Notes under the pieces: generated by a model | Database searches by the model: none | The model's input: only the letters and a program-made list of their open reading frames with translations | What the model was told of the DNA's origin: nothing | Program-made: the position numbers and the translations under genes | Shown here: positions 1 to 64,000 of the stretch, piece after piece | How positions within the stretch are numbered: the first letter of the stretch is position 1 | Layout of the letters: each line of letters begins with the position of its first letter | IMG/VR virus record: IMGVR_UViG_3300034418_007243 | Span: 32,001 to 96,000 of that record | Strand: one strand, 5' to 3' | From: a virus | DNA length: 64,000 nt

Positions 1-75
1 ACTTTCTTAGTTCCTGGTGGTCCTTGTGAGCCTTGTGAAATTGGTCAAATAACAATAACTGAAAACCCAGCATAA
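1..75 (+). CDS. 3' end of an upstream structural gene (partial)
   Basis: Frame 1 open from base 1 (TFLVPGGPCEPCEIGQITITENPA*); its TAA overlaps the ATG of the next gene (TAATG); Cys-containing like its neighbours. Confidence 0.6.
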   Translation, partial: TFLVPGGPCEPCEIGQITITENPA

Positions 76-977
76 TGAATAAAAATTGCGGACATACTAT
101 ACCTTGCGGCTGTAATGATACACCTTTGACTACAGGATCTCCTTGTGGTCAAGGTGTAGATTGCACAGGTAACCCGTGTCCAGAAAATTTTGATTCTAAA
201 TGTATTTATTACAGAGGAGATATAATTTTATGTGGTGAAGATGAAGTTGTTCAAACAGATGTAACTTTAGCTGAAGCTTTAAATTCTTTAGTTACTTATT
301 TTTGTAATCAAGGTGGTGGTGGAGTCATTTCTGAATCATTAATTTGTGGAGATACAACAATTGCTGTTGCAGGAACTTCAGTTAGTGAAGCTTTGACAAG
401 TGTTGTGGGTTTCTTTTGTTCTATTGTAACTGAATTAGTTAACTCTTATAATTATGGTTTATTTGCACAAGTTGAAGATTCTTTAACTGTTATAAATACA
501 ACAACACCATCAACTATTATAGGTGTAGGAGACGGTACATTAAGCGTACCAGCAGGAGGTTTTAAAGTTGCTGATTCTTTTGAAGTAAAAACATTTGGTC
601 ATATAAGTTCTGCTAATAACCAAGTGTTTTATATACGTTTAAAAATAAACGGAGTTGTAGCAGATGAAATAGCTTTAGATGGAATAACTCATACTAGATT
701 GCCTCAAATTACAGATTTACATTGGAGCATGGAAATGTATTTTACTATAAGAAGTTTAAATACAGCTCCTAATTCTGGAGATGCGGCTATTCTTTCTGCT
801 ATAAGATTTACTCATGAATCAGATGCTTCTGATAAATTTAATGGGTATGCTTCAACAATGCTTGTTAATTTTGATTCTGATATACCACAAACATTAGATT
901 TAGAAGTTGAATGGGGTGCTGCAAGTGCTTCAAATTCTATATATTCTGAATCTTTTGTTTTAAATAAAACATATTAA
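75..977 (+). CDS. Cys-rich virion structural protein (fibre/decoration-like)
   Basis: 300 aa; N-terminal CGHTIPCGCNDTPLTTGSPC module, internal repeat (IILCGEDEVV..TLAEALNSLVTYFC / LICGDTTIA..SVSEALTSVVGFFC), beta-rich C-terminal domain; in late block. Confidence 0.6.
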   Translation: MNKNCGHTIPCGCNDTPLTTGSPCGQGVDCTGNPCPENFDSKCIYYRGDIILCGEDEVVQTDVTLAEALNSLVTYFCNQGGGGVISESLICGDTTIAVAGTSVSEALTSVVGFFCSIVTELVNSYNYGLFAQVEDSLTVINTTTPSTIIGVGDGTLSVPAGGFKVADSFEVKTFGHISSANNQVFYIRLKINGVVADEIALDGITHTRLPQITDLHWSMEMYFTIRSLNTAPNSGDAAILSAIRFTHESDASDKFNGYASTMLVNFDSDIPQTLDLEVEWGAASASNSIYSESFVLNKTY

Positions 978-979
978 CT

Positions 980-1504
980 ATGGGAAAAACATGTGGACAT
1001 TTAGTACCTTGTGGTTGTAATGACACTCCGCTTACAACAGGTTCTCCTTGTAATGATGGTATTCAATGTCAAGGAAATCCTTGCGCTGAAAATTTTTGTG
1101 CTGAATGTATAGTATGGTGTGGTCCTGGCTTACCTAATTTAGGTATAAAAACAGGTATGAATTTATATACTGTATTTCAATTACTAGATAGTAATATTGA
1201 TTCAGTATCTTGTGTAGATGATAGCGATTCTTGTAAAGCTGTATTGTTAGGTTTACCAACAGTTACATCTAGCACAATTAATATTTCATTCACACCAATT
1301 TCTACAGCTAGCCAAACTCGTACTTTATATTTAACAGAAGTTAGTACAGGAACTGTAACACCTTATGTTATTGATACTGGCGCTACAGAAATACTAATAG
1401 AATTTTTAGCTGCAGATTCAGAATATAAATTATTTATTACATCAGTATGTACAGATCTTACAGAATGTAGTTCTGCAGAATTATTAATTAAAACTTTAAA
1501 ATAA
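980..1504 (+). CDS. Cys-rich structural protein, N-terminus paralogous to 75..977, possible Fn3-like C-terminal domain
   Basis: 174 aa; CGHLVPCGCNDTPLTTGSPC nearly identical to upstream gene; C-terminal beta-rich segment (TSSTINISFT...LAADSEYKLFITSVC). Confidence 0.6.
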   Translation: MGKTCGHLVPCGCNDTPLTTGSPCNDGIQCQGNPCAENFCAECIVWCGPGLPNLGIKTGMNLYTVFQLLDSNIDSVSCVDDSDSCKAVLLGLPTVTSSTINISFTPISTASQTRTLYLTEVSTGTVTPYVIDTGATEILIEFLAADSEYKLFITSVCTDLTECSSAELLIKTLK

Positions 1505-1505
1505 T

Positions 1506-2444
1506 ATGGCTTGTTTAAATGTAACAATAGAAGTTGAATATACACCATCAGGTACTGGAGGTCAAGATATTGAAATAGGATGGAGAGCACAGGGAGATCC
1601 AACATGGAATATTACAACTGCTATAGGTATAGGAGGTGCAATGGGAGTTTTTATACAAACTGTACCTTGTAATACAAATTGTGATGGTCAACTTTATGAA
1701 CTTTATATAGGTAATTTATGTGATTTGCCTGGGACTACTGTTTATTTTGAAGTAATGGTTGCCGATTCTACACAACCTGATTGTTATGAATATCAATGGG
1801 ACTGCGTTTCTGTAGGTATAGGATCTATAACTCCTAATCCAGGAAGTGCTAATTATAATTCTGGTGATTCTGTTGTATTTACAGGAGGAGGTGGTTCTGG
1901 AGCATCAGCTATTGTAGATGTAGTAAATGGTTCAGGAGAGATATTATCTTATTCTATTTTAGATCCAGGAACAGGCTATACTTCATTACCAACTCTTAAT
2001 GTTGTTAGTATAAATGGAACTGGAGCAACACCTGTAGCAGTTTTAGCAGATTGTCCTACTTTAAATCATTTAGATTGTACAGGTATTACAGAACCTATTA
2101 GTATAGCTTTAGGAGAAAGTTATATTGAATGTGCTACTCAAGCTATTTATGCAGGTAAAGTTGCTGCTTTAACTGATGATGAAAAAACAGCTTATGAATA
2201 TAATCCTATAGGAACTAACTGTATTTGTAATAATGATTGTAATGAGTTTACAATAAATAATACAGGAGTAGATACTTTAACAGTAGTATATAATACATGT
2301 ATTGATGGAGCATTAGTAGTGCAAGAAGTACCTGCTGCAGGTAGTTGGAGTTCTCCTTGTGAAGCGTTGTGTGAAACAATAAGCGTATTAGAAACGGATG
2401 CTTCATATACAATATCTCCTGCATGTACAGCATGTATACCATAA
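1506..2444 (+). CDS. Cys-rich acidic virion structural protein
   Basis: 312 aa; GGGGSGASA..V.NG.I.S..I.DPGTGYTS.PT segment typical of phage structural proteins; followed by a terminator. Confidence 0.6.
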   Translation: MACLNVTIEVEYTPSGTGGQDIEIGWRAQGDPTWNITTAIGIGGAMGVFIQTVPCNTNCDGQLYELYIGNLCDLPGTTVYFEVMVADSTQPDCYEYQWDCVSVGIGSITPNPGSANYNSGDSVVFTGGGGSGASAIVDVVNGSGEILSYSILDPGTGYTSLPTLNVVSINGTGATPVAVLADCPTLNHLDCTGITEPISIALGESYIECATQAIYAGKVAALTDDEKTAYEYNPIGTNCICNNDCNEFTINNTGVDTLTVVYNTCIDGALVVQEVPAAGSWSSPCEALCETISVLETDASYTISPACTACIP

Positions 2445-2510
2445 TTAATTTATGAAATTTATTATTAAAGATATGTCATGGTTTGTTGGTTTATACTATG
2501 ACTGACAGCT

Positions 2511-2549
2511 GAAAGCTCTTGTTTAATTATACAAGGGCTTTCTTTTTTT
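2511..2549 (+). terminator. Rho-independent terminator
   Basis: GAAAGCTCTTGT-ttaattat-ACAAGGGCTTTC stem followed by T7. Confidence 0.8.
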
Positions 2550-2563
2550 AAAAACTAATAGTA

Positions 2564-3733
2564 ATGACACTAGAACAATTAAAAGATTTTTTCAGAAAGA
2601 AACCTGGCTATATAAAAAGAGGTGCTGGTTGGCTGGCTGATTTTTTAGAGCTTGATGATTTGGATAAAATTAAACGTGCTAAAACGGAAGTGGCTGCTGA
2701 GATTAAGAAAGATGTGATGATGGGTGATGATAGTAAGAAACTCCGTCTGAAATCCACATGGCAAGTGCAAAAGAAAGGTGGAGAAGTTGAGTGGTTAGAA
2801 AGTTATAAAGCTGTAGAACAAAGTGAATACCAACTTACAAAAGAAGATTGGGAGAATATTATAGATAAGGTTGGTAATATATCTATTACTTATAATAAAG
2901 AGACAACTCTTCCGTCTAATAACAAGGCTTTGATTATATGGACTTCTGATAAACATATAGGAGCTTCTATACCTGATGATGCTCTTTATAAAAAGAAGTA
3001 TGATGAGCATGTGTTTTTTAGTAGAATGGAAAAGATATACCAAAAGGCTATGTCTTTGTTTCAAACCTATGGTATATTTGATAAGCTTATAGTGGCTGAT
3101 CTTGGAGATTCTTTAGATGGCTATAATGCTCAGACTACAAGAGGTGGTCATGATCTTCCTCAAAACTTAAATAATAAAGAAGCTGCTCAAGTACATTTTT
3201 ATACTCACAAATGGTTTTATGAACAACTTCTTAATTCAGGTATCTCAAAGGAATTAGAAGTTGTACACATATCTAATGATAATCATGCAGGTGATTTTGG
3301 TTGGCAAGCATCTTTTGCTTTACAGCAATACGGTAGTGTTGCGTATCCTGATATAAAGTTTACTATACCAGAAGAGTTTTTATCACACTTTGTTTTATAT
3401 GACAGAGCTTACATTATTACTCATGGTAAGGATAAGAAAAACAGAAAGCACGGACTTCCCTTAAAAATCAATGCAGATACAGAATCTTTCTTAATGGATT
3501 ACGTTATAGATAGAAAACTAGGTAACTACAAAATTCATGTAAGGAAAGGAGATTTGCACATGAATGATTTAGATTGTAGCAGAATGAAAATGACTTACTG
3601 GAACATTGGTTCTATCTTTGGAGCTTCAGATTGGATAATGGATAATTACAGTATGACAAAGGCTTCTTGTGTGTTTGAAATAGTAGAAAAAGAATCTGAA
3701 ACATTAAACGCTCAAATTTTTTGGTTATCTTAA
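2564..3733 (+). CDS. Calcineurin-like metallophosphoesterase
   Basis: Motifs SDKHIG, DLGDSLDG, NDNH, THG, GDLH in canonical order; crAss-like phages often encode a phosphoesterase near structural genes. Confidence 0.8.
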   Translation: MTLEQLKDFFRKKPGYIKRGAGWLADFLELDDLDKIKRAKTEVAAEIKKDVMMGDDSKKLRLKSTWQVQKKGGEVEWLESYKAVEQSEYQLTKEDWENIIDKVGNISITYNKETTLPSNNKALIIWTSDKHIGASIPDDALYKKKYDEHVFFSRMEKIYQKAMSLFQTYGIFDKLIVADLGDSLDGYNAQTTRGGHDLPQNLNNKEAAQVHFYTHKWFYEQLLNSGISKELEVVHISNDNHAGDFGWQASFALQQYGSVAYPDIKFTIPEEFLSHFVLYDRAYIITHGKDKKNRKHGLPLKINADTESFLMDYVIDRKLGNYKIHVRKGDLHMNDLDCSRMKMTYWNIGSIFGASDWIMDNYSMTKASCVFEIVEKESETLNAQIFWLS

Positions 3734-3793
3734 ACCTGAAAAGTGTTTATTTGTAAAACAAAGAAAAATTGAGTATATTATATATGTAATGAT

Positions 3794-4375
3794 ATGGAAA
3801 AAATAAATAAACCAAATTTAAACGGGCCAAGATTTAGAGAGAAAAGAATATCAATACTTAAAAGAAAAAAACTGGAAATGTTTAAAAGTCAACATCCAGA
3901 ATATTCTAACATGACGCTAAAACAATTCAAAAGTATAGTAATGACTTTTAATGGTTTTTTAGCTCAAGGAGTAATAGATAACAGAGATGGAATAGAGTTA
4001 CCTCAAGGTTTAGGTTTTATATTTATGGCTTCTTGTCCTGCTACAAAAAAACAAAACATTGATTATAAAAAATCTTTTAATTACGGAATAAAAACTAATC
4101 ATAAAAACTGGGATTCTGATAACAAACTTTTAAAAATATTCTATACTAACTCAAACACTAAATATCCATTTACAAATAAACAAGTATGGTCTTTCAAAGC
4201 TGTAAAGCAGTTTAGAAAAAATGCATCAGAAAGTTATAAAAATAATTGGGCTAAATATATTGAGGTATATCCTACTGATAAAATATCTCAGATGTTTGAT
4301 AAATATAGAAAAAAAGATATTGCTAAAAGATTAGGATCTAATATACCTAAAGATTATGATGAGTTTAAACTATAA
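3794..4375 (+). CDS. IHF/HU-like basic DNA-binding protein
   Basis: 193 aa, very Lys-rich; DGIELPQGLGFIFM resembles the HU/IHF beta-arm entry; position matches IHF-like genes of crAss-like tail modules. Confidence 0.55.
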   Translation: MEKINKPNLNGPRFREKRISILKRKKLEMFKSQHPEYSNMTLKQFKSIVMTFNGFLAQGVIDNRDGIELPQGLGFIFMASCPATKKQNIDYKKSFNYGIKTNHKNWDSDNKLLKIFYTNSNTKYPFTNKQVWSFKAVKQFRKNASESYKNNWAKYIEVYPTDKISQMFDKYRKKDIAKRLGSNIPKDYDEFKL

Positions 4376-4378
4376 TAT

Positions 4379-5053
4379 ATGACGTTAATAGGAGAGTCCA
4401 TATCAAGAGTAAGAAACGTTTTAAAAGCTGTTAAAGAAGATCCATTTCTAACAGATAGATTTATCTATAGTTTAGTAATGAAGTATGGCAAAACGTTTAT
4501 TAAAAGAGAATCTTTAACAGGTGAAATATATAAGTATAGAAACTTGTTTAAAGAGATTCCTTGTCTAGATTTAATTGAGGTAGATAAAATAGAAGCTTGC
4601 TGTATAGGTATAAAGACTGGATGTACTTTTATGAGAAGTAAAGATAAATTACCAGAGTTACTCCAAAGTGATGATGGTCCAATTATCAGAGCTGTTACCT
4701 CTTTAGATTATAGTCAAGCTGCCCAACAGACTTATCCTACAGTATATTCTAATATGACTAAAAGTACTAGCTTTAAATATAATAAGACAAAGTACTATTG
4801 GTATCTTGATGGTTATATTTATTTACCTAATGTTACTTGGGAAGGTGTTAGAGTTCAAGCTATATTTGATGAAGATGTTTCTTCATTTAATTGTTCAACA
4901 GATTCTAGAGATTGTGTTCAAGAACAAGATAGAGAATCAATAATACCTGAACATTTGTTTTCTGAAATAGAACAGATGGTAATAAATGAAATACTAACTA
5001 GCGGTAAAATACCGCCAGATGGTGCAGATGATAATCAAAATATTATGAGATAA
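4379..5053 (+). CDS. Putative tail ring/adaptor structural protein
   Basis: 224 aa; size, helical N-terminus, YYWYLDGYIYLPN strand and C-terminal ..PPDGADDNQ resemble crAss-like ring proteins; context. Confidence 0.55.
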   Translation: MTLIGESISRVRNVLKAVKEDPFLTDRFIYSLVMKYGKTFIKRESLTGEIYKYRNLFKEIPCLDLIEVDKIEACCIGIKTGCTFMRSKDKLPELLQSDDGPIIRAVTSLDYSQAAQQTYPTVYSNMTKSTSFKYNKTKYYWYLDGYIYLPNVTWEGVRVQAIFDEDVSSFNCSTDSRDCVQEQDRESIIPEHLFSEIEQMVINEILTSGKIPPDGADDNQNIMR

Positions 5054-5253
5054 TGCCTAAGAAAAAAACAACAACTAAGAAAAAAAGCACTGTAAATTCT
5101 GCAGGTAATTATACTAAACCTTCTTTACGTAAAAGATTGTTTAATGAAATAAAAGCTGGCTCTAAAGGTGGAAAACCTGGACAATGGTCTGCACGTAAAG
5201 CACAAATGTTAGCTAAAAGATATAAAGCCGCTGGGGGAGGATATAAAAACTAA
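5053..5253 (+). CDS. Small basic protein, N-terminal half of a DUF5872-like protein
   Basis: YTKPSLRKRL..EIKAGSKGGKPGQWSARKAQMLAKRYKAAGGGY motif. Confidence 0.7.
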   Translation: MPKKKTTTKKKSTVNSAGNYTKPSLRKRLFNEIKAGSKGGKPGQWSARKAQMLAKRYKAAGGGYKN

Positions 5254-5259
5254 AAAGTA

Positions 5260-5556
5260 ATGGACGAGTTATTAGTAAAGCTATTAGAACAAACACCTGT
5301 AATTATTGCTTTGGGTATTGGCATCTATGCTTTATGGAAAGATAAAATAGAAACTAAAAAAGAGATGCAGGAAGAAAGACAACACTTTCTGCAGCAAATA
5401 GCAGAGCTTACATTAAAGCATGCAGATGAAGTAAAACAACTAAACACATATATAAGAGAAAGAGATCTAGAAACCCTTGAAGCTTTAGAGCAAGTAACAG
5501 CAGCTGTTGAAAGTATTAAAACAATGCTTGATAATAAACTGCGATTATTAGATTAA
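5260..5556 (+). CDS. Membrane-anchored coiled-coil protein (possible lysis accessory)
   Basis: One N-terminal hydrophobic helix (PVIIALGIGIYALW) followed by a heptad-like helix. Confidence 0.55.
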   Translation: MDELLVKLLEQTPVIIALGIGIYALWKDKIETKKEMQEERQHFLQQIAELTLKHADEVKQLNTYIRERDLETLEALEQVTAAVESIKTMLDNKLRLLD

Positions 5557-5566
5557 ATCTTAATGT

Positions 5567-5707
5567 ATGGATAAGAATGAAGAAAAAGATCACTTTGAAA
5601 CTTTAGATGCTTTTTTAAAGAACATCAAAAAAAGAATTAAAAAGTTAAAAGATAAATGTAATAATGGGGAAGAAAAAACAACAGAAAAGTCTAGACAGGT
5701 GGACTAA
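5567..5707 (+). CDS. Small hypothetical protein (46 aa, not in ORF track)
   Basis: MDKNEEKDHFETLDAFLKNIKKRIKKLKDKCNNGEEKTTEKSRQVD*; fills the gap in a tightly packed operon. Confidence 0.4.
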   Translation: MDKNEEKDHFETLDAFLKNIKKRIKKLKDKCNNGEEKTTEKSRQVD

Positions 5708-5930
5708 ACAAAAATGGAGAACAGCTTCAGGAAAAAAATCTTCTGAAACAGGTGAAGTTTACGCTCCTTCTGCTACAATAAGCAAACTTAAAAGTACACC
5801 GTCAGGCAGAAAAAAATTAGCTGCAGCTAATAGAAAAAAAAGAGCTGCTACTAAAGCTGGTAAACAACATGCCTCACATGGATTACATAAAGGTAAAAAC
5901 AGAACAGGAACTAAAAAGAAAAAGAAATGA
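5664..5930 (+). CDS. Small basic protein, C-terminal half of a DUF5872-like protein
   Basis: QKSLDRWTKQKWRT.SGK.S.ETGE.Y.P ... ANRKKR.ATK.GKQ motif. Confidence 0.65.
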   Translation: MGKKKQQKSLDRWTKQKWRTASGKKSSETGEVYAPSATISKLKSTPSGRKKLAAANRKKRAATKAGKQHASHGLHKGKNRTGTKKKKK

Positions 5931-6106
5931 AAGGAGTACCACATTATAAAAAAGATGGATCACTTTATAGAGGAAAGCATACACACAAAGATAAAAGCGG
6001 TAAGCTTATGAGTGGCAAGACACATACTAAAAGTAGTGTATATTTATATCACATGAAAGAGCTTAGTAAAAAAGCTCAAATGAAAGCTAAACAACAAAAG
6101 AAATGA
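5927..6106 (+). CDS. Small basic His/Lys-rich protein (59 aa, not in ORF track)
   Basis: MKGVPHYKKDGSLYRGKHTHKDKSGKLMSGKTHTKSSVYLYHMKELSKKAQMKAKQQKK*; ATGA overlaps at both ends. Confidence 0.7.
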   Translation: MKGVPHYKKDGSLYRGKHTHKDKSGKLMSGKTHTKSSVYLYHMKELSKKAQMKAKQQKK

Positions 6107-6417
6107 AAGAATTTTTACAAAGTTTAGGAATAAATATTGGTATATCTGTAGCAGGTTTATTTGGTGCTTTGCTTCTTGTTGGTAAAACAAATAAAACAGA
6201 TTTAAGAACTATGTTTTTTTCTTTATTGTCTGGTGTAGCATCTGCAAATTATATCACACCAGTAATTTTAGATATGGCTCAATTTGACGTAAAATATCAA
6301 ATGTCTGTAGCTTTTATTCTAGGTTTTCTAGGATTAAAAGGTGTGGAACTTATTAGTAACAAATTATTAAAAAAAGTAGAAGATGAATCTATTAGTAGCA
6401 ATCAACGCGATAAGTAA
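6103..6417 (+). CDS. Holin-like membrane protein (3 TM)
   Basis: 104 aa; three hydrophobic helices, AFILGFLGLKGVE motif, charged C-tail. Confidence 0.6.
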   Translation: MKEFLQSLGINIGISVAGLFGALLLVGKTNKTDLRTMFFSLLSGVASANYITPVILDMAQFDVKYQMSVAFILGFLGLKGVELISNKLLKKVEDESISSNQRDK

Positions 6418-6667
6418 CATTATCATTGCACTATCTGTTAGTGTATTTATTTTTTTTATTTTTGGAAGACTATCTATGATGGATAAGTTACCAAAGTGGC
6501 AATCAATCTTAGTTAAAGTTGGATTATGTACAACAGCATGTGGATCTTTATTTAACTTTCTTACATTGTCACATCCTCCTCTTTCAGAGATTATTCTTAA
6601 TATAGGTCTAGCTATTATATTTACTTGGGCTGTATTATTTCATTATAAGTACTTTGTAAAAGATTAA
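6383..6667 (+). CDS. Small 3-TM membrane protein (holin partner?)
   Basis: 94 aa, almost entirely hydrophobic, overlaps the holin-like gene. Confidence 0.55.
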   Translation: MNLLVAINAISNIIIALSVSVFIFFIFGRLSMMDKLPKWQSILVKVGLCTTACGSLFNFLTLSHPPLSEIILNIGLAIIFTWAVLFHYKYFVKD

Positions 6668-6671
6668 AGTT

Positions 6672-6962
6672 ATGGCTCCTAAAAAGAAAGATTCTAGGTT
6701 AGCAAGAGCAGGTGTATCAGGTTATAATAAACCAAAGCGTACACCTAACCATCCAACTAAGTCACATGTAGTTGTAGCTAAAGTAGGAAATAAAATTAAA
6801 ACTATTAGGTTTGGTCAACAAGGAGTAAAAGGAGCTGGAAAAAATCCTAAATCTAAAAAAGATAAAGCACGTAAGAAAAGTTATTATGCTAGACATAATG
6901 CTCAAGATGCTAAACCATCTAAATTATCTGCTAGATATTGGTCACACAAAGTTAAATGGTAA
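6672..6962 (+). CDS. Small very basic phage protein
   Basis: KTIRFGQQG...ARKKSYYARH...SARYWS.KVKW motif, which I recognise from aquatic phage hypothetical proteins. Confidence 0.65.
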   Translation: MAPKKKDSRLARAGVSGYNKPKRTPNHPTKSHVVVAKVGNKIKTIRFGQQGVKGAGKNPKSKKDKARKKSYYARHNAQDAKPSKLSARYWSHKVKW

Positions 6963-6965
6963 ATC

Positions 6966-7946
6966 ATGAGTTATAACTATACTCTAAAATATAGAACATT
7001 TGATCAACTTATGGCAGATGTTCTTAGTGATTTTAAAAAGTATCAATTACAAAATTTAATTGATCCTCAAGATATGATTAGGGTAACTAAAAGAGTTAAC
7101 TATGATCTTGGGTTAAGAATAAATAAAACTAAAGAAATAATACTAGAAGTTGAGAAAGGTAGAGTTAGATTACCTAATGATTTCTATGTTCTTAATTTTG
7201 CTCTTTCTTGTAGTAGTTATGAAACAAAACAATATTTACCACAAGGAACAAGAGTAGAAGAAAAAATTATTGGAGCTGCTCCGGAATATCAAACTGCTCC
7301 GCCAGAGACAGTAGACTTTTGTGAGACACCTCCTACACCTTTAGAGCCTGTAGATCCTTGTAATGATCCATGCGCTCAATGTGGTCAAACAACTAACAAT
7401 TGTGAACCTTGTAATACTTGTTGTGCTAACCCAAACTCTTGCACTATAAATTGTAAAGGAGAAGTGGTACAGCTTGTTCAAGCTCTTACATATGAAACAA
7501 GAAGGTGGACCAACTTAAGAAAGATTAGAATACTAGAAAATGCAGTTGATGTACAGTGCGATTGTCCAAATTTAAATTGGCATGCTCCTGATACTGCTTG
7601 GATTAAAAACGGTTGGATATATACTAGTTTTGAAACAGGAAACTTATATATAAACTATCAAGGAACTATGGAAGATGAAGAAGGTAATCTATTGTTACCT
7701 GATCATGATGTAATAAATGAGTATTATGAATATGCTTTAAAACAAAGAATAATAGAGAATCTAATAATGGATGATGAACAAGTAAATCCTAATAAGATTC
7801 AACTAATTGAACAACGTTATAGAATGGCAAGAAATAATGCTCTTTCTATTGTAAATACACCAAACTTTAGTGAGCTTAGAAGATTATATAGAGCTAATAG
7901 AAGAGCTATGTACTCTAAGTACTATGATATGTTTGCTAGTTTATAG
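6966..7946 (+). CDS. Tail tubular/ring protein with Cys-rich insertion
   Basis: 326 aa directly upstream of the muzzle gene as in crAss-like phages; NGWIYTSFETGNLYINYQG..EDEEGNLLLPD motif. Confidence 0.7.
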   Translation: MSYNYTLKYRTFDQLMADVLSDFKKYQLQNLIDPQDMIRVTKRVNYDLGLRINKTKEIILEVEKGRVRLPNDFYVLNFALSCSSYETKQYLPQGTRVEEKIIGAAPEYQTAPPETVDFCETPPTPLEPVDPCNDPCAQCGQTTNNCEPCNTCCANPNSCTINCKGEVVQLVQALTYETRRWTNLRKIRILENAVDVQCDCPNLNWHAPDTAWIKNGWIYTSFETGNLYINYQGTMEDEEGNLLLPDHDVINEYYEYALKQRIIENLIMDDEQVNPNKIQLIEQRYRMARNNALSIVNTPNFSELRRLYRANRRAMYSKYYDMFASL

Positions 7947-7957
7947 AATAAAACCTT

Positions 7958-10900
7958 ATGGCTAAAAAACAAAATACAAGTTCATCTGACGTAAATAGTT
8001 TTAGTAAAGGACTAATTGAAGATATGTCAGGTTATGGTAAAGGTCCACAAAACTGGAGCCATGCTAGAAATGCTGTGAACAATACAGAGATAGGAGACTT
8101 AGGTACTTTAAGCAATGAGAAATCTAATAAACTTTGTACTTTAGCACCTTATACTATAATTGGAACTATACATATTGAAGGAGATAAGTTTGTTGTATTT
8201 TCAACAAATAATATATTTTCTGAAATAGGTTTGTTTGATGAATCAGAATGTTCATACACTAAATTAGTTAATGCTACTTGTTTAAACTTTAAAACAGATT
8301 ATCTTATAACAGGGCAAGCTAAAGAAAACTTTGAATGCAAGTTTGAAGTATATTGGTCTGATGGTTTTAATCCTGATAGAGTATTAAATATAGATGATAT
8401 TCCTTGGGTAGAAAATTGTGAATATATAGATAGCTGTTATATTTGCACACCAACAGCAGAATTAGATTGTGAAAAATTAAGACTTGAACCTTTAGTTGAT
8501 AATCTTAAATTTTCTATTGCTCCGGGTGCTACAAGCGGTGAACTTTTAAGTGGTTCTTATTTTGTAGTAGGAGCTTATTTAATTAATGGGCAAAGGTTTG
8601 GTGATTACTCTATGCCTTCTCAAGTTCAAGGTATATGGTCACATGCTAACACAGCAAGTTCTTTAGATGTTACTGTAGATTTTGCTGATCAAAGATTTGA
8701 TGAATTTGAATTAATAGTTTTAAGTTTTGTTAATTATCAACAAGTAGCTAAAAGAGCTGGCGTATATAGCACAAGACAAAAACTTATTACAATAGATCAG
8801 TTTCAATCTAATTGGCCTGATGTTAATCCTGGAGATATTCTTTTAAGAAATCCTGTTGAAGATAAGTCAGATTCAATATGGCGTAATGGTGATTACCTTT
8901 TAAGAATTGGTCCTACAAGCAAGTTTGATTTTAATTATCAACCTATTGCAAATCAAATTAAAACAGAATGGGTTTCTGTTGAATATCCTGAAAACTATTA
9001 TGGAAATGGTGGTAATAATACAGGATATATGAGAGATGAAGTATATTCATTTTTTATAAGATGGGTTTATAATACAGGTGATAAATCTCCTAGTTTTCAT
9101 ATACCAGGTAGATTTTCTAATCAAGATGATTTAACTATTATGGGTGGTCCAGACGCTGCTGTTGATGCAGATGATGGAATTACACCTTACAAATGGAGAG
9201 TTTATAATACAGCTATTATAAATCCTACTATTACACCTTATACATTGCCTGATGGTGGTGTTGTTTTAGGCGGAGGTGATATGGCTTATTGGGAATCATC
9301 TGAAATATATGATGATGATAAACCACAAATATGGAATGCTACATATACAGATCCTGTTACAGGTGTTAATATAGGAGGTACTTCTGATACAAGATTTGAC
9401 TTGTGTGGAAAACCTATAAGACATCATAAATTTCCTGCTAATAATTCAGATCCTGAAGGACATCCTATAACTCATCATGTTAATGATAATGGCTCAGCTA
9501 TTAGAGTTATGGGAGTTAAGTTTTCTAATATTAAAAAGCCTTTAGATAATTATGGTAATGAAATTACTAATGTTGTAGGTTATGAAATATTAAGAGGTTC
9601 AAGAGAAGGTAACAAAAGTATTTTCTTTAAAGGTATGTTATGCAACTTAAGAGAATACGATGTACCTGAAGGCACTACAGATAGACAAGGTTTATATCAA
9701 AATTATCCATATAATGATTTAGGTGCAGATAATTATTTACAGTCTAATTTTCCTCTTGTAGGTTCTTCTGAACAATGTAAACATGAAAATTTAACAGGAT
9801 ACAGACAAGATGCTTTTTCATTTCATAGTCCAGATACTAACTTTAAAGATCCTTATTTAAGCGCAAAAGAAGTTATTATTTATGGGGAACAGTACGGTGA
9901 AGGAAATATGAATTTTGAAATTCCTGATAAACATCCCAAACATAAATTAATAACTGATCAAGCATTAATTATAGCATGTATTGTTGGAATTGCTTATCCT
10001 ATTACTGCAGCTTTAGGTAAAAGAAGTTATAATAGAAAAAGTCCTACTTCTGAAAATAGAGGTGGTACATGGTTTGGTATGGCTGCAGGTTTTCAACCTT
10101 TAGATGTTGCTGGTGGACATGGTCTTGGTATTGCAGCATTAAGTGGTATACATACAGGTAGAGTACTTGGTCAGTATGCAGCTGTAAATGATTTTTCTAT
10201 ATTAGGAGCTTCTTTTGCTGCTGGTGTAAAACATCCTCAAGTTTTATATGATACAACTGGAGGTTGGGCGTTAGATAATTTTGCAACTGCAGCTCCAGGT
10301 GTTAGTGCGCAAGGTTACACTGAAACTGTAGAGGGTTCTGACTATAGCGCTTTAGGACCTGTTTTAGGTAGTGTTGTAGGTATAGCTAGTTGGATATTTA
10401 ATTATATGAAAGGCATAGATATGTTTTTAGATATAATTAGAGCTGTGTCTACAGAACAACAATACGCATTACAATGTGTGAGTCATTGCTTTCAAAGATT
10501 TTATGAAAGACCACAACCAAACAACATTAGAAGAGCTATAGGAGAACAAGGATACATAGGGCCTGCGTTAGTAGATTGGACTCAAGATTTTAGAATTAAT
10601 AATATTTTTAGGAGCCGCTTTGTAGCTATTCAAACAGAAGCTTTAAATCCTAACGATGCTTTAATAGCTGATCCTGTTATAGTAGATAATTCTAATTTAA
10701 CTTTAGGTGAAGCTTCTAAATTAAAAAATGGTCCTACAAGAGAAGATATACATGGATCTTTTAATTTTACAGCTTCTTCTTACTATGTTGCTTTAAAACA
10801 AAGAATTAGAAATCAATATGGTCAGATAAATGGTATTGTTCAAGTTCCTGTATCTACAGGTACAACTCTTAAAAATTATGGACAGACTATTGCTAATGGT

Positions 10901-12919
10901 CCTTCTTCTACAGATATTATGTTTAATGGTGACATTTATATAGGAAGATATACTGAAAAAAATTCAATGATATTCTTTTATGATTGGTTATATGATCAAC
11001 CAGATGGATATGAATATAATTATTTTTTAAGGCAAAATGCAGCGTATGTTTCTTATTGGATGAATAGTGAAAAGTATGATATAGGTGAATTATTACAAAG
11101 CATTGATACAACAGATATGTTTGCTTTTATAGATGATCCTCAGTCAGCAACTGTAGCTTTACCATTTAGTAAATATTGCATGGATACTTTTGATGGATAT
11201 AGTTTAGAGTTTGGAAGAGTTCTTTTAGAAAATCATTTCTTTTATTTATTTAATTCAGGAGTAAAAGATTTTTATGTAGAAACAGAAATAAATATAGATT
11301 ATAGAGATTGGGAAGATGAAATAAATAGAAGGCATTATGATTCAAAAAGATATACTCATTTACCTACTTTATTTAATGCTAATCCAAACATTATAAAAGC
11401 AGGTAATTATTATAAATATGATTGGAGCTTAAGCGTATCTAGATTGTTTAATAATTTTTTAGCTTGGGGAAATACACAAAGTAGAGAGTATGATCCTCAA
11501 GTAGCTGAAACATGTTATACATATAGACCTGATAGAATAATTTATTCTTTACCGCAAAGAGCTGCTAATAAACAAGATTTTTGGAGAATCTTTTTACCTT
11601 TTAATTATAAAGATTTTACAAGCCGTCCAAGAGCTGTAAAACAGTTTTCTAAAAACGGGGCTTTAATATTATTTGATAATATGAGTCCTATTACTTTTGC
11701 TGGCGTAGATCAATTAACTACAGATCAAGATACTAAGCTTACTATAGGTGATGGTGGATTGTTCTCTCAACCTATGCAAAATTTAGCAAATAGTGAATGG
11801 CCAATTGAGTATGGTTCTTGTCAAGATAAATATAGTGCAATAAACACACCTGCAGGATTTTATTATGTTAGTCAAAATCAAGGAAAAGTATTTACACTAA
11901 CTTCAGGAACAATACAAGAGATTTCTAACAGAGGTTTAAAATGGTGGTTTTCTGAATTTTTACCTTATAAATTAACAGAAGACTTTCCTGATTTTAAATT
12001 AAAAGATAATCCTGTTGCTGGTATAGGATGTCAAACTATTTATGATAACTTAAATCAAATTGTATATTTTTCTAAGAAAGATTACCAACTTAAAAAGGAT
12101 TTACCTGAAGGAACTACATTAAGATATTCTGGAGACAGTGATCTTTTCTATTTAAATAATACAATGGTTCCTATTACTCTTGGAAACCCTCTGTATTTTG
12201 ATTCTGCTTCTTGGACAATAAGTTATGATCCTAAAACACAATCATGGATTTCATATCATGATTGGCATCCTGATTTAACTATATCAAGTAAAAATACATT
12301 CTTGTCTACTAAAGCCAACGGTATTTGGATACACAATAATAGATGTGATAGTTATTGTAACTTTTATGATGTAGATTATCCGTTTGAGGTAGAGTTTGGT
12401 AATCATACAGGAGGTGTTGTAAATACATTAAGAAACGTAGAGTATTACATGGAAGCTTATAAGTATGCTGAAAATTGCTATGATAGATTTCATGATTTGG
12501 ATTTTAATTTTGATGAAGCTATAATACATAACTCAGAACAAGTATCTGGTTTGTTAAGATTAAATCTTCAACCAAAAAACAATACTCCTGAAATGCTTAA
12601 GTATCCAAAAGTTAATTATAGCAACATAGATATAGTATATTCTAAAGAAGAACAAAAGTATAGGTTTAATCAGTTTTGGGATATTACAGCTGATAGAGGT
12701 GAGTTTAATTCCACAGCTACAAGAACAATATTTAATACAGAACCTAATGGTTATATTAGAAATTTAAATTTTAATAATTTAAATTATAATAAGAATGCTT
12801 TTCAAAGAAAAAAATTCAGACATTTTAAAAATTCTGTATTTTTAAGAAGAAAGAAAAGTGGTGACAGAAATATTATTATATCAACAGCAGTAAATATGAA
12901 TTTAAAATCATCAAGATAA
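7958..12919 (+). CDS. Muzzle / tail stabilisation protein (P22 gp10-like, crAss-type)
   Basis: 1653 aa, beta-rich; N-terminal F.KGL.ED..NA.N, GYMRDEVYSFFIRW, C-terminal WTISYDP...WISYHDWHP; lies between ring gene and cargo genes. Confidence 0.75.
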   Translation: MAKKQNTSSSDVNSFSKGLIEDMSGYGKGPQNWSHARNAVNNTEIGDLGTLSNEKSNKLCTLAPYTIIGTIHIEGDKFVVFSTNNIFSEIGLFDESECSYTKLVNATCLNFKTDYLITGQAKENFECKFEVYWSDGFNPDRVLNIDDIPWVENCEYIDSCYICTPTAELDCEKLRLEPLVDNLKFSIAPGATSGELLSGSYFVVGAYLINGQRFGDYSMPSQVQGIWSHANTASSLDVTVDFADQRFDEFELIVLSFVNYQQVAKRAGVYSTRQKLITIDQFQSNWPDVNPGDILLRNPVEDKSDSIWRNGDYLLRIGPTSKFDFNYQPIANQIKTEWVSVEYPENYYGNGGNNTGYMRDEVYSFFIRWVYNTGDKSPSFHIPGRFSNQDDLTIMGGPDAAVDADDGITPYKWRVYNTAIINPTITPYTLPDGGVVLGGGDMAYWESSEIYDDDKPQIWNATYTDPVTGVNIGGTSDTRFDLCGKPIRHHKFPANNSDPEGHPITHHVNDNGSAIRVMGVKFSNIKKPLDNYGNEITNVVGYEILRGSREGNKSIFFKGMLCNLREYDVPEGTTDRQGLYQNYPYNDLGADNYLQSNFPLVGSSEQCKHENLTGYRQDAFSFHSPDTNFKDPYLSAKEVIIYGEQYGEGNMNFEIPDKHPKHKLITDQALIIACIVGIAYPITAALGKRSYNRKSPTSENRGGTWFGMAAGFQPLDVAGGHGLGIAALSGIHTGRVLGQYAAVNDFSILGASFAAGVKHPQVLYDTTGGWALDNFATAAPGVSAQGYTETVEGSDYSALGPVLGSVVGIASWIFNYMKGIDMFLDIIRAVSTEQQYALQCVSHCFQRFYERPQPNNIRRAIGEQGYIGPALVDWTQDFRINNIFRSRFVAIQTEALNPNDALIADPVIVDNSNLTLGEASKLKNGPTREDIHGSFNFTASSYYVALKQRIRNQYGQINGIVQVPVSTGTTLKNYGQTIANGPSSTDIMFNGDIYIGRYTEKNSMIFFYDWLYDQPDGYEYNYFLRQNAAYVSYWMNSEKYDIGELLQSIDTTDMFAFIDDPQSATVALPFSKYCMDTFDGYSLEFGRVLLENHFFYLFNSGVKDFYVETEINIDYRDWEDEINRRHYDSKRYTHLPTLFNANPNIIKAGNYYKYDWSLSVSRLFNNFLAWGNTQSREYDPQVAETCYTYRPDRIIYSLPQRAANKQDFWRIFLPFNYKDFTSRPRAVKQFSKNGALILFDNMSPITFAGVDQLTTDQDTKLTIGDGGLFSQPMQNLANSEWPIEYGSCQDKYSAINTPAGFYYVSQNQGKVFTLTSGTIQEISNRGLKWWFSEFLPYKLTEDFPDFKLKDNPVAGIGCQTIYDNLNQIVYFSKKDYQLKKDLPEGTTLRYSGDSDLFYLNNTMVPITLGNPLYFDSASWTISYDPKTQSWISYHDWHPDLTISSKNTFLSTKANGIWIHNNRCDSYCNFYDVDYPFEVEFGNHTGGVVNTLRNVEYYMEAYKYAENCYDRFHDLDFNFDEAIIHNSEQVSGLLRLNLQPKNNTPEMLKYPKVNYSNIDIVYSKEEQKYRFNQFWDITADRGEFNSTATRTIFNTEPNGYIRNLNFNNLNYNKNAFQRKKFRHFKNSVFLRRKKSGDRNIIISTAVNMNLKSSR

Positions 12920-15900
12920 ATGGATAAATTATTATTCTATACATTAAACAATAGAGGTTTACCGCAAGGTCCTAATTATGAAAGAACATCTATGTTAGGT
13001 AAACTAACTATGTTTAATAATGGAGGCCCTGTATCAGGAAGACCTTATTTATCTGTTATGCCTGGTATGACTGGAGGAATAGATCTTCAGGCAGGTACTG
13101 ATTTTAATATTAAGGATAGGGTGTTTGGAGATATAAATATAAGTAATCCAATAGTTGCACCTAACATGCAAAGTGGAGAATATAGCTTTGCGCCATTAAA
13201 TCCTAATGTGTCAGGTAGAGTAGCTATCCCTTTACAAGATATGGATATTGTGGGAAGTTTTGATACAGATTTTAATCAAGCTAGACTTAATGCTTCAGCT
13301 AGCATGGGTTTTCCTAAAGGAGATATAAGTGGAAATATAGGTACTGATTTAAAAAATGTTTATGGTGGCGTAGATATAAATTACAGACCCATTGACCCTC
13401 TTTCCTTAAACTATAGTTTAAATGCTGATCCATCAGGAGTGTACCATGATATTGGAGCTTCTTATAATGTAAATGATAATGTAAATCTATATGGTAATGT
13501 ATCATTAACTCCACAAGAACCTCCTGCATATAGAGTAGGATTAAGAGCAAACTTTGAACATGGAGGAACACACGTAGATCCACCTTTTAAAACACCATTA
13601 TCTAAAGATGAAGAGTTTGTTTTTCAAAATTGGAGAAAATCTTTACCTGAAAATTTACAAACAGATAATGATTTATATGATTTAAGAGGTGCATGGAAAG
13701 CAGGTCTTTCTCCTGAACGCATTCAAAATGAATGGCACATGTTAGGCGTAAACCCTGAAACAGGAATGTATTTAAAATCTCCAAATCATCCAACATATTT
13801 AAAATCTATTGAAGGAGACATAAGAGCAGGATTTACTCCTTACGTAGATGCTAAAACAGGAAGAGTATATTCTAATAAACTTGTTTATACAGACGGAGGA
13901 GATGTTATAGATCCGGGTGATGGCTGGCAATATTTAAAAGAAGGTAATGATTATCTTACTAGAAAAAAAGGTTCTGCTGAATGGATAAAAACAACAGGTA
14001 AAGCTAAAAAAGCTATTCAAGATAAAATATATAAAGAAACAGATTCTATAAAATCTGATGAAATTGTATCTGCACCTAATAATAAACAAACAGATTTTAG
14101 TATTGATTATGATACTTTACCAGCTATAAAACAAATAGAAGCATCTACTAGTAGAGTAGAAAGACCTCCTATGCCTAACATTGTTAACCCAAATGTAAAT
14201 CAAAAACAATTTGTAGATAAAGCTGAAGAGTTTCATAAACAAGGTAAAATAGTAGATAGAGAACCTGTAAGTTTTATGAGAAACTTATTACCCTATCCTT
14301 GTTATGATTATACTTGTATGGAGTTTGTAAAAGATGTTGATAAAGCAACTGGCAGACATAGTATACCTAGTACAATTAATACTAATAAAGACTTTTATAA
14401 AGCAGCTGATAAATTAGGGTATAAACGTTTACACCCAGATTCTACTGCTCAACCTGGAGATATTATTTCTTTTTACAGACCTGAGTTAAAAACTGAAGAG
14501 TTTCCTGAAGGAACGCCTTATCATGCAGGAGTAATGATAAATGATAGCACTTATATAGATACAGGAGGTGGCGAAAAGTATTTACCTATAGGTTATCCTG
14601 TAAGAAAAGGACCTTTAGAAAAAAATCCTTATTATACTTATAGGTGGTCACCAAAAGAACCAATAATGGGTGCTATTTCAGGATTAATACAAAAAACAGA
14701 TGGTGGAGATGTTGTAGATGTAGGGGATGGTTATGAGTATCTAAAAGAAGGTGATAACTATTTAACTAGAAAAAAAGGTAATACAGATTGGATAACTGCA
14801 AAAGGAGATGCTAGAAAAGCTATACAAACTAGAATATTTCCTGAGCTTCTAGGTAATCCTTTACCTCAAGAACAACAAATATCTATTCAAAATATAAATA
14901 GACCTGAAAATTTTATTCAACCAAATGTTAATAAAGAAACTATAGCTATACAGCAAAAACTTTTTGATGCAGGATATGATTTAGGTACTACAGGTCCATT
15001 AGGAAATGGTGTTGATGGAGATTTAGGTCCTAAAACACAAGCTGCTATTGATGCTTATAATAAAGGAATAAACGCTCAAGATTTTAAATCTCAAGATTTA
15101 AAAATGCAAAATGAAATTATAAATCAAGAGTATAAAGAAAAACCACAAACTGCAAACTATGTAACAAATATTCAGAACTATCTTATAGGAAAAGGATATG
15201 AGATAGATAAATCAGGAGTAATGGATACTAAAACTAAAAATGCTTTAAAAGATTATGAGACTAGCGGCAAGTTTGCAACATTACCTATTTTTCCTTCTAA
15301 TCCTGAAAGAAGAGAAGAAATCTGCAGAACAAGTGGAGAAGGTTACGGTTGTTCAAAACAAGCTACATTAAAATCTATGAATTTGTTTAGTGATATGCCT
15401 AATTCTGATAAAAAATATTTATGGGCTAATGATGCATGGTTTAATAAAGATGCTGTAATAAAAAATGGAGGAACACTTCTTTATGAAACAGAAGCTAGAG
15501 GTAAAAATATACCTGACTTACCTAAAGAAGTTTATGGATTATTGCAAGTAGGAGATTATGTTCATTTAGATAGAAGAGATACAGATTCTAGTAGACGTTA
15601 CGCTAAAAAAACAGAAGATAAAGCAGGTAATAAATGGGAAAATGAAAAAATAGAACATATGGGTCTTATCATTGGTAAAGATACTGATGGTACACCTTTA
15701 ATTTGGCATGCTTCAGAAACAGGAAAAGCATATATAAAACGTGTAGATGAACCTATTACATTAGATGATCATAAAGGATTAGGTGCTTATAGAATAGCGT
15801 CTATTGCACGTTCTGGTAAAATGACAGATGAATACCAAAAAGCTGTTGCTCAAAATCCTTACTTTAGTGAAGATTGGAAATCACCATATGAAAAACCTGG

Positions 15901-17053
15901 TGAAGTAGTAGAAGATATAGTAAAACCATTTGATTCAGAAAACATGTTAACACCTTTAGAAGGAACAAATGATTATGAAAAAGCAAGAATAAATGAAATA
16001 AATAATCATGTTGAAACATTTATGAAAGCAGGCTATCCTCAAGATGATGTTAATAAAGCAGCACAAATTGTTATAGGAGGAGTGCTTGAAAGAGAAGCAA
16101 AAAGAGGAAGTTCCGCTACTCTAGGAGGAAGTGAAGGGATTCCTATACCTGGAACAAGTATAAGAATACCATTAACAGGAACTGTAGAAAATCCTGTACG
16201 AGCTGGTAGTAACTATGGTAAAAAATATGAAGGTCAAACTGCTTTAGAATTTAAAGAAGGTTTAGCAGATATTGCAAAAGATGTAGGATTAAAAAGAAGT
16301 GAAGTTAGTAGAGGTATTTATCAAATGAAACCTGAAATGAATTTTGGAGGGTTAGAAAAAGAATTAAATGAAATAGGATTATCTAAAGATCAAATATTTG
16401 ATAGTGAAGAAAATCAAACTAAAGCTGCTACATTGTTAATGTTAAAAAGATATAAAGCATTAAAAGCTGATCCTGATTATTATAGAGAAACAGACGAAGT
16501 TAAAATTAAAGGAGAAGATGGACAAGAATGGTTTTATCCTGCATCATATATTTTAGCTGGAGGGTGGAGTGCTGGACCTAATTGGTGGAAAAAAGATAGT
16601 TATAGAAAAATATTAACTTCAGATAAAGGTAGAGATTATTCTAATTTAGCAATGAGAAATATGGCTAATGTTATTCAAACACAAAAAGGTAATAACTACG
16701 GAAAGCAAGCTGAAGAACAAATTTATAATCGCAAACAAGAAAAAGCTGCTAAATATTTAAAAGAAAAAACAATAAATAGAATGGCTGCTGAAGGTTATGA
16801 TAAAGATAAAATAACAGATGCTACTATTAAAGAGTATGAACAACAAAAATATAATGAAGCTGTTGCAGCACAAGAACAAGCTGTAAAAGATTTTGCATAT
16901 ACTATTGATACGCCACCTGCTGAATCTACAGATACTAATATTTTTATGGATCCTAACATTATTATACCAAGTGACTTGTATTCAGATTTTGTATATGGTG
17001 CTTATGACTTACCTGAAGTAACAGTAACTGCAAAAAGAATTAAAAATAGATAA
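12920..17053 (+). CDS. Multi-domain virion peptidoglycan hydrolase / cargo protein
   Basis: NlpC/P60-like domain (TCMEFV..QPGDII..YHAGV), two PG-binding-like domains (IQQKL..GYDLG..GVDGDLGPKT; IQNYL..GY..SGVMD.KT), second NlpC/CHAP-like domain (GCS..VGDYV..EHMGL..WHAS), lysozyme/SLT-like segment (ERE..SRGIYQMK). Confidence 0.7.
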   Translation: MDKLLFYTLNNRGLPQGPNYERTSMLGKLTMFNNGGPVSGRPYLSVMPGMTGGIDLQAGTDFNIKDRVFGDINISNPIVAPNMQSGEYSFAPLNPNVSGRVAIPLQDMDIVGSFDTDFNQARLNASASMGFPKGDISGNIGTDLKNVYGGVDINYRPIDPLSLNYSLNADPSGVYHDIGASYNVNDNVNLYGNVSLTPQEPPAYRVGLRANFEHGGTHVDPPFKTPLSKDEEFVFQNWRKSLPENLQTDNDLYDLRGAWKAGLSPERIQNEWHMLGVNPETGMYLKSPNHPTYLKSIEGDIRAGFTPYVDAKTGRVYSNKLVYTDGGDVIDPGDGWQYLKEGNDYLTRKKGSAEWIKTTGKAKKAIQDKIYKETDSIKSDEIVSAPNNKQTDFSIDYDTLPAIKQIEASTSRVERPPMPNIVNPNVNQKQFVDKAEEFHKQGKIVDREPVSFMRNLLPYPCYDYTCMEFVKDVDKATGRHSIPSTINTNKDFYKAADKLGYKRLHPDSTAQPGDIISFYRPELKTEEFPEGTPYHAGVMINDSTYIDTGGGEKYLPIGYPVRKGPLEKNPYYTYRWSPKEPIMGAISGLIQKTDGGDVVDVGDGYEYLKEGDNYLTRKKGNTDWITAKGDARKAIQTRIFPELLGNPLPQEQQISIQNINRPENFIQPNVNKETIAIQQKLFDAGYDLGTTGPLGNGVDGDLGPKTQAAIDAYNKGINAQDFKSQDLKMQNEIINQEYKEKPQTANYVTNIQNYLIGKGYEIDKSGVMDTKTKNALKDYETSGKFATLPIFPSNPERREEICRTSGEGYGCSKQATLKSMNLFSDMPNSDKKYLWANDAWFNKDAVIKNGGTLLYETEARGKNIPDLPKEVYGLLQVGDYVHLDRRDTDSSRRYAKKTEDKAGNKWENEKIEHMGLIIGKDTDGTPLIWHASETGKAYIKRVDEPITLDDHKGLGAYRIASIARSGKMTDEYQKAVAQNPYFSEDWKSPYEKPGEVVEDIVKPFDSENMLTPLEGTNDYEKARINEINNHVETFMKAGYPQDDVNKAAQIVIGGVLEREAKRGSSATLGGSEGIPIPGTSIRIPLTGTVENPVRAGSNYGKKYEGQTALEFKEGLADIAKDVGLKRSEVSRGIYQMKPEMNFGGLEKELNEIGLSKDQIFDSEENQTKAATLLMLKRYKALKADPDYYRETDEVKIKGEDGQEWFYPASYILAGGWSAGPNWWKKDSYRKILTSDKGRDYSNLAMRNMANVIQTQKGNNYGKQAEEQIYNRKQEKAAKYLKEKTINRMAAEGYDKDKITDATIKEYEQQKYNEAVAAQEQAVKDFAYTIDTPPAESTDTNIFMDPNIIIPSDLYSDFVYGAYDLPEVTVTAKRIKNR
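13892..14837 (+). repeat. Two copies of a ~45-aa module (13892-14030 and 14699-14837) flanking the first NlpC/P60 domain
   Basis: DGGDVIDPGDGWQYLKEGNDYLTRKKGSAEWIKTTGKAKKAIQDKI vs DGGDVVDVGDGYEYLKEGDNYLTRKKGNTDWITAKGDARKAIQTRI. Confidence 0.85.
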
Positions 17054-17067
17054 TAATTTCGTATATT

Positions 17068-20000
17068 ATGTATAGAATGTATAAAGAAGATGATGGTTGT
17101 TGGGAATGTCAACAAAATAAGTTTAAAAAAGGAGGAGCTAAAGGTTCTGACAAAAAATGGATACAGAAAGCTGTTAAAGGTATGCGTAAAGATAAACCTT
17201 GTACAGGCTCTAAGTTTGGAGGTCCTTCTTGCCCACCTGGTACTAAACGATATAACTTAGCTAAAGTATTTAGAGAAATGGCTGCTAAAAAGAAAAAAGA
17301 AATGGGAGGTCAATCAGCTCCTATGAACATGGCTCAAAACATTGGTCAAGATAATATTAATTATTTTACATCAACACTTAAAGATAATGCATCTCAAGTA
17401 ATGCAAGATCAAATGTTAAATCAGGTAGCTCAACAAGAAATGATGATGCCTTATTTTAACAATGGTGGTCCTAATAATATTTTTGGATATAGTAAAAAAA
17501 GTACTGATCCTAATGCTATATATTATCAAAATGCTCTTAGAGAAAATCAAGCTAATAAATTTGATTTTGGTAATTATTTATTTGATGCTGCAAGTCAGTT
17601 ACAAAAAGATATAGACTGGGCTAATACTTATAATAAAATGTACGGTCCAGAATTAAAACAAAAACAGACTAGTAAATTAAGTAAAGAATTTAGAAGAGAT
17701 TTAAGAAGTGATAATGAAGAAATATCAGATTGGGCAAAAACATGGCGGAAAGAACAATGGAGGCCAACTGTAAGAAAAAATAGAAAAGCACAAGCTAAAA
17801 TATTTTGGGATAAGCTTAATCCTTTTACTCCTAACCCTGAAATTCCTCAAGTAAATACTAATACTCAAGTACAACAAAATCAATACGGTGGAACAATAAA
17901 TTATAATGATATGAATTTTAATGGATACTACGGCATGCCTATGTATAATCAAGGTGGCATGAAAAACTATGTTTATCAAGGACAAGATACAGGTATGACT
18001 GCAGAAGAGTTTTATCAGTATCAATTAGAAACAGAAGGCCCATTTATCTTACCTGATGGTACAGACACAGGTATGTCAAAAGCTGAGTTTATGGATATGC
18101 AATCTCAACAAATGCCTGAGATGCAACAGATGGATGATGGGGGTTCTAAAAAACAATCTTTTTCAGAATATTATGCTAATAAACCAAATTTAAGTCAAAG
18201 ATTTAATAAATTATGGGGTTCCTCAAATTCTCCAAATTTTGAATTTTCTTTAGATACTGATGGTGATGGAATGGTTAGTCAAGAAGAATTAAGAGCAGCA
18301 ACAGGTAACTATAAATATAACACAGGTGATCCTTTTGGTTACAGTTTTTTAAAAAATTATTTTTTTCCACCAGCAACTAACGGTTTATATAGACCACAAA
18401 GTTCTCAACAAGCAGCAACTTCTACATCAAGTAGTGACTATCCTCTTATTGATGGAAAAGAAATGACAGAATCACAAAAAAAGAATCATGATCGCATGAT
18501 TGCAGGAGGATTTGAATTTGATCCCGCTACAGGTAGTTATCAACAAACTTCTCCAAAAAAACAAACACAAACTAAAAACACTAAGCAAAAAAATACTACA
18601 AACACTCAAACGGAAGAGGTAGATGAAAATGTAGCTTCAGTAGAAAATACAGCAGAATTATTAGAAAATAATACAACAGGAACTTCTGATGGAGCTGCAG
18701 GAGTAGATGCTGGAGCATCTGATGGAGCTGTAAGCTCAGATGCTGGAGCAAGTGATGCAGTAGTAGCAGATAACGCAACGGGAACTAATAATAATATAAC
18801 TCCAGTTTATGCTCCGTCACCTCAAATAGGATATGCGGGTGTTCCTGTTTTGCAAGGCCAGTTTATTATGCCTGGTCGTACAACAAGAAATAGTTATGTT
18901 CCTGGTGGTTATGGTTTAGCTCCTATAGCTTATAATGCTGCTGGAACTTATTTAGATGAGTATAATAGTGTATCAAGAGCAGGTGGATTAAGAGGTTTTT
19001 TCAAAGGCAGGGAGAATGAATATAATCTGAAGTTTAAACATAACATGCTTACTGATGATCAAAAAAATCAACTGTTTCAAATAGAGATGCGTAGAAGAGG
19101 TTATAATCCAGATGGTACATCTATAAGTGGAGGAACAGGAAGTAGTGCAGATGCTGAAAAAGCTGCAACTGATGCAGCTGCTGTAGTAGACCAAGTAAGC
19201 AAAGATGAAGCTAAAAAAGCTGTAGCAGAAAGAACTGCTCAAGGACTACCTCCAAATACAAACCCTACAAGCAAGCTAGGTCAAGAACCTAACTTCCCTA
19301 TAGATTTATCTATGATGAATCAAGAAGCTGCAAATACTGTAGATGAATTAGTACAAGAGCAAAATAATCCTAACACTACAGGAAATAATAGAAATGTTAT
19401 TACAGGACAATCAAATACTAATAAATTAAGTGTAGGAATGCAAAAAGCAGATCCTACAGGAATGGGTACGCCTCCAGCAGATTATCAACCTGTACCAACA
19501 TATTCTACAACTCCTATAAAAACTTTAACTCCAGAACCATTAGTTTCTGCAACACCTGAAACTCCTATAACAGAAAGCGAATTAGATATTGATTATTCTA
19601 AGATTCCTATAGATGAATCACCTACTGTTACAGGTAATAAACCTACACCTGAAGAAGAAGATGCAAGAGTTCAGGAACAAATTAATATGGCTGAAAATAA
19701 AGGTTTTTATGGCGGTGGTACTGTAAGAAGAAAATCTTATATGAATGGAGGTAATGTTCAATTGCAAGCATTACATAATGAAATGCAAGCTTTAACTGCT
19801 AGACAAAATGAAATTAGAAATTTGATTAATAATCAAATGTTTAATTCAGGTCAGTCACAATTACCTACACAAATGCAACAACCTATGCCTATGCAGCAAC
19901 CTATGCAGCAACCTGTAGCTAGATTTGGTTATCAAGTTAAAAACGGTAACTTAATGAATAGTTATGCTAAAGGAGGAAGTTTTAATAATCCTGGTTTTAT

Positions 20001-20193
20001 GTCTTTACCTGATTCTGTTCAACAAAAAATTATGACAGCTAGCCAAAATAAAATGGCAATGGGTGGAGCTTATGATTATTATGGTGGTGGCGGAAGTCAC
20101 ATGGATTATAATGAAGGTGGAGAATACTATCTATCAGATGATGAGATTCAAGCTTTCTTAGAAGCAGGCGGTCAATTAGAAATAATGGAATAA
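17068..20193 (+). CDS. Low-complexity (Q/N/M/G/T-rich) internal virion cargo protein
   Basis: 1041 aa, likely largely disordered; many xxGG motifs; EF-hand-like loop DTDGDGMVSQEE; position in cargo cluster. Confidence 0.6.
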   Translation: MYRMYKEDDGCWECQQNKFKKGGAKGSDKKWIQKAVKGMRKDKPCTGSKFGGPSCPPGTKRYNLAKVFREMAAKKKKEMGGQSAPMNMAQNIGQDNINYFTSTLKDNASQVMQDQMLNQVAQQEMMMPYFNNGGPNNIFGYSKKSTDPNAIYYQNALRENQANKFDFGNYLFDAASQLQKDIDWANTYNKMYGPELKQKQTSKLSKEFRRDLRSDNEEISDWAKTWRKEQWRPTVRKNRKAQAKIFWDKLNPFTPNPEIPQVNTNTQVQQNQYGGTINYNDMNFNGYYGMPMYNQGGMKNYVYQGQDTGMTAEEFYQYQLETEGPFILPDGTDTGMSKAEFMDMQSQQMPEMQQMDDGGSKKQSFSEYYANKPNLSQRFNKLWGSSNSPNFEFSLDTDGDGMVSQEELRAATGNYKYNTGDPFGYSFLKNYFFPPATNGLYRPQSSQQAATSTSSSDYPLIDGKEMTESQKKNHDRMIAGGFEFDPATGSYQQTSPKKQTQTKNTKQKNTTNTQTEEVDENVASVENTAELLENNTTGTSDGAAGVDAGASDGAVSSDAGASDAVVADNATGTNNNITPVYAPSPQIGYAGVPVLQGQFIMPGRTTRNSYVPGGYGLAPIAYNAAGTYLDEYNSVSRAGGLRGFFKGRENEYNLKFKHNMLTDDQKNQLFQIEMRRRGYNPDGTSISGGTGSSADAEKAATDAAAVVDQVSKDEAKKAVAERTAQGLPPNTNPTSKLGQEPNFPIDLSMMNQEAANTVDELVQEQNNPNTTGNNRNVITGQSNTNKLSVGMQKADPTGMGTPPADYQPVPTYSTTPIKTLTPEPLVSATPETPITESELDIDYSKIPIDESPTVTGNKPTPEEEDARVQEQINMAENKGFYGGGTVRRKSYMNGGNVQLQALHNEMQALTARQNEIRNLINNQMFNSGQSQLPTQMQQPMPMQQPMQQPVARFGYQVKNGNLMNSYAKGGSFNNPGFMSLPDSVQQKIMTASQNKMAMGGAYDYYGGGGSHMDYNEGGEYYLSDDEIQAFLEAGGQLEIME
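18688..18765 (+). repeat. Imperfect 33-bp in-frame tandem repeat
   Basis: DGAAGVDAGAS-DGAVSSDAGAS-DAVV. Confidence 0.6.
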
Positions 20194-20203
20194 AACATTA
20201 ATA

Positions 20204-23095
20204 ATGAAAAGAGTTAAAATAACTAAAAATTTACCTACAGCTAAATACGGAACTGAATTAAAAAATCAAGTTCCTTATATAGATAATACAGCTGCACCTA
20301 ACCTAGGTATAGGAGATGTAGGAAGTAACCCCAGAATCTCCGTAAACAAAACATTAAAATCTGTACCTAGAGAAAAAGCTAATTTAGAAGCAGAAGTAGG
20401 TGAGACAGCTGTAACTGATCTTAATAGTGATGGTTTACCAGAATTTTATAAGATTGGAGGACAGAAACATTCTAAGGGTGGAACTCCTCTTAATCTACCA
20501 AATAACTCTTTTATCTTTTCTAACTCTAAAGAACTAGCTATAAAAGATCCAAAGTTATTAATGCAGTTTGGAAAATCTGTTTCTAAAAAAAATAAGAAAG
20601 GATTTACACCAGCTCAACTTTCTAAAGCTTATGATATAAATAATTATAGGCAAGTACTTGCAGATCCTGATTCAGATATGAAACAAATAGAAACTGCAGA
20701 AATGATGATTAAAAACTACATGGATAAGTTAGGAGCATTAGCTTTAGTACAAGAGTCTATGAAAGGTTTTGAAAATGGTATTCCTAATATATCATTACCA
20801 TACTTACAAAAAATAGGTATATCTAGTGAAGATATACTTCCTCCACCACCTCAACAATCTATGCCTCCACAACAAATGCCACAGCAAATGCCAAAGGCTA
20901 CCAATGGTTTAGAAGTTTTTAATGATTTTTATAATTCAGATTCTTCTGATAAAGAATATCTTAACTCTTTTAATAATGGAACAGGTGATTGGGTTGACAC
21001 AGATATATCAGTTAAAGAAAAAACAAAAGGTGCTTTTAATCCGGCAGCTGCAGCTAAGTTTGCAATGGATGGGATTTATGGAGGAATAATGGATTGGGAA
21101 GCAGGTAAACAAAAAGCTAAGAATGAAGAAAGACTTGCAAAAGGAACTGTAACAGCTGGCTTTAATCCTGTTGGTGCTGAGAGTGGAAAATGGGGACCAA
21201 ATACTAGAATGTATGATGCTAAAGATCAAGAGTATCCTGTTCAGTTTGATATATATACAGGTGATGATTCTTTTGTAAAATACGGTGGTCCTATAAAAGC
21301 TAAGTATGGTACAGAAGTAAAAACACCTAAATATGAGCATGGAGGTCCTCATACAGAAACAGTACCAGAAACTTCTACTAAACCTACTAAAACACAAAAT
21401 TTACCTGATGATGCTGTAGTATATGATGTTACAGATCCTAATTATGATCCTGGTAAAGTTAAAGAAGGTAACTACATTAAAAGAGATGGTAAACTTTATA
21501 AAGTAGGTAAAAGAGTTTATCCTGAATATAAAGGGCCTAGTGTAGATAAATTAGACCAAAGACTAAAAGGAGAATATGGTGACCGTAGAGAAGATTACGG
21601 AAGACTTGTTTATAAGTTTAATACAGATGAAGATCTAAGAAAAGCTTTTATTAAAAACTTTGATGAAGAAGTAGCTGGTTTACGCCCTGGAAAAAATTAT
21701 ACACAAGGACACATAGATAAACTCAAAAGTTTAGATGATCAACAAAAGATTGATTATTTTCTAAATGGTCAGAAACATAACATGATGATTTCTGCACAAA
21801 TGGGAGATGTAGCCAATGTTACAAATGTAGGTCAATGGGATAGAGGTAAAAAGAATGCTCAAGGTATACCTGTAAACTATGCAGCTGCTGTAAAACAAGT
21901 TGGTTTAGAACCTTTAACTGTTGATCAAACTTTAGGTTTGCAAGCAGGATATATTGGTGTGCAAAAAATGGAGAATGATCCTGAACTTAAAAAGAAACTA
22001 AAAAACTTTAATATATTTCAAAGTGGTGTAGGAGATGAAGGAGCTGCAGGTAAAAAAACAATATCTGAAGCAGATGGATGGCAAGGTAATACTACATCAG
22101 GAGAAATGCTTAGATGGAAGCCTACTGATTTTACTTTTGAAGAAGAAGAAGTAGAATGGACAGAAGAAGCTAAAAAAGAAGAAGAACCAGAAAAAGAAAC
22201 TAAAGGTGTAGAAGATAAATCAAGATCTACTTACACACCCTATTGGACTCAAGATTTACGTAATGTTAGTGGAGCTTTATATGACTTAGCTTCTGTTAAG
22301 AAATATGATCCTTGGCAAGCAATGCCTCAAATGTCTTTAGCAACTCCAAATTTTGCTGACTTTAGAGGAGCTGCTTCTAGATTAGGTTCTATGGCGCAAT
22401 CTGGCGCACAACAATTATCTAGTTTTGGAACACCTCAAGCTTTTGGAGCAGGTTTTGCAAACATCCAAAGAAATATAGCACAAAATATAGGTCAACTTCA
22501 AGATCAAGAATATAAAACAAATGTTGCTACAGCTAATCAATTTGAGATGTCTAACACAGCTCTTAAAAATCAGTTTTCACAATTAGCTGCAAAAGCAAGA
22601 ACGGATCTTTATGATAAGCAAATGATAGCTAACCAGCAATATGATAATGCTAGAAGAGCTTTGCGTTGGAACATGATTAATGCTATGAATCAAGCAGATA
22701 CTAACAGAGGTTTAACGCAAACAGCAAATACATTAACACCAAATCAATATCTTGATCCTACAACAGGTTTTACAACTTTTAGAGATGATGGTAGACAATT
22801 TTTACCAACTACAAAAACTCCATCAGTACAAGAGCAAGTATTAAAAAATGCACAAACATACATGAGAGATAACCCAGGTATGGATTGGGCAACAGCTACT
22901 AAAATTGCGTCTACAGGAATAAATAAAAATACTACTTCTACAACTGCAAATAATGAAAGTACACTTCAAGGTTATCCGGGTTATCCGTTAAATTCTAATA
23001 GGAGAAAAAGACAACAACCTGCCTATAGTCGCTTTATGCATGGGGGTTCTAATTCAAAGAAAAAGTGTAGAGTTTTAAGATTACCAAACAAATAA
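20204..23095 (+). CDS. Internal virion cargo protein
   Basis: 963 aa; ANLEAEVGE...GGQKHSKGGTPL...FIFS segment typical of crAss-like cargo proteins; Q/N-rich helical C-terminus. Confidence 0.6.
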   Translation: MKRVKITKNLPTAKYGTELKNQVPYIDNTAAPNLGIGDVGSNPRISVNKTLKSVPREKANLEAEVGETAVTDLNSDGLPEFYKIGGQKHSKGGTPLNLPNNSFIFSNSKELAIKDPKLLMQFGKSVSKKNKKGFTPAQLSKAYDINNYRQVLADPDSDMKQIETAEMMIKNYMDKLGALALVQESMKGFENGIPNISLPYLQKIGISSEDILPPPPQQSMPPQQMPQQMPKATNGLEVFNDFYNSDSSDKEYLNSFNNGTGDWVDTDISVKEKTKGAFNPAAAAKFAMDGIYGGIMDWEAGKQKAKNEERLAKGTVTAGFNPVGAESGKWGPNTRMYDAKDQEYPVQFDIYTGDDSFVKYGGPIKAKYGTEVKTPKYEHGGPHTETVPETSTKPTKTQNLPDDAVVYDVTDPNYDPGKVKEGNYIKRDGKLYKVGKRVYPEYKGPSVDKLDQRLKGEYGDRREDYGRLVYKFNTDEDLRKAFIKNFDEEVAGLRPGKNYTQGHIDKLKSLDDQQKIDYFLNGQKHNMMISAQMGDVANVTNVGQWDRGKKNAQGIPVNYAAAVKQVGLEPLTVDQTLGLQAGYIGVQKMENDPELKKKLKNFNIFQSGVGDEGAAGKKTISEADGWQGNTTSGEMLRWKPTDFTFEEEEVEWTEEAKKEEEPEKETKGVEDKSRSTYTPYWTQDLRNVSGALYDLASVKKYDPWQAMPQMSLATPNFADFRGAASRLGSMAQSGAQQLSSFGTPQAFGAGFANIQRNIAQNIGQLQDQEYKTNVATANQFEMSNTALKNQFSQLAAKARTDLYDKQMIANQQYDNARRALRWNMINAMNQADTNRGLTQTANTLTPNQYLDPTTGFTTFRDDGRQFLPTTKTPSVQEQVLKNAQTYMRDNPGMDWATATKIASTGINKNTTSTTANNESTLQGYPGYPLNSNRRKRQQPAYSRFMHGGSNSKKKCRVLRLPNK

Positions 23096-23147
23096 ATATA
23101 TGAGGTTTGGTAAACTTATATTATTTTTGAATAATAAGATATAAGAT

Positions 23148-26100
23148 ATGGCAACGTATATAAACGGAGTAACAGATTACATACCACAAATACAACCATT
23201 TAGACCTGATTTTAATTTTTATACTCAGGCTATGCGTTTTAAGCAAAGCAAACACGATGCTGCAAGAAGACAATTAAGTGATCTTTACGGTTCTTTGCTT
23301 AATGCTCCAATGACTAGAGAAGATAATATAGCTGCTAGAGATAAATTCTTTAAAACAATTAAAGAAGATATTAATAAGCTTTCAGGTATGGATTTATCAT
23401 TAGAAGCTAATGTTCAACAAGGACAAATGTTATTTAATCAGCTTACTGATAATACTAACATTGTTAAAGATATGGTTTGGACAAAACATTTTCAAAATCA
23501 AATGGCTAAAGGAAAAGCTCTTAAAGATTGTGCAGATCCTGAGAAATGTGGTGGTTCTTGGTGGGAAGGTGGTGATAGCTATATGGCATATAAAATGCAA
23601 GAGTTTAAAAATGCTTCTGCAGAAGATGCTATGAAAATGGGTATGGTTGATTATGTATCACAGCAAGATGTTATGGGTAAAGCTATGAAGCTTGCTAAAG
23701 ATGCTGGTTTAAGTATAACAATGGATCAATTACAAGGAGGTTATATAACAACTACTAAAAATGGTCCATTACTTCAAGGCCCTCTGTCTAATTTATTTAC
23801 AGGTACTTTAGCAAAAGATGGTAAAATACTAGAGTATTATAAAGCTAAAGCTTATGTAGATAGAAAAAACTTTGGTATGGCTAATGCTGATAAGTATGGT
23901 TCAGTTGAAGCTGCAGAGTCTTTTTATATACAGCAGAATGCTGACATGTTAGAAAAGCTTTACAATACTCAAACTCAGACTACTAAAGATGATGCTGCTA
24001 CAAATAAAAAAATCAAAGAAGAAGTTCTTAATGATGTAAATAAAAATGGAGCTAATCCTAAAAGTACAGTTTGGTCTGAGTTAGAACAAATGGATCTTGA
24101 AGAAAAAGGTTATGAATCTTCTTCTAAAGTATACGAAAACGCAGGTAATGAAACTGCTTTAGCAAAAAGAAACCTATCAGGTAGAGCACTTGATGGTGCA
24201 ATGGCTGCTTATTACTTAGGTAATGATATAAATAAAGCTGCACAAACTCTAGCAATGAAAGACTATGAGTTTAAAATGGAAGCAGATAAATATTCTTTGG
24301 AAGCCGTACAACAAAGAAACAGACTTTTACTAGAAGATGTTAAGCAAAAAAATAGGCTTGACATGGAGAAGTTCAAGTTTGATAATGAAAGATATCTTAA
24401 GCAAATGGAGCTTATGGGTCCTGCAGCTCTTAATACACCTTCGGAAACTATTGTAAATGGTTCTACTACAGGAAGTTTAACTTGGAATGAAGATGGTTAC
24501 ATGGGTTATGATAAGCTAGAAGCAGGAGCTAATCAATTTTCTGAAGATTATCAAAAGATGCAAAATGATTTAAGTGCTCCTGAAAAAGGAATTCTTTCTA
24601 TGGCGTATAAAGCTACAGAAAGTGCAGCATCTTTAGGTAATACTCAAGCTAAGTCAGATTATGTTGCAATGACAATGGATTACTTAGCAGCTCAAGGAGC
24701 AGCTGATCCGCAATCAGGCTTGGATATTAAATCTGTAGGAGTTGATCAAGAAAGTCAAGATCCTTCCAGAGAAATGGTTAGTGCTAGAAGACAAGAGTTT
24801 AATAATACTTTAGCAAAAATACAATCTGCAAAAAGCTTAGATGAAAAATTTGCTATAGCTAAAAAAGCTGGTGTAGATATAAATTCTTTATCTGGTTTTG
24901 ATGCAGATCAAATGTATATGAATACTGTTGAAAAATTTTCTGCAGATAATGCTCAAGGTGAAAATATAAGAAGACCTTATATGCGTCAAGTAAACCAAAT
25001 GGCTATTGCTAATAAAGAAAACATTAAAGCTAAGAGAGAATACTTAGCTAAGATGGATTCTGCATATGCTAATTTAGCCCTTGGTGTTATCAATAAAGTT
25101 AAAGCTGGTAAAGGTGGTTATAGCCAAGAAATGATTGATGCTATGGAAGCTTATATAGATACTGAAACTGGACATGCAAAAAGTTATGAAGAGTTTGAGA
25201 AAGCTTACATGGCTAAAGGTTATACTAGAGAACAAGCTCAGGCTATTTATAGACAAGATGAAGAGTATGATTACAGCACTTCAGGAGCTGGTAGTTATGC
25301 TAAATCTATAGGTAGAAATATTTATGAAGCAGCTGAAGGCGCTGCTATACCGGCTGCTGCAGGATGGCTTTCAGGAACAGCTGCCGCTGCTGTTTCTGCA
25401 GCTGGTGGTACTGCTGCTGCAACAGGACCTTTTGGTTGGGGTGCTGCTGCAGTTGCTTTTTTAGCTGCTAATGGTTTATATAATTTATGGGAAGCTACAC
25501 TAGGTGATGGTGACTATGGTTTAATAGGATTTGATTTTAAAGGTCCTGGATATTATGAAGGCAATAGAGGAGGTTATGGAGCAACACCTGAGACAGGTGG
25601 TGTAGGTAAAGGTAATCCTGGTTTATTAGATGCTTGGAAAAGAGCTTTTTCAGCACAAGCTGATCCTCCAGGAGATTATGGTTGGATGAATATACATGGT
25701 TTAGGCCAAAGATCTACTAAAGCAATTAACTATCAAATTGTAGATCCTAAATATACAGGAGCTGCTTCTACTATAGGAACATTAGGTATGATGAAAGATG
25801 TTTTAAGATCTACTAATGCTAAAGTAACTATGGGTGGCTTTGGTCAAGAAATACCTGAAGAAGTAGATGCTGAAGCTTTAAAAATACTTGGTATAGCAAT
25901 GACAGATATGTCAACTAATACAAAAGGAGCTAGTAGACTAACTCCTAATGTTACATATAGTCATATAGCTGGAGGAAATGATGATTGGGTAGCAATGAAT
26001 ATAAAGTTTAATGATGCTTTCTCAAATAGATTTAAAGGTAATGAAGATAATCCTGGTCCAACAAGAGGTTTACAAAATCAACTTAGAGATGAAGGTATAA

Positions 26101-26459
26101 CAATGTATGTACCCAAAGCAGAAGCTAATAATATATTTACTACTAATGCTGAAAGAACTAGTTTAGATATATTAATGGATTATAATAATGAAGTAACTAT
26201 TGATGCTTCTCCTAGATATACAAAAGGTCTTAGAGTAACTAGAGGACCTAATGGTTATTATACTGAAGGTTTAGCTGCTCAAGGAATAAATCCTGATGGT
26301 TCTTTTGACTGGGTAGCTTTTCAAAAAGATTACGGAAATAATGTAGACTTAACAAGTGCTTTTGCTGATGCAAATAAGTTAGCTGTTGATATTGATAAAG
26401 TAATGCAACTTCAAGAGAAACAGTGGAATCTTGCAAATGGTATAAAAGAAACAAGATAA
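23148..26459 (+). CDS. Large cargo/ejection protein with Ala/Gly-rich membrane-like segment
   Basis: 1103 aa; hydrophobic stretch AAIPAAAGWLSGTAAAAVSAAGGTAAATGPFGWGAAAVAFLAA. Confidence 0.6.
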   Translation: MATYINGVTDYIPQIQPFRPDFNFYTQAMRFKQSKHDAARRQLSDLYGSLLNAPMTREDNIAARDKFFKTIKEDINKLSGMDLSLEANVQQGQMLFNQLTDNTNIVKDMVWTKHFQNQMAKGKALKDCADPEKCGGSWWEGGDSYMAYKMQEFKNASAEDAMKMGMVDYVSQQDVMGKAMKLAKDAGLSITMDQLQGGYITTTKNGPLLQGPLSNLFTGTLAKDGKILEYYKAKAYVDRKNFGMANADKYGSVEAAESFYIQQNADMLEKLYNTQTQTTKDDAATNKKIKEEVLNDVNKNGANPKSTVWSELEQMDLEEKGYESSSKVYENAGNETALAKRNLSGRALDGAMAAYYLGNDINKAAQTLAMKDYEFKMEADKYSLEAVQQRNRLLLEDVKQKNRLDMEKFKFDNERYLKQMELMGPAALNTPSETIVNGSTTGSLTWNEDGYMGYDKLEAGANQFSEDYQKMQNDLSAPEKGILSMAYKATESAASLGNTQAKSDYVAMTMDYLAAQGAADPQSGLDIKSVGVDQESQDPSREMVSARRQEFNNTLAKIQSAKSLDEKFAIAKKAGVDINSLSGFDADQMYMNTVEKFSADNAQGENIRRPYMRQVNQMAIANKENIKAKREYLAKMDSAYANLALGVINKVKAGKGGYSQEMIDAMEAYIDTETGHAKSYEEFEKAYMAKGYTREQAQAIYRQDEEYDYSTSGAGSYAKSIGRNIYEAAEGAAIPAAAGWLSGTAAAAVSAAGGTAAATGPFGWGAAAVAFLAANGLYNLWEATLGDGDYGLIGFDFKGPGYYEGNRGGYGATPETGGVGKGNPGLLDAWKRAFSAQADPPGDYGWMNIHGLGQRSTKAINYQIVDPKYTGAASTIGTLGMMKDVLRSTNAKVTMGGFGQEIPEEVDAEALKILGIAMTDMSTNTKGASRLTPNVTYSHIAGGNDDWVAMNIKFNDAFSNRFKGNEDNPGPTRGLQNQLRDEGITMYVPKAEANNIFTTNAERTSLDILMDYNNEVTIDASPRYTKGLRVTRGPNGYYTEGLAAQGINPDGSFDWVAFQKDYGNNVDLTSAFADANKLAVDIDKVMQLQEKQWNLANGIKETR

Positions 26460-26462
26460 ACT

Positions 26463-29400
26463 ATGGCTAACGGAGATCCTACACAAGACATGTCAATAAC
26501 ACCACCTGGCTTAAGTGAAGGTCCTGTGGATTTAAGTGCTGGTGTACCCATGAATACACTACCACAAAATTTAGAAGCCCCTAGAGTTGAAGATTATTAC
26601 CCTGATAGATTTAAACAAGATCCTATTGCATCATTGCCTCCAACTCCAGAAAAGGTAAATGCTTTAATTGATAATTTTGTTTATAATACAGAAGCTAAAG
26701 AAAATCCTTTAAAAGCTACTAGTGTTTTAGGAAACTTTCATACTTCTGATTATGGACAAAATCAATTTATGGATAGATACTATAACCATAATAAATTTAG
26801 TGAGTTAGGTTTTAGTCCTTTTTTAGATAATGAAACTAGATATAATGAAGCTTCTTCTGGTTGGGATGAATTTGAAAGAGCTTTTGGGCAATGGACAAAT
26901 TTATCAGGAGTAGCTTTTTCTGATGCTATGTCTTTTGGTGATTCTTTAACTGACAGAAAAAATGCAGAGCAGTTTAAAAGAGTAATGGATATAGGAAGTA
27001 GTACAGATACTGGAAAGTTTGCTACTAATTTATTTTTAAACTCTGGTTATACAATGGGTATAATGGCAGAGCTTATTGCTGAAGAAGTTGTGTTAGGTGC
27101 AACAACTGCAGCTTTAGGTATTTCTTCCCCTATTACAGGTGGTGCAACTGCAGGTGCTGCTGCTGTAACAGCTGCTACTATGGCAGAAAGAGCAAGAAGA
27201 GGTTTTGGTAAAATTACACATGCTTGGGATGCTATGAAAAACGTAGGTAAAACTTTATCAAGTTTTAAAGATGTTAATAAAGCAAGAGAATATTTTACTT
27301 CAGCAGGAAAAGCTACAGGAAGATTCCTTAATCCACTAGAAAATACAGCAAGATTTCTAAAACAAAAAAAATCAATAGCTGGTATTCATGAAGGAACAAA
27401 GCTTGCTAAACTAAAAACAGCTACTAGCGGTTTTGCAGAATTTTATAAAGATGTAAGAAATGTTAGATTAGCCTTTGGTGAAGGAGCTTTAGAAGGAGGT
27501 ATGGTTGAAAATGAAATGATTGATCATTTAACTAAAGACTGGTTAGATAAACATCCTGGTCAAAAGATGAGTGATTCTGCTGCTCAAGCTATAAGAAATG
27601 CTGCTAGAGATGCTGGTGTAACAACTACTCTTACTAACACACCTGTTATACTTCTAAGTAACAAAATTGTACTAGACGGTATTTTAAGACCTGGCCAATT
27701 TAGCAAAAAAATTATAGGTGAGGTAATAGAAACAGGAGGAAAGAAACTGTTATTTAATCCACGAAAAGGTGTAAAAGATGTTTATTCTATTTTACCTAAA
27801 GGGTTTATAAATAAAACATGGGCTTACGCAAAAGATCCTAGATTAGCTTTAAGCGCTGCAGCTACAGGAGTTATAAAATATTCTTCTGCTAACTTTGCTG
27901 AAGGTCTTCAAGAAACAGCTCAAGAAATTATATCTGGTACTAATGAAGATTACTATACTGCTCAATATAAAGGTGATGTAACTAAAGGTGGATATTATTC
28001 TTTTGTTGCACAAAATGTTAATAAACAATTCTCTCCTGAAGGATTTGAGATATTTGCTTCAGGATTTTTAATGGGTGGTATAGCAGGTCCTATATCTAAT
28101 ATTGCTGGTAGAACTATGTCTACAGCTACAGAGTTATTTGATCCTAATAGTGATTTAAGAATTAGAGGTTTTAAAATTGGAGAAAAAGAAGATGGTACAG
28201 GTAAGTATATTACAGGTGGATTTTTAGGTAAAGCTTTAGGTATTGGTACTGGTACACAAGAACAAATATCTGCTGCTGAAAAATTAGATAGAAAAAGAAA
28301 AGATGCTTTAGATGATGTAGTAAATACTTTAAATGAGTTTTATGACATTAATAAAAAACAATATCTAAATCCAGAGTTAGAAAATTTATTATCTCAAAAA
28401 CAACTTAATTCTTTGATGCAAAAAGCACAAGAAGAAGGAGATGTTAAAGCATATAATGATTTTAAGGACACATCAGGATTTAAGCATGTAATAACTGCTT
28501 TAAAATATGGTAGATTAGGTACACACATACAGCAGTTAAAAGAACTAAAGAATTTAACAGAAGAAGAAATAAAACAGCAATACGGAATATCAAAAACTAA
28601 ATTTGATGCAAGTATAGATAATGCTGTAGAAAGAGCTGAAAGAATACAATATAGATATGATAAAGCTAAAGAGCTATTTCCTAATCCTTATAACCCACAA
28701 AATTATAGAGGTAACGAAGCATTTCTTATGCTTATAGGAGAAAAAGCTTGGAATGATGCTGTAGAAGAATTTATCTTTAATCAAGATAGTTTTGATAATG
28801 CTGTTAAAAGAACAGAAAAAATACTAAGTAAAGCTAAAGATAAAGCTAAACTTAAAAATACATCCTTTTCAAAATTTGAAGCTTTGTTTTCTTTAAGTAA
28901 AACACAAGCAGAAATTAATACTCTAAAACAAGAAATAGAAGCTTTAGAAGAAAGCGGTGTAAAAAAGACAGATCCTAAATTAAGATCACTTAAAAAACAA
29001 AAAGAATATTTAGAAAGGTTTGCTGATGCAATGGAGCAAACAAAAATAGAAAGAGCAGAAAGTAAAACAGAATCTATTACTCCAAAAACTAAAAAGAAAG
29101 CTGAAAGAGCTTTTAAACTTTACGTGAATTTGTTAGCTGTAGAAAGTGGTGACTTTGTTGCTAATGAAGATTTAACAGATGTATTTGAAGACTTATTAGA
29201 TTATGCAGCCTTAAGTGAAAGAAAACAAAAAGCAATGGATGCTGCTAATCTTTTAACAAACCCTCAAGCATTTTTTGAAAGAGTTGAAAGAAATAAAGAA
29301 ATTAATTCTAAAATTTTTGCTAATAAAAAAGCTGAAATAAAAGAATCTCTTGAGCAGTATTTGAAAGCAATGGATAAAAATGAAATGCTTCAAGAGCTGC

Positions 29401-31553
29401 ATAAATTAGGAATGTTCTTTTCTTTAGAAGAGCTAGAAAATTTAGAACAACAAATGAAAGATGGTGTTCTTACTTTAGAAAGCTTTCCTAAAACATTTTA
29501 TTATACAAATGTAGATACTGTAGAAGATGAAAAGCTTTCAAGTCTTCAAGTACAAAGAAATACAGAGGACTATCAAAAAGCTATTGCGCTAGTTAAAAAA
29601 TATTTTCCTCACATAACTGGAATTCCTATAGAGCAAGAAACTATAGTTGATCCTTACTCAGCTTCAGTAAGATTAAAGCTTAAAGATGATAATAGAACTT
29701 TTGAAGATTTAGCAAAACAATTTGGTTTTGAAAATAAAGAAAAGGTTCCTTTAAAAGATGTTTTACAAGCTATTATAGATAGCAAATATGCAACAGCTCA
29801 AGAAAAACTTTTAGCTTCTCAATTATTAACATTAGCTAGTGATACAGAAACAATTACTTTTGCTACTAATATGGCTATGCCGGGTGAATATTCTGAAAGT
29901 TTACAAACTAGAATAGATCCTAGATATTCAGCAAGTAATTATGCTAAATCAAAGAAAAAATTAAGAACAGAAGATTTTGGTGTTTTTGAATATGAAGGAG
30001 CAGATTTACCTATAGAAGTTACCATTCTAAGATATGAATTAGAAAGAAGAGTTTTTGAATCTTTAAATACTAATACACAGTTTTCTGAAAATATTAATGA
30101 GTTAATGAAACTTGCTGACGCTAGGTTTACAGAAATGGCTAACGCTGATGTAAATAGTGTAAATTTTGCAATATTTCCTTTCTTACAAGATAAAGCTGCT
30201 TTTATACAAGGAGCAATGACTAGCAGAGATTTTCAAAAATTTTTAGCATCTATTCCTTATAAAAGCACAAAAGAACAAAAAAATAGTTGGCAAAAGTTTG
30301 TTGACTTTGTTATAGATTCAATTAAACAAACGCTAGGTGGAAAGCCCAATGGTTCTGCTCTTAATGAAGCTCTTACTCTTATTACATCTGAGATAGGTAT
30401 TATAGAAGAAGAAAAAGCTGCTCCTGTTACAGGAGAAACAAAAGCAGAAGAAGCAGTTATTATAGAAGGTCCTATTTCTATTACAAATAATCCAAAGAGC
30501 ATGTGGTCTGAGCATAAAGAATTTATGACTCAGATGGTTAATTTATTTAAACAACAGAGTAAAGAACAAGAAGCTAAAGGAGAAACACCGCTTGGTAGAT
30601 TTACAGATAAAAATGGAAATAATTTATCAGATTATGCAATCTTAACAACTACTCAATTTAAAACCTGGTGGAATAAAAACTTTAATGCTGCTAAAGATGA
30701 GGCTATAAATAACTATAATACTCAATTAAAAGAAGCAGTAGAATTAGAAGAACTTGAAAGTAAACAACAAGAAGAACCTACTCCTAAATCAGAGCAAAGA
30801 AAAAGTAGAAAGGATGATATTAAGACTAGGGAGATGGTAAACAAACTATTAGGATTACGGTTTACAAGACCTCAGATTGCAGCCATGAGTGTTGATGATG
30901 CTATTAAATTTATAGAAGATAACATTCCTTACCCTGAACTAGTAAAAAGAAGAGAAGAAAAAGAAAGATTAGAAGAATTAAAAGCTAAACAGAAAAAACA
31001 AGAAGCTGTACAAAACATTATTGATAAATTTAATAGTGTTACAAGCTTAGATGAATTAACATCAGTGTATGATACAATTTTAAATGCTATTGAAGAAAAT
31101 GATAAAAACATTGTTGAAGCACAAAAAGATGTAAATATAGAACAATTACGTTTAGAAACTCTAAAAAGATTGGCTGAAGAAGTAAGCTTTGATCAATTAA
31201 AAATTGGTAAAGCAATGCGTCTTAAAAAGAATAAAAATGCTTATATTATAGAGGTAAGTGAAGATGGTAAAACATATACTGCTCAATATGATGATGGCAC
31301 TTCCAATACTGTAGAAATTACAGAAGACAATATAAAAGATTTAGTTCAAGCATTTTATAGTGAAGCTTATGAACAGACAAATGAAGTTGAATCAGAAATT
31401 ACTGAAGATGAAGAAAAAGTTTTATCTGAATCTAAAGAAATATTTGATAATTCATCTGAAGGTATAAAAGAAGCTATGGATTCTGCTAAGAAGCTTGGCA
31501 AAGAACAAGCTAGAAAAAACTTTTTAGACGCAATAAATAATAGATGTAAATAA
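26463..31553 (+). CDS. Large ejection (pilot-like) protein with degenerate zincin-like domain
   Basis: 1696 aa; Ala/Gly-rich hydrophobic helices, EGALEGG and EGLQETAQE..GFLMGG motifs, long coiled coils; ends in RCK. Confidence 0.6.
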   Translation: MANGDPTQDMSITPPGLSEGPVDLSAGVPMNTLPQNLEAPRVEDYYPDRFKQDPIASLPPTPEKVNALIDNFVYNTEAKENPLKATSVLGNFHTSDYGQNQFMDRYYNHNKFSELGFSPFLDNETRYNEASSGWDEFERAFGQWTNLSGVAFSDAMSFGDSLTDRKNAEQFKRVMDIGSSTDTGKFATNLFLNSGYTMGIMAELIAEEVVLGATTAALGISSPITGGATAGAAAVTAATMAERARRGFGKITHAWDAMKNVGKTLSSFKDVNKAREYFTSAGKATGRFLNPLENTARFLKQKKSIAGIHEGTKLAKLKTATSGFAEFYKDVRNVRLAFGEGALEGGMVENEMIDHLTKDWLDKHPGQKMSDSAAQAIRNAARDAGVTTTLTNTPVILLSNKIVLDGILRPGQFSKKIIGEVIETGGKKLLFNPRKGVKDVYSILPKGFINKTWAYAKDPRLALSAAATGVIKYSSANFAEGLQETAQEIISGTNEDYYTAQYKGDVTKGGYYSFVAQNVNKQFSPEGFEIFASGFLMGGIAGPISNIAGRTMSTATELFDPNSDLRIRGFKIGEKEDGTGKYITGGFLGKALGIGTGTQEQISAAEKLDRKRKDALDDVVNTLNEFYDINKKQYLNPELENLLSQKQLNSLMQKAQEEGDVKAYNDFKDTSGFKHVITALKYGRLGTHIQQLKELKNLTEEEIKQQYGISKTKFDASIDNAVERAERIQYRYDKAKELFPNPYNPQNYRGNEAFLMLIGEKAWNDAVEEFIFNQDSFDNAVKRTEKILSKAKDKAKLKNTSFSKFEALFSLSKTQAEINTLKQEIEALEESGVKKTDPKLRSLKKQKEYLERFADAMEQTKIERAESKTESITPKTKKKAERAFKLYVNLLAVESGDFVANEDLTDVFEDLLDYAALSERKQKAMDAANLLTNPQAFFERVERNKEINSKIFANKKAEIKESLEQYLKAMDKNEMLQELHKLGMFFSLEELENLEQQMKDGVLTLESFPKTFYYTNVDTVEDEKLSSLQVQRNTEDYQKAIALVKKYFPHITGIPIEQETIVDPYSASVRLKLKDDNRTFEDLAKQFGFENKEKVPLKDVLQAIIDSKYATAQEKLLASQLLTLASDTETITFATNMAMPGEYSESLQTRIDPRYSASNYAKSKKKLRTEDFGVFEYEGADLPIEVTILRYELERRVFESLNTNTQFSENINELMKLADARFTEMANADVNSVNFAIFPFLQDKAAFIQGAMTSRDFQKFLASIPYKSTKEQKNSWQKFVDFVIDSIKQTLGGKPNGSALNEALTLITSEIGIIEEEKAAPVTGETKAEEAVIIEGPISITNNPKSMWSEHKEFMTQMVNLFKQQSKEQEAKGETPLGRFTDKNGNNLSDYAILTTTQFKTWWNKNFNAAKDEAINNYNTQLKEAVELEELESKQQEEPTPKSEQRKSRKDDIKTREMVNKLLGLRFTRPQIAAMSVDDAIKFIEDNIPYPELVKRREEKERLEELKAKQKKQEAVQNIIDKFNSVTSLDELTSVYDTILNAIEENDKNIVEAQKDVNIEQLRLETLKRLAEEVSFDQLKIGKAMRLKKNKNAYIIEVSEDGKTYTAQYDDGTSNTVEITEDNIKDLVQAFYSEAYEQTNEVESEITEDEEKVLSESKEIFDNSSEGIKEAMDSAKKLGKEQARKNFLDAINNRCK

Positions 31554-34500
31554 TGAGATGTCCACTTAATCCAGATATAGATTTACAAGCATTTAGAGTA
31601 GCTGTATTTGCAGATATGTATGATATGGCAGAAAGCCCTGAAGCTTTTGATGTTGATCAATACATGCAAGAAATGTATGAATTAGTTTTTGAAAACACTA
31701 AAGATCCTGCATTAGCTCTAGATTATGCGCGTTTTATACCTGAAACTACTCTTAGTCTTTTAAATACAGATAAAAAACTTAGTGGCAAATTAATGAATGA
31801 GAAAGGTTTAAACCTAAATTCTCTAATGCAAAAAGTTATTGATATAAGTAACTATAATAAAGATCAATTAAAAGTTCTTAATAATCAGTTAGCTGGTAAA
31901 GTATCTTTAAAAGATACAGCAAAAAAAGGAAAAGAAGTTGCAAAGCGTAAAAACCAAGAAAAGAAAAATGAAAATCAGTTATCACTATTTGATCCTGAAA
32001 TAATAGAAGAAGCAGCTAAAGAAGAACCTTTACCTACATTAACACCTTCTTTGTCACCAACACTTGTTGAGGAAGCAAAAGGTATATTAGATGCACAAGG
32101 TTCTGATGAAATGATTTATCCTCTTACAGCTTTTGCAACAAGAAATGTTGATAGACCAACAAAACATTCAAAGTTTATATCTGCTGTTCAAAAACAATTG
32201 CTAAGATTATTTAAAGAAAATAAAACAAATAATATTTTTTTAGCAGCTGTACCTACTAGTGAAATTATAGCAAATCTTGAAAATAAAGATAGTGTTTACT
32301 ATAATTTTTTCAGAAGTATGGATGCTGCAGAACAACAAAGTTTTATAGAAAATGATAATGGTTTAGGTGTTATATTAGTTGTAACAGATCAAGCAGGTCT
32401 ACCTATAACATTTAATGATCAAGGATTGCAGTCTAAAGAAGACTTATCTTCCCCAGCTTTTCTATTTTTAAATAGTCCAAAGTTTGATACTAAAGGACAA
32501 ATTAAACTTAGTGAAAATGATATTGCAGCAATTGAAGAAATAAAACAAGTTTACAAAAAACATAATCAACCAGAGCTTGCAAAAAAAGCTGAACAGTTTT
32601 ATATAGAACAGCTTAAGTCTATTAATAAAATTAGAGAATATGTTAGAGCTAACCCTAAAGAATCTGTTAAGTTTACAATTAACGGAGGATTTTTAGGAGC
32701 TTATCAAAAGTCTTCTATAAAAAATAAACAACCTCTTGCTGGTTTAGAAGAGACTATAAATTTACAAAGAGGAAAGTATAATAGCATGTATTTTACTTCA
32801 TCAGATTTGGGAGGTAAAACTATAGTGCTTGAAAGACCTACTTTGTCTGAGGCTGATATGTTAGAAGATATACTTAGTCTTTTAGTGGATGATATAACTT
32901 TAAATGGTAAACCTATATCTTCTACTGAGCGTAAGAATTTATTCTTCCAATTTTATTATAGCAAAAAAGAAACAGTTCAGCTTGCATCAGAAAATGGAAA
33001 AGCTGTTTTGTATTTTAAATATAAAGCTATTCAACTTGATCAATTAAATGATCAACAAAAACAAACTTTAAAAGAAGAACTTAGAAATTATTTTACAGAA
33101 ATAAATGATAAAGGTTATCCTGAACAACATACTTATTTAAAAAGTTCTCCGCAAAGTGCAAATAAACAAATTAGTGATATCAGTATTGAAAACGGAGTTC
33201 TTACATTAACTAATAAACCCTATGAACAGTTTGTTAAAGAAAAGTTTTATAGCCTATATAAAGTAGAAAATGGAAGATTTGCTACATCAAATCCATATAT
33301 CACATTTGAATTAGCACCTGAAAGTGAAGGTCAAGTTTTTTTAGAAAATAAAAAAACACAAGAAGAATTAATAAATGAATTATTAACTGTTGCAGAAGAA
33401 ATTGAAGAAATTCAAAATAGAATAGATGAACGTCTTTCTATAAAAAAAGATACTCAAAAATCAAGCATTAAAGAACAAGGAAAGTTGTTTAGAATTTTTG
33501 AAAAAGCTTTTTATGAAGGAAATAATAAAAGACATAATGATATATCTAATGAACAACTTCAACAACTATCTCCAGAAACAAAAGCTTATTTAATAGACTT
33601 ATATGAAAGAGCAAAACCTTTTAATGAAGAATATCAAAGAATAGGTAAAGTAAGAGATGTTCAAACCAACAAAGAAATAATAACAGATGAAGATAAAATA
33701 AGATATATAACAGCAAATCATTTTGGTGGTTTTGGTAGAGCTGCTAGGTTAGGTTCTGCTGCTGATTATGTGTTTAGGCAAGACCCTAAGTATAAAGATT
33801 TAATCTTTGCTATTCCATCTCAAGATGTTTTAAATAATATAAATAAGGTTTTCAATGCGAAGCTTACAAGTGAAGAGTTAAATATTGGCAGTGTAAAAGA
33901 AGAACAAGTAAAAGAAGAACCTAAAAAACCAACTCCTTCTTATTCATCAAGATTAGCAGATTTTGACACAAAGTTAGATAAAACACTTAAAGTAAAAGGT
34001 TTAGATGTAAAAGCAACAAAACAACAAATAAAAGAAGCTAAAAAGTGGTATGAAAAAAGTGCTATAAGTCAATTTTTTAAGTTTGAAGAAATTTTTGATA
34101 TGGTTAATACTGATGATGGTTCAGCTGTAGCAAGATGGACATTAGCAGGTATTACACTTTACAAAGGTTCTGATTACTCTGATTTATATCATGAGGCTTG
34201 GCATGCTTTTACACAGACATTCATGAATTCTTTACAAAGACAAGAATTATATGAAAAATTAAAAACTAAATCAGGAACTTTTACAGACCATCTTGGTCAA
34301 ACAGTAACGTTTAAAGATGCTAGTGATTTACAATTAGAAGAACATCTTGCAGAACAGTTTAGAGAGTATATGCTGAATCCTTCTAGTAAGAAAATTACTA
34401 AAGAAGAAAAGTCTTTATTTAGAAGAGTTTTACAAGCTCTTAGAAAATTATTTGGTGATAGAGAACTTGATTTAGAAATTACAAACTTAGAAGCTGATTT

Positions 34501-37500
34501 ATTTGTTCAGGATATCTTTGAAAAGCTCCGTATTGGTAAATTATATGAATATACTTTTGATATAGAAAATTTTGCTTTTCCCTCTTTGGATAAAGGAGGA
34601 GTTAAAGCATTGCAAGGAAGTACTGGAGTTCAACAATTAAACTATAACAATACTATGAAAATGGTTGGTGTTATAGATTCTCTTATTTCAGAATGGATAG
34701 ATTTAAAAAATGCTGCTTTAAATAGAGATCAAATAGATGCTTTATTTGATATTAATGATGAAATAGATAAAGCTGGTGAAAATATTAAACGTATTGAAGA
34801 GTTAGAAAAACAAAAAGAAGAACTTCTAACACTAGCTAGACAACAAATAAAAGCTACATATAAATATACTTCTGCAGTAACTAAAGATCCAAATGCGCTT
34901 TTAGCTGCTTATAATCATGCAGCTTATAGAATAGCAAGAATTATAAGTAATAAACAAGCTCTTTATGCAGCAACAGAAAACATTGTAGAAAAAGAAAAAT
35001 TAAAAAAACAATTAGATCTTCTAGAATGGTCACTAAAAAACTTTGGTAATTTAGAAAACATTAAACATGTAACTAACAGGCCTGGTGAAAATAGTAGAGG
35101 TCTTATTTCTATGCATATAGAAAGATCTGCTACGTTTTTTAATCAAGATGTTAAAGTTTCTCTTGATTTTGAAAATGTAACTGAAGAACAACTTTTACAA
35201 GGAAAGTTATTTGAAAAAACAGGCAATGACTTATCTATGGTAGAAATTGCTAAGCCTGAAGTTATATTCTTTCTAAAGCAATTATATTCTTATAACAAAG
35301 AAGGTTTAGTTGAAAGAGATGATTTTGGTTTACCTAAACAAGCTGATTTTGGTCAAACCTGGAATAAACTTGCAAGGCTTTTAGTAAATACGCCTAACAT
35401 TGATCAGATGTATCTAAAGCTACAAGCAGCATCTGTAAAAGATCCTCAGATAAAACAATTACTAAGTAAACTAGGAAGAACTAACACTGACTCTAATTTA
35501 ACTCAAAGTTTAATAAGTAATTTCTTTAATACTTTTGGCATGGCTAATGTGCCTCTAATACAAACTACTATTAGAAAAGTTACTAAACAAAATCCAGATG
35601 GAACAACATCAACACAGACTATAGCTAGTACAGGTAGAGCTTTTAATTCAAACAATAAAATAGCTAAAGATTGGGAAAGACAATTTAAAGAACCCAGTCA
35701 TAAAAGCAAATATATAAAGAGAGATGAAAAAGGTAGTTACTTAGATGTTGATGCCTTCTTAAATGATTACAATTATGCAAAAGCTAAAGGTAACCTTTGG
35801 CAGTTTTATAATGATTTAGGTATTCTATTATCTGATAATGAAGATTTAAAAACAGAACTGCAAGATCCTAACAATAAAAAACTTTACTCAGATAAAGTAA
35901 GTTTTATTTTTACAACTCTAAAGAAAAACTATCAAGAAAAAAATAAAAGATTAGCTGATTTAAATGAATTAGCTAAATCTGAAAGTGTTATCTATAATAA
36001 TCTTATAAATTTAGAATCTAAGTATTCTAATGTGTTTACAGATTTTATGGTTACCAATGCTGAAGGTAATGCTCAGTTTGAACACACACTTAATAATACT
36101 ATTACTATGATGGTTAATGGTATTAATAATGTAGAAAATTATTTGGATATATTAGCTATACCACATTTAGCTCATCTAAATGTTGATTTAAATCCTTTTG
36201 CTGAATCTTCTATGTGGTTAAAAAGCATGTTTAATTTAGAAGGTACAGCAGATACAAATCCTAAGTATGGTGAAAGAAGAAAAGATACTTATGGTAATGA
36301 TATAAAATTAGAAGTTGTAAACTTAAGTGGTATTATAACTCTTGAAGGAGAAGAAAAAACTCAAGAAGGTATAGCTAGTGCTAGAGCAGATGAATTTACT
36401 AAGTTTATTCTTGATATGCATTTAGGTTATGATAATAGCTTTGAATTAATGCGTCATGCTGATAAATCAACTTCTTATGGTATTAGATTAACTGGTGAAA
36501 CTTTAGGAAGCAAAAGTAGAAGAGATTCTTATTTATCTCCTCAAACATTTAAAAAAGATAATGTTCAAGTAGCTTTTGATATTAAAAATAGAATTGTTCC
36601 TTATTTAATAGCGGAACTTAAAAGAATGAGAATAGCTAGAACAGCTCTCAAAGATAATATAAAAGATTTTGATTTTGCTTATTTAGAAAGAGGTAAAGAC
36701 TTTGTAATATTTTCAGGTTATCTAAGTGCAGATACTCAAGCTTTGTTAGAAAAAGAAATTGTAAAAAATGAATCTCTAGCTTTAGAAGATTTTGCAGAAG
36801 CTATTAGTAATGATATATTTGAAAAGGAAATATTAAAAGATACTAGATCTTATTTTAATAAACAGTATGTTAAAGTAGATAAACTTTTTAAAGCAACAGA
36901 TGAATTTATCTCAGATAATATTGTTAAAAACTTTATTGGTAAAAGTAATATAACTAAAGACGAAGCTAAAAAAGCTATATTACAATCACAAATAGTCAAT
37001 TCTTTTATAAATAATTTAGAGAGCATGTCTTTTATATACGGAGACATTGCTCAGTATAAATTAGACAAAGAAGACTTTCACAAACGTAATGCTGGTGCTG
37101 GTTCAACAGGTAAATTATTCCGTACAGATAAAGGTATGCAAGATTTTATTAACGGAAGAATAAATCAAACTTATGCTGCTAAATTAAAAAATGAACTAGG
37201 TCTTGCAAGTTTAAGAACTTATGATGGCACATTTAATACAGCTGTTATATCAGATAATAAAATACCTAGTGTTTATGCAGAACTAAGACAATTAGGAGAA
37301 GCATATAATGAAATGGAAGAAGCTGATGGTCAAGGTATTATTGCTTTTGATTCATATAGAACTTTAAAAATAGCAGAAGGTTCTTGGCTTCCAGAACAAG
37401 AAGCTTTATATCAAGATATTATAAATGAAAGAGAAATAGACGAAACTAAAATTCAATACTATTTTCCTGCATATAAAACACAATACTGGGGACCTTTAAA

Positions 37501-40500
37501 AACAGATTTAGAAAGAATTGGATTACCTGTAACAGCTTTTCATAAATTTTCTTTATATCCAGCAATACCTAATGTTATTAAAGGTAAAAACATGGAGATT
37601 CTTCATAAAAGAATGATTCAAGAAGGTATTGATTATGTAGTATTTAAATCAGGTTCTAAGGTAGGTACTGTAACAGAAACTCAAAGCGGTACAAAACAAG
37701 TTTATAAAAAAGATTCAAGAGAGCTTGTCTTTGATAACAATTATGATCCTAGTAAAGATAAACCTTTCTTTACTAAAAATGTGATCTTTTTAGAGTACTT
37801 AAAAAATCAATTAGAAATAAATGATAAAGCTAAAGGTCAAACAATTTTCTCTACTCAGTTAAGAAAATTAGTTATAGATGGTCTTATGGAGTTTGGTGTA
37901 CCTGTTGATTATAAAACAAATATAAAAGATCCAGAAAAAAGAATTAAAGCTTGGGAAAATGAAAAGAATAAAGAAGATAGCTCTCCTTATTATAAATTAA
38001 TTAGAAATTATGAGCAAACTATTGAAGCTTTAACAAAGCTTGAAAAAGATAAACTTCTTAAAGAATTAAATTGGACAGAAAATGAAGATGGTACTTTATC
38101 TGGTGATAAAAAGAAACTAATAGACTTTGTTGTTAGAGAATTATCTAGAAAAGAATTAGGAGAACATGAGTTAGAATATTTACTTAAGGGAGGAGATCTT
38201 TCTTTATCTCTTAATGCTGCTGACGTAGAAAAAATGCTAAATGCTATAGTTGTTAAAAAACTAGTAAAGCAAAAAGTAAATGGAGAAGCTTTAATTCAGG
38301 TTGCTAATACCTTTATGGAAGATGCAGTAAAAGCTAAAGGTTTAAAGTTTAAAAATCCTACTAAAAAACAAATTGAAGAGTTTGGGTCTAATGATCTACC
38401 TTTTTATACTAAAAATAAAGATGGGTCTACAAATGCTATGAAAGTTAAGGTAGCATTACAGAATGACTTTAAAAACTTACTCTTTTTAAAACATAATGAT
38501 GGGCAAGAAATAGGTAGTATAGAGAGACTTAATGAAATGATTAAAGATGAAGAGTGGTTAAATAAAGGTGATCATAGAAAGATGATTACTATGACTGCTG
38601 TTCGTATTCCTGTTCAGGGTCTTAACTCTATGGAGTTTATGGAAGTTTATGAGTTTTTACCTGCTTCTGCAAGCGGTACTATTATACTTCCCTCAGAGAT
38701 TGTAGCTAAGTCTGGTGCTGACTTTGATATAGATAAGTTAACAGTTATGATGCCTAATATTAAGGCTAAAGTAACAAAAGAAAATAAAGATAAAATCTTT
38801 TGGAAAGAGTTAGCTCAAGAGTTTCCTGATTTAGATTTTAGTTATAATAATGTGCAAATGATATTTGACGCATTAAAATCTCCAGAAACATACAAATTTT
38901 TAAATGAAGAAGATATAGCTGTAGCAAATGCTATTAAATCAAAAGCAAATGTAGTAACAGCTGAATATTCTACAGGTGATAATAAATCAGGTCTTGAAAA
39001 TAAATTATTAGAAAGCATTGTATCTATACTTTCTTTACCTGTTAACCGTGAAGCTTTACTTACACCAAATAGCACAGCTCTATTTACAGAAGGTAAAAAT
39101 GAAGGAGATAAATCATTGGTTGATGCTTTAGCAAAAGATGAAGAGTATAATGGAACTACTACTTTTGAAATTGCATATAATTTAAAGAAACACCAGGAAA
39201 ATAGTATTGGTAAAGCAGCTCTTGGTTTGGGTGCTGTAGATAATACCTATAATACTTTAATGAATAGAGTTGGTGCTTATCTTAATAAAGAAGTAGGTTC
39301 TACAGAAGAAGAATTTATTCAATCAATATTTGGTAAAATTCCTGAAAGTGAACAAAAATATTACCAGGCTGTAAGAAAAAACTTTAGAAGACAAAAAATA
39401 TTTTTGCCTCATAATACAATTGATGGCAATATATCTTTATCACATTCTACTAGTAAAGGAAGTAATCAATCTATCTCAGGTGTAATTAATCAAATGATTA
39501 ATGGATGGGTAGATGTTGCTAGAGGAGCTTGGATTTTTAATGTACAAGGAAATAAAGAAGTAGCACCTACACTTTTATTTATGATTCAAGCAGGTGTTCC
39601 AGTTGATACAGCTGTATATTTTGTGTCTAATCCATTAGTAAAAGAATATGTAAATCAGATTAGAAAAGCTCAAAGTCCTTTTGCTGAGTATATGAATATG
39701 GATCTTGAGAACCCTAATGCTTTTAAAGCAGCAGCTTTAAGAAATATTTTTACTAATCCTGAGTTTGGTTTTAGATTGCCTTATAAGATGAACGGGGTTT
39801 TTCAAAAGGAAACTGATATGTCTAATATTAACCCTATGCTAAATCAGATGAATATTAGTCGTTTAGCTAGAGTGTTAGCTGTTCAAAATGTCAACAAACA
39901 ATTCAATACTGAAACATTAAAAGAAAGAGCTGAAAATTATAAAGAAGGTGATCCTATTACTGAAGCTGACAGAGATGCTTTCTTACACTTTTTGGAGTTA
40001 GAAGAAATGGGTAAAGGGGTAAGAGATATCAAAATGAATATGAATTTTGATACAAACCCTGATCAATCTTTATATGCAGCAGAAGCAAGAATAAAAAGAA
40101 AAGGTTCTCTTGAATATGATAACAGATTTCCTTCATTTATAATTGAAAAATTAGAAAATGAATCTCCTATATCAGCATTTTATACGCAACCTTTTCAAAT
40201 AAAATTAATAGGAGGTTTATTTCCTTTAAGAAATCATAAACGCATTAATAAGTTTATAGATGATGTAGAGCTAGATGAAATAAAAAGAAATGGATGGAAT
40301 GATAGAGAATCTTTTGCTAAAGATTTTAAAAATGAATTTATTAATTTTATTTATCAAAATGAGCTAAGAAATTTTGATGTAAGAAAACTATCTAAACCAA
40401 CAACTAATACTTTTAATGGCTTTGAAATAGAAAGAGTAAATGTAGCTTCTTTAAAACATGGAGCAGCTTTTAAAGATGGTAAACTTTTTATAAGCATGAC

Positions 40501-43500
40501 TGATTTAGCAAGACAGTATGCAAGCATAACAAAAAAGTATAACGATCTTCCTATAAGTGAAACCTTAGCTGCAAAATTACAGAAAGATTATCAACAAACA
40601 GGATTAGCTCCTATATCTCCATTACAGTTTAGAAACTTTGAAGAATATGTAGAGTTTGTTATAGAAAGAGAAAGATTACGTTCTGTATTATCAACTGAAA
40701 AAATAAATAATAATTTACAATATCAATTTTTATTAGAAGAGATAAAAGATTATTATGAAAATAATACTTATGGAAAAGCTAAAATAGCTAATTATTCTCC
40801 AGAAGTTAAAGAAAGATTTATTGTAAACTATGCTAAAGAAACTTTTCTAAAAAATAAAGCTTTGCAAAACATATATAACAATGACTATATGTTTAAAAAT
40901 ACAGGGCAAAATTTATTTCAAAAATCATATGCTGATAGATTTTTAGATTTAAACAACTTACGTTTTCCACAATTAAAAAATGAATTTCTTCTACTAAATT
41001 ATCTTGAGTATGTAGAGTCACCTACAGGATATAGAAATTTAAAACTTAGCAATCCTAAATTAACAGCAGATCAGAAAAATGTTTTCTTTGAAAATTTAGA
41101 AGATTTAACTGATGAAAAAACTCTTAAAGAAAAGTTTCCTTCATTAGAAGACAATGAAATAAAATATATCATAGACTTTTTTAATGAGTTTAGTCTTTAT
41201 GCTTATTTACAAACCGGGTTAAATACAAAATCTTCTTTCAATTTATCTAGTATAGTAGATCCTGAAGAATTTACTATTATAGCTGAAGAAGCTAAAGCTA
41301 AAGCTCTTAATATATTGAATTCAGAATCTATTTATTCTGAAGAGCTTTTACAAGATTTTTACAGAGTCTTTAATAGAACTAATGGTAATAAAGGTAGAGC
41401 TGTAAAAGGTAGAGGTGTTAACTATAAAATTCAAGGTACAATCTTTACAGAAAAAGGATTAGAATATTTAAAAATAACTCCAAAAACAAAATCTTTTGTT
41501 GAAGATGTAGAATTAATTGAAACTCAACCTATAGTACAAAGTACACGTAAAACATACTCAGGAAAAGTAACTAGCTTACAACCTAATCAAATATTTGTAT
41601 TTGGTTCTAACCCGCTTGGTATTAATGGAAACCCTGCTAAAGGTACAGGTGGAGGAGCACTAGTAGCATATCAAATTGCTGGAGTGAAGCAAGGAGAAAA
41701 AATGGATAATAAACTTTCTGATTCTGGAAAGGCTTGGGGAATAACAACGGTTACAGCTCCTGGTAAGAAAAAAAGTAAAACTCCACAGCAAATTATAGAA
41801 GGTATTAAAAAACTATATGAATATGCTAACAATAATCCTAGAATAGAAGTATTAGTAGCTGATTATTCTGGACCAAGAAATCTTAATGGTTATACAGGTC
41901 AAGAAATGGCAGATATGTTTTCTAATGCAGGACCTATACCGTCTAATATAGTATTTAATGAGAATTTTGATAAGTTAATTGCTACTCAACCTACAGTACA
42001 AAGTGTTACTACTCCTAAAAATAGATTTACAGTAAAACCAAAACAGGCTGCTGACAAGAAGGCTAAAGTTAAAGCCAAAATTGCTACTCAGTATATAGGT
42101 TTTGCTGAAGGTATTTTTGGAAGCAGTACAGCTTTATATGCAGAGCAGATTGGTCAGTATGCTAATACTGGTAACTATAGTTCTGATGATGTAATATTTG
42201 TATCAATACCTGGTAAAAGAGGTAGTGCAGAATTGCAAAAACAAAATCAAGATAGAACCATAAAAGAAGCTATTAAAGCTGTAGAAGCAGGAGCTACTAT
42301 TATTACAGATAATAAAGCTTATATTGATTCTAGCTCTTACAATACAGGAGAAAAAAGATTGTTTGCTAATATGCAAGAAAAAGGATATACTTATTCTGAA
42401 GTAACGGTAGATGGTCAAATTTTAGGTACTTGGTCTAAACCTACTCAACCACAAGACAGCAATCCTAATATAGTTAAGAATAGTAATGGATTGATTGTTA
42501 TTAAAGACCAGTTAAATAATGAAGAAGGTGCAGCTATGGTAGAAAGTTTTAAACCTGTTATAGAAGAAACATCTTTTAAACAAACTGGAGGCTCTGTTTC
42601 ATGGGGTTTTGGTTTACAATGGATGAGGGTAAATAGTATGTCTACTGAACAACGTAAAGGTTTAATAATAGGTAAACAACTTAACGGTAAAGAGATTACT
42701 CAAGAAATGAAAGATAAATTCATTAACGGTGCTGATGCTCAACAATTAGGTATGCCTTTATACGGATATACAAGTATAGATAAGAATGGTAATCCTCTTC
42801 CTAATATACCTACTGAAATTATAACAATGTTGGCTCAAAAAGGTATAGATATATCTGAGTATGATGCTAGTTATAATTCTGTTTATGATAAAAAAGATGG
42901 TGGTAGTCTTATTATTCATCAGGATAATACTGAGCTAAATGAATCACCTATAATAACTATCTCTTTAGGTAGACCTATGAAGTTTATAACTTATGAGTTA
43001 AATGATCCTAATGATTTTAACATAACTGATCCTAAAAATACAGCTTATAATATAGTAAAAAATGTAATAAGCGGGCAAGCTTTAAAAAATAAAATTATAG
43101 ATAAACCTTTTAAATATGGAGAATTAACACCAGGAAATATAATGGATTATGCTAAACAGCTAGATAAAATTGAAGGTGGTGATAAATATTCACAACAAGT
43201 TTTAGATGCTCTTAAAGCTCAGTTTAAAGGAAAGGCTACTACTACAGAATATACTTTGGAGAATGGAGCTATATTAGTTTTTTCAGGTAATAATAGAAAT
43301 GTGTTGCATGAAATAGTATTTGATGAAGCTAGTGATAAAAAACCAATGCCAGAAGGTTTTCCTGAATTAACAGTAACTAAAAATAGATATGATAAGAAAA
43401 CAGATTCTTTTCTTCCTGTACAAGTAAAAACAGATAACTATAGAGTTGTTCTTACTTTAAGAAAAGTACAAGGAACTACAGTAAATAATATAGATACAGC

Positions 43501-44149
43501 TATGTTAGAAAATACTGTAAAAACACCAGCTGAAAGCAAAGCAACTGAAGGTAAATATCAACCTGCAAAAGATGTATTTGATATTGATAGCGCTCTTGTA
43601 ATAGAAGGAATAGAGCAAAATCCTGATGTTATTTTTGTTTATGAAGGAGCAGAAACAGAAGGTCTTGGAACTGGTCAAGGTGAAGGTGCAAAACATAAAA
43701 AAATAAAAAATGTTAGCACAAACAATGTATTACCTCTTACAGTGAATAGAAATTATGCTCTTCAAAATACTTTTAAAGATGTTAAAGATGAAGCTGGTAA
43801 TATGGTTATAGATCCTAAACTTAAAGAACTAATAGATAATGATATACAAACACTATTAGCTTATGGTGATAGACCTATCAGATTTAGTAGTAAAGGTTAT
43901 GGTAAAGAGTTAATTAAACAAGATAAAAAAAGAAATACTCCTATGCCTGCACCACAAGCTTTTATATATTTGTCAGAGCAATTACTAGAAAAATTTGGTT
44001 ATATTAATCCTGGCTTTTTAAGTTTAGATATGTCTGGAAATAAACCAGGTATTGAAGCAGTACAAGAAGCTCAAGAAATATCTGATGCAGAAATAAAAGA
44101 ATTGAATAGAGAAGCTGTATTAGATTTAATTAAACTGTGTAAATCATAA
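31553..44149 (+). CDS. Virion-associated DNA-dependent RNA polymerase (crAss/phi14:2 gp66-like) with zincin and accessory domains
   Basis: Catalytic GADFDIDKL (DFDID at 38720-38734) preceded by RIPVQG (38603); ADGQG and TQLRK motifs; HEAWH..EE.LAE zincin at 34190; accessory domains after 41550. Confidence 0.9.
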   Translation: MRCPLNPDIDLQAFRVAVFADMYDMAESPEAFDVDQYMQEMYELVFENTKDPALALDYARFIPETTLSLLNTDKKLSGKLMNEKGLNLNSLMQKVIDISNYNKDQLKVLNNQLAGKVSLKDTAKKGKEVAKRKNQEKKNENQLSLFDPEIIEEAAKEEPLPTLTPSLSPTLVEEAKGILDAQGSDEMIYPLTAFATRNVDRPTKHSKFISAVQKQLLRLFKENKTNNIFLAAVPTSEIIANLENKDSVYYNFFRSMDAAEQQSFIENDNGLGVILVVTDQAGLPITFNDQGLQSKEDLSSPAFLFLNSPKFDTKGQIKLSENDIAAIEEIKQVYKKHNQPELAKKAEQFYIEQLKSINKIREYVRANPKESVKFTINGGFLGAYQKSSIKNKQPLAGLEETINLQRGKYNSMYFTSSDLGGKTIVLERPTLSEADMLEDILSLLVDDITLNGKPISSTERKNLFFQFYYSKKETVQLASENGKAVLYFKYKAIQLDQLNDQQKQTLKEELRNYFTEINDKGYPEQHTYLKSSPQSANKQISDISIENGVLTLTNKPYEQFVKEKFYSLYKVENGRFATSNPYITFELAPESEGQVFLENKKTQEELINELLTVAEEIEEIQNRIDERLSIKKDTQKSSIKEQGKLFRIFEKAFYEGNNKRHNDISNEQLQQLSPETKAYLIDLYERAKPFNEEYQRIGKVRDVQTNKEIITDEDKIRYITANHFGGFGRAARLGSAADYVFRQDPKYKDLIFAIPSQDVLNNINKVFNAKLTSEELNIGSVKEEQVKEEPKKPTPSYSSRLADFDTKLDKTLKVKGLDVKATKQQIKEAKKWYEKSAISQFFKFEEIFDMVNTDDGSAVARWTLAGITLYKGSDYSDLYHEAWHAFTQTFMNSLQRQELYEKLKTKSGTFTDHLGQTVTFKDASDLQLEEHLAEQFREYMLNPSSKKITKEEKSLFRRVLQALRKLFGDRELDLEITNLEADLFVQDIFEKLRIGKLYEYTFDIENFAFPSLDKGGVKALQGSTGVQQLNYNNTMKMVGVIDSLISEWIDLKNAALNRDQIDALFDINDEIDKAGENIKRIEELEKQKEELLTLARQQIKATYKYTSAVTKDPNALLAAYNHAAYRIARIISNKQALYAATENIVEKEKLKKQLDLLEWSLKNFGNLENIKHVTNRPGENSRGLISMHIERSATFFNQDVKVSLDFENVTEEQLLQGKLFEKTGNDLSMVEIAKPEVIFFLKQLYSYNKEGLVERDDFGLPKQADFGQTWNKLARLLVNTPNIDQMYLKLQAASVKDPQIKQLLSKLGRTNTDSNLTQSLISNFFNTFGMANVPLIQTTIRKVTKQNPDGTTSTQTIASTGRAFNSNNKIAKDWERQFKEPSHKSKYIKRDEKGSYLDVDAFLNDYNYAKAKGNLWQFYNDLGILLSDNEDLKTELQDPNNKKLYSDKVSFIFTTLKKNYQEKNKRLADLNELAKSESVIYNNLINLESKYSNVFTDFMVTNAEGNAQFEHTLNNTITMMVNGINNVENYLDILAIPHLAHLNVDLNPFAESSMWLKSMFNLEGTADTNPKYGERRKDTYGNDIKLEVVNLSGIITLEGEEKTQEGIASARADEFTKFILDMHLGYDNSFELMRHADKSTSYGIRLTGETLGSKSRRDSYLSPQTFKKDNVQVAFDIKNRIVPYLIAELKRMRIARTALKDNIKDFDFAYLERGKDFVIFSGYLSADTQALLEKEIVKNESLALEDFAEAISNDIFEKEILKDTRSYFNKQYVKVDKLFKATDEFISDNIVKNFIGKSNITKDEAKKAILQSQIVNSFINNLESMSFIYGDIAQYKLDKEDFHKRNAGAGSTGKLFRTDKGMQDFINGRINQTYAAKLKNELGLASLRTYDGTFNTAVISDNKIPSVYAELRQLGEAYNEMEEADGQGIIAFDSYRTLKIAEGSWLPEQEALYQDIINEREIDETKIQYYFPAYKTQYWGPLKTDLERIGLPVTAFHKFSLYPAIPNVIKGKNMEILHKRMIQEGIDYVVFKSGSKVGTVTETQSGTKQVYKKDSRELVFDNNYDPSKDKPFFTKNVIFLEYLKNQLEINDKAKGQTIFSTQLRKLVIDGLMEFGVPVDYKTNIKDPEKRIKAWENEKNKEDSSPYYKLIRNYEQTIEALTKLEKDKLLKELNWTENEDGTLSGDKKKLIDFVVRELSRKELGEHELEYLLKGGDLSLSLNAADVEKMLNAIVVKKLVKQKVNGEALIQVANTFMEDAVKAKGLKFKNPTKKQIEEFGSNDLPFYTKNKDGSTNAMKVKVALQNDFKNLLFLKHNDGQEIGSIERLNEMIKDEEWLNKGDHRKMITMTAVRIPVQGLNSMEFMEVYEFLPASASGTIILPSEIVAKSGADFDIDKLTVMMPNIKAKVTKENKDKIFWKELAQEFPDLDFSYNNVQMIFDALKSPETYKFLNEEDIAVANAIKSKANVVTAEYSTGDNKSGLENKLLESIVSILSLPVNREALLTPNSTALFTEGKNEGDKSLVDALAKDEEYNGTTTFEIAYNLKKHQENSIGKAALGLGAVDNTYNTLMNRVGAYLNKEVGSTEEEFIQSIFGKIPESEQKYYQAVRKNFRRQKIFLPHNTIDGNISLSHSTSKGSNQSISGVINQMINGWVDVARGAWIFNVQGNKEVAPTLLFMIQAGVPVDTAVYFVSNPLVKEYVNQIRKAQSPFAEYMNMDLENPNAFKAAALRNIFTNPEFGFRLPYKMNGVFQKETDMSNINPMLNQMNISRLARVLAVQNVNKQFNTETLKERAENYKEGDPITEADRDAFLHFLELEEMGKGVRDIKMNMNFDTNPDQSLYAAEARIKRKGSLEYDNRFPSFIIEKLENESPISAFYTQPFQIKLIGGLFPLRNHKRINKFIDDVELDEIKRNGWNDRESFAKDFKNEFINFIYQNELRNFDVRKLSKPTTNTFNGFEIERVNVASLKHGAAFKDGKLFISMTDLARQYASITKKYNDLPISETLAAKLQKDYQQTGLAPISPLQFRNFEEYVEFVIERERLRSVLSTEKINNNLQYQFLLEEIKDYYENNTYGKAKIANYSPEVKERFIVNYAKETFLKNKALQNIYNNDYMFKNTGQNLFQKSYADRFLDLNNLRFPQLKNEFLLLNYLEYVESPTGYRNLKLSNPKLTADQKNVFFENLEDLTDEKTLKEKFPSLEDNEIKYIIDFFNEFSLYAYLQTGLNTKSSFNLSSIVDPEEFTIIAEEAKAKALNILNSESIYSEELLQDFYRVFNRTNGNKGRAVKGRGVNYKIQGTIFTEKGLEYLKITPKTKSFVEDVELIETQPIVQSTRKTYSGKVTSLQPNQIFVFGSNPLGINGNPAKGTGGGALVAYQIAGVKQGEKMDNKLSDSGKAWGITTVTAPGKKKSKTPQQIIEGIKKLYEYANNNPRIEVLVADYSGPRNLNGYTGQEMADMFSNAGPIPSNIVFNENFDKLIATQPTVQSVTTPKNRFTVKPKQAADKKAKVKAKIATQYIGFAEGIFGSSTALYAEQIGQYANTGNYSSDDVIFVSIPGKRGSAELQKQNQDRTIKEAIKAVEAGATIITDNKAYIDSSSYNTGEKRLFANMQEKGYTYSEVTVDGQILGTWSKPTQPQDSNPNIVKNSNGLIVIKDQLNNEEGAAMVESFKPVIEETSFKQTGGSVSWGFGLQWMRVNSMSTEQRKGLIIGKQLNGKEITQEMKDKFINGADAQQLGMPLYGYTSIDKNGNPLPNIPTEIITMLAQKGIDISEYDASYNSVYDKKDGGSLIIHQDNTELNESPIITISLGRPMKFITYELNDPNDFNITDPKNTAYNIVKNVISGQALKNKIIDKPFKYGELTPGNIMDYAKQLDKIEGGDKYSQQVLDALKAQFKGKATTTEYTLENGAILVFSGNNRNVLHEIVFDEASDKKPMPEGFPELTVTKNRYDKKTDSFLPVQVKTDNYRVVLTLRKVQGTTVNNIDTAMLENTVKTPAESKATEGKYQPAKDVFDIDSALVIEGIEQNPDVIFVYEGAETEGLGTGQGEGAKHKKIKNVSTNNVLPLTVNRNYALQNTFKDVKDEAGNMVIDPKLKELIDNDIQTLLAYGDRPIRFSSKGYGKELIKQDKKRNTPMPAPQAFIYLSEQLLEKFGYINPGFLSLDMSGNKPGIEAVQEAQEISDAEIKELNREAVLDLIKLCKS
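41522..42004 (+). repeat. 21-bp direct repeats (41522-41542, 41984-42004) inside the vRNAP gene
   Basis: ACTCAACCTATAGTACAAAGT vs ACTCAACCTACAGTACAAAGT (1 mismatch); partial third copy ACTCAACC at 42443. Confidence 0.8.
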
Positions 44150-44155
44150 AATGTT

Positions 44156-47100
44156 ATGCCTACTTGTCCTAATATAAATAGTCCTGAATGGAAAGCTTTA
44201 GTAAATAATCCTAACATAGGTACATTTCAAGCTTATAAAGATTTTTTTGAAAGTGGCACAATTAGAAGTGAGCAAGAAATACTGGACAAACTTGAACAAA
44301 GAGAAATGACTCCTATTAACCGTGGTATTAGTGAGCCTAATACACAAGAGTTATATGAAGAGTATGGAATGAAGTTTGAATTAAGTTTAAATATTGATTC
44401 TATAAAACAAGATAGAGCTACTGAATTTGCTGATAGATTAAGTAATGCTTTAGGTATAGATTATGAAATGATCACTGCTTCAGAAGCTCAAGAGATTACT
44501 AAAGATGCTCAAAACCCTTGGTCTGGACAATCTGCATTTTTCTTTGGTGATAAGGTTTATTTTATCAATAATAGAATGACTACAGATCTTGTGTTTCATG
44601 AGTTTGCACACCCTTTAGTAAGAAGTTTAGCTAAACAAAACAGAAAACTTTTTGAAAACTTATTTAACCAGGTACAACAGAGTAAAGAAGGACAAGATAT
44701 AATTAATAGTGTTTTAGAAAAATATACTGAACTAGATCCAAATTCTGATTTATTTAAAGAAGAAGTAATTGTACAAGCCCTTGAAAAAAGTTATAAAGAT
44801 AAATCTGCAAACATTAAAAGTAGTAGCCCTTTTACAAAAGCTATTAAAAACTTGCTTTATGCAATTAAGCAAGCTATACGTCAAGTTTTTGGTAAAAGCC
44901 TCCCCGTTTCTAAACTTTCTGCTGAGACTACTCTTAATGAGCTTGCTAATATGTTAGAGCAAGGTGAAAAGTTTTCATTAGAAAAACAATTGATTACTAA
45001 TGAAGATATTGTTGCTTATAATAAAGAAATGATAAATACTCTAACTAAAGAGTTGCAGTCAGTTGAAAAACAAGATATACAAGCAAGCATTAACTCGTTT
45101 TATGACAAGTTAAATATTCAAATTGAAATGCTCAAAAAGAATAAAAATCTTGATGAGTTAGCTAGAATAATTTTATATACTACAGGTAATGAGAATATCT
45201 TTGATATGAAGAGAGATCTTCAAGCTTATCAAAGTAAAGTTGTTAGAGAAACTGAAAAACTTCAAGATGAAATAGCTGAGTATAGAACTAGAGTCAAAGC
45301 TTTAGCTAATAGTATGTATACATTAGAAGTGGTTTTATCTAAAATGAAAAACCATATTAAAGATCTTGAAAAAAATGCTGAGACTAGAGAAGCAATGCAT
45401 AAAGCTCATTACTATGATAAAATTATTAATTATTGGGATGGGTTTATACAAGAAATAGAAAAAACATTATCTGATGCTAATGTTCCTAATGATGCTAAGA
45501 TAGTGTCATTAGTAAATTCTATTAGAAGAAGTATCCGTACATCTAAAGATGGTATTAATAAAATGATGGAAGAAGGTGCTATAGATGGTCTATGGCAACA
45601 ATTAGCACCTATGAATAAAGATATTGGAGAAAGGTATGAAAGAATAATAGCAGAGCTAAAAAGAAAAAAGGCACCCCGAGAAAAAATAAATAGAATCTTT
45701 AAAGAGTATCACGGTATGACTGAAGAGCAGTATAACCGTTTTAAAGAATTATCTAATAAGAAAGCAAAAGACGGACTTTCAGTTAAAGAAGATCAAGAGT
45801 TAGCAACACTACAAGGTTTATCTAAATCTGGTTTATCTATAAGTAAAGAAAAGATTAGAGGATTAATAAAAGGAGAAATAGGGGACGCAAATTATTTTAA
45901 TAGTTACTTGGAAGGTTATTTGTATAATACAGACCCGATTATTGGAGGTTTGGCGTTGTACACAAAGAATGCGTTGAATGAAGTGATGATAGTAACACAA
46001 TCAAAGATGAACACATTTGCTGAAGAGCTTAGACCTTTGTTAGAAGCTGCAGGATATAATCCAACTAATAAAGGTAAGCTTGGTGAAGATGTTGGTTTCT
46101 TAGATACTGTTGCAAGATTTAATCCTGAGACAGGTGTTATGGAAGAGAAAAAGGTTTGGACATTCTTGAATCCTTTTAAGAATTATAGATATGATGAAGA
46201 CCGTTTAGAGCGTAATCTTGCTGATGCTTATGATAATTGGATTATAAATAATACTGATGCAGCTAAGAAAGAATATCTTGATGCTAAAGCAGAACTAAGA
46301 GAGTTTAAGACTACATATATGAATCAGGAATATACTTCTGATTTTTATGCTAGAAAAGAAAGATTGCAGAAGACAGCTGTAGGAAGAGAGGTTCTTGCTT
46401 ATTTAGAAGATTTTTTCCAAAGATTGCGTGAAGTTACAGAACCTAATAATACTGAGATAGATAAATTAGATTCTTATGATATAGTACAAGCATTATGGAG
46501 AGAGTATAGACAAGCTCATTCTATGTATGATTTAAATGGTAAATTAAAATCAAATAAACCTGATCCTGTTACTGGTATATCTCCATTAGCTTTAGCTAAA
46601 GAAATGCGTCAATACAGAGAAGAAGGTAGAGATTTTTATGAATGGAAAGTAAGAACTAATGCTTTTGAAACTGCTTATAGAGATTATCAACAAGAACTTC
46701 TTGCTGAAGGTGTTGGTGAAAATCATCCTGATTATAAAGCAAGAATGGATTTGTGGAAACAACGTAATACTAGAGTTGTTATCAAGCAGGAATGGTATGA
46801 AGAGAAACGTAGAATATTAGCTGAAATAAAACAAATATTAGATAAGTTAAATTTGCCTGAGAATGAAAGAGCTAAAATAGATCAAGGTATTGTTTGGGAA
46901 AAAATTCTTGAGCTTACAGGTCTTTACAGAGATCAAGATGGTCAAATACAAGGACAGGAATTATCTGAAGGTAGTATACAAGAAGTAAAAGCTTTACAAG
47001 AGGAACTTGAAAGAATTAAAAACACTTCTGTAGGAAATAATGGTTTAACAAAAATAGAAAATGAAAGACTTAGTGATTTATTCAATATAAGAAAAGAAAG

Positions 47101-50056
47101 AGATTTTACTGCTGAAGAATTTAAAGAGTATAAGAAGTATATATCTAAAAAAAATATAGCTAGAGGAAAATTATCAGGTACAGATAGATCTAACTTAATT
47201 AGATTATATAAACAGTTAGGTGAGCTTACATCTAGAAGTGCAACAGAATATTATGTTGATATAATGAATAATTGGCTGTCTAAATTAAATACAAATCCTT
47301 TATATCTAGAAACTGAAAGCCGTACTATTGAAACTCATAATGCTGACGTTATACTTCAAGATTATTTGATTAATCCTTTATTAGCAGAAAATGAAGAATT
47401 CAAAAAATGGTTTGAAGCTAATCATATAAGAAAAGAAAAATGGAATGCTGAAGAAGGAGAGATGCAAGAAGTATGGGAAAGAATATATGCTTGGAATGTA
47501 ACAGAGCCTTCTGACCCTTCAATGTATGAAACATACACAATAAGAGATAGTGTAGGTAATGTTATTGATACTATGAATGGTATGCCTACTATGAACTATT
47601 ATTACAGAGCAGTAAAAAATAAATATAAGACAAGTAAAGTACAAGGAGTTACTATTGATAACAGAGGACGGTGGTTGCCTAAGTCTAGAGAAGAAATGGC
47701 TAAATCAGATGTTGCGGATAAGTATAAGTATATTAATGAAGAGTACTATGAACTGCAACAAAACAAACCTGAGTTATTTGCATTACTAGAAAAACTAAAA
47801 GAACACCATCTTAAAAATCAAGAAGGTCTTGGAAGATATTCCAAATTATATTTGGATATGCCACGTTTTCAAAAAGACAATTTAGAAGGTTTACAAAGTA
47901 CAAGTTTAAATGATGCTAAGAAAAAAGGCTATACAGGTTTAACTTGGTTAGCTAAAAGAATTAGAGGCTTTTTTAAACGTGAAGCAGATGATGCTGATCA
48001 AGGTTTCAATGAGAATCTAAATTTTAATTTAGTACGTGTAGATATGTTTGATAATGAAATTACAAACATTCCTATAGCTGGTTTATATAATTTAGATTAT
48101 GATGATGTTTCTACAGATATTACATATACTATGATGAGGTATATGTTTTCTGCAGAACGTCAAAAACAGTTGATTAACATCTCACCTTTTGTAAGGTCTG
48201 TGCAAAAAACTGTAAAGGATAACCCTATTATTGATACTAAAAAAATAGATAAGGATAATTTCTTAAATAGAAATATTATAAAGTATATTCCTAAAGGAGA
48301 TAAGGTTAGAGAAAAAGCAATAGACAATTTTATTTCTAGAGAGTTTGAAGGACAGAACAAAGCAGGTGTTGCAGCTGATAGTGTCTTTCTAAATAACTTT
48401 TCTAATCTATTATTTAAGAGAGCATCATTTGCTTTCTTTGCATTAAACATACCATCAGCTTTAAAGAACTCTTTAGGTATGAAGTTTCAACATATGATTG
48501 AAGCTGCAGGTGGTGAATATGTAGATATACCTAGTTTGGGTAAAGGAAAAATGTGGGCGTATAGAGTTATGGCTGAATACTCTGGTAAAATGCTATACCA
48601 AAAAAGAGGAGCTTTAACATTAGATCATCAAATTGTAGAAATCTTTGATCCTATACAAGATAGATTTGCAGAGAAGTTTGGTGAAAGATTATCTAGAACT
48701 GTAGCATCTGACGCAGCAGGTTTAAGTTGGTTATATAGCATACGTAAATGGGTAGAAGCACAAGCAGCTATGGAACTGTTTGCCGGTATGGCTTACAAGC
48801 AAAAAATAAATAGACGAGTTAATGGTGAAGTACAAGAAATAAGTTACTTAGATGCTTGGGAACTAAACAACGATAAACAGATAACATTAAAGTCTGGTAT
48901 TGATGTAAGATATGGTAAAAAACCTACACTACATAAATTAAAAGCAGGTGATACTTTGCAATCACTATCTGAGAAATATAATGTCCCTCTTGAAGAGCTT
49001 GAAGATATTTTAGGCAAGCAAAACTTCCAAGAAAAAATACTTGAAGCAGAAAGTTATGAAGCAGATAGACAACAAGAACTAGATGATATAACTCCATTAA
49101 CTGAGGATTCTGATTTACTTGAAAGAGAAAAGTATCAAAATGCTGTAGATTTTATTAATAAAAAATATGATCAAAAAGTAGAAGATACACTTACTATTAA
49201 AATAGATAATACTTTATTTAAGTTATTTAAGAATAGACAACAGCAGGTGCAGAATGATATGGGTGGTGCGTATGCTAAATTTGATCAACCAGAAATGCAA
49301 AGATATTTATGGTTTAGATTTGTTTCTTATATGAGAAAGTATTTTACTACTATGGCTCTTAAGAGATGGGGATTTTCTGGACGTTTATTTAATCCAAGAG
49401 CAAGACTTAATCCTGGATTAGGTGAAGCACAAATGGGTTATTATATTGAAACTGGTAGAACTCTTATTAATATAATGAGAACAGGCGGTAAAGAATTAGC
49501 ATATTTAACATCTTCAGAAAAAGCAGCATTAATGCGTTTTGGTACAGAGGTTGTTATGCTTTGGCTTACAATGATGGCCTTTGGATTATTTGGCTGGGAT
49601 CCTGAAGATGAAGATAGAATTGCTAAACTTAGAGCTAAGACAGGAGCATTACCTTTTCCTTTTTCAGAAACAGATCCTAAAAGACCCTTTAATCTTAAAG
49701 GTTACTTAGATGTACATGCGTTACACTTACTAATGCAAGTAAGAGCAGAAAATGAACAGTTTAATTTATTGACTGGAGGTGTGCAACAGTATGCGTCATT
49801 AACAGATATTAAGTCTGTAGCATTTGGACCTACTATGGATTCATATACGCAAATATACAATGACTTAATGAACATTATGACAGGTAGTTCTAAAGCTCAG
49901 TATACAAGAAGAATTGGACCTTATGAATGGCAACAAAAAGGAGGATCTAAATTACTTGCACACTTAGCAACAACTGTAGGCCTTACAGGTAGTACTGTAG
50001 ATCCTGTTAAAGCTGTTCAAGGTTTCCAAGCATTCCAGGCTAAAGTTAAGAGATAA
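44156..50056 (+). CDS. Large cargo protein with zincin motif and LysM-like insertion
   Basis: 1966 aa; HEFAH..EE at 44597; HKLKAGDTLQSLSEKYNVPLEEL at 48932; hydrophobic C-terminal helices. Confidence 0.7.
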   Translation: MPTCPNINSPEWKALVNNPNIGTFQAYKDFFESGTIRSEQEILDKLEQREMTPINRGISEPNTQELYEEYGMKFELSLNIDSIKQDRATEFADRLSNALGIDYEMITASEAQEITKDAQNPWSGQSAFFFGDKVYFINNRMTTDLVFHEFAHPLVRSLAKQNRKLFENLFNQVQQSKEGQDIINSVLEKYTELDPNSDLFKEEVIVQALEKSYKDKSANIKSSSPFTKAIKNLLYAIKQAIRQVFGKSLPVSKLSAETTLNELANMLEQGEKFSLEKQLITNEDIVAYNKEMINTLTKELQSVEKQDIQASINSFYDKLNIQIEMLKKNKNLDELARIILYTTGNENIFDMKRDLQAYQSKVVRETEKLQDEIAEYRTRVKALANSMYTLEVVLSKMKNHIKDLEKNAETREAMHKAHYYDKIINYWDGFIQEIEKTLSDANVPNDAKIVSLVNSIRRSIRTSKDGINKMMEEGAIDGLWQQLAPMNKDIGERYERIIAELKRKKAPREKINRIFKEYHGMTEEQYNRFKELSNKKAKDGLSVKEDQELATLQGLSKSGLSISKEKIRGLIKGEIGDANYFNSYLEGYLYNTDPIIGGLALYTKNALNEVMIVTQSKMNTFAEELRPLLEAAGYNPTNKGKLGEDVGFLDTVARFNPETGVMEEKKVWTFLNPFKNYRYDEDRLERNLADAYDNWIINNTDAAKKEYLDAKAELREFKTTYMNQEYTSDFYARKERLQKTAVGREVLAYLEDFFQRLREVTEPNNTEIDKLDSYDIVQALWREYRQAHSMYDLNGKLKSNKPDPVTGISPLALAKEMRQYREEGRDFYEWKVRTNAFETAYRDYQQELLAEGVGENHPDYKARMDLWKQRNTRVVIKQEWYEEKRRILAEIKQILDKLNLPENERAKIDQGIVWEKILELTGLYRDQDGQIQGQELSEGSIQEVKALQEELERIKNTSVGNNGLTKIENERLSDLFNIRKERDFTAEEFKEYKKYISKKNIARGKLSGTDRSNLIRLYKQLGELTSRSATEYYVDIMNNWLSKLNTNPLYLETESRTIETHNADVILQDYLINPLLAENEEFKKWFEANHIRKEKWNAEEGEMQEVWERIYAWNVTEPSDPSMYETYTIRDSVGNVIDTMNGMPTMNYYYRAVKNKYKTSKVQGVTIDNRGRWLPKSREEMAKSDVADKYKYINEEYYELQQNKPELFALLEKLKEHHLKNQEGLGRYSKLYLDMPRFQKDNLEGLQSTSLNDAKKKGYTGLTWLAKRIRGFFKREADDADQGFNENLNFNLVRVDMFDNEITNIPIAGLYNLDYDDVSTDITYTMMRYMFSAERQKQLINISPFVRSVQKTVKDNPIIDTKKIDKDNFLNRNIIKYIPKGDKVREKAIDNFISREFEGQNKAGVAADSVFLNNFSNLLFKRASFAFFALNIPSALKNSLGMKFQHMIEAAGGEYVDIPSLGKGKMWAYRVMAEYSGKMLYQKRGALTLDHQIVEIFDPIQDRFAEKFGERLSRTVASDAAGLSWLYSIRKWVEAQAAMELFAGMAYKQKINRRVNGEVQEISYLDAWELNNDKQITLKSGIDVRYGKKPTLHKLKAGDTLQSLSEKYNVPLEELEDILGKQNFQEKILEAESYEADRQQELDDITPLTEDSDLLEREKYQNAVDFINKKYDQKVEDTLTIKIDNTLFKLFKNRQQQVQNDMGGAYAKFDQPEMQRYLWFRFVSYMRKYFTTMALKRWGFSGRLFNPRARLNPGLGEAQMGYYIETGRTLINIMRTGGKELAYLTSSEKAALMRFGTEVVMLWLTMMAFGLFGWDPEDEDRIAKLRAKTGALPFPFSETDPKRPFNLKGYLDVHALHLLMQVRAENEQFNLLTGGVQQYASLTDIKSVAFGPTMDSYTQIYNDLMNIMTGSSKAQYTRRIGPYEWQQKGGSKLLAHLATTVGLTGSTVDPVKAVQGFQAFQAKVKR

Positions 50057-50081
50057 TACTTCTATAGCAGTCTTAGTTGTG

Positions 50082-50115
50082 AAAAAAAAAAGAGAGAAGA
50101 AAAAATCTTCTCTCT
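50082..50115 (-). terminator. Terminator at the convergence of the two gene blocks
   Basis: AGAGAGAAGA-aaaaa-TCTTCTCTCT stem with an A-run on its 5' side (U-tract on - strand). Confidence 0.75.
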
Positions 50116-50140
50116 AGACACATAAGGAATCAAGTTGGCT

Positions 50141-50878
50141 TTACTTATCAAATTTAGTTAAGTTATATTTTTTTATAATGCTTCTAAGTTTGCACTGATA
50201 GCAACTATTCATACAGCTTGTAGCATAAAGATACTTTCCTTTAGCTCTAAATTTTTTAGATTGTTCTACTGTACTGCCACCACATAAAGCTTTAATCCAA
50301 GATTTAACTGTAGGTTTTCCTTTTATTCTAGGAGCATATACTCTTGTTAAAAGAGATACATGACTTCTTAGCGAAAACCAATGAGATTTAAATTTAGTAA
50401 ACTTATCATCTAGATTATCATCAGCTGCTACTAAATATCCTAACTCCTGACCACGGTACTTATGACCAAAAAGATTATTGCCTTCTACGGCTAATCTTGA
50501 TATACCAAAGTTACTTTCTAATATGGCCTGTGCTATTACAATACTAGGTTTTATTTTAGGATAAGACTTGACTTCTTTCTGTGTAGCTTCACCTATAAAA
50601 TTAATGAACTCTTGAATATGTATTTCTTTCCAAGTTTTAAATCTTGATCTTACAATATAATCATTATACTTTATATGTTCTCCTCTCCATTCAGAAGCAG
50701 TTAACCATTTTCTATTTACTGGTAATGCAAAAAGATTGTACTCTGTATCTTTGCTGACATCATATCTGCCAGCATAAACTTCAGTACCAAAATCTTCTTT
50801 AACTTCTTTTTTATTAGTTGATATAAAATTTAAACTAAATAAGTATATAGCTATAGTAGCTAAAAACTTCTTAGTCAT
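50141..50878 (-). CDS. Glucosaminidase (GH73/FlgJ-like) peptidoglycan hydrolase with N-terminal hydrophobic segment
   Basis: IAQAILESNFG.S.LA..GNNLFG.K, F.KF.S, YATS..Y motifs. Confidence 0.85.
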   Translation of the reverse strand: MTKKFLATIAIYLFSLNFISTNKKEVKEDFGTEVYAGRYDVSKDTEYNLFALPVNRKWLTASEWRGEHIKYNDYIVRSRFKTWKEIHIQEFINFIGEATQKEVKSYPKIKPSIVIAQAILESNFGISRLAVEGNNLFGHKYRGQELGYLVAADDNLDDKFTKFKSHWFSLRSHVSLLTRVYAPRIKGKPTVKSWIKALCGGSTVEQSKKFRAKGKYLYATSCMNSCYQCKLRSIIKKYNLTKFDK

Positions 50879-51081
50879 TAGGCTTGATTAAGCATTTTAG
50901 ACCAACCAATAGCAGCTTCTTTAACGTGAGCCATATATCTTAGCTTTTCTTCTTCTGTCTGTTCTGACTTACCAACTTCAAAAGCTCTTTCTATTGCTTC
51001 AATATATTCACCTAAAGTAAACAATCTAGCTTCTTCTCTAATTCCTATTTGAGCAAGATTGTTTTTAAATACATCTGACAT
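50878..51081 (-). CDS. Hypothetical protein
   Basis: 67 aa, stop overlaps start of the downstream gene. Confidence 0.55.
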   Translation of the reverse strand: MSDVFKNNLAQIGIREEARLFTLGEYIEAIERAFEVGKSEQTEEEKLRYMAHVKEAAIGWSKMLNQA

Positions 51082-51102
51082 AATTATTGTAGTTTAATTA
51101 GG

Positions 51103-51131
51103 AAAAAAAGGAGAGTTAAAAATAACTCTCC
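51103..51131 (-). terminator. Rho-independent terminator
   Basis: GGAGAGTTA-aaaa-TAACTCTCC with U-tract on - strand. Confidence 0.7.
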
Positions 51132-51158
51132 CCAAATTTCAAATATGAAAAACGATAG

Positions 51159-51461
51159 CTAATCTTTAACAAATTGTCCATCAACCATTTTACCTGTTCT
51201 ATCTTTAATAGTATGCCAGGCTGATTCAAGACAATCTTCAAGGTTCATATCTTGCATGTGAGCTTGTATCAATAGTGTTACCATTATATCTCCAAGCGCA
51301 TCTTTAATTTCTTCTTTGTCATCTGTTATTATAGCATGACATAGTTCTGATAATTCTTCTACAGTTTTCATAGCTTGTGCATAAGGTTTAGGATCTTTTA
51401 GTATTCCTTTTTCTTCTGCCCATGCTATAATCAAACATTCTAATTCATAATAGTCCATCAT
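51159..51461 (-). CDS. MazG-like nucleotide pyrophosphohydrolase
   Basis: WAEEKGI..Q..KT.EELSEL..EIKDALGD..VTL..CLE.AW..IKDRTGKMVDGQFVK. Confidence 0.85.
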   Translation of the reverse strand: MMDYYELECLIIAWAEEKGILKDPKPYAQAMKTVEELSELCHAIITDDKEEIKDALGDIMVTLLIQAHMQDMNLEDCLESAWHTIKDRTGKMVDGQFVKD

Positions 51462-51503
51462 ATCTTTGATTTTGTGTATACAATATATTGAGATAATTTC
51501 ATA

Positions 51504-52337
51504 TTAAAAAATATATCTTATAGTATTTAAAGGAAAATACTGACTATATATCTTTTTAAATTTATCAATATATTTAGTTTTATTTTTTATTGGATAACGC
51601 ATTACTCCTGATTGATTTTTTATTTCATTAGAAAACCTCATAAGTTCTCTAGCTTCTGGAGATGCTTTTTGCATTTGTAATGGATGATTAGTTAATGCTA
51701 TTACCTCACATTTATTTACACCAGCTAGTTCTTTTACATTACAAAATAAGTCATCATACTCATATGTCCAGCCTGGTACAAATATTACTGGGCTATAGTT
51801 TATATGTACTTCCCATCCTAAATCAATTAATCTATCTATATCATATATTCTAGATATAATTTTTTGCATTTTAGGTTCTAGAATATCTGAATATACTTGA
51901 GGCATTAAACTAACTCTTACTCTTGGTTTTTTGTTAAAGTTATTTACATTAAGTTTCAACAGACCAGGGTATTTAGTAGCCATTGTTGTATTTAATCTTG
52001 GATGATCATCATACCGTTTAAGATAATTATATAAAGATTCAGGAAGATGTTTTTGCATAAGTACAAGATCTGTGTTACATGCAATATCTACCATAGTATA
52101 TACAGGGTCCTGTTGATCTGGTACTTTTGTATAACCTTTTTCCCACTCTACTACAGATTGAAATATGTCATCTACATTAGTATTTACAAATACTCTTTTA
52201 CCATTATACCTAGACATGTAACAGTAAGTATCAACACAACCTCCGTAACAACCATATATTAGATTGGGTGCTATACAATTAGCACTATTATTATTTGGTT
52301 TTGTTATTAAAGTTTTTGTTTTTTGAGTTTTTATCAT
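51504..52337 (-). CDS. Spore photoproduct lyase (SplB)-like radical SAM protein
   Basis: APNLIYGCYGGCVDTYCY Cys cluster, then C.TDL, ATKY, RVRVSLMPQ..LEP..R, G.EVHINYSPVI as in the SPL family. Confidence 0.75.
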   Translation of the reverse strand: MIKTQKTKTLITKPNNNSANCIAPNLIYGCYGGCVDTYCYMSRYNGKRVFVNTNVDDIFQSVVEWEKGYTKVPDQQDPVYTMVDIACNTDLVLMQKHLPESLYNYLKRYDDHPRLNTTMATKYPGLLKLNVNNFNKKPRVRVSLMPQVYSDILEPKMQKIISRIYDIDRLIDLGWEVHINYSPVIFVPGWTYEYDDLFCNVKELAGVNKCEVIALTNHPLQMQKASPEARELMRFSNEIKNQSGVMRYPIKNKTKYIDKFKKIYSQYFPLNTIRYIF

Positions 52338-52515
52338 AATTATATGCGTTCATTATTCTTGCAGGAATTACTTTTGTGTTATTGCATCTATCACAACATC
52401 TGCCATTATTGATAGGTTGAGCATTATGTCCCTTGTCAAATACAACTTTTTGCAATCCTTCTTTGTCAGTTATAACATTACCTAAGATGTCTTTATTACA
52501 GATACTACATTTCAT
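52291..52515 (-). CDS. Small Zn-binding protein
   Basis: MKCSIC...GHNAQPINNGRCCDRCNNTKVIPAR; start moved from 52554 to the MKCSIC Met to reduce overlap. Confidence 0.65.
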   Translation of the reverse strand: MKCSICNKDILGNVITDKEGLQKVVFDKGHNAQPINNGRCCDRCNNTKVIPARIMNAYNYDKNSKNKNFNNKTK

Positions 52516-52528
52516 TTTACTTTTTATT

Positions 52529-52885
52529 TTAATACATTTTGGATATGGATTCATCTATACCATAGTCAATCAATACCTGCCTCCCTTGATAAATTCCCCA
52601 ATTCTGATGATTGTATAGATCGCAGTTATAAAAGTCCATGTGAGGAAATGTGTTTTTGATTTCAAATATATAATTTTCTACAAAATAGTTAATCTCTGTG
52701 CATCTTTTTTGGATCACTATGCCAAACCTGGACCAGACTAAAGGAGCCAATAGTTTTCTGCACTTACCGGATTCCCATACTGCTTTTTCATTTTTACCCT
52801 GCAGATACCCTCTGCGATCTATAGGTATTTTGATGGCATATTTGCCTATCAGAAAAACTACCCTTGTTGATATTTCAATTCTCAT
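52529..52885 (-). CDS. Minimal protein-kinase-like protein
   Basis: STRVVF..YAIKIP (Lys), NE (helix C Glu), DLYNHQNWG (catalytic loop D..N), LIDYG. Confidence 0.65.
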   Translation of the reverse strand: MRIEISTRVVFLIGKYAIKIPIDRRGYLQGKNEKAVWESGKCRKLLAPLVWSRFGIVIQKRCTEINYFVENYIFEIKNTFPHMDFYNCDLYNHQNWGIYQGRQVLIDYGIDESISKMY

Positions 52886-53045
52886 CTAAATGTTTTTTTA
52901 GTCTATTAATTATTTTAGTGGCTAATTTACCCTCTTGAGAAGAAGAACCATTTTTAAATTTAATAAACTCATAGACACCAACTATGTCCTCTATTTCTTC
53001 CAACCTCAATTTTACTTTTACAAAATTATTTTTTTTGCTGATCAT
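52875..53045 (-). CDS. Small hypothetical protein (56 aa, not in ORF track)
   Basis: MISKKNNFVKVKLRLEEIEDIVGVYEFIKFKNGSSSQEGKLATKIINRLKKHLDEN*; ATG supplied by the repeat copy at 53043-53060. Confidence 0.55.
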   Translation of the reverse strand: MISKKNNFVKVKLRLEEIEDIVGVYEFIKFKNGSSSQEGKLATKIINRLKKHLDEN

Positions 53046-53232
53046 CTTTGTTTTGGTTTTCTATCCATCTTCTAAATGCTATTGCTACATCTCCATCATG
53101 CCAATTTTTTTTATCAGCAGTTTCTTCAACATCTTCAATAACAAAATTTAATATGCTATCAAAATTATTTGGAGTGTCTATATTTAGTCTGTTAAAAATA
53201 TCAATCAACATACTTGCTATTTCTTCTTTCAT
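53026..53232 (-). CDS. Small acidic hypothetical protein
   Basis: 68 aa; starts at a repeat ATG and reads through the next repeat as NQNKD. Confidence 0.65.
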   Translation of the reverse strand: MKEEIASMLIDIFNRLNIDTPNNFDSILNFVIEDVEETADKKNWHDGDVAIAFRRWIENQNKDDQQKK

Positions 53233-53398
53233 CTTTGTTTTGTTTTAATAAACTTCTCATTCTACTGTTAACATAATCTTCAGTTTCATCTCTTTCCAAC
53301 CCTGCTTCCATCATTTCTTTATTACCTTGACCATGAATAAAAGCCTGTTTAATTTCCTTCTCTAACTCTTCTATAGTTATTTTTATCTCTTCACTCAT
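53201..53398 (-). CDS. Small acidic hypothetical protein
   Basis: 65 aa; starts at a repeat ATG and reads through the next repeat as KQNKDE. Confidence 0.65.
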   Translation of the reverse strand: MSEEIKITIEELEKEIKQAFIHGQGNKEMMEAGLERDETEDYVNSRMRSLLKQNKDERRNSKYVD

Positions 53399-53413
53399 CT
53401 TTGTTTTGGTTTA

Positions 53414-53528
53414 ATGAGTATCTGGTAGGTAACAGATTTGAACTGTTTCGGGTTCAGGCTTTTTTCACCTTGAGTCGCACCACCCCTTTCTCCAATGTCT
53501 GTCAAGTCAAACCCTACCATCTACTCAT
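53414..53528 (-). ncRNA. tRNA-like structured RNA (non-canonical)
   Basis: On - strand: acceptor-like GGTAGG/CCTACC-A, T-arm AACAG-TTCAAAT-CTGTT, outer stem ATGAGTA/TACTCAT; higher GC than flanks; no canonical D or anticodon arm; reading frame closed. Confidence 0.55.
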
Positions 53529-53540
53529 TTTTGTTTTGGT

Positions 53541-53765
53541 TTAATTCATTAATACTTCTACCCAACCTTTCTCAGAATGTTCTACTTCTGCATCAATACC
53601 TTGATTCTTTAATTTTGTAGCAAGTTTATGAGCAGCTCTCCACAATCCAGGTTCGGGCATCTCATCATGTTCATCATCATAGCAGATAGTACCTCTGCAC
53701 TCATAAAAATTGTCTTCTGAATTATACTCAAAAGTATATCCATCAATTGTTTCTTTCTTATTCAT
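53541..53765 (-). CDS. Small acidic hypothetical protein
   Basis: 74 aa; its TAA lies in the first repeat copy. Confidence 0.65.
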   Translation of the reverse strand: MNKKETIDGYTFEYNSEDNFYECRGTICYDDEHDEMPEPGLWRAAHKLATKLKNQGIDAEVEHSEKGWVEVLMN

Positions 53766-53815
53766 TTTTTTTTATTTTAGTTATGATATTTATTTATCTA
53801 GGCTTAGGGATAGCT

Positions 53816-53850
53816 AAAAAGAAAGCAGAGTTGTTAAGACTCTGCTTTTT
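53816..53850 (-). terminator. Terminator (possibly bidirectional)
   Basis: AAAGCAGAGT-tgttaag-ACTCTGCTTT flanked by A and T runs. Confidence 0.75.
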
Positions 53851-53860
53851 GATTTAACTA

Positions 53861-55384
53861 TTAAGAATAAACTATTGTATCTATGTATGAACTACTTAGT
53901 ACAAGAGATTCCCCTGTTGATAATGTTATTATATAATGTTCATCATCTCTTTTAAATGTGAAATCAACATTAGAATAACCATATAAACTTTCAAGCTCAT
54001 CCTTAATTGCTTTTTGAATAGCAGGATCTAAATCTTGATTTTCTTCAATGGTTTCTTCTGTGCTTTCTATTAGAAATTCATTAACAGAATTTAATTCAGA
54101 TGATTCTTCTTCTGTTTCATCTTCAGTATCATCTTGATATAAGTCAAAGTTTAATTGATTTGACTCATCTTGATTAACTGTAGATTCTACATTTGATACT
54201 GGAGGATCTGGTAAAACAGGGGTAGGATCTGGTGTAATTTCTTCTCCTACTGTAAATTCATTTAACACAAGATAATCTTCTCCTTCATAGGTTTGTATTT
54301 CAGCTACTTGATATATAATATCTTCTACTTCTACTAGACTACCTATTGCTAAATCACCGTAGTCTTCTGCAGTTACCATTATAGAATTAACTTCTGATTT
54401 AACTTCTTCTGTTTCTTCTACAACATTATCTGCAGGAATAAATTGAAGATCTTCTTCATGTTCTTCTGTAACTTCTTCTTCAAAATCATTATCTATAGGA
54501 GATGTGTTATCATCATCAGCATCTTCAATAATATTTGTGTTATCCTCATCTACACTATCTATTACTTCATCATCATCTTCTTCTATGTCAAAGTTTACTA
54601 AATCAAACTCATCCATAAAATATAATAGAACTGAGGTTTGTATATCTAACCAAAGTTTTGGATGTGTTGATTTCAATCCTATTAATATATGATTATAAGC
54701 TGTCCACAATGAATTCTTACCTGTACCATAATGATATCTTTGAGATTCATACTCTTTCATAATAGTAGTACATTGCTCACTTGTGATTAACTTATTTGTA
54801 AAATGTAAATCACCCATGAGATGTCCAAACTTTTTATTGACTAGTTTCTCAAATAAACCAGGATACACTGTAGTAGACGTAGGATCTGTTACAATAATGT
54901 AAGCTTCTTCAGATAAATACTTTTGCTTCATCTTGTTTTTAATATCAAGAAGTTCTTGAAAATAATCTTGAGCATCAGCAACAATATTATCTATCTGATC
55001 TGTAGCTTCTTGTAATGCATTACCTGTATGCTTTCTTTGCCAAGCAGATGTTTTCTTTACCATAGATGCGCCACTTGCATTTACATGCGCACCAACTGCA
55101 CATCTAAATCTAGTTGATTTATCATAAGAGTTTGTCCATGTAAACATCATAGATAAATCAGGATCATTCAGATACTCAATTCTATAAATACCTTGAGCTA
55201 CTCTAGCATCTTGATTACATCTGTATTTTTCATCTAATACAACAAAGCCTGCCGCAGCTAGACTTTTTAATGTTGTATCAATAATATAACCATGAGAAAT
55301 TACCGTATAGGTTTGTGTTGCTGGTGGTAAAGTAGCGTTTATTAAAACACTCTTATCCACAGCTACCTTTGTACTTTTAGGCAT
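53861..55384 (-). CDS. DUF932-like protein with long acidic C-terminal region
   Basis: TYTVISH...NSYDKS..F..AVGA.V...RKHTG N-terminal domain; D/E-rich second half. Confidence 0.55.
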   Translation of the reverse strand: MPKSTKVAVDKSVLINATLPPATQTYTVISHGYIIDTTLKSLAAAGFVVLDEKYRCNQDARVAQGIYRIEYLNDPDLSMMFTWTNSYDKSTRFRCAVGAHVNASGASMVKKTSAWQRKHTGNALQEATDQIDNIVADAQDYFQELLDIKNKMKQKYLSEEAYIIVTDPTSTTVYPGLFEKLVNKKFGHLMGDLHFTNKLITSEQCTTIMKEYESQRYHYGTGKNSLWTAYNHILIGLKSTHPKLWLDIQTSVLLYFMDEFDLVNFDIEEDDDEVIDSVDEDNTNIIEDADDDNTSPIDNDFEEEVTEEHEEDLQFIPADNVVEETEEVKSEVNSIMVTAEDYGDLAIGSLVEVEDIIYQVAEIQTYEGEDYLVLNEFTVGEEITPDPTPVLPDPPVSNVESTVNQDESNQLNFDLYQDDTEDETEEESSELNSVNEFLIESTEETIEENQDLDPAIQKAIKDELESLYGYSNVDFTFKRDDEHYIITLSTGESLVLSSSYIDTIVYS

Positions 55385-55394
55385 AACTTTAATT

Positions 55395-57380
55395 TTAAAA
55401 TAAACTTATTTGATTAGTAAATAATTCAGGACTCATAGATTTTATTTCTTTGTTTATTTTATCTAAATAAAATCCATAATCAATATCATAATCAGACCAT
55501 GATACATCTTGATACTTATTAAATATCTTTTGTAACCATTTGCCTGATACAACATTTATATCCCTGTCATCATTGACATTGTTTTTTATAATTTTTCCGC
55601 CTTTATTTGAGATATAAAACCTTAATGTTTTTTGTAAGTTTTCTGTGCTTACAGTTCCATCTTTTACATAACTATATTTGAACTTCCAATTTCTTGTTAC
55701 TTTAGTTTGACCACAAAAATCAAAAATGTTTTTATTTGTTTTGATATATTTTTTAGGATCAAGCCCGTGTACAAAATAATTGTATATAGCTTTTTGAATA
55801 ATAGTAAAGCTTTTGTTTTTATGTAATGCTTTCTTCAGTTCAAATCTACCTTTGCATTTTGTTTTTGCATAGTAAAACTTACCCTCTTCTTTTTTAAATA
55901 AATACTCTGGATTCTTTGATTGCGTTTTGATAAATGTATCTCTATCAACTTCATTAAATGTAAATATACCAATGTAATTATTTACATCAGGAACAATAAG
56001 CTTTTGATACTGGTCATGTTCTAACTGCAGATTAGTTATCTCTTCCCATTCTTTGCATATCTCCATATATTGTGGAATAGCTTTTTTAGGAATCATAATT
56101 TCTACACCATCTGTATTAGTCATAATAGGTATAGCACCTAATATTCTTTCAGACAACATAGTAAATAACATCATCAATGATAACTGACCATTAATAGTTA
56201 TCTGCATTGTAAACTGAGGATCATACAAAAAAGATGCAGCATCATTACTTAAACCATATGTGGAATTAAGCATAATCTTGTATACATAATTCTTAGGATT
56301 TGATTTAGGAATCTTTTTTCTTTCATCAAACATCCATTCATACAATTCACAAAACTTTTGTTTTGGTAAATGAGCTGGTGCAAATTTATTTCTAATAGCT
56401 AGATTAGGATAGAAACTTGTAACATCTGAAGACATAATAGTCATGTTATCATCTGGTACATATATCCCTTTCTTTACACCATGAACACCACCCAATCCAA
56501 AGTCTACATCAACACCTCTATACTTAACATGTTCTTTAAAACTGCCTTTTAAATTATTAGCATCTAGCACTAAAGTTTGAAACTTAAATAGTAACTGTTG
56601 AAATGCAGAAACATCAAACTTTAAATAAGGTAAAAGTATTTCACTTACTACAATTTGATTTCTATATGTTCTGCTATTTTTAATTTCATACTTGCTTATA
56701 CCAGTTCTTTCTTCTAAGAAATGTAAAAATAATTCTTTAGCAATTCTAGGTTCAGATGCACTGTATAAAGGAATGTTATATTCATTAGTCAAACTGCCTC
56801 TTAATGTTATCAAGTCTTTGCTATGATTCATAATAGCTTTAGTACTCTTCACATCATTAATACAATACTCAATAATTTTATTTATTAGTTCTTTGCTATC
56901 TATATCAGTAGTGTGATGAAGCGGCATGTCTTGAACATTGAGCCAATCCATAGAACATTGAATCCATTTTAATGAACTTCTCTTAGCTGGATTATCCCAA
57001 TGATTTAATTTGAATACATCAATCTGTTTAATTAAAAGCTGACGCTCACTCCATTCCTGAAATTCTTTTGCGTCTTGTCTATTAATACAATCTTGTGCTT
57101 TTATATATACAGCTTCTGCAACTTCAACACCAGACTTGTTAATAAGCCGTGATTTGTTTTTAAGAAGAAAGTTTGTTATCTGAGCATCAAAAGCTAAACC
57201 ATTAAAAGATATATGCCATTCTTTATTCTTTTTATTCTTATCAAGAAAAACATATAAATCTTTTATATCATTATGAAATTTAGAACAACAAAATATTTTT
57301 ATCTCTTCAGTTTTATAATGTTCAAATACTCCTATGAAACAATTAGATAATGTTTCATAATCCATGACATAGTGATTCAT
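55395..57380 (-). CDS. Family B DNA polymerase
   Basis: Exo motifs DYE, FNGLAFD, YCINDV; polymerase motifs SDVTSFYPN, KIMLNSTYG, NTDG; start set at MNHYVMDYE downstream of the terminator. Confidence 0.9.
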   Translation of the reverse strand: MNHYVMDYETLSNCFIGVFEHYKTEEIKIFCCSKFHNDIKDLYVFLDKNKKNKEWHISFNGLAFDAQITNFLLKNKSRLINKSGVEVAEAVYIKAQDCINRQDAKEFQEWSERQLLIKQIDVFKLNHWDNPAKRSSLKWIQCSMDWLNVQDMPLHHTTDIDSKELINKIIEYCINDVKSTKAIMNHSKDLITLRGSLTNEYNIPLYSASEPRIAKELFLHFLEERTGISKYEIKNSRTYRNQIVVSEILLPYLKFDVSAFQQLLFKFQTLVLDANNLKGSFKEHVKYRGVDVDFGLGGVHGVKKGIYVPDDNMTIMSSDVTSFYPNLAIRNKFAPAHLPKQKFCELYEWMFDERKKIPKSNPKNYVYKIMLNSTYGLSNDAASFLYDPQFTMQITINGQLSLMMLFTMLSERILGAIPIMTNTDGVEIMIPKKAIPQYMEICKEWEEITNLQLEHDQYQKLIVPDVNNYIGIFTFNEVDRDTFIKTQSKNPEYLFKKEEGKFYYAKTKCKGRFELKKALHKNKSFTIIQKAIYNYFVHGLDPKKYIKTNKNIFDFCGQTKVTRNWKFKYSYVKDGTVSTENLQKTLRFYISNKGGKIIKNNVNDDRDINVVSGKWLQKIFNKYQDVSWSDYDIDYGFYLDKINKEIKSMSPELFTNQISLF

Positions 57381-57412
57381 AATCTGAAATTTTGTAAGCA
57401 TATAAAAATAAC

Positions 57413-57444
57413 AAAAAAAGGAAGAGAACAAAATATTCTCTTCC
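57413..57444 (-). terminator. Rho-independent terminator
   Basis: GGAAGAGAA-caaaata-TTCTCTTCC with U-tract on - strand. Confidence 0.7.
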
Positions 57445-57474
57445 CTATTTGTTTGGATTTATACTTATATGTTA

Positions 57475-57921
57475 CTACTTAATTATTATATCACTAGGAA
57501 GTATTAACTCTTCATTTGAAGATCCCATTTCTTTAGGTTCTTCTTTGTTAAGAAAATAACGGAAATCAAATTCTCCAGAATTCACAGCAAACATTTCAAC
57601 AAACTTCTCTTGTTCTTTTTTGTCAATGATGTGATACTCTGAAAGTAAACCTACTAATACTCTTTCTTCTTTATACCAAACACCATTTTCTTTTTGCTTA
57701 GTAGATTTAACTTTGTTTCCATTACTGTCTAGTTTTGGAACATATTGAAATTGTTTTTTTTCTTTATTTCCAATTACATATAGTAAAGAAAGTAAAGGAT
57801 CATATACAACTTCATTGTAAGGACAATTGTCTAAAACAGGTATTAATTTAAATGTTTCTTTATTCTGCCATATAGCTTTAACAAGACACATATTTTTACC
57901 TATGTTATTATTATTTTTCAT
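57475..57921 (-). CDS. Hypothetical protein
   Basis: 148 aa ORF in the replication operon. Confidence 0.65.
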   Translation of the reverse strand: MKNNNNIGKNMCLVKAIWQNKETFKLIPVLDNCPYNEVVYDPLLSLLYVIGNKEKKQFQYVPKLDSNGNKVKSTKQKENGVWYKEERVLVGLLSEYHIIDKKEQEKFVEMFAVNSGEFDFRYFLNKEEPKEMGSSNEELILPSDIIIK

Positions 57922-58495
57922 CTGGTAATTTTGAATTAAACGTATGTAAATCTATCATTTTTATTGAAGACTGCAAAATTTCTTTTCTTAAATTAGGTTT
58001 TGAACAAAGTTGTCCTACCTCTTTTAAAAGTTCTTCTTTCACATTTAATAGTTTAGAATAAGTTTCATAATATTTTTCAGGGAACAAATAACTCTCTACA
58101 TGTAATAAATGTCTTCTGTGAGATCTGAAAAAATATAATATTCTTTTCTTATATAATGAAGTTAGCATTGAATATTTACCACTTCTAATTAATGCATAAT
58201 CATTTGCATAATTAGAAAAATCAAATACATAAGCTAACTTATTATCTTCTAACTCAAACATGTCTTCAAAAAGATAGTTATCTAGTAATGCAGCTCTTTC
58301 AAAAGATTTAAAATCTAAATCTTCTCTCTTATGATAAACTACAATAAATCTATTCTCTTCAAACTTAAACATGTCTTTCCAAGCCATATAAGTTTGAACA
58401 GGTACAGTACTTACACCTCTTCTAATTTTTAATAGAGGATATAAAAACAACCTGCTTTTTTGAATATAATCTGCATGTAAGGAATTTAAAAGCAT
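57911..58495 (-). CDS. Hypothetical protein
   Basis: 194 aa ORF in the operon, follows the nuclease gene. Confidence 0.65.
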   Translation of the reverse strand: MLLNSLHADYIQKSRLFLYPLLKIRRGVSTVPVQTYMAWKDMFKFEENRFIVVYHKREDLDFKSFERAALLDNYLFEDMFELEDNKLAYVFDFSNYANDYALIRSGKYSMLTSLYKKRILYFFRSHRRHLLHVESYLFPEKYYETYSKLLNVKEELLKEVGQLCSKPNLRKEILQSSIKMIDLHTFNSKLPDEK

Positions 58496-58506
58496 TCATT
58501 TTTATT

Positions 58507-59538
58507 TTATAGTTTAACATTAGATAAAGCAAATGCTTTAGGAAGCTTAAACTCTTTACTTTGAAAATGATACTCTGCATCTTCAAAAGTATTAAGCATC
58601 ATAGCATCCCACTTTTTAAAAGTATCATCTGATACATTAAAAGAATATAGTTGATCATACTTATCAAATACTATAAAATTAAAATTTATAATCCAACCTG
58701 CATTAACTACATCAGATAAAAAGTCTTTTACTAGTTTTTTGTAAATGCTGGCTTGTAACCAATAGTTCCAATAATCTACAGACTCTTCAAACTTTTGTAT
58801 AGACTTGCTGGTTGTTTTAAAATCATTTATTGTAACTACTTGATTTACTACATCAACAACAAGATTATCAATTATACCTTTTAAACCAAAAGAATATTTA
58901 TCATTTGGTAAACTCATTGACAATTCTAATTCATTATAGACTCCAATTTTTGTACCATCATGTTGTAAATCTAAACCTATAAGATTTCTTGTTTTTTCAT
59001 CTGCTTTTATGATCTCAGCTCTTCTTGAACATCTATCTAATATAGCAGCATCTATTATAGTTCTGTTTTCTTTTATCTTAAGAAACTCAAAGTAATCTAT
59101 ACCTTTTACATCTGCTATTTTTTCAATTCTTTTAGAATCTTCTTTTAGTCTTTGATGTAAATTCTTTTCTTCAAGTTGTTTTAGAATGACAGATTCATAA
59201 TCTCTTAATGATTTAGAAGGATCAGGATCTAATTCATATTCTTTAAAGACATTGTTAATAATTTCTATAGAACTTTCGCTTGGCAAAGATTGCGGAGCTA
59301 CAATAAATTTGCTGTCAAAATCTAAACCATCAAGCACTAAGTAATGTATAACAATTCCCTCTAGTAAATACTTAGCAATTTTCTCCTCTTTATCTTTAAG
59401 AACATATTCTTTATAAAATCTTTGAGGAGATTCAAGCAGCTTATTTAAGCTGCTATAACTAAAATTAAATTCTTTGTTGAAGAATTCTGTCTCTAACATG
59501 TTTTTGTCAACTGTATTGACTGTATTTGTATTAATCAT
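58507..59538 (-). CDS. PD-(D/E)XK exonuclease (RecB/Cas4-like superfamily)
   Basis: FSYSSL..., E, LKGIIDNL, INDFKTT, YWLQASIY. Confidence 0.8.
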   Translation of the reverse strand: MINTNTVNTVDKNMLETEFFNKEFNFSYSSLNKLLESPQRFYKEYVLKDKEEKIAKYLLEGIVIHYLVLDGLDFDSKFIVAPQSLPSESSIEIINNVFKEYELDPDPSKSLRDYESVILKQLEEKNLHQRLKEDSKRIEKIADVKGIDYFEFLKIKENRTIIDAAILDRCSRRAEIIKADEKTRNLIGLDLQHDGTKIGVYNELELSMSLPNDKYSFGLKGIIDNLVVDVVNQVVTINDFKTTSKSIQKFEESVDYWNYWLQASIYKKLVKDFLSDVVNAGWIINFNFIVFDKYDQLYSFNVSDDTFKKWDAMMLNTFEDAEYHFQSKEFKLPKAFALSNVKL

Positions 59539-59550
59539 TTATATGTGGTT

Positions 59551-60612
59551 TTATGAATCAAATTCTTCTGCTTCAATTTTTAAACAAGGACCCGGTATAT
59601 AATATTGTTTTATATTAGCATTATCAAAATTAATATAATCTACAGTACATAAAGTTGTTATTGCTTGTACATTAGCTCTAGTAAACTTCTTATTGTCTTT
59701 AAGAATATTTGTTAATGTCATAAGACTCATTGATTTTACTGACTCCTTATCTAAATTAAAATAACTTAATAAACTTTTAAAATTTACATGGTTAAACTCT
59801 TTATATTTTATAAAAGATTTTCCATATTTTTTTAATATCATTAGTATATACATAAAACTTTTTTCATAATTACTATTAGCAAGTAATTCCATAGTCATTA
59901 TTATAGAAGCATCATCCTCACTAGCACACATTAATACTAGGTCTTGATACTTTTCTTTATCTATAATAATAGAATCTTCATTAATATACTTTAGTAATTC
60001 ATCTTGTTTATATACTAAACAATTATCAGAAAGACTTTTAATTTTAGAATTTATAGGCACAATAAACAATGTTCTAGAGCCTTGAGCATATCCTTGTTTA
60101 ATAGCCCATGAACCATCACTTGTATAAAGTTGCAATCCTGTTTGGACATTGCCAGAAGGATCTTTGGGTGATCTATAATAAAACTCACTTGCTATAGAAC
60201 TTTTTATGTATACATGTGAAAAATCATTAGCATCAACAAGCATTTTAAATCTTGTTTCTTTTGGATGATTTATATAACGTAACCAATGTTTAAAGTCATC
60301 AGATTTCATTTTATAAACATCACGTTTAAACAAGTGATCATTTGTTCTAGGTATTAAATCTGCTGGTGGAATAAATGCTATTGTAGCTTTCTTAGGTAGA
60401 ATAGTAAAATTAAATTTTTCTTTAGCTTTAAACCTTGGCACTGTTGTTCCAGGAAATAAATATATTGTTTCTTCTTCTAATTTATTTCTTTCTAACTCAT
60501 TTTGAATATTACAATGATGTTCAAAGTCTTCAAATAAACCACCATGTTCAATTCTTATATCTAACTGATTATGACTTATATAATCTATGTATAAATATTT
60601 AGTTAAATTCAT
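59551..60612 (-). CDS. Hypothetical protein
   Basis: 353 aa; C-terminal helical segment resembles 63144..63584. Confidence 0.65.
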   Translation of the reverse strand: MNLTKYLYIDYISHNQLDIRIEHGGLFEDFEHHCNIQNELERNKLEEETIYLFPGTTVPRFKAKEKFNFTILPKKATIAFIPPADLIPRTNDHLFKRDVYKMKSDDFKHWLRYINHPKETRFKMLVDANDFSHVYIKSSIASEFYYRSPKDPSGNVQTGLQLYTSDGSWAIKQGYAQGSRTLFIVPINSKIKSLSDNCLVYKQDELLKYINEDSIIIDKEKYQDLVLMCASEDDASIIMTMELLANSNYEKSFMYILMILKKYGKSFIKYKEFNHVNFKSLLSYFNLDKESVKSMSLMTLTNILKDNKKFTRANVQAITTLCTVDYINFDNANIKQYYIPGPCLKIEAEEFDS

Positions 60613-60627
60613 GTCTTTAAAATTTTT

Positions 60628-60649
60628 AAAAGACCCCGAAGGGCCTTTT
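60628..60649 (-). terminator. Terminator with UUCG tetraloop
   Basis: - strand AAAAGGCCC-TTCG-GGGTCTTTT immediately after the AAA gene stop. Confidence 0.7.
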
Positions 60650-60650
60650 A

Positions 60651-61955
60651 TTATTTCATAACTAATTTTTGTAACTGAGGATCAATAAATAGTTTTTGGA
60701 ACTTTGTTTTATTCCCGTGTATAATCTTCTTAGCTAAGTGATATTTTAAATCATTAGTAAATACATCAGGATGTTTAATCAAAGCACTAATTCTATTTAC
60801 AATTTCTGGTGTTACTGGATTAGACTCTGCATAATTAAGCGTAAAGTTAATTAATCTTGTAGATAAAATGCTAGCTATATCTGCTCTATAATCTACAGCT
60901 GGATTACCTCCATCACATATAGAACTAAGCAGCTCATCAATTACTTCTTTCTCATCTTTATGTAAGAGCATTCTTTTAGGACTAATGATTCTATCTAATC
61001 TATTGTTAATAAAACTTGTAAACAATGTAGATACTTCAGGGCCTACAGAGCCTTCACCACACATTTGAATTAATGGTAAATCTTTTTCAAATGATGGAAT
61101 AGTTTCTAGTAGTTTAAAGAATGTAGTTAGAGATCTTGGATTAACTTTTTCATTAACAACTTCAGGATTCATCAATACAAAATTAATACATCTACCATCA
61201 ACCTTTTGAGTCTCTGCCCATTCAGCCCAACGTTCATGATTCCACTTCAATATTACTGAAACAAATCTAGTTCTTTGAGCAACGTCAATAGAGTTTACCA
61301 AATAGTTTCCGTCATCTGGATTAGCTGTAAGAACAATGTGCCAATCATCAGGAAGTTTCCAAGAAAGATATTCTTGTCTATCTACTAACTCCATAACAGC
61401 TTGAATAAACTTTACATCAGCACGATTCCAGTCATCAAGAATAAGTATACCGCCTCCTTCTTTGTTTGCAATCCATTCAGGTGGACAATAAGACATTCTT
61501 TTTTCTCCGGTAAATCTGTAACCTTGTTTTAGATATTCATTAGTAGCATTTTCATCAACCCAAATACATTCAGATTCTGATCCGCCTGGTACTTCTACAG
61601 TTTCATTAACTTTTTTAGTTACTTCCATACCATTAGGAAGCTTAACTTTTTTAAGAACTTGTCTAACTTCTGTTTTCTTTTCTGTACTTGTTCCTTCTTT
61701 ACATAATTGAAACTGACGCAATGGAAAACCTACAAGATCACCTAAGTCTTCTATCTGTGCTAAGTTTAATTTAACACAACTTAAGTTGTTTTCTTCTGCA
61801 ATTTGTAAAGCAACGCTTGTCTTACCAAGACCAGATTCACCAATAACTTCTGTTGCTACAGGTTTCTTACCGTCTTTTTGAATGTGTCTGTTGTTGTTAA
61901 TAATGTGTTGCAAAAATGATTTCATTTCTGCAGAGTCTAAGCTAACTTGATTCAT
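60651..61955 (-). CDS. MoxR-like AAA+ ATPase
   Basis: Walker A GESGLGKT, Walker B ILILDDWNRA, TANP sensor, DVAQRTRF arginine finger. Confidence 0.85.
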   Translation of the reverse strand: MNQVSLDSAEMKSFLQHIINNNRHIQKDGKKPVATEVIGESGLGKTSVALQIAEENNLSCVKLNLAQIEDLGDLVGFPLRQFQLCKEGTSTEKKTEVRQVLKKVKLPNGMEVTKKVNETVEVPGGSESECIWVDENATNEYLKQGYRFTGEKRMSYCPPEWIANKEGGGILILDDWNRADVKFIQAVMELVDRQEYLSWKLPDDWHIVLTANPDDGNYLVNSIDVAQRTRFVSVILKWNHERWAEWAETQKVDGRCINFVLMNPEVVNEKVNPRSLTTFFKLLETIPSFEKDLPLIQMCGEGSVGPEVSTLFTSFINNRLDRIISPKRMLLHKDEKEVIDELLSSICDGGNPAVDYRADIASILSTRLINFTLNYAESNPVTPEIVNRISALIKHPDVFTNDLKYHLAKKIIHGNKTKFQKLFIDPQLQKLVMK

Positions 61956-63154
61956 AATTCTAATTTAATAGTTGTTCCTGGCAATTCATCCCAAGCATTA
62001 CCTTGTGAAGAAAGTACCCATAAAATATTTCCTTTTGCGTTTTCAGGTGCTGAACATTCTCCATCTGTAAAATAGAATAGACAACTAAACTCATTGAGTT
62101 TTTCATTGTAATAATCTATAACAGGTTGAAAGTCTGTCCCACCTCTACCGTGTATTTCTAAATCTTTTCTTGGATTAAATTTACTTATGTTAGATATTGC
62201 TGTATCACATTGTATAATTGTAACATCAGAACCTGTCTTCTTTATATGATGTAATTCATTAAGAAATTCTTTGAGTTCTTTTGTATTAACAGAAGCTGAT
62301 GTATCTATAGCTGCTAGTACATGCTTGTGCTTTTTAAATTTTAAACCAGGAAAGTCTGGTAATCTTTTGTTGAACTTTCTTCTAGAAACTTTAGTATAAG
62401 TTCTTGTAGATTTACCAATAAACCTTCTCATATATCCTTTCCAATCAAACTTTGGCGGATCTATTTGTTTAAGCTTTTCAATTATACTTGCAATCTCACC
62501 AGGTACTGTACCACGCATCTTTTTTACCTGATCAGCTACTTGATCTAAGACATGTGCTGTTTGTGACTTTATCAATCTCTGAGTTGCTTCACTTATTTCT
62601 TCACTATCCCATTCATGTTCAGGAGTTGTAATTTCAGTTCCGTCACTTAAAGTAACACTGTTATCATTTCCTTCACATAAATCTTTTAAAGCATTACCTA
62701 ACTCACTGTCTTCATTTTTTATCTTACTAAGCTCTTTGTAATAATATCTTGTACCAGCTTTGTAATCTAACTTATACCCTTGGTTAATATAAGTTTCTAT
62801 AAAACAACCATCTTCAGGCAACCATGATCTTTCAATGTATTGATTAATCTCAATATCCATTGCTATATTTAATAGCTTTTTATCTTGAAGATCATTATAG
62901 TCTGTTAAATGAAAGAAAGCAATGTGTAATAACTCATGTTTTAATATGCCTACTTTTTGTATTGGAGAAAGTGTTTGCCAAAAATCAGGATTAATAGCTA
63001 ACTCATAGTTAATACCTTTAACGCAAACACCTGCTGTAGGCACTTTCTTTTGGGACCAAATTTTATTTAGTGACATAAGAAGAAGCCCGTAATAGGCTTC
63101 TCTTAACATAAGTTCTTTAGATGCTTTAGCTAAACTTTCTATATTATCTCTCAT
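61952..63154 (-). CDS. Metallopeptidase + VWA domain protein (DUF2201-like)
   Basis: HELLH, MIDAS DTSAS, GRGGTDF, FTDG; adjacent to the AAA+ gene. Confidence 0.85.
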   Translation of the reverse strand: MRDNIESLAKASKELMLREAYYGLLLMSLNKIWSQKKVPTAGVCVKGINYELAINPDFWQTLSPIQKVGILKHELLHIAFFHLTDYNDLQDKKLLNIAMDIEINQYIERSWLPEDGCFIETYINQGYKLDYKAGTRYYYKELSKIKNEDSELGNALKDLCEGNDNSVTLSDGTEITTPEHEWDSEEISEATQRLIKSQTAHVLDQVADQVKKMRGTVPGEIASIIEKLKQIDPPKFDWKGYMRRFIGKSTRTYTKVSRRKFNKRLPDFPGLKFKKHKHVLAAIDTSASVNTKELKEFLNELHHIKKTGSDVTIIQCDTAISNISKFNPRKDLEIHGRGGTDFQPVIDYYNEKLNEFSCLFYFTDGECSAPENAKGNILWVLSSQGNAWDELPGTTIKLEL

Positions 63155-63584
63155 CTTTAATTTTTATTATTACATCTTCAACAAAAGTATATCCGGTATC
63201 AATAAGTTTATTCTTAAAATCCATTGAAAAAGAATCTATTAAAGATTGTTTTGCTTCATAATCAAACTTGCCTTCATTAACTATTTTAAATAATTGTTTA
63301 TATGTAAGGTGTGATATACCAGGTCTAAAATCATCATCTAAGTAATCTTTTACTGCATTAGTTAGATTATCATAAAAAGTTTTATAGTTTGTCTTTATAT
63401 GTTTATCAGCTACAATACCTTGTTTAAGTACAAGTAATATGTTTATCACATTATAATCTGTTAGTTCTAAATTTTCCATTATGGTTAAACCAACAGTCCA
63501 GTTCTCATGATCTCTTGAAGATATCATAGACAGTATAGAATCAAACTCTTGTTTTTCTAGCATTTTGTTTTCCATATTAGTCAT
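63144..63584 (-). CDS. Hypothetical protein
   Basis: 146 aa, overlaps both neighbours. Confidence 0.6.
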   Translation of the reverse strand: MTNMENKMLEKQEFDSILSMISSRDHENWTVGLTIMENLELTDYNVINILLVLKQGIVADKHIKTNYKTFYDNLTNAVKDYLDDDFRPGISHLTYKQLFKIVNEGKFDYEAKQSLIDSFSMDFKNKLIDTGYTFVEDVIIKIKDER

Positions 63585-63924
63585 TTAATTTTTCTGTTCT
63601 TATCATCCACATAGGTGGCTTTTTTGCATTTATATTATCTACCCATTCTTTTGCTGAAGGTATATAACCAAAGCAGTCTTCTTTAACATGTTGTTCTCCA
63701 ACATATCTGGTATAAACTGTTTTACCATCTGAATTTGTAAATGATTTACCAAATTTAGATTCACATTCAAATATACCTTCTGAATGATGCCTGAATATTC
63801 TATGTTTGCTATGACCTAGCCAACTCTTAGTTTCATCAAACCATTCATGTATATGAATATAATCTTCTATTATACCACCAAATTTTCTAACTGAAGATTT
63901 TGCATGTTGTAAAGGATGTGCCAT
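63577..63924 (-). CDS. DUF6915-like His-rich protein
   Basis: MAHP..HAKSS.RKFGG..EDY..IH.WFDETK...HR..RHH.EGIF..E..FG...GEQHV.ED. Confidence 0.7.
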   Translation of the reverse strand: MAHPLQHAKSSVRKFGGIIEDYIHIHEWFDETKSWLGHSKHRIFRHHSEGIFECESKFGKSFTNSDGKTVYTRYVGEQHVKEDCFGYIPSAKEWVDNINAKKPPMWMIRTEKLND

Positions 63925-64000
63925 TAAAATAAACTTTTAGAATGACCATAAAAATGAGTTTCTACATATCTTACATTATTATTAATGTTACACTCACCTG
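63924..64000 (-). CDS. 3' end of an upstream gene (partial)
   Basis: ...GECNINNNVRYVETHFYGHSKSLF*; its TAA overlaps the next ATG. Confidence 0.5.
   Translation of the reverse strand, partial: GECNINNNVRYVETHFYGHSKSLF

Follow-up and report, generated by a model that had tools for sequence, protein, structure and literature searches.

Paired cysteines at the facing termini of three giant crassvirus cargo proteins suggest an end-to-end disulfide-linked chain

Three giant proteins encoded in succession by a crAss-like phage, here termed A, B and C, carry cysteine solely at the termini that face one another across their two gene junctions. On comparative sequence grounds, we consider it probable that these residues stitch A, B and C into a disulfide-linked chain. 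The window analysed is a stretch of 64,000 nucleotides from the IMG/VR virus record IMGVR_UViG_3300034418_007243 (positions 32,001 to 96,000 of that record), and contains the following features:

4379..12919, plus strand: crassvirus tail ring proteins 2 and 1 and the muzzle protein (Pfam CrAss_Ring_2, CrAss_Ring_1 and crAss_MUZ)
26463..31553, plus strand: protein A, 1696 aa, proposed first chain member, sole Cys at 1695
31545..31547, plus strand: codon TGT of A Cys1695, the penultimate residue (..NNRCK*)
31553..44149, plus strand: protein B, 4198 aa, predicted crAss-type virion RNA polymerase (vRNAP) with accessory domains, Cys only at 3 and 4196
31559..31561, plus strand: codon TGT of B Cys3 (MRCPL)
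34190..34204, plus strand: HEAWH, B 880-884, conserved gluzincin-like motif
38720..38734, plus strand: DFDID, B 2390-2394, catalytic metal-binding motif of crAss-type RNA polymerases, aligned with DFDID of phi14:2 and invariant in alignment A2
42755..43462, plus strand: AlkB-like 2OG-Fe(II) oxygenase domain, B 3735-3970 (PF13532, 34.2 bits, cut-off 31.2)
43460..44146, plus strand: C-terminal alpha/beta domain of B with a terminal helix (B 4178-4196) ending at Cys4196, conserved, as predicted by an AF2 model
44138..44140, plus strand: codon TGT of B Cys4196, the third residue from the end (..LCKS*)
44156..50056, plus strand: protein C, 1966 aa, proposed last chain member, sole Cys at 4
44165..44167, plus strand: codon TGT of C Cys4 (MPTCP)

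A scripted count of A, B and C returned four Cys in 7860 residues, a frequency of 0.05% compared to 1.33% in the minus-strand proteins of the window, at which rate ~105 would be expected. None of the four is internal, and none is located at the N-terminus of A or the C-terminus of C. The initial annotation had placed these residues, from a reading by eye, at the two gene junctions with none at the outer ends; this proved to be exact, with no internal Cys overlooked. The probability that four random Cys all fall no more than four residues from the four facing termini is ~2e-11.

The ring 2, ring 1 and muzzle genes are located upstream of A-B-C on the same strand, which places A-B-C at the end of a crAss-type structural and cargo block. 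A, B and C are, judging by their homologues, most likely cargo proteins that are packed and injected. The assignment of B as a virion RNA polymerase, already made in the initial annotation, holds by sequence comparison: B matches the phi14:2 vRNAP with a BLASTP E of 3e-24 over ~915 aa and with the DFDID motifs aligned, and a B-family HMM detects phi14:2 gp077 (E 4e-46) as well as crAss001 gp50 (E 4e-32), consistent with a crAss-type enzyme of the phi14:2 gp66 type. Protein C is an orthologue of crAss001 gp49 (E 1.6e-17) and phi14:2 gp076, and the N-terminal part of A displays a weak relationship to crAss001 gp47. Almost no matches to A and C were found in PHROGs and Pfam, and phmmer searches of all three proteins against PDB sequences gave no useful match. 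Within B, residues H880, E881, H884, E929, E930 and E934 are invariant in alignment A2, while the oxygenase domain sits in a variable accessory slot that is occupied by other domains in relatives. Protein C contains a zincin-like HEFAH at 148-152.

The terminal-Cys pattern is kept in ~340 homologues at 25-98% identity. In family A (n=120), a C-terminal Cys is present in 118/120 members, with 0 internal Cys in 223,115 aa. Family B (n=119) has the N-terminal Cys in 109/119 and the C-terminal Cys in 118/119, with 17 internal Cys in 447,660 aa, and in family C (n=105) a Cys is found within the first 10 residues of 102/105 and at the C-terminus of 0/105. Internal Cys accounts for 0.000-0.012% of residues over the three families. 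Among independently drawn representatives at 50% identity, 110 of 113 full-length C homologues carry the N-terminal Cys. At the level of individual positions, A C1695 is invariant in alignment A1, B C3 and C4196 are invariant in A2, and C residues C4, P5, N6, W12, L15, H148, E149 and H152 are invariant in A3; the sole invariant column of the B C-terminal-domain alignment (A5) is C227 in model numbering, which corresponds to B Cys4196. The initial annotation had also noted the adjoining residues (CK at the C-termini, CP at the N-termini) and suggested testing their conservation. It is the Cys itself that is invariant across the families, whereas CK and CP are local details and not general; CPN is conserved in family C. 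A, B and C appear to have been purged of Cys, as have other ejected phage proteins, save at those ends that meet the next protein.

Gene junctions were also read at the DNA level from loci in IMG/VR. Of 177 distinct junctions (counts that are not phylogenetically independent), 108 are flanked by Cys on either side and 69 by no Cys at all, with 0 cases of a one-sided Cys (Fisher p 6e-51); the 69 Cys-less ones all lie directly upstream of A. Intergenic gaps range from -4 to +31 nt, and the Cys codons include both TGT and TGC. These comparative data strongly support the view that the facing terminal Cys act as pairs across each protein junction.

Furthermore, the Cys pair tracks the position of the gene break. 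In the relative L211, B is split near residue 600-690 and the new junction reads ..NSCK* / MRLCS.., while the B of this window has no Cys at the corresponding position. The crAss001 gp47|gp50 and phi14:2 gp078|gp077 breaks, ~1000 residues further along than the first break in this window, map to ~B 950-1080 and are Cys-tipped, with a mapping that relies on partly weak homology (gp47 to the zincin motif of B, domain E 1.7e-4; gp47 to A, E 1e-5 with high composition bias). Both crAss001 proteins are Cys-tipped even though the genes for gp47 and gp50 lie on opposite strands. In cr108_1, the equivalents of gp47 and gp50 are fused and there is no Cys at the fusion point; the other break in this phage corresponds to a group I intron and lacks Cys tips. 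A search with C 1-700 against 1.84 billion representatives revealed no fused B-C forms among the best 150 matches, and the evidence on fusions thus derives from cr108_1 and crAss001. In contig 3300030060_003615 (L050, L005), C looked split, but the discontinuity proved to be a cut between two loci and was discarded as not being a real break. The C-terminal-to-N-terminal joining put forward in the initial annotation is thus favoured by comparative sequence evidence in so far as the facing Cys are paired across junctions, move with the gene break and are absent in fusions.

The cultured crassviruses phi14:2 (gp078-gp077-gp076, i.e. g067-g066-g065 in Drobysheva et al.) and crAss001 (gp47, gp50, gp49) contain homologous proteins with the same junction-only Cys, although the B of this window is twice as long as its counterpart in either phage and has extra domains. 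Orthologues of the cargo proteins have been shown in virions of both phages, with gp47, gp49 and gp50 present in crAss001 virions by mass spectrometry; crAss001 virions also contain other disulfides. Terminal Cys and a tether go unmentioned in the phi14:2 and crAss001 papers, and we found no paper in the Crassvirales literature describing a terminal-Cys tether.

A structural precedent is available from the cyanopodophage A4 (Anabaena phage A-4L), where cryo-EM of the virion pre-ejectosome revealed a Cys1715-Cys5 disulfide between gp27 and gp26, the C-terminal helix of gp27 sitting in a cleft of gp26 and being fixed by this bond (PNAS 2025, PMC12002296). A4 gp27 (1717 aa) has its sole Cys at -3 and gp26 (1114 aa) its sole Cys at 5. 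A, B and C resemble this pair in having Cys only a few residues from the facing termini of adjacent large proteins, and the tail of B is likewise modelled as a helix at the C-terminus that runs up to the Cys. A4 differs from the crassvirus set in being a small, T7-like podophage from a different family that has a single pair and no RNA polymerase, and the A4 study reports one bond in one phage rather than a conserved rule or a chain (PMC12002296). Neither BLASTP (E > 0.2) nor family HMMs (no match at E <= 0.01) relate A, B or C to A4 gp26 or gp27; given this lack of detectable sequence similarity, the A4 complex is best regarded as an analogue, a system that works in a like manner, and not as a member of the same family. 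A further parallel is found in the N4-like phages (N4 gp50; DEV gp71/gp72/gp73), where a giant injected vRNAP and its partners display near-total Cys suppression, with 0.00075% Cys in gp71 homologues, published as a conserved trait (PMC11445570). In those phages the vRNAP is a single polypeptide and terminal Cys pairs are not reported, whereas the purge in A-B-C spares the ends meeting another protein.

We obtained AF2 models of C 1-450 and of the B C-terminal region (B 3970-4198). The latter has a pLDDT of 81.4, with a predicted helix (209-227, pLDDT 72-76) that ends at the Cys. Foldseek gave no match at E <= 0.001 for either the C model or the B C-terminal domain. A VIA-wide search with the C model returned mostly helical hairpins as well as lethal-factor-type zincins (Z 6.8 for C 80-250, a weak resemblance), and A4 gp26 was absent from this list. 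A complex prediction of C 1-450 with B 3973-4198, using alignments, scored 0.05 against a mark of 0.32, which speaks neither for nor against binding.

Other explanations for the terminal Cys were considered. The Cys codons could arise simply from nucleotide signals where genes are tightly coupled (stop/start overlap, translational coupling), and be devoid of any role in the protein. The -4 to +31 nt spacing would be in keeping with such coupling, as would the AGATGT found to either side of the A|B junction in this window. Nevertheless, gp47 and gp50 of crAss001 lie on opposite strands, both Cys codons are in use, the distance of the Cys from the chain end varies among homologues, and the equally tight junction upstream of A lacks Cys in 69/69 cases. 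The strand arrangement, codon use and Cys-free tight junction largely refute a nucleotide-level artefact, which we regard as barely credible; the opposite strands and mixed codons, together with the varying gaps, suggest instead that the pairing is selected at the protein level. A regulatory role, in which the N-terminal Cys of B and C acts as a 'cysteine switch' capping the zinc of the HExxH (zincin-like) domains until ejection, is suggested by the invariance of HExxH and a downstream Glu in families B and C (which have an N-terminal Cys) but not in A (which has none), and by the weak resemblance of the C 80-250 model to lethal-factor-type zincins. However, the N-terminal Cys is kept where HExxH is missing (phi14:2 gp077, crAss001 gp50 and gp49, A4 gp26), crAss001 gp47 combines HExxH with a Cys at the C-terminus only, the B Cys is 877 residues away from the motif, and the C-terminal Cys of A and B would be left unexplained. 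As the regulatory Cys does not co-occur with the zinc site across orthologues, we rejected the switch as very improbable.

Two further alternatives concern the partner and the chemistry of the Cys. Sequence cannot name the partner, and the terminal Cys might in principle form homotypic disulfides (A-A, B-B, C-C) or be tied to another virion part, e.g. the portal or capsid interior. This appears improbable given that one-sided Cys occur in 0/177 junctions, both Cys arise together at new breaks and are both lost in fusions, the outer ends are never Cys-bearing, and the A4 bond is heterotypic and spans the junction. A bridging metal ion (Zn, Cu or Fe) between the facing Cys, possibly with neighbouring His, Asp or Glu, accounts equally well for the pairing and the break-tracking, and could be put in place while particles assemble in the reducing cytoplasm. 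Potential additional ligands are present in some members, with His preceding the Cys in 23% of B C-termini and A tails being acidic (mean net charge -2.9). The metal bridge is nonetheless unlikely, if somewhat less so than the other alternatives: each side offers one Cys and no other conserved ligand at the facing termini, the near-total Cys purge is better suited to redox chemistry, and in A4, the only phage of this signature to have been solved, the link is a disulfide.

We therefore return to the disulfide-stitched chain as the preferred model. In this proposal A Cys1695 would pair with B Cys3 and B Cys4196 with C Cys4, most probably through disulfides that arise within the assembled particle, turning the separately translated A, B and C into one linear thread of ~7860 residues. 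A link at the extreme chain ends could keep the joint sufficiently narrow for passage through the tail channel, while the tether may keep A, B and C at 1:1:1 and in order. The lack of other Cys would prevent wrong cross-links, and cytoplasmic thiols would presumably free the proteins after entry. Particle assembly takes place in the reducing cytoplasm and the habitat of many crassviruses is the anoxic gut, both of which count against the disulfide reading.

A broader, more tentative proposal, which we hold possible rather than likely, is that the Cys pair stitches the proteins together after translation, so that a giant cargo 'polyprotein' would be equivalent whether split or fused. The breaks would then be free to drift, and the number of pieces (2, 3 or 4) could differ between crassviruses, yet a single linear thread of nearly one megadalton would always be loaded and ejected, to be cut by the reducing host cytoplasm into active RNA polymerase and its partners. 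Such a redox-gated delivery chain might be general to the Crassvirales, and perhaps extend to other podophages.

The proposal bears on how crassviruses pack several very large proteins, including the RNA polymerase that starts infection, and eject them through a narrow tail. An end-to-end tether, if true, would explain order, stoichiometry and release, and would furthermore explain why the positions at which these proteins are split depend on lineage. The pattern may also aid annotation: a sole Cys at facing termini would mark chained cargo proteins and indicate which neighbours belong together, and the Cys tips would separate true protein-level splits from intron-interrupted genes.

The three giant consecutive proteins A, B and C, most likely cargo of this crAss-like phage, are encoded as follows:

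26463-31553, + strand: A, 1696 aa; the sole Cys is residue 1695 (codon at 31545)
31553-44149, + strand: B, 4198 aa; the only Cys are residues 3 and 4196 (codons at 31559 and 44138)
44156-50056, + strand: C, 1966 aa; the sole Cys is residue 4 (codon at 44165)

The initial annotation had placed four Cys, read by eye, at the facing termini of these proteins; the ORFs are as it described, and a scripted count returned exactly these four and none elsewhere. Replication-side proteins of the window contain 1.33% Cys, corresponding to ~105 expected in 7860 residues, and four randomly placed Cys would all come to lie within 4 residues of the four facing ends with a probability of ~2e-11. A general purge of Cys is known from N4-like ejection proteins (0.00075-0.0055% Cys; PMC11445570). 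The window also holds three small ORFs with 3.7-7.5% Cys (75-2444), two of which start MxKxCGH, in sharp contrast to the Cys-free cargo block; no Pfam match was found for them.

B is a crAss-type virion RNA polymerase, as initially labelled: BLASTP aligns ~915 residues with the vRNAP of Cellulophaga phage phi14:2 (E 3e-24), the catalytic DFDID of which aligns with SGADFDIDKLTVMMPN of B, and crassvirus polymerases are the sole tblastn matches. Crassvirus ring 2, ring 1 and muzzle proteins are encoded upstream on the same strand, and A, B and C thus form the end of a block of crAss-type structural and cargo genes. Immediately downstream lie genes for a glucosaminidase-type lysin (50141-50878, - strand) and a spore-photoproduct-lyase-like radical SAM protein (51504-52337, - strand). 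C is the orthologue of crAss001 gp49 (HMM E 1.6e-17) and phi14:2 gp076 (E 2e-8). The crAss001 orthologues gp47, gp50 and gp49 were detected in virions by mass spectrometry (PMC10172136), as were the phi14:2 polymerase and both its neighbours (bioRxiv 10.1101/2020.03.07.982082). Further features of B and C are:

34190-34204, + strand: gluzincin-like HEAWH...EE motif of B (residue 880), invariant, with E929, E930 and E934
B residues 3335-3478: phrog_2072 domain
42755-43462, + strand: AlkB-like 2OG-Fe(II) oxygenase domain of B (residues 3735-3970)
44597-44611, + strand: zincin-like HEFAHP motif of C (residue 148), invariant and gluzincin-like, with E202 and E203

The phrog_2072 and AlkB-like domains follow the polymerase body and precede a conserved alpha/beta domain at the C-terminus, the final helix of which terminates at Cys4196 (AF2 model, pLDDT 81). 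In relatives, this protein has a RecD-like helicase, PF08719, PF25176 or PF18760 domain, perhaps in the same region; the accessory region appears to serve as a variable position for enzymes that are injected.

Conservation in homologues, on which the initial annotation made its proposal depend, was confirmed. Searches of 5.8 billion proteins yielded homologues of 25-98% identity, and the terminal Cys forms an invariant column in all family alignments, 0-3 residues from the C-termini and 2-4 residues from the N-termini.

Cys distribution in the three cargo protein families
Family A: 120 proteins, 223,115 residues; N-terminal Cys 0, C-terminal Cys 118, internal Cys 0
Family B: 119 proteins, 447,660 residues; N-terminal Cys 109, C-terminal Cys 118, internal Cys 17
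Family C: 105 proteins, 221,398 residues; N-terminal Cys 102, C-terminal Cys 0, internal Cys 27

The few members lacking an N-terminal Cys look to have truncated or miscalled starts. A separate search, using 50%-identity representatives, found Cys within the first ten residues of 110/113 full-length C homologues. The CPN...W..L tip of C is invariant; many homologues (P0035, P0033, P0073 and others) have 700-1400 additional residues inserted after the first ~80, so the Cys tip remains at the extreme N-terminus.

We examined every boundary between consecutive large + strand ORFs in the IMG/VR loci fetched with the three alignments. Among 177 distinct junctions, Cys is present on both sides in 108, on neither in 69 and on one side in 0 (Fisher p 6e-51, which overstates independence as the junctions share descent; the absence of one-sided cases holds regardless). 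All 69 Cys-less junctions separate the preceding cargo protein from A, i.e. the outer end of the chain. In the window, that preceding protein (23148-26459) has only Cys128 and Cys134 and no N-terminal Cys, while the 963-aa cargo-like protein before it (20204-23095) has its sole Cys at -9 (..KCRVLRLPNK*). In a 1041-aa protein (17068-20193), all four Cys lie close to the N-terminus (11, 14, 45 and 55), and their CxxC spacing suggests a small metal-binding knuckle.

The most telling result is that the pair moves with the gene break. Four arrangements were found: that of the window (A, B, C) and those of IMGVR_UViG_3300042898_001439, crAss001/phi14:2 and cr108_1 (MT774385.1). The first of these relatives has B split near residue 600-690, giving the order A, B1, B2, C:

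1501-10631 of IMGVR_UViG_3300042898_001439: split B, 602-aa and 2440-aa proteins with a TAATG overlap

Cys is present at each end created by the split (..NSCK* / MRLCS..), B1 and B2 each having terminal Cys only, which makes a four-protein chain; the window's B has no Cys at the corresponding residues. The first break of crAss001 and phi14:2 is also Cys-tipped and maps to ~B 950-1080: B 1124 is the counterpart of gp50 residue 187, B 1175 of gp077 residue 178 and, through a weak homology link between gp47 and the B zincin motif, B 878-948 of gp47 2155-2210. This motif lies near the C-terminus of gp47 in crAss001; homology of gp47 to A is likewise weak. In cr108_1, the gp47 and gp50 equivalents form a single ORF and the fusion point lacks Cys. 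Its vRNAP gene is also interrupted:

21052-21370 of MT774385.1: group I intron (Rfam RF00028, 80 bits, E 1e-20)

The intron sits exactly within the catalytic DFDID (..AKAGSD / YDIDK..), and in the database record each of the two exons is annotated as a hypothetical protein of its own. No Cys tips flank this break, which is repaired in the RNA, whereas they are present at the following junction between proteins (..NLCK* / MANVCPN..). Comparison of the four arrangements shows that Cys pairs mark genuine breaks in the polypeptide and occur at no other place. A nucleotide-level artefact is very improbable. crAss001 gp47 is on the opposite strand from gp50 and still has the matching C-terminal Cys. 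Both TGT and TGC are used, intergenic gaps range from -4 to +31 nt, and the junction upstream of A is equally tight yet never has Cys.

The facing termini of these otherwise Cys-free cargo proteins carry conserved, paired and break-tracking Cys. A structural precedent is provided by cyanopodophage A4, where cryo-EM shows the gp27 C-terminal helix in a gp26 cleft, held by a Cys1715-Cys5 disulfide (PMC12002296). The A-4L genome displays the same signature as A, B and C, with the sole Cys of gp27 (1717 aa) at -3 and that of gp26 (1114 aa) at residue 5. No similarity of either sequence to A, B or C was detected, so that A4 counts as an analogue and not as a member of the family, and the paper describes one bond in one unrelated phage. 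Other disulfides are present in crAss001 particles (PMC10172136). Full-text literature searches found no paper in which a tether between the cargo proteins of crassviruses, or Cys at their termini, is described.

A metal bridge between the facing Cys, rather than a disulfide, is a minor possibility. Homotypic links, or attachment to other virion parts, are made rather less likely still by the all-or-none pairing. A zincin cysteine switch is highly improbable, because the N-terminal Cys is kept in orthologues without HExxH. The Cys pairs are probably disulfides that unite A, B and C, which would yield a single thread of three proteins. Their extreme terminal placement would leave each joint nearly unbranched, thus permitting tail passage, and removal of all other Cys would avoid wrong links. 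After entry, cytoplasmic thiols would free the proteins.

Follow-up and report, generated by a model that had tools for sequence, protein, structure and literature searches.

A start-associated repeat that probably serves as translation start and crossover point in phage arrays of small genes

The DNA analysed here, referred to as the window, is a 64,000-nucleotide stretch (positions 32,001 to 96,000) of the IMG/VR virus record IMGVR_UViG_3300034418_007243, a phage genome of 109,874 bp (G000). On the minus strand of the window a set of small genes and one non-coding-looking unit are joined by copies of a short repeat, TTAAACCAAAACAAAGATG (Table 1). The preliminary description of this DNA reported four such copies. 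Four matches to TTAAACCAAAACAAAGATG are indeed present on that strand, all within 53043–53544, at successive distances of 130, 166 and 187 bp. Shuffled sequence is expected to hold 0.10 matches, and four or more were obtained in 0 of 100 shuffles. A scan of the whole of G000 found no copies elsewhere, and a reversed control pattern had 0 matches in the entire genome. With four copies, all in the array, the repeat is ruled out as a genome-wide promoter or ribosome binding site of G000.

It had also been proposed that each copy ends in the ATG of the next unit. This holds for the ORFs of 65, 68 and 56 aa and fails for the fourth copy, whose ATG (53526-8) opens only MSRW before a stop; the non-coding-looking unit comes next. 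The upstream gene was thought either to stop in the TAA of the repeat or to read through it, and both are found. The 74-aa ORF stops there, and readthrough of the repeat gives ..LLKQNKDE.. in the 65-aa ORF and ..ENQNKDD.. in the 68-aa ORF. The p118 gene starts directly at a perfect repeat in the close relative L221; in G000 it follows a decayed copy that matches at 12 of 19 positions.

Table 1. Features of the cassette array and its surroundings in the window
Feature	Position	Strand	Remarks
p118, 118-aa gene (phrog_4301)	52529..52885	-	Downstream anchor of the array
Cassette c56	52875..53045	-	56 aa, ORFan; in L222, absent from L221
Cassette c68	53026..53232	-	68 aa, ORFan
Repeat copy 1, GAAAACCAAAACAAAGATG	53043..53061	-	2 mismatches; 5' TTA/TAA lost; 68-aa ORF reads through; ATG starts 56-aa ORF
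Cassette c65	53201..53398	-	65 aa, ORFan
Repeat copy 2, TTAAAACAAAACAAAGATG	53230..53248	-	1 mismatch; inside 65-aa ORF readthrough; ATG starts 68-aa ORF
Repeat copy 3	53396..53414	-	0 mismatches, exact consensus; ATG starts 65-aa ORF
Non-coding-looking cassette	53415..53525	-	Terminal 14-17 bp stem; T-arm-like hairpin AACAG-TTCAAAT-CTGTT
Repeat copy 4, TTAAACCAAAACAAAAATG	53526..53544	-	1 mismatch to TTAAACCAAAACAAAGATG; TAA closes 74-aa ORF
Cassette c74	53541..53765	-	74 aa, ORFan; first unit of the array
Terminator-like hairpin	53822..53848	-	Between the 507-aa gene and the array
PD-(D/E)XK nuclease	58507..59538	-	Exonuclease VIII-like

The units had been described as unrelated ORFs of 56-74 aa plus one RNA. 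The ORFs are mutually unrelated and none belongs to a PHROG or Pfam family; a search of the ESM Atlas with c74 gave no usable match. The 53415-53525 unit is plausibly an RNA, with no Rfam family. Its fold has z = -4.4, and the 17-nt inverted repeat at its termini is the only strong one in the array. Databases annotate a 41-aa ORF across it. In the database 'proteins' derived from its relatives the nucleotides are kept and the reading frame is not, which argues for a non-coding element. From these translations a single compensatory change, G-C to A-T, can also be deduced for the acceptor-like stem of the unit. No convincing tRNA or tmRNA emerged. With default and -ps settings ARAGORN found no tRNA, its sole model, poor and intron-bearing, came at ps80, and the Rfam search had no match even at E<=10, including RF00005. 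DNA relatives of the unit were found neither in the fetched loci nor, with three patterns, in IMG/VR.

None of the terminator-like hairpins on the minus strand lies within the array. Because the nearest are those at 53848-53822 and 51133-51108, the array and the four genes downstream look like one transcription unit. G000 also encodes an HNH endonuclease. Cultured-phage relatives were not found by DNA for G000, nor for a common cassette protein. A crAss-like identity of G000 was not supported; its DNA polymerase is family-A-like with no more than 34% identity to cultured phages.

The extended form of the repeat, approximately (T)TAAACCAAAACAAAGATGAGTAAA, holds a stop in all three frames as well as the ATG. 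Conservation begins abruptly at -16/-15 and extends to +8 (A at +3, 92%). Of 261 upstream ORFs, 62 end at offset 1, 52 at offset 17 and 90 at offset 21. The leader has A at -3, -6, -12 and -13, with an A-run at -14 to -12, and its predicted unpaired fraction is 0.68 versus 0.55-0.58 for other starts. In SD-less initiation of F. johnsoniae and the Bacteroidia, A at those positions is a positive determinant, along with low structure (Baez et al. 2019, PMC6847099). The starts of G000 in general show an A-run at -14 to -10 and SD-like 4-mers in 3 of 84. A predicted role of the repeat in starting translation fits its fixed ATG register and the known Bacteroidia determinants. The leader is about 94% identical while the ORFs diverge, a value that is biased because the instances were chosen by motif match. 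Known A-rich determinants do not account for C and G positions that are kept exactly, and the repeat may have a sequence-specific reader, either protein or RNA. An 8-nt complementarity between UUAAACCA and a conserved stretch of 16S was dropped as a likely chance match.

These features could mean that the repeat is an expression signal only, either a leader for a class of small genes that is specially efficient in initiation or reinitiation, or a site bound by an unknown host or phage factor, and that the shuffling described below is ordinary mosaicism in which it plays no causal part. The register of the ATG, the placement of the A residues, the predicted open leader and the three-frame stops are all as this alternative would have them. 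However, an optimum for translation should drift within an A-rich consensus as other G000 starts do, and the repeat is identical over 19-25 nt in unrelated phages. We consider the alternative unlikely.

A signal for transcription or RNA processing was also considered, either a phage-RNAP promoter yielding near-leaderless mRNAs or an RNase site that makes monocistronic units. The length and exactness of the repeat resemble the promoters of single-subunit phage RNA polymerases, it stands between every gene pair, and the array is without internal terminators. Against this, three-frame stops and an invariant ATG indicate the ribosome rather than RNAP, the carriers are unrelated with no polymerase or nuclease in common, and the repeat matches neither the sigma-70 nor the Bacteroidota promoter consensus. 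Promoter-like matches in 50000-58000 numbered 52 versus 49 in shuffled sequence, none within the repeats. The Bacteroidota -33/-7 pattern showed no enrichment in the window, a point that also counts against the preferred reading given below. Such a signal seems extremely improbable. The early transcripts of phage phi14:2 have no common motif.

A search for the motif beyond G000, as the preliminary description had suggested, recovered the same 19-mer in more than 115 IMG/VR stretches, where it forms same-strand arrays of 3–24 copies spaced 80-750 bp apart. The carriers represent at least four unrelated phage lineages with genomes of 110–380 kb, all of 30–31% GC, and few or no proteins in common. 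Part of the repeat is also the complex 14-mer repeated most often in four large phage genomes. Clustering of the 259 cassette proteins gave 187 clusters. More than 90% are ORFans, and the earlier proposal that they are early, anti-host genes was not supported. A trans-acting protein common to the carriers was not found; in comparison with five other array-bearing genomes, each G000 protein had homologues in two of them at most. Among 596 Gb of bacterial genomes the motif was present in 19 scattered stretches, of which the multi-copy ones resemble mis-binned phage contigs. G006 is a Crocinitomicaceae MAG, and 301 genomes from its class gave about 53 motif matches versus about 63 for the reversed control. 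Bacterial genomes carry the motif at chance level only, and this rules out the repeat as a host translation consensus. Its absence from bacterial genomes counts against a pure expression signal, as does the want of a phage protein common to all carriers that would read it. No paper carrying the motif was found in published full text, and a keyword search likewise returned nothing relevant.

Two close relatives of the window, L221 and L222, share with it a backbone of ~92–99% identity. The DNA polymerase protein of L221 is 99% identical to that of the window, the 507-aa protein is 90-92% identical in L221 and 96% in L222, and the DNA flanking the arrays of the three is 95.7-96.1% identical. The arrays read [c74][RNA][c65][c68][c56] in the window, [X1][X2][c65] in L221 and [X1][X3][c56]..[c74] in L222, and every one of these cassette differences maps to a repeat. 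A fixed gene order with breakpoints off the repeat had been set beforehand as evidence against exchange at the repeat; the opposite was seen, with relatives that differ exactly at repeats. The record L005 (the same as L220; 24,120 bp, 507-aa protein 95% identical) stops some 100 bp beyond the 507-aa gene and gives no array information.

Individual cassettes recur in new surroundings. L221 holds a copy of c65 that is 85% identical and has the same flanking repeats and two different neighbours. Homologues of c68 occur beside different cassettes in L006 and L033. Those of c74 are found in L222 (after p118), L049, L129 and the array of an unrelated phage, G005. The sole DNA similarity between G000 and G005 is c74 with its repeat. 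Similarity between G004 and G005 is likewise confined to cassettes in arrays, and for G001/G003 and G001/G005 the DNA matches of highest identity fall in arrays. Recurrent flanks have more than one partner in 23/43 upstream and 28/48 downstream cases. A window of ~30 nt at the motif holds 18% of homology breakpoints versus 1% expected, with peaks at +19 and at -1 to +1.

The claim that the repeat is a recombination anchor stands in part: cassette content, breakpoints and cross-phage sharing all track the repeat, but exchange does not require it. In partner comparisons at the same loci the mosaic fraction is 0.53 for non-motif junctions versus 0.81 for repeat junctions. Because ordinary junctions are also very mosaic, the repeat appears to raise exchange without being required for it. 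The p118 gene was found 96% identical in a repeat-free context, and an SPL-like 277-aa gene (p277) recurs at 75-80% identity in over 80 contigs, most of them without the repeat. The movement of these two genes and the 53% mosaicism of ordinary junctions would suit an expression signal with no part in shuffling. That reading is opposed by breakpoints that match the repeat edges at single-base resolution and by the greater mosaicism of repeat junctions than of controls.

A more direct part in exchange would be that of a core site for site-specific or nuclease-driven mobility, acted on by an unrecognised recombinase, a homing endonuclease or a host enzyme in an integron-like mobilisation. The sharp boundaries and extreme conservation of the repeat, the direct copies that flank cassettes and the HNH and PD-(D/E)XK nucleases of G000 would agree with such a site. 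However, Phage_integrase (PF00589) had 0 matches in five carriers, G000, G001, G002, G003 and G005, two of which are rated complete, while the control genomes gave 14/14. This, with the lack of any G000 protein shared by more than two of the five other array genomes, weighs against the mobility site and upholds the earlier description of the array as integrase-free. The repeat is also asymmetric and without the inverted-repeat arms of attC and typical recombinase cores, and a pure DNA site leaves the start-codon register unexplained. We regard this explanation as very improbable. The structural likeness to integrons that had been suggested did not hold, there being no attC-type hairpins. The phage exonuclease to which the exchange had tentatively been ascribed found no support beyond the presence of the PD-(D/E)XK nuclease, a candidate recombination function.

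The reading that we prefer, with a probability of roughly 0.6, is that the repeat is at once a translation start and a splice or crossover point for swapping small genes, without a dedicated integrase. The phage-specific, start-associated repeat would link small genes head to tail within one polycistronic array. In the mRNA, it would end the upstream ORF in whichever frame it arrives: at the TAA at -15, within the repeat; at a TGA from ATGA, with the protein end ..KPKQR; or at a TAA from ATGAGTAAA, with the protein end ..LNQNKDE. It would then offer the ribosome an unstructured, SD-less, A-rich leader and an ATG. Each cassette would therefore have the same termination-reinitiation context. On the DNA, where comparison of the arrays supports the model and the mechanism is inferred, the 19-25 identical bases would be the only homology between neighbouring unrelated cassettes. 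The repeats would act as crossover points, homologous or microhomology-mediated, within arrays and between co-infecting phages, and whole stop-to-start units would be gained, lost, replaced and moved. Only near-identical copies could take part, so that recombination on its own would hold the repeat to one form in unrelated lineages with a common host pool. A length of 19-25 bp is short for efficient homologous recombination, which counts against this explanation.

A broader proposal is more tentative, and we put it at somewhat less than even odds. Unrelated phages in a common host pool may have converged on, or spread, one 25-nt 'plug standard', a start preceded by stops in all frames, by which any small gene or RNA could be moved and expressed at once. 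Selection for recombinational compatibility, with no enzyme, would keep it uniform. If true, this would give phages a communal pool of accessory-gene cassettes that works without an integrase.

The hypervariable regions of phages hold many small ORFan genes, many of which are now tied to host takeover and counter-defence. How such genes move between phages is poorly understood beyond the T4 group. The motif suggests a concrete mechanism for cross-lineage gene flow without an integrase, and it is a simple sequence handle for finding arrays in metagenomes. The arrays make up a catalogue of hundreds of cassette genes and at least one putative small RNA to be screened for function. As a portable stop–start adaptor of natural origin, the repeat may also find use in operon design for SD-less hosts, which are probably Bacteroidota.

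Several known systems resemble parts of this arrangement. The SD-less translation initiation regions of the Bacteroidia have A at the same four positions, an A-run and low structure (PMC6847099). They are a loose A-rich preference, whereas the repeat is an exact 19-25-mer not used by bacterial genomes. Integron arrays (IntI/attI/attC) share with the present arrays short, mostly promoterless, unrelated ORFs in the same orientation, a recurrent site and cassettes that vary between relatives. However, no integrase was found here. The site is a direct, asymmetric 19-25-mer without self-complementarity, not the imperfect-palindrome hairpin of attC; it doubles as a translation start and its arrays lie in lytic-phage genomes.

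The promoter-early stem-loops (PeSLs) of T4-type phages (Arbiol et al. 2010, PMC2839356; Comeau et al. 2014, PMC4122927) are also short regulatory repeats, placed on either side of small and mostly ORFan genes in hyperplastic regions. The insertions, deletions and replacements of close relatives map to the repeats in both systems, and homologous recombination between repeats, with no integrase, is proposed. PeSL mini-circles have been demonstrated. The PeSLs differ in that they are transcriptional, combine a sigma-70-type promoter with a terminator stem-loop, and are limited to T4-like myoviruses. The present repeat has no stem-loop and no promoter consensus, includes a start codon and three-frame stops, is shorter (19-25 nt) and is common to unrelated phage lineages.

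The Start-Associated Sequences (SAS) of Cluster K mycobacteriophages (Pope et al. 2011, PMC3203893) are likewise asymmetric, phage-specific, in one orientation and just upstream of the ATG of non-structural genes. Both often hold the stop of the upstream gene, are virtually missing from host genomes and are linked to genes of different families. The SAS is a 13-bp G+C-rich sequence, GGGATAGGAGCCC, that contains an SD core. It lies 3-7 bp from the start and is scattered over half a genome in one phage cluster. No shuffling role has been proposed for it, and as a start-associated repeat of this sort it is the precedent for an expression signal alone. In contrast, the present repeat is SD-less, A-rich and fused to the ATG, and it occurs in tight arrays, across lineages and at mosaic breakpoints. 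Judged by these sequence features, it is the same kind of element as the SAS and belongs to a different family, the two sequences being unrelated.

The window carries four minus-strand copies of TTAAACCAAAACAAAGATG, a repeat that ends in ATG, and the preliminary description of this array proved accurate. Chance predicts 0.10 copies, and four copies were reached in 0 of 100 shuffles of the window. A shorter core of the repeat was searched for in the rest of the window and was not more frequent than chance. The whole 109,874-bp IMG/VR record (G000), which has direct terminal repeats, contains no copies beyond these four.

Features of the window and of array-bearing phage genomes. Positions are in the window unless a record is named; array features follow their order on the minus strand.
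Feature	Position	Strand	Remarks
507-aa gene		-	first in array-region order
Terminator-like hairpin	53848-53822	-	after the 507-aa gene
74-aa ORF (c74)		-	stops at the TAA of repeat copy 4
Repeat copy 4	53526-53544	-	1 mismatch to TTAAACCAAAACAAAGATG
RNA-like unit, 111 nt	53415-53525	-	ATG of copy 4 gives MSRW and a stop, no real ORF
Repeat copy 3	53396-53414	-	0 mismatches to TTAAACCAAAACAAAGATG
65-aa ORF (c65)		-	after copy 3; reads through copy 2
Repeat copy 2	53230-53248	-	1 mismatch to TTAAACCAAAACAAAGATG
68-aa ORF (c68)		-	reads through copy 1
Repeat copy 1	53043-53061	-	2 mismatches to TTAAACCAAAACAAAGATG
56-aa ORF (c56)		-	overlaps start of 118-aa gene
118-aa gene (p118, phrog_4301)	52529-52885	-	
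277-aa SPL-like gene (p277, PF20903)	51504-52337	-	
4198-aa protein	31553-44149	+	sole match phrog_2072, residues 3335-3478
PD-(D/E)XK, exonuclease VIII-like nuclease	58507-59538		adjoins an unassigned 353-aa gene
Array of G001 (242 kb)	110-5540		22 of 24 copies; outliers at 15.8 and 44.3 kb
Arrays of G003 (380 kb)	90.2-92.3 kb and 374.6-380.2 kb		20 copies
Array of G005 (126 kb)	20.0-23.1 kb		13 copies
Array of G002 (210 kb)	53-58 kb		10 of 11 copies; one at 46.2 kb

A search of other genomes, which the preliminary description had called for, revealed that the repeat is not private to G000. A pattern scan found TTAAAMCAAAACAAARATG in at least 115 IMG/VR stretches, many with two to six exact copies. 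In 914 kb of loci among the matches listed, the copies that end in ATG comprised 126 without mismatch, 108 with one mismatch and 64 with two; all copies within a locus shared the same strand, and the arrays had as many as 21 members at spacings of approximately 80-750 bp. In whole records the copies are confined to one or two local patches, and a reversed control pattern gave zero matches. In G001, G002, G003 and G005, no other complex 14-mer of the genome is as frequent as the repeat. Judged by shared genes, the carriers are unrelated phages. G000 and a further carrier, G004, have 43 ORFs in common at 47% identity and G002 and G003 have about 100, while G001 and G005 have no more than 8-23 in common with any other carrier and G000 has 0-4 in common with the large phages. 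The G+C content is 30-31% in all six.

A search of 596 Gb of bacterial and archaeal genomes for the exact 19-mer yielded 19 scattered stretches. The multi-copy matches (L127, L129, L134 and L138) form arrays of the phage type, and their contigs had been assigned to bins of unrelated taxa; for this reason they are probably mis-binned phage DNA; the remainder are single chance matches inside genes. The class to which a Crocinitomicaceae MAG belongs was covered by 301 genomes, and in these the 17-mer core, with one mismatch or fewer, gave about 53 matches versus about 63 for its reversed control. Because the bacterial matches are scattered or probably mis-binned and do not exceed the reversed control, the motif is phage-specific and not a host consensus.

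The preliminary description also proposed to look for gain, loss or reordering of cassettes exactly at the repeat, and this is what two close relatives of the window display. In L221 the DNA polymerase protein matches that of the window at 99% identity and the 507-aa protein at 90-92% (90% by tblastn); in L222 the 507-aa protein is 96% identical, and the flanking DNA of both is 95.7-96.1% identical. All three have a common backbone and different arrays: c74, RNA-like unit, c65, c68, c56, p118, p87 and p277 in the window; X1, X2, c65 and p118 in L221; X1, X3, c56, p118, c74 and p277 in L222 (X1-X3 being cassettes of the relatives). Each difference starts and stops at a repeat, and in L221 a perfect repeat forms the start of the 118-aa gene. 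The c65 copies of the window and L221 are 85% identical versus approximately 96% for the backbone, and therefore c65 is a foreign allele and not a vertical remnant.

The same pattern extends across loci, where homology is frequently 100% until the repeat with nothing beyond. Among upstream-flank clusters with two or more occurrences, 23 of 43 are followed by more than one downstream sequence; among recurrent downstream clusters, 28 of 48 are preceded by more than one upstream sequence. Array maps place the same cassette beside different neighbours and also contain reorderings (for example clusters 0, 4, 9, 10 and 12). Ends of inter-contig homology blocks coincide with the repeat, within a window of about 30 nt, in 185 of 1,035 cases on the right and 196 of 1,051 on the left, which is 18% versus an expected 1% or so, with peaks at +19 and -1 to +1. 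The sole nucleotide match between G000 and G005 (window 53525-53792, c74 plus repeat copy 4) lies inside the array of G005; that between G004 and G005 lies within the arrays of both, and the most identical matches of G001 to G003 and to G005 fall in the arrays. The closest IMG/VR relative, a 24,120-bp contig (L005/L220), ends about 100 bp past the 507-aa gene, exactly at the array start, which may be an assembly break from population variation in the array.

Mosaicism is not restricted to the repeat. Under one rule for partner comparisons, 81% of those at repeat junctions were mosaic (90% per site); the 823 ordinary junctions between same-strand genes of these loci gave 53% (60% per site). Since ordinary junctions are also often mosaic, mosaicism is high in these phages in any case, and the effect of the repeat is roughly to raise exchange and to localise it sharply. 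The leader is 93-95% identical while homologous cassette ORFs span 47%-95%, a comparison biased by the choice of instances. Small genes move without the repeat too. The 118-aa gene has a 96%-identical copy on a repeat-free, otherwise unrelated contig (L279:3486-3839) and is only 58-64% identical in L221 and L222. The 277-aa gene, which is spore-photoproduct-lyase-like, is found at 75-80% identity in at least 80 IMG/VR contigs of varied synteny, mostly lacking the repeat, before or after the polymerase or beside c74 homologues; it has the look of an auxiliary gene of high mobility.

In 237 non-redundant instances conservation is absent upstream of -17 (position 0 being the A of ATG), begins abruptly at -16/-15 and is nearly complete up to the ATG, followed by A at +3 in 92% and weaker conservation through AGTAAA, encoding Met-Ser-Lys. 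Only the boundaries and flanks of this frequency table are unbiased, because instances were chosen at two mismatches or fewer. Upstream ORFs stop at three preferred places: the TAA inside the repeat (offset 1 from its start, 62/261, protein ending variable), the TGA made by ATGA (offset 17, 52/261, ending ..KPKQR) and the TAA of ATGAGTAAA (offset 21, 90/261, ending ..LNQNKDE). Around a single start codon, the extended repeat thus provides a stop for each of the three reading frames. It has A at -14, -13, -12, -6 and -3, which covers every position at which A was found to raise initiation in Flavobacterium johnsoniae (-3, -6, -12 and -13, and an A-run at -14 to -11; Baez et al., PMC6847099). 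The other genes of G000 are SD-less (an SD-like 4-mer in 3 of 84) and A-rich at -14 to -10, start regions that would fit a candidate host of the Bacteroidota type. A search for the Bacteroidota -33/-7 promoter pattern found no enrichment. The predicted unpaired probability over -16 to +3 is 0.68 at repeat starts versus 0.55 at other ORF starts of the same loci, with equal values in the flanks. The stops, the A positions and the predicted open leader point to a probable role of the repeat as a standard junction for termination and reinitiation. A variant ending ..AAAGAAG occurs in the arrays of G001, G002, G003 and G005 and at L222:748-769, where the ATG follows it (AAAGAAGATG) in what looks like a 3-nt insertion form. 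Other exact repeated oligomers (14-17-mers) occur 11 times each in the whole records of G005 (AATGGAGCTCAAGGTAC) and G003 (TAGCTAGAGAAACTGC).

ORFs downstream of the repeat have a median length of 60 aa, and 259 cassette proteins form 187 clusters. About 10 of 147 representatives, mainly larger ones, match Pfam (thymidylate synthase, LemA, C5 methylase, SPL, PD-(D/E)XK, SNF2 and DUF1653). Family searches with the four window ORFs, and the ESM Atlas for c74, returned no match. A recurrent 88-aa protein (cluster 3; L019:8091-8354, L030:3993-4277 and others) has a HELLH (HExxH-like) motif and could be a mini metallopeptidase; cultured phages gave no match to it.

The RNA-like unit, with repeats on both sides, is G+C-richer and has a fold z of -4.4, a 17-nt terminal acceptor-like stem with 88% complementarity and a hairpin (AACAG-TTCAAAT-CTGTT) resembling a T arm; neither Rfam nor ARAGORN recognised it. 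A 41-aa ORF annotated over it has six database relatives (P0001-P0006, 63-90% identity); one cluster of these is found on 35 contigs of up to 291 kb. All six end in ..KPKQR, that is, the repeat comes next. P0006 differs from the window in reading frame for about 14 codons mid-sequence, and therefore the nucleotides are conserved and the reading frame is not. For the acceptor-like stem, the translation of P0005 points to a double change from G-C to A-T. The unit looks like a mobile small-RNA cassette.

The array had been called integrase-free, and indeed no Phage_integrase domain was detected in G000, G001, G002, G003 or G005, with all controls matching. When the proteins of G000 were compared with the five other genomes that carry arrays, each had homologues in two of them at most. 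The simplest reading is that general phage or host recombination would exchange cassettes on 19-25 bp of identity.

The array is not an integron, and none of the papers covered by a full-text search contains the motif. The nearest functional analogues are the PeSLs of T4-type phages, repeated promoter-terminator units in hyperplastic regions whose recombination shuffles ORFans; in position, the repeat comes nearest to the SAS of Cluster K mycobacteriophages. The repeat behaves as both do, being start-associated, phage-specific and in one orientation, with the indels of relatives mapping to it, but it shares none of their sequence or structure, lacking a promoter, stem-loop or SD core. What appears distinctive is a translation-level, three-frame stop-start adaptor common to unrelated phage lineages.
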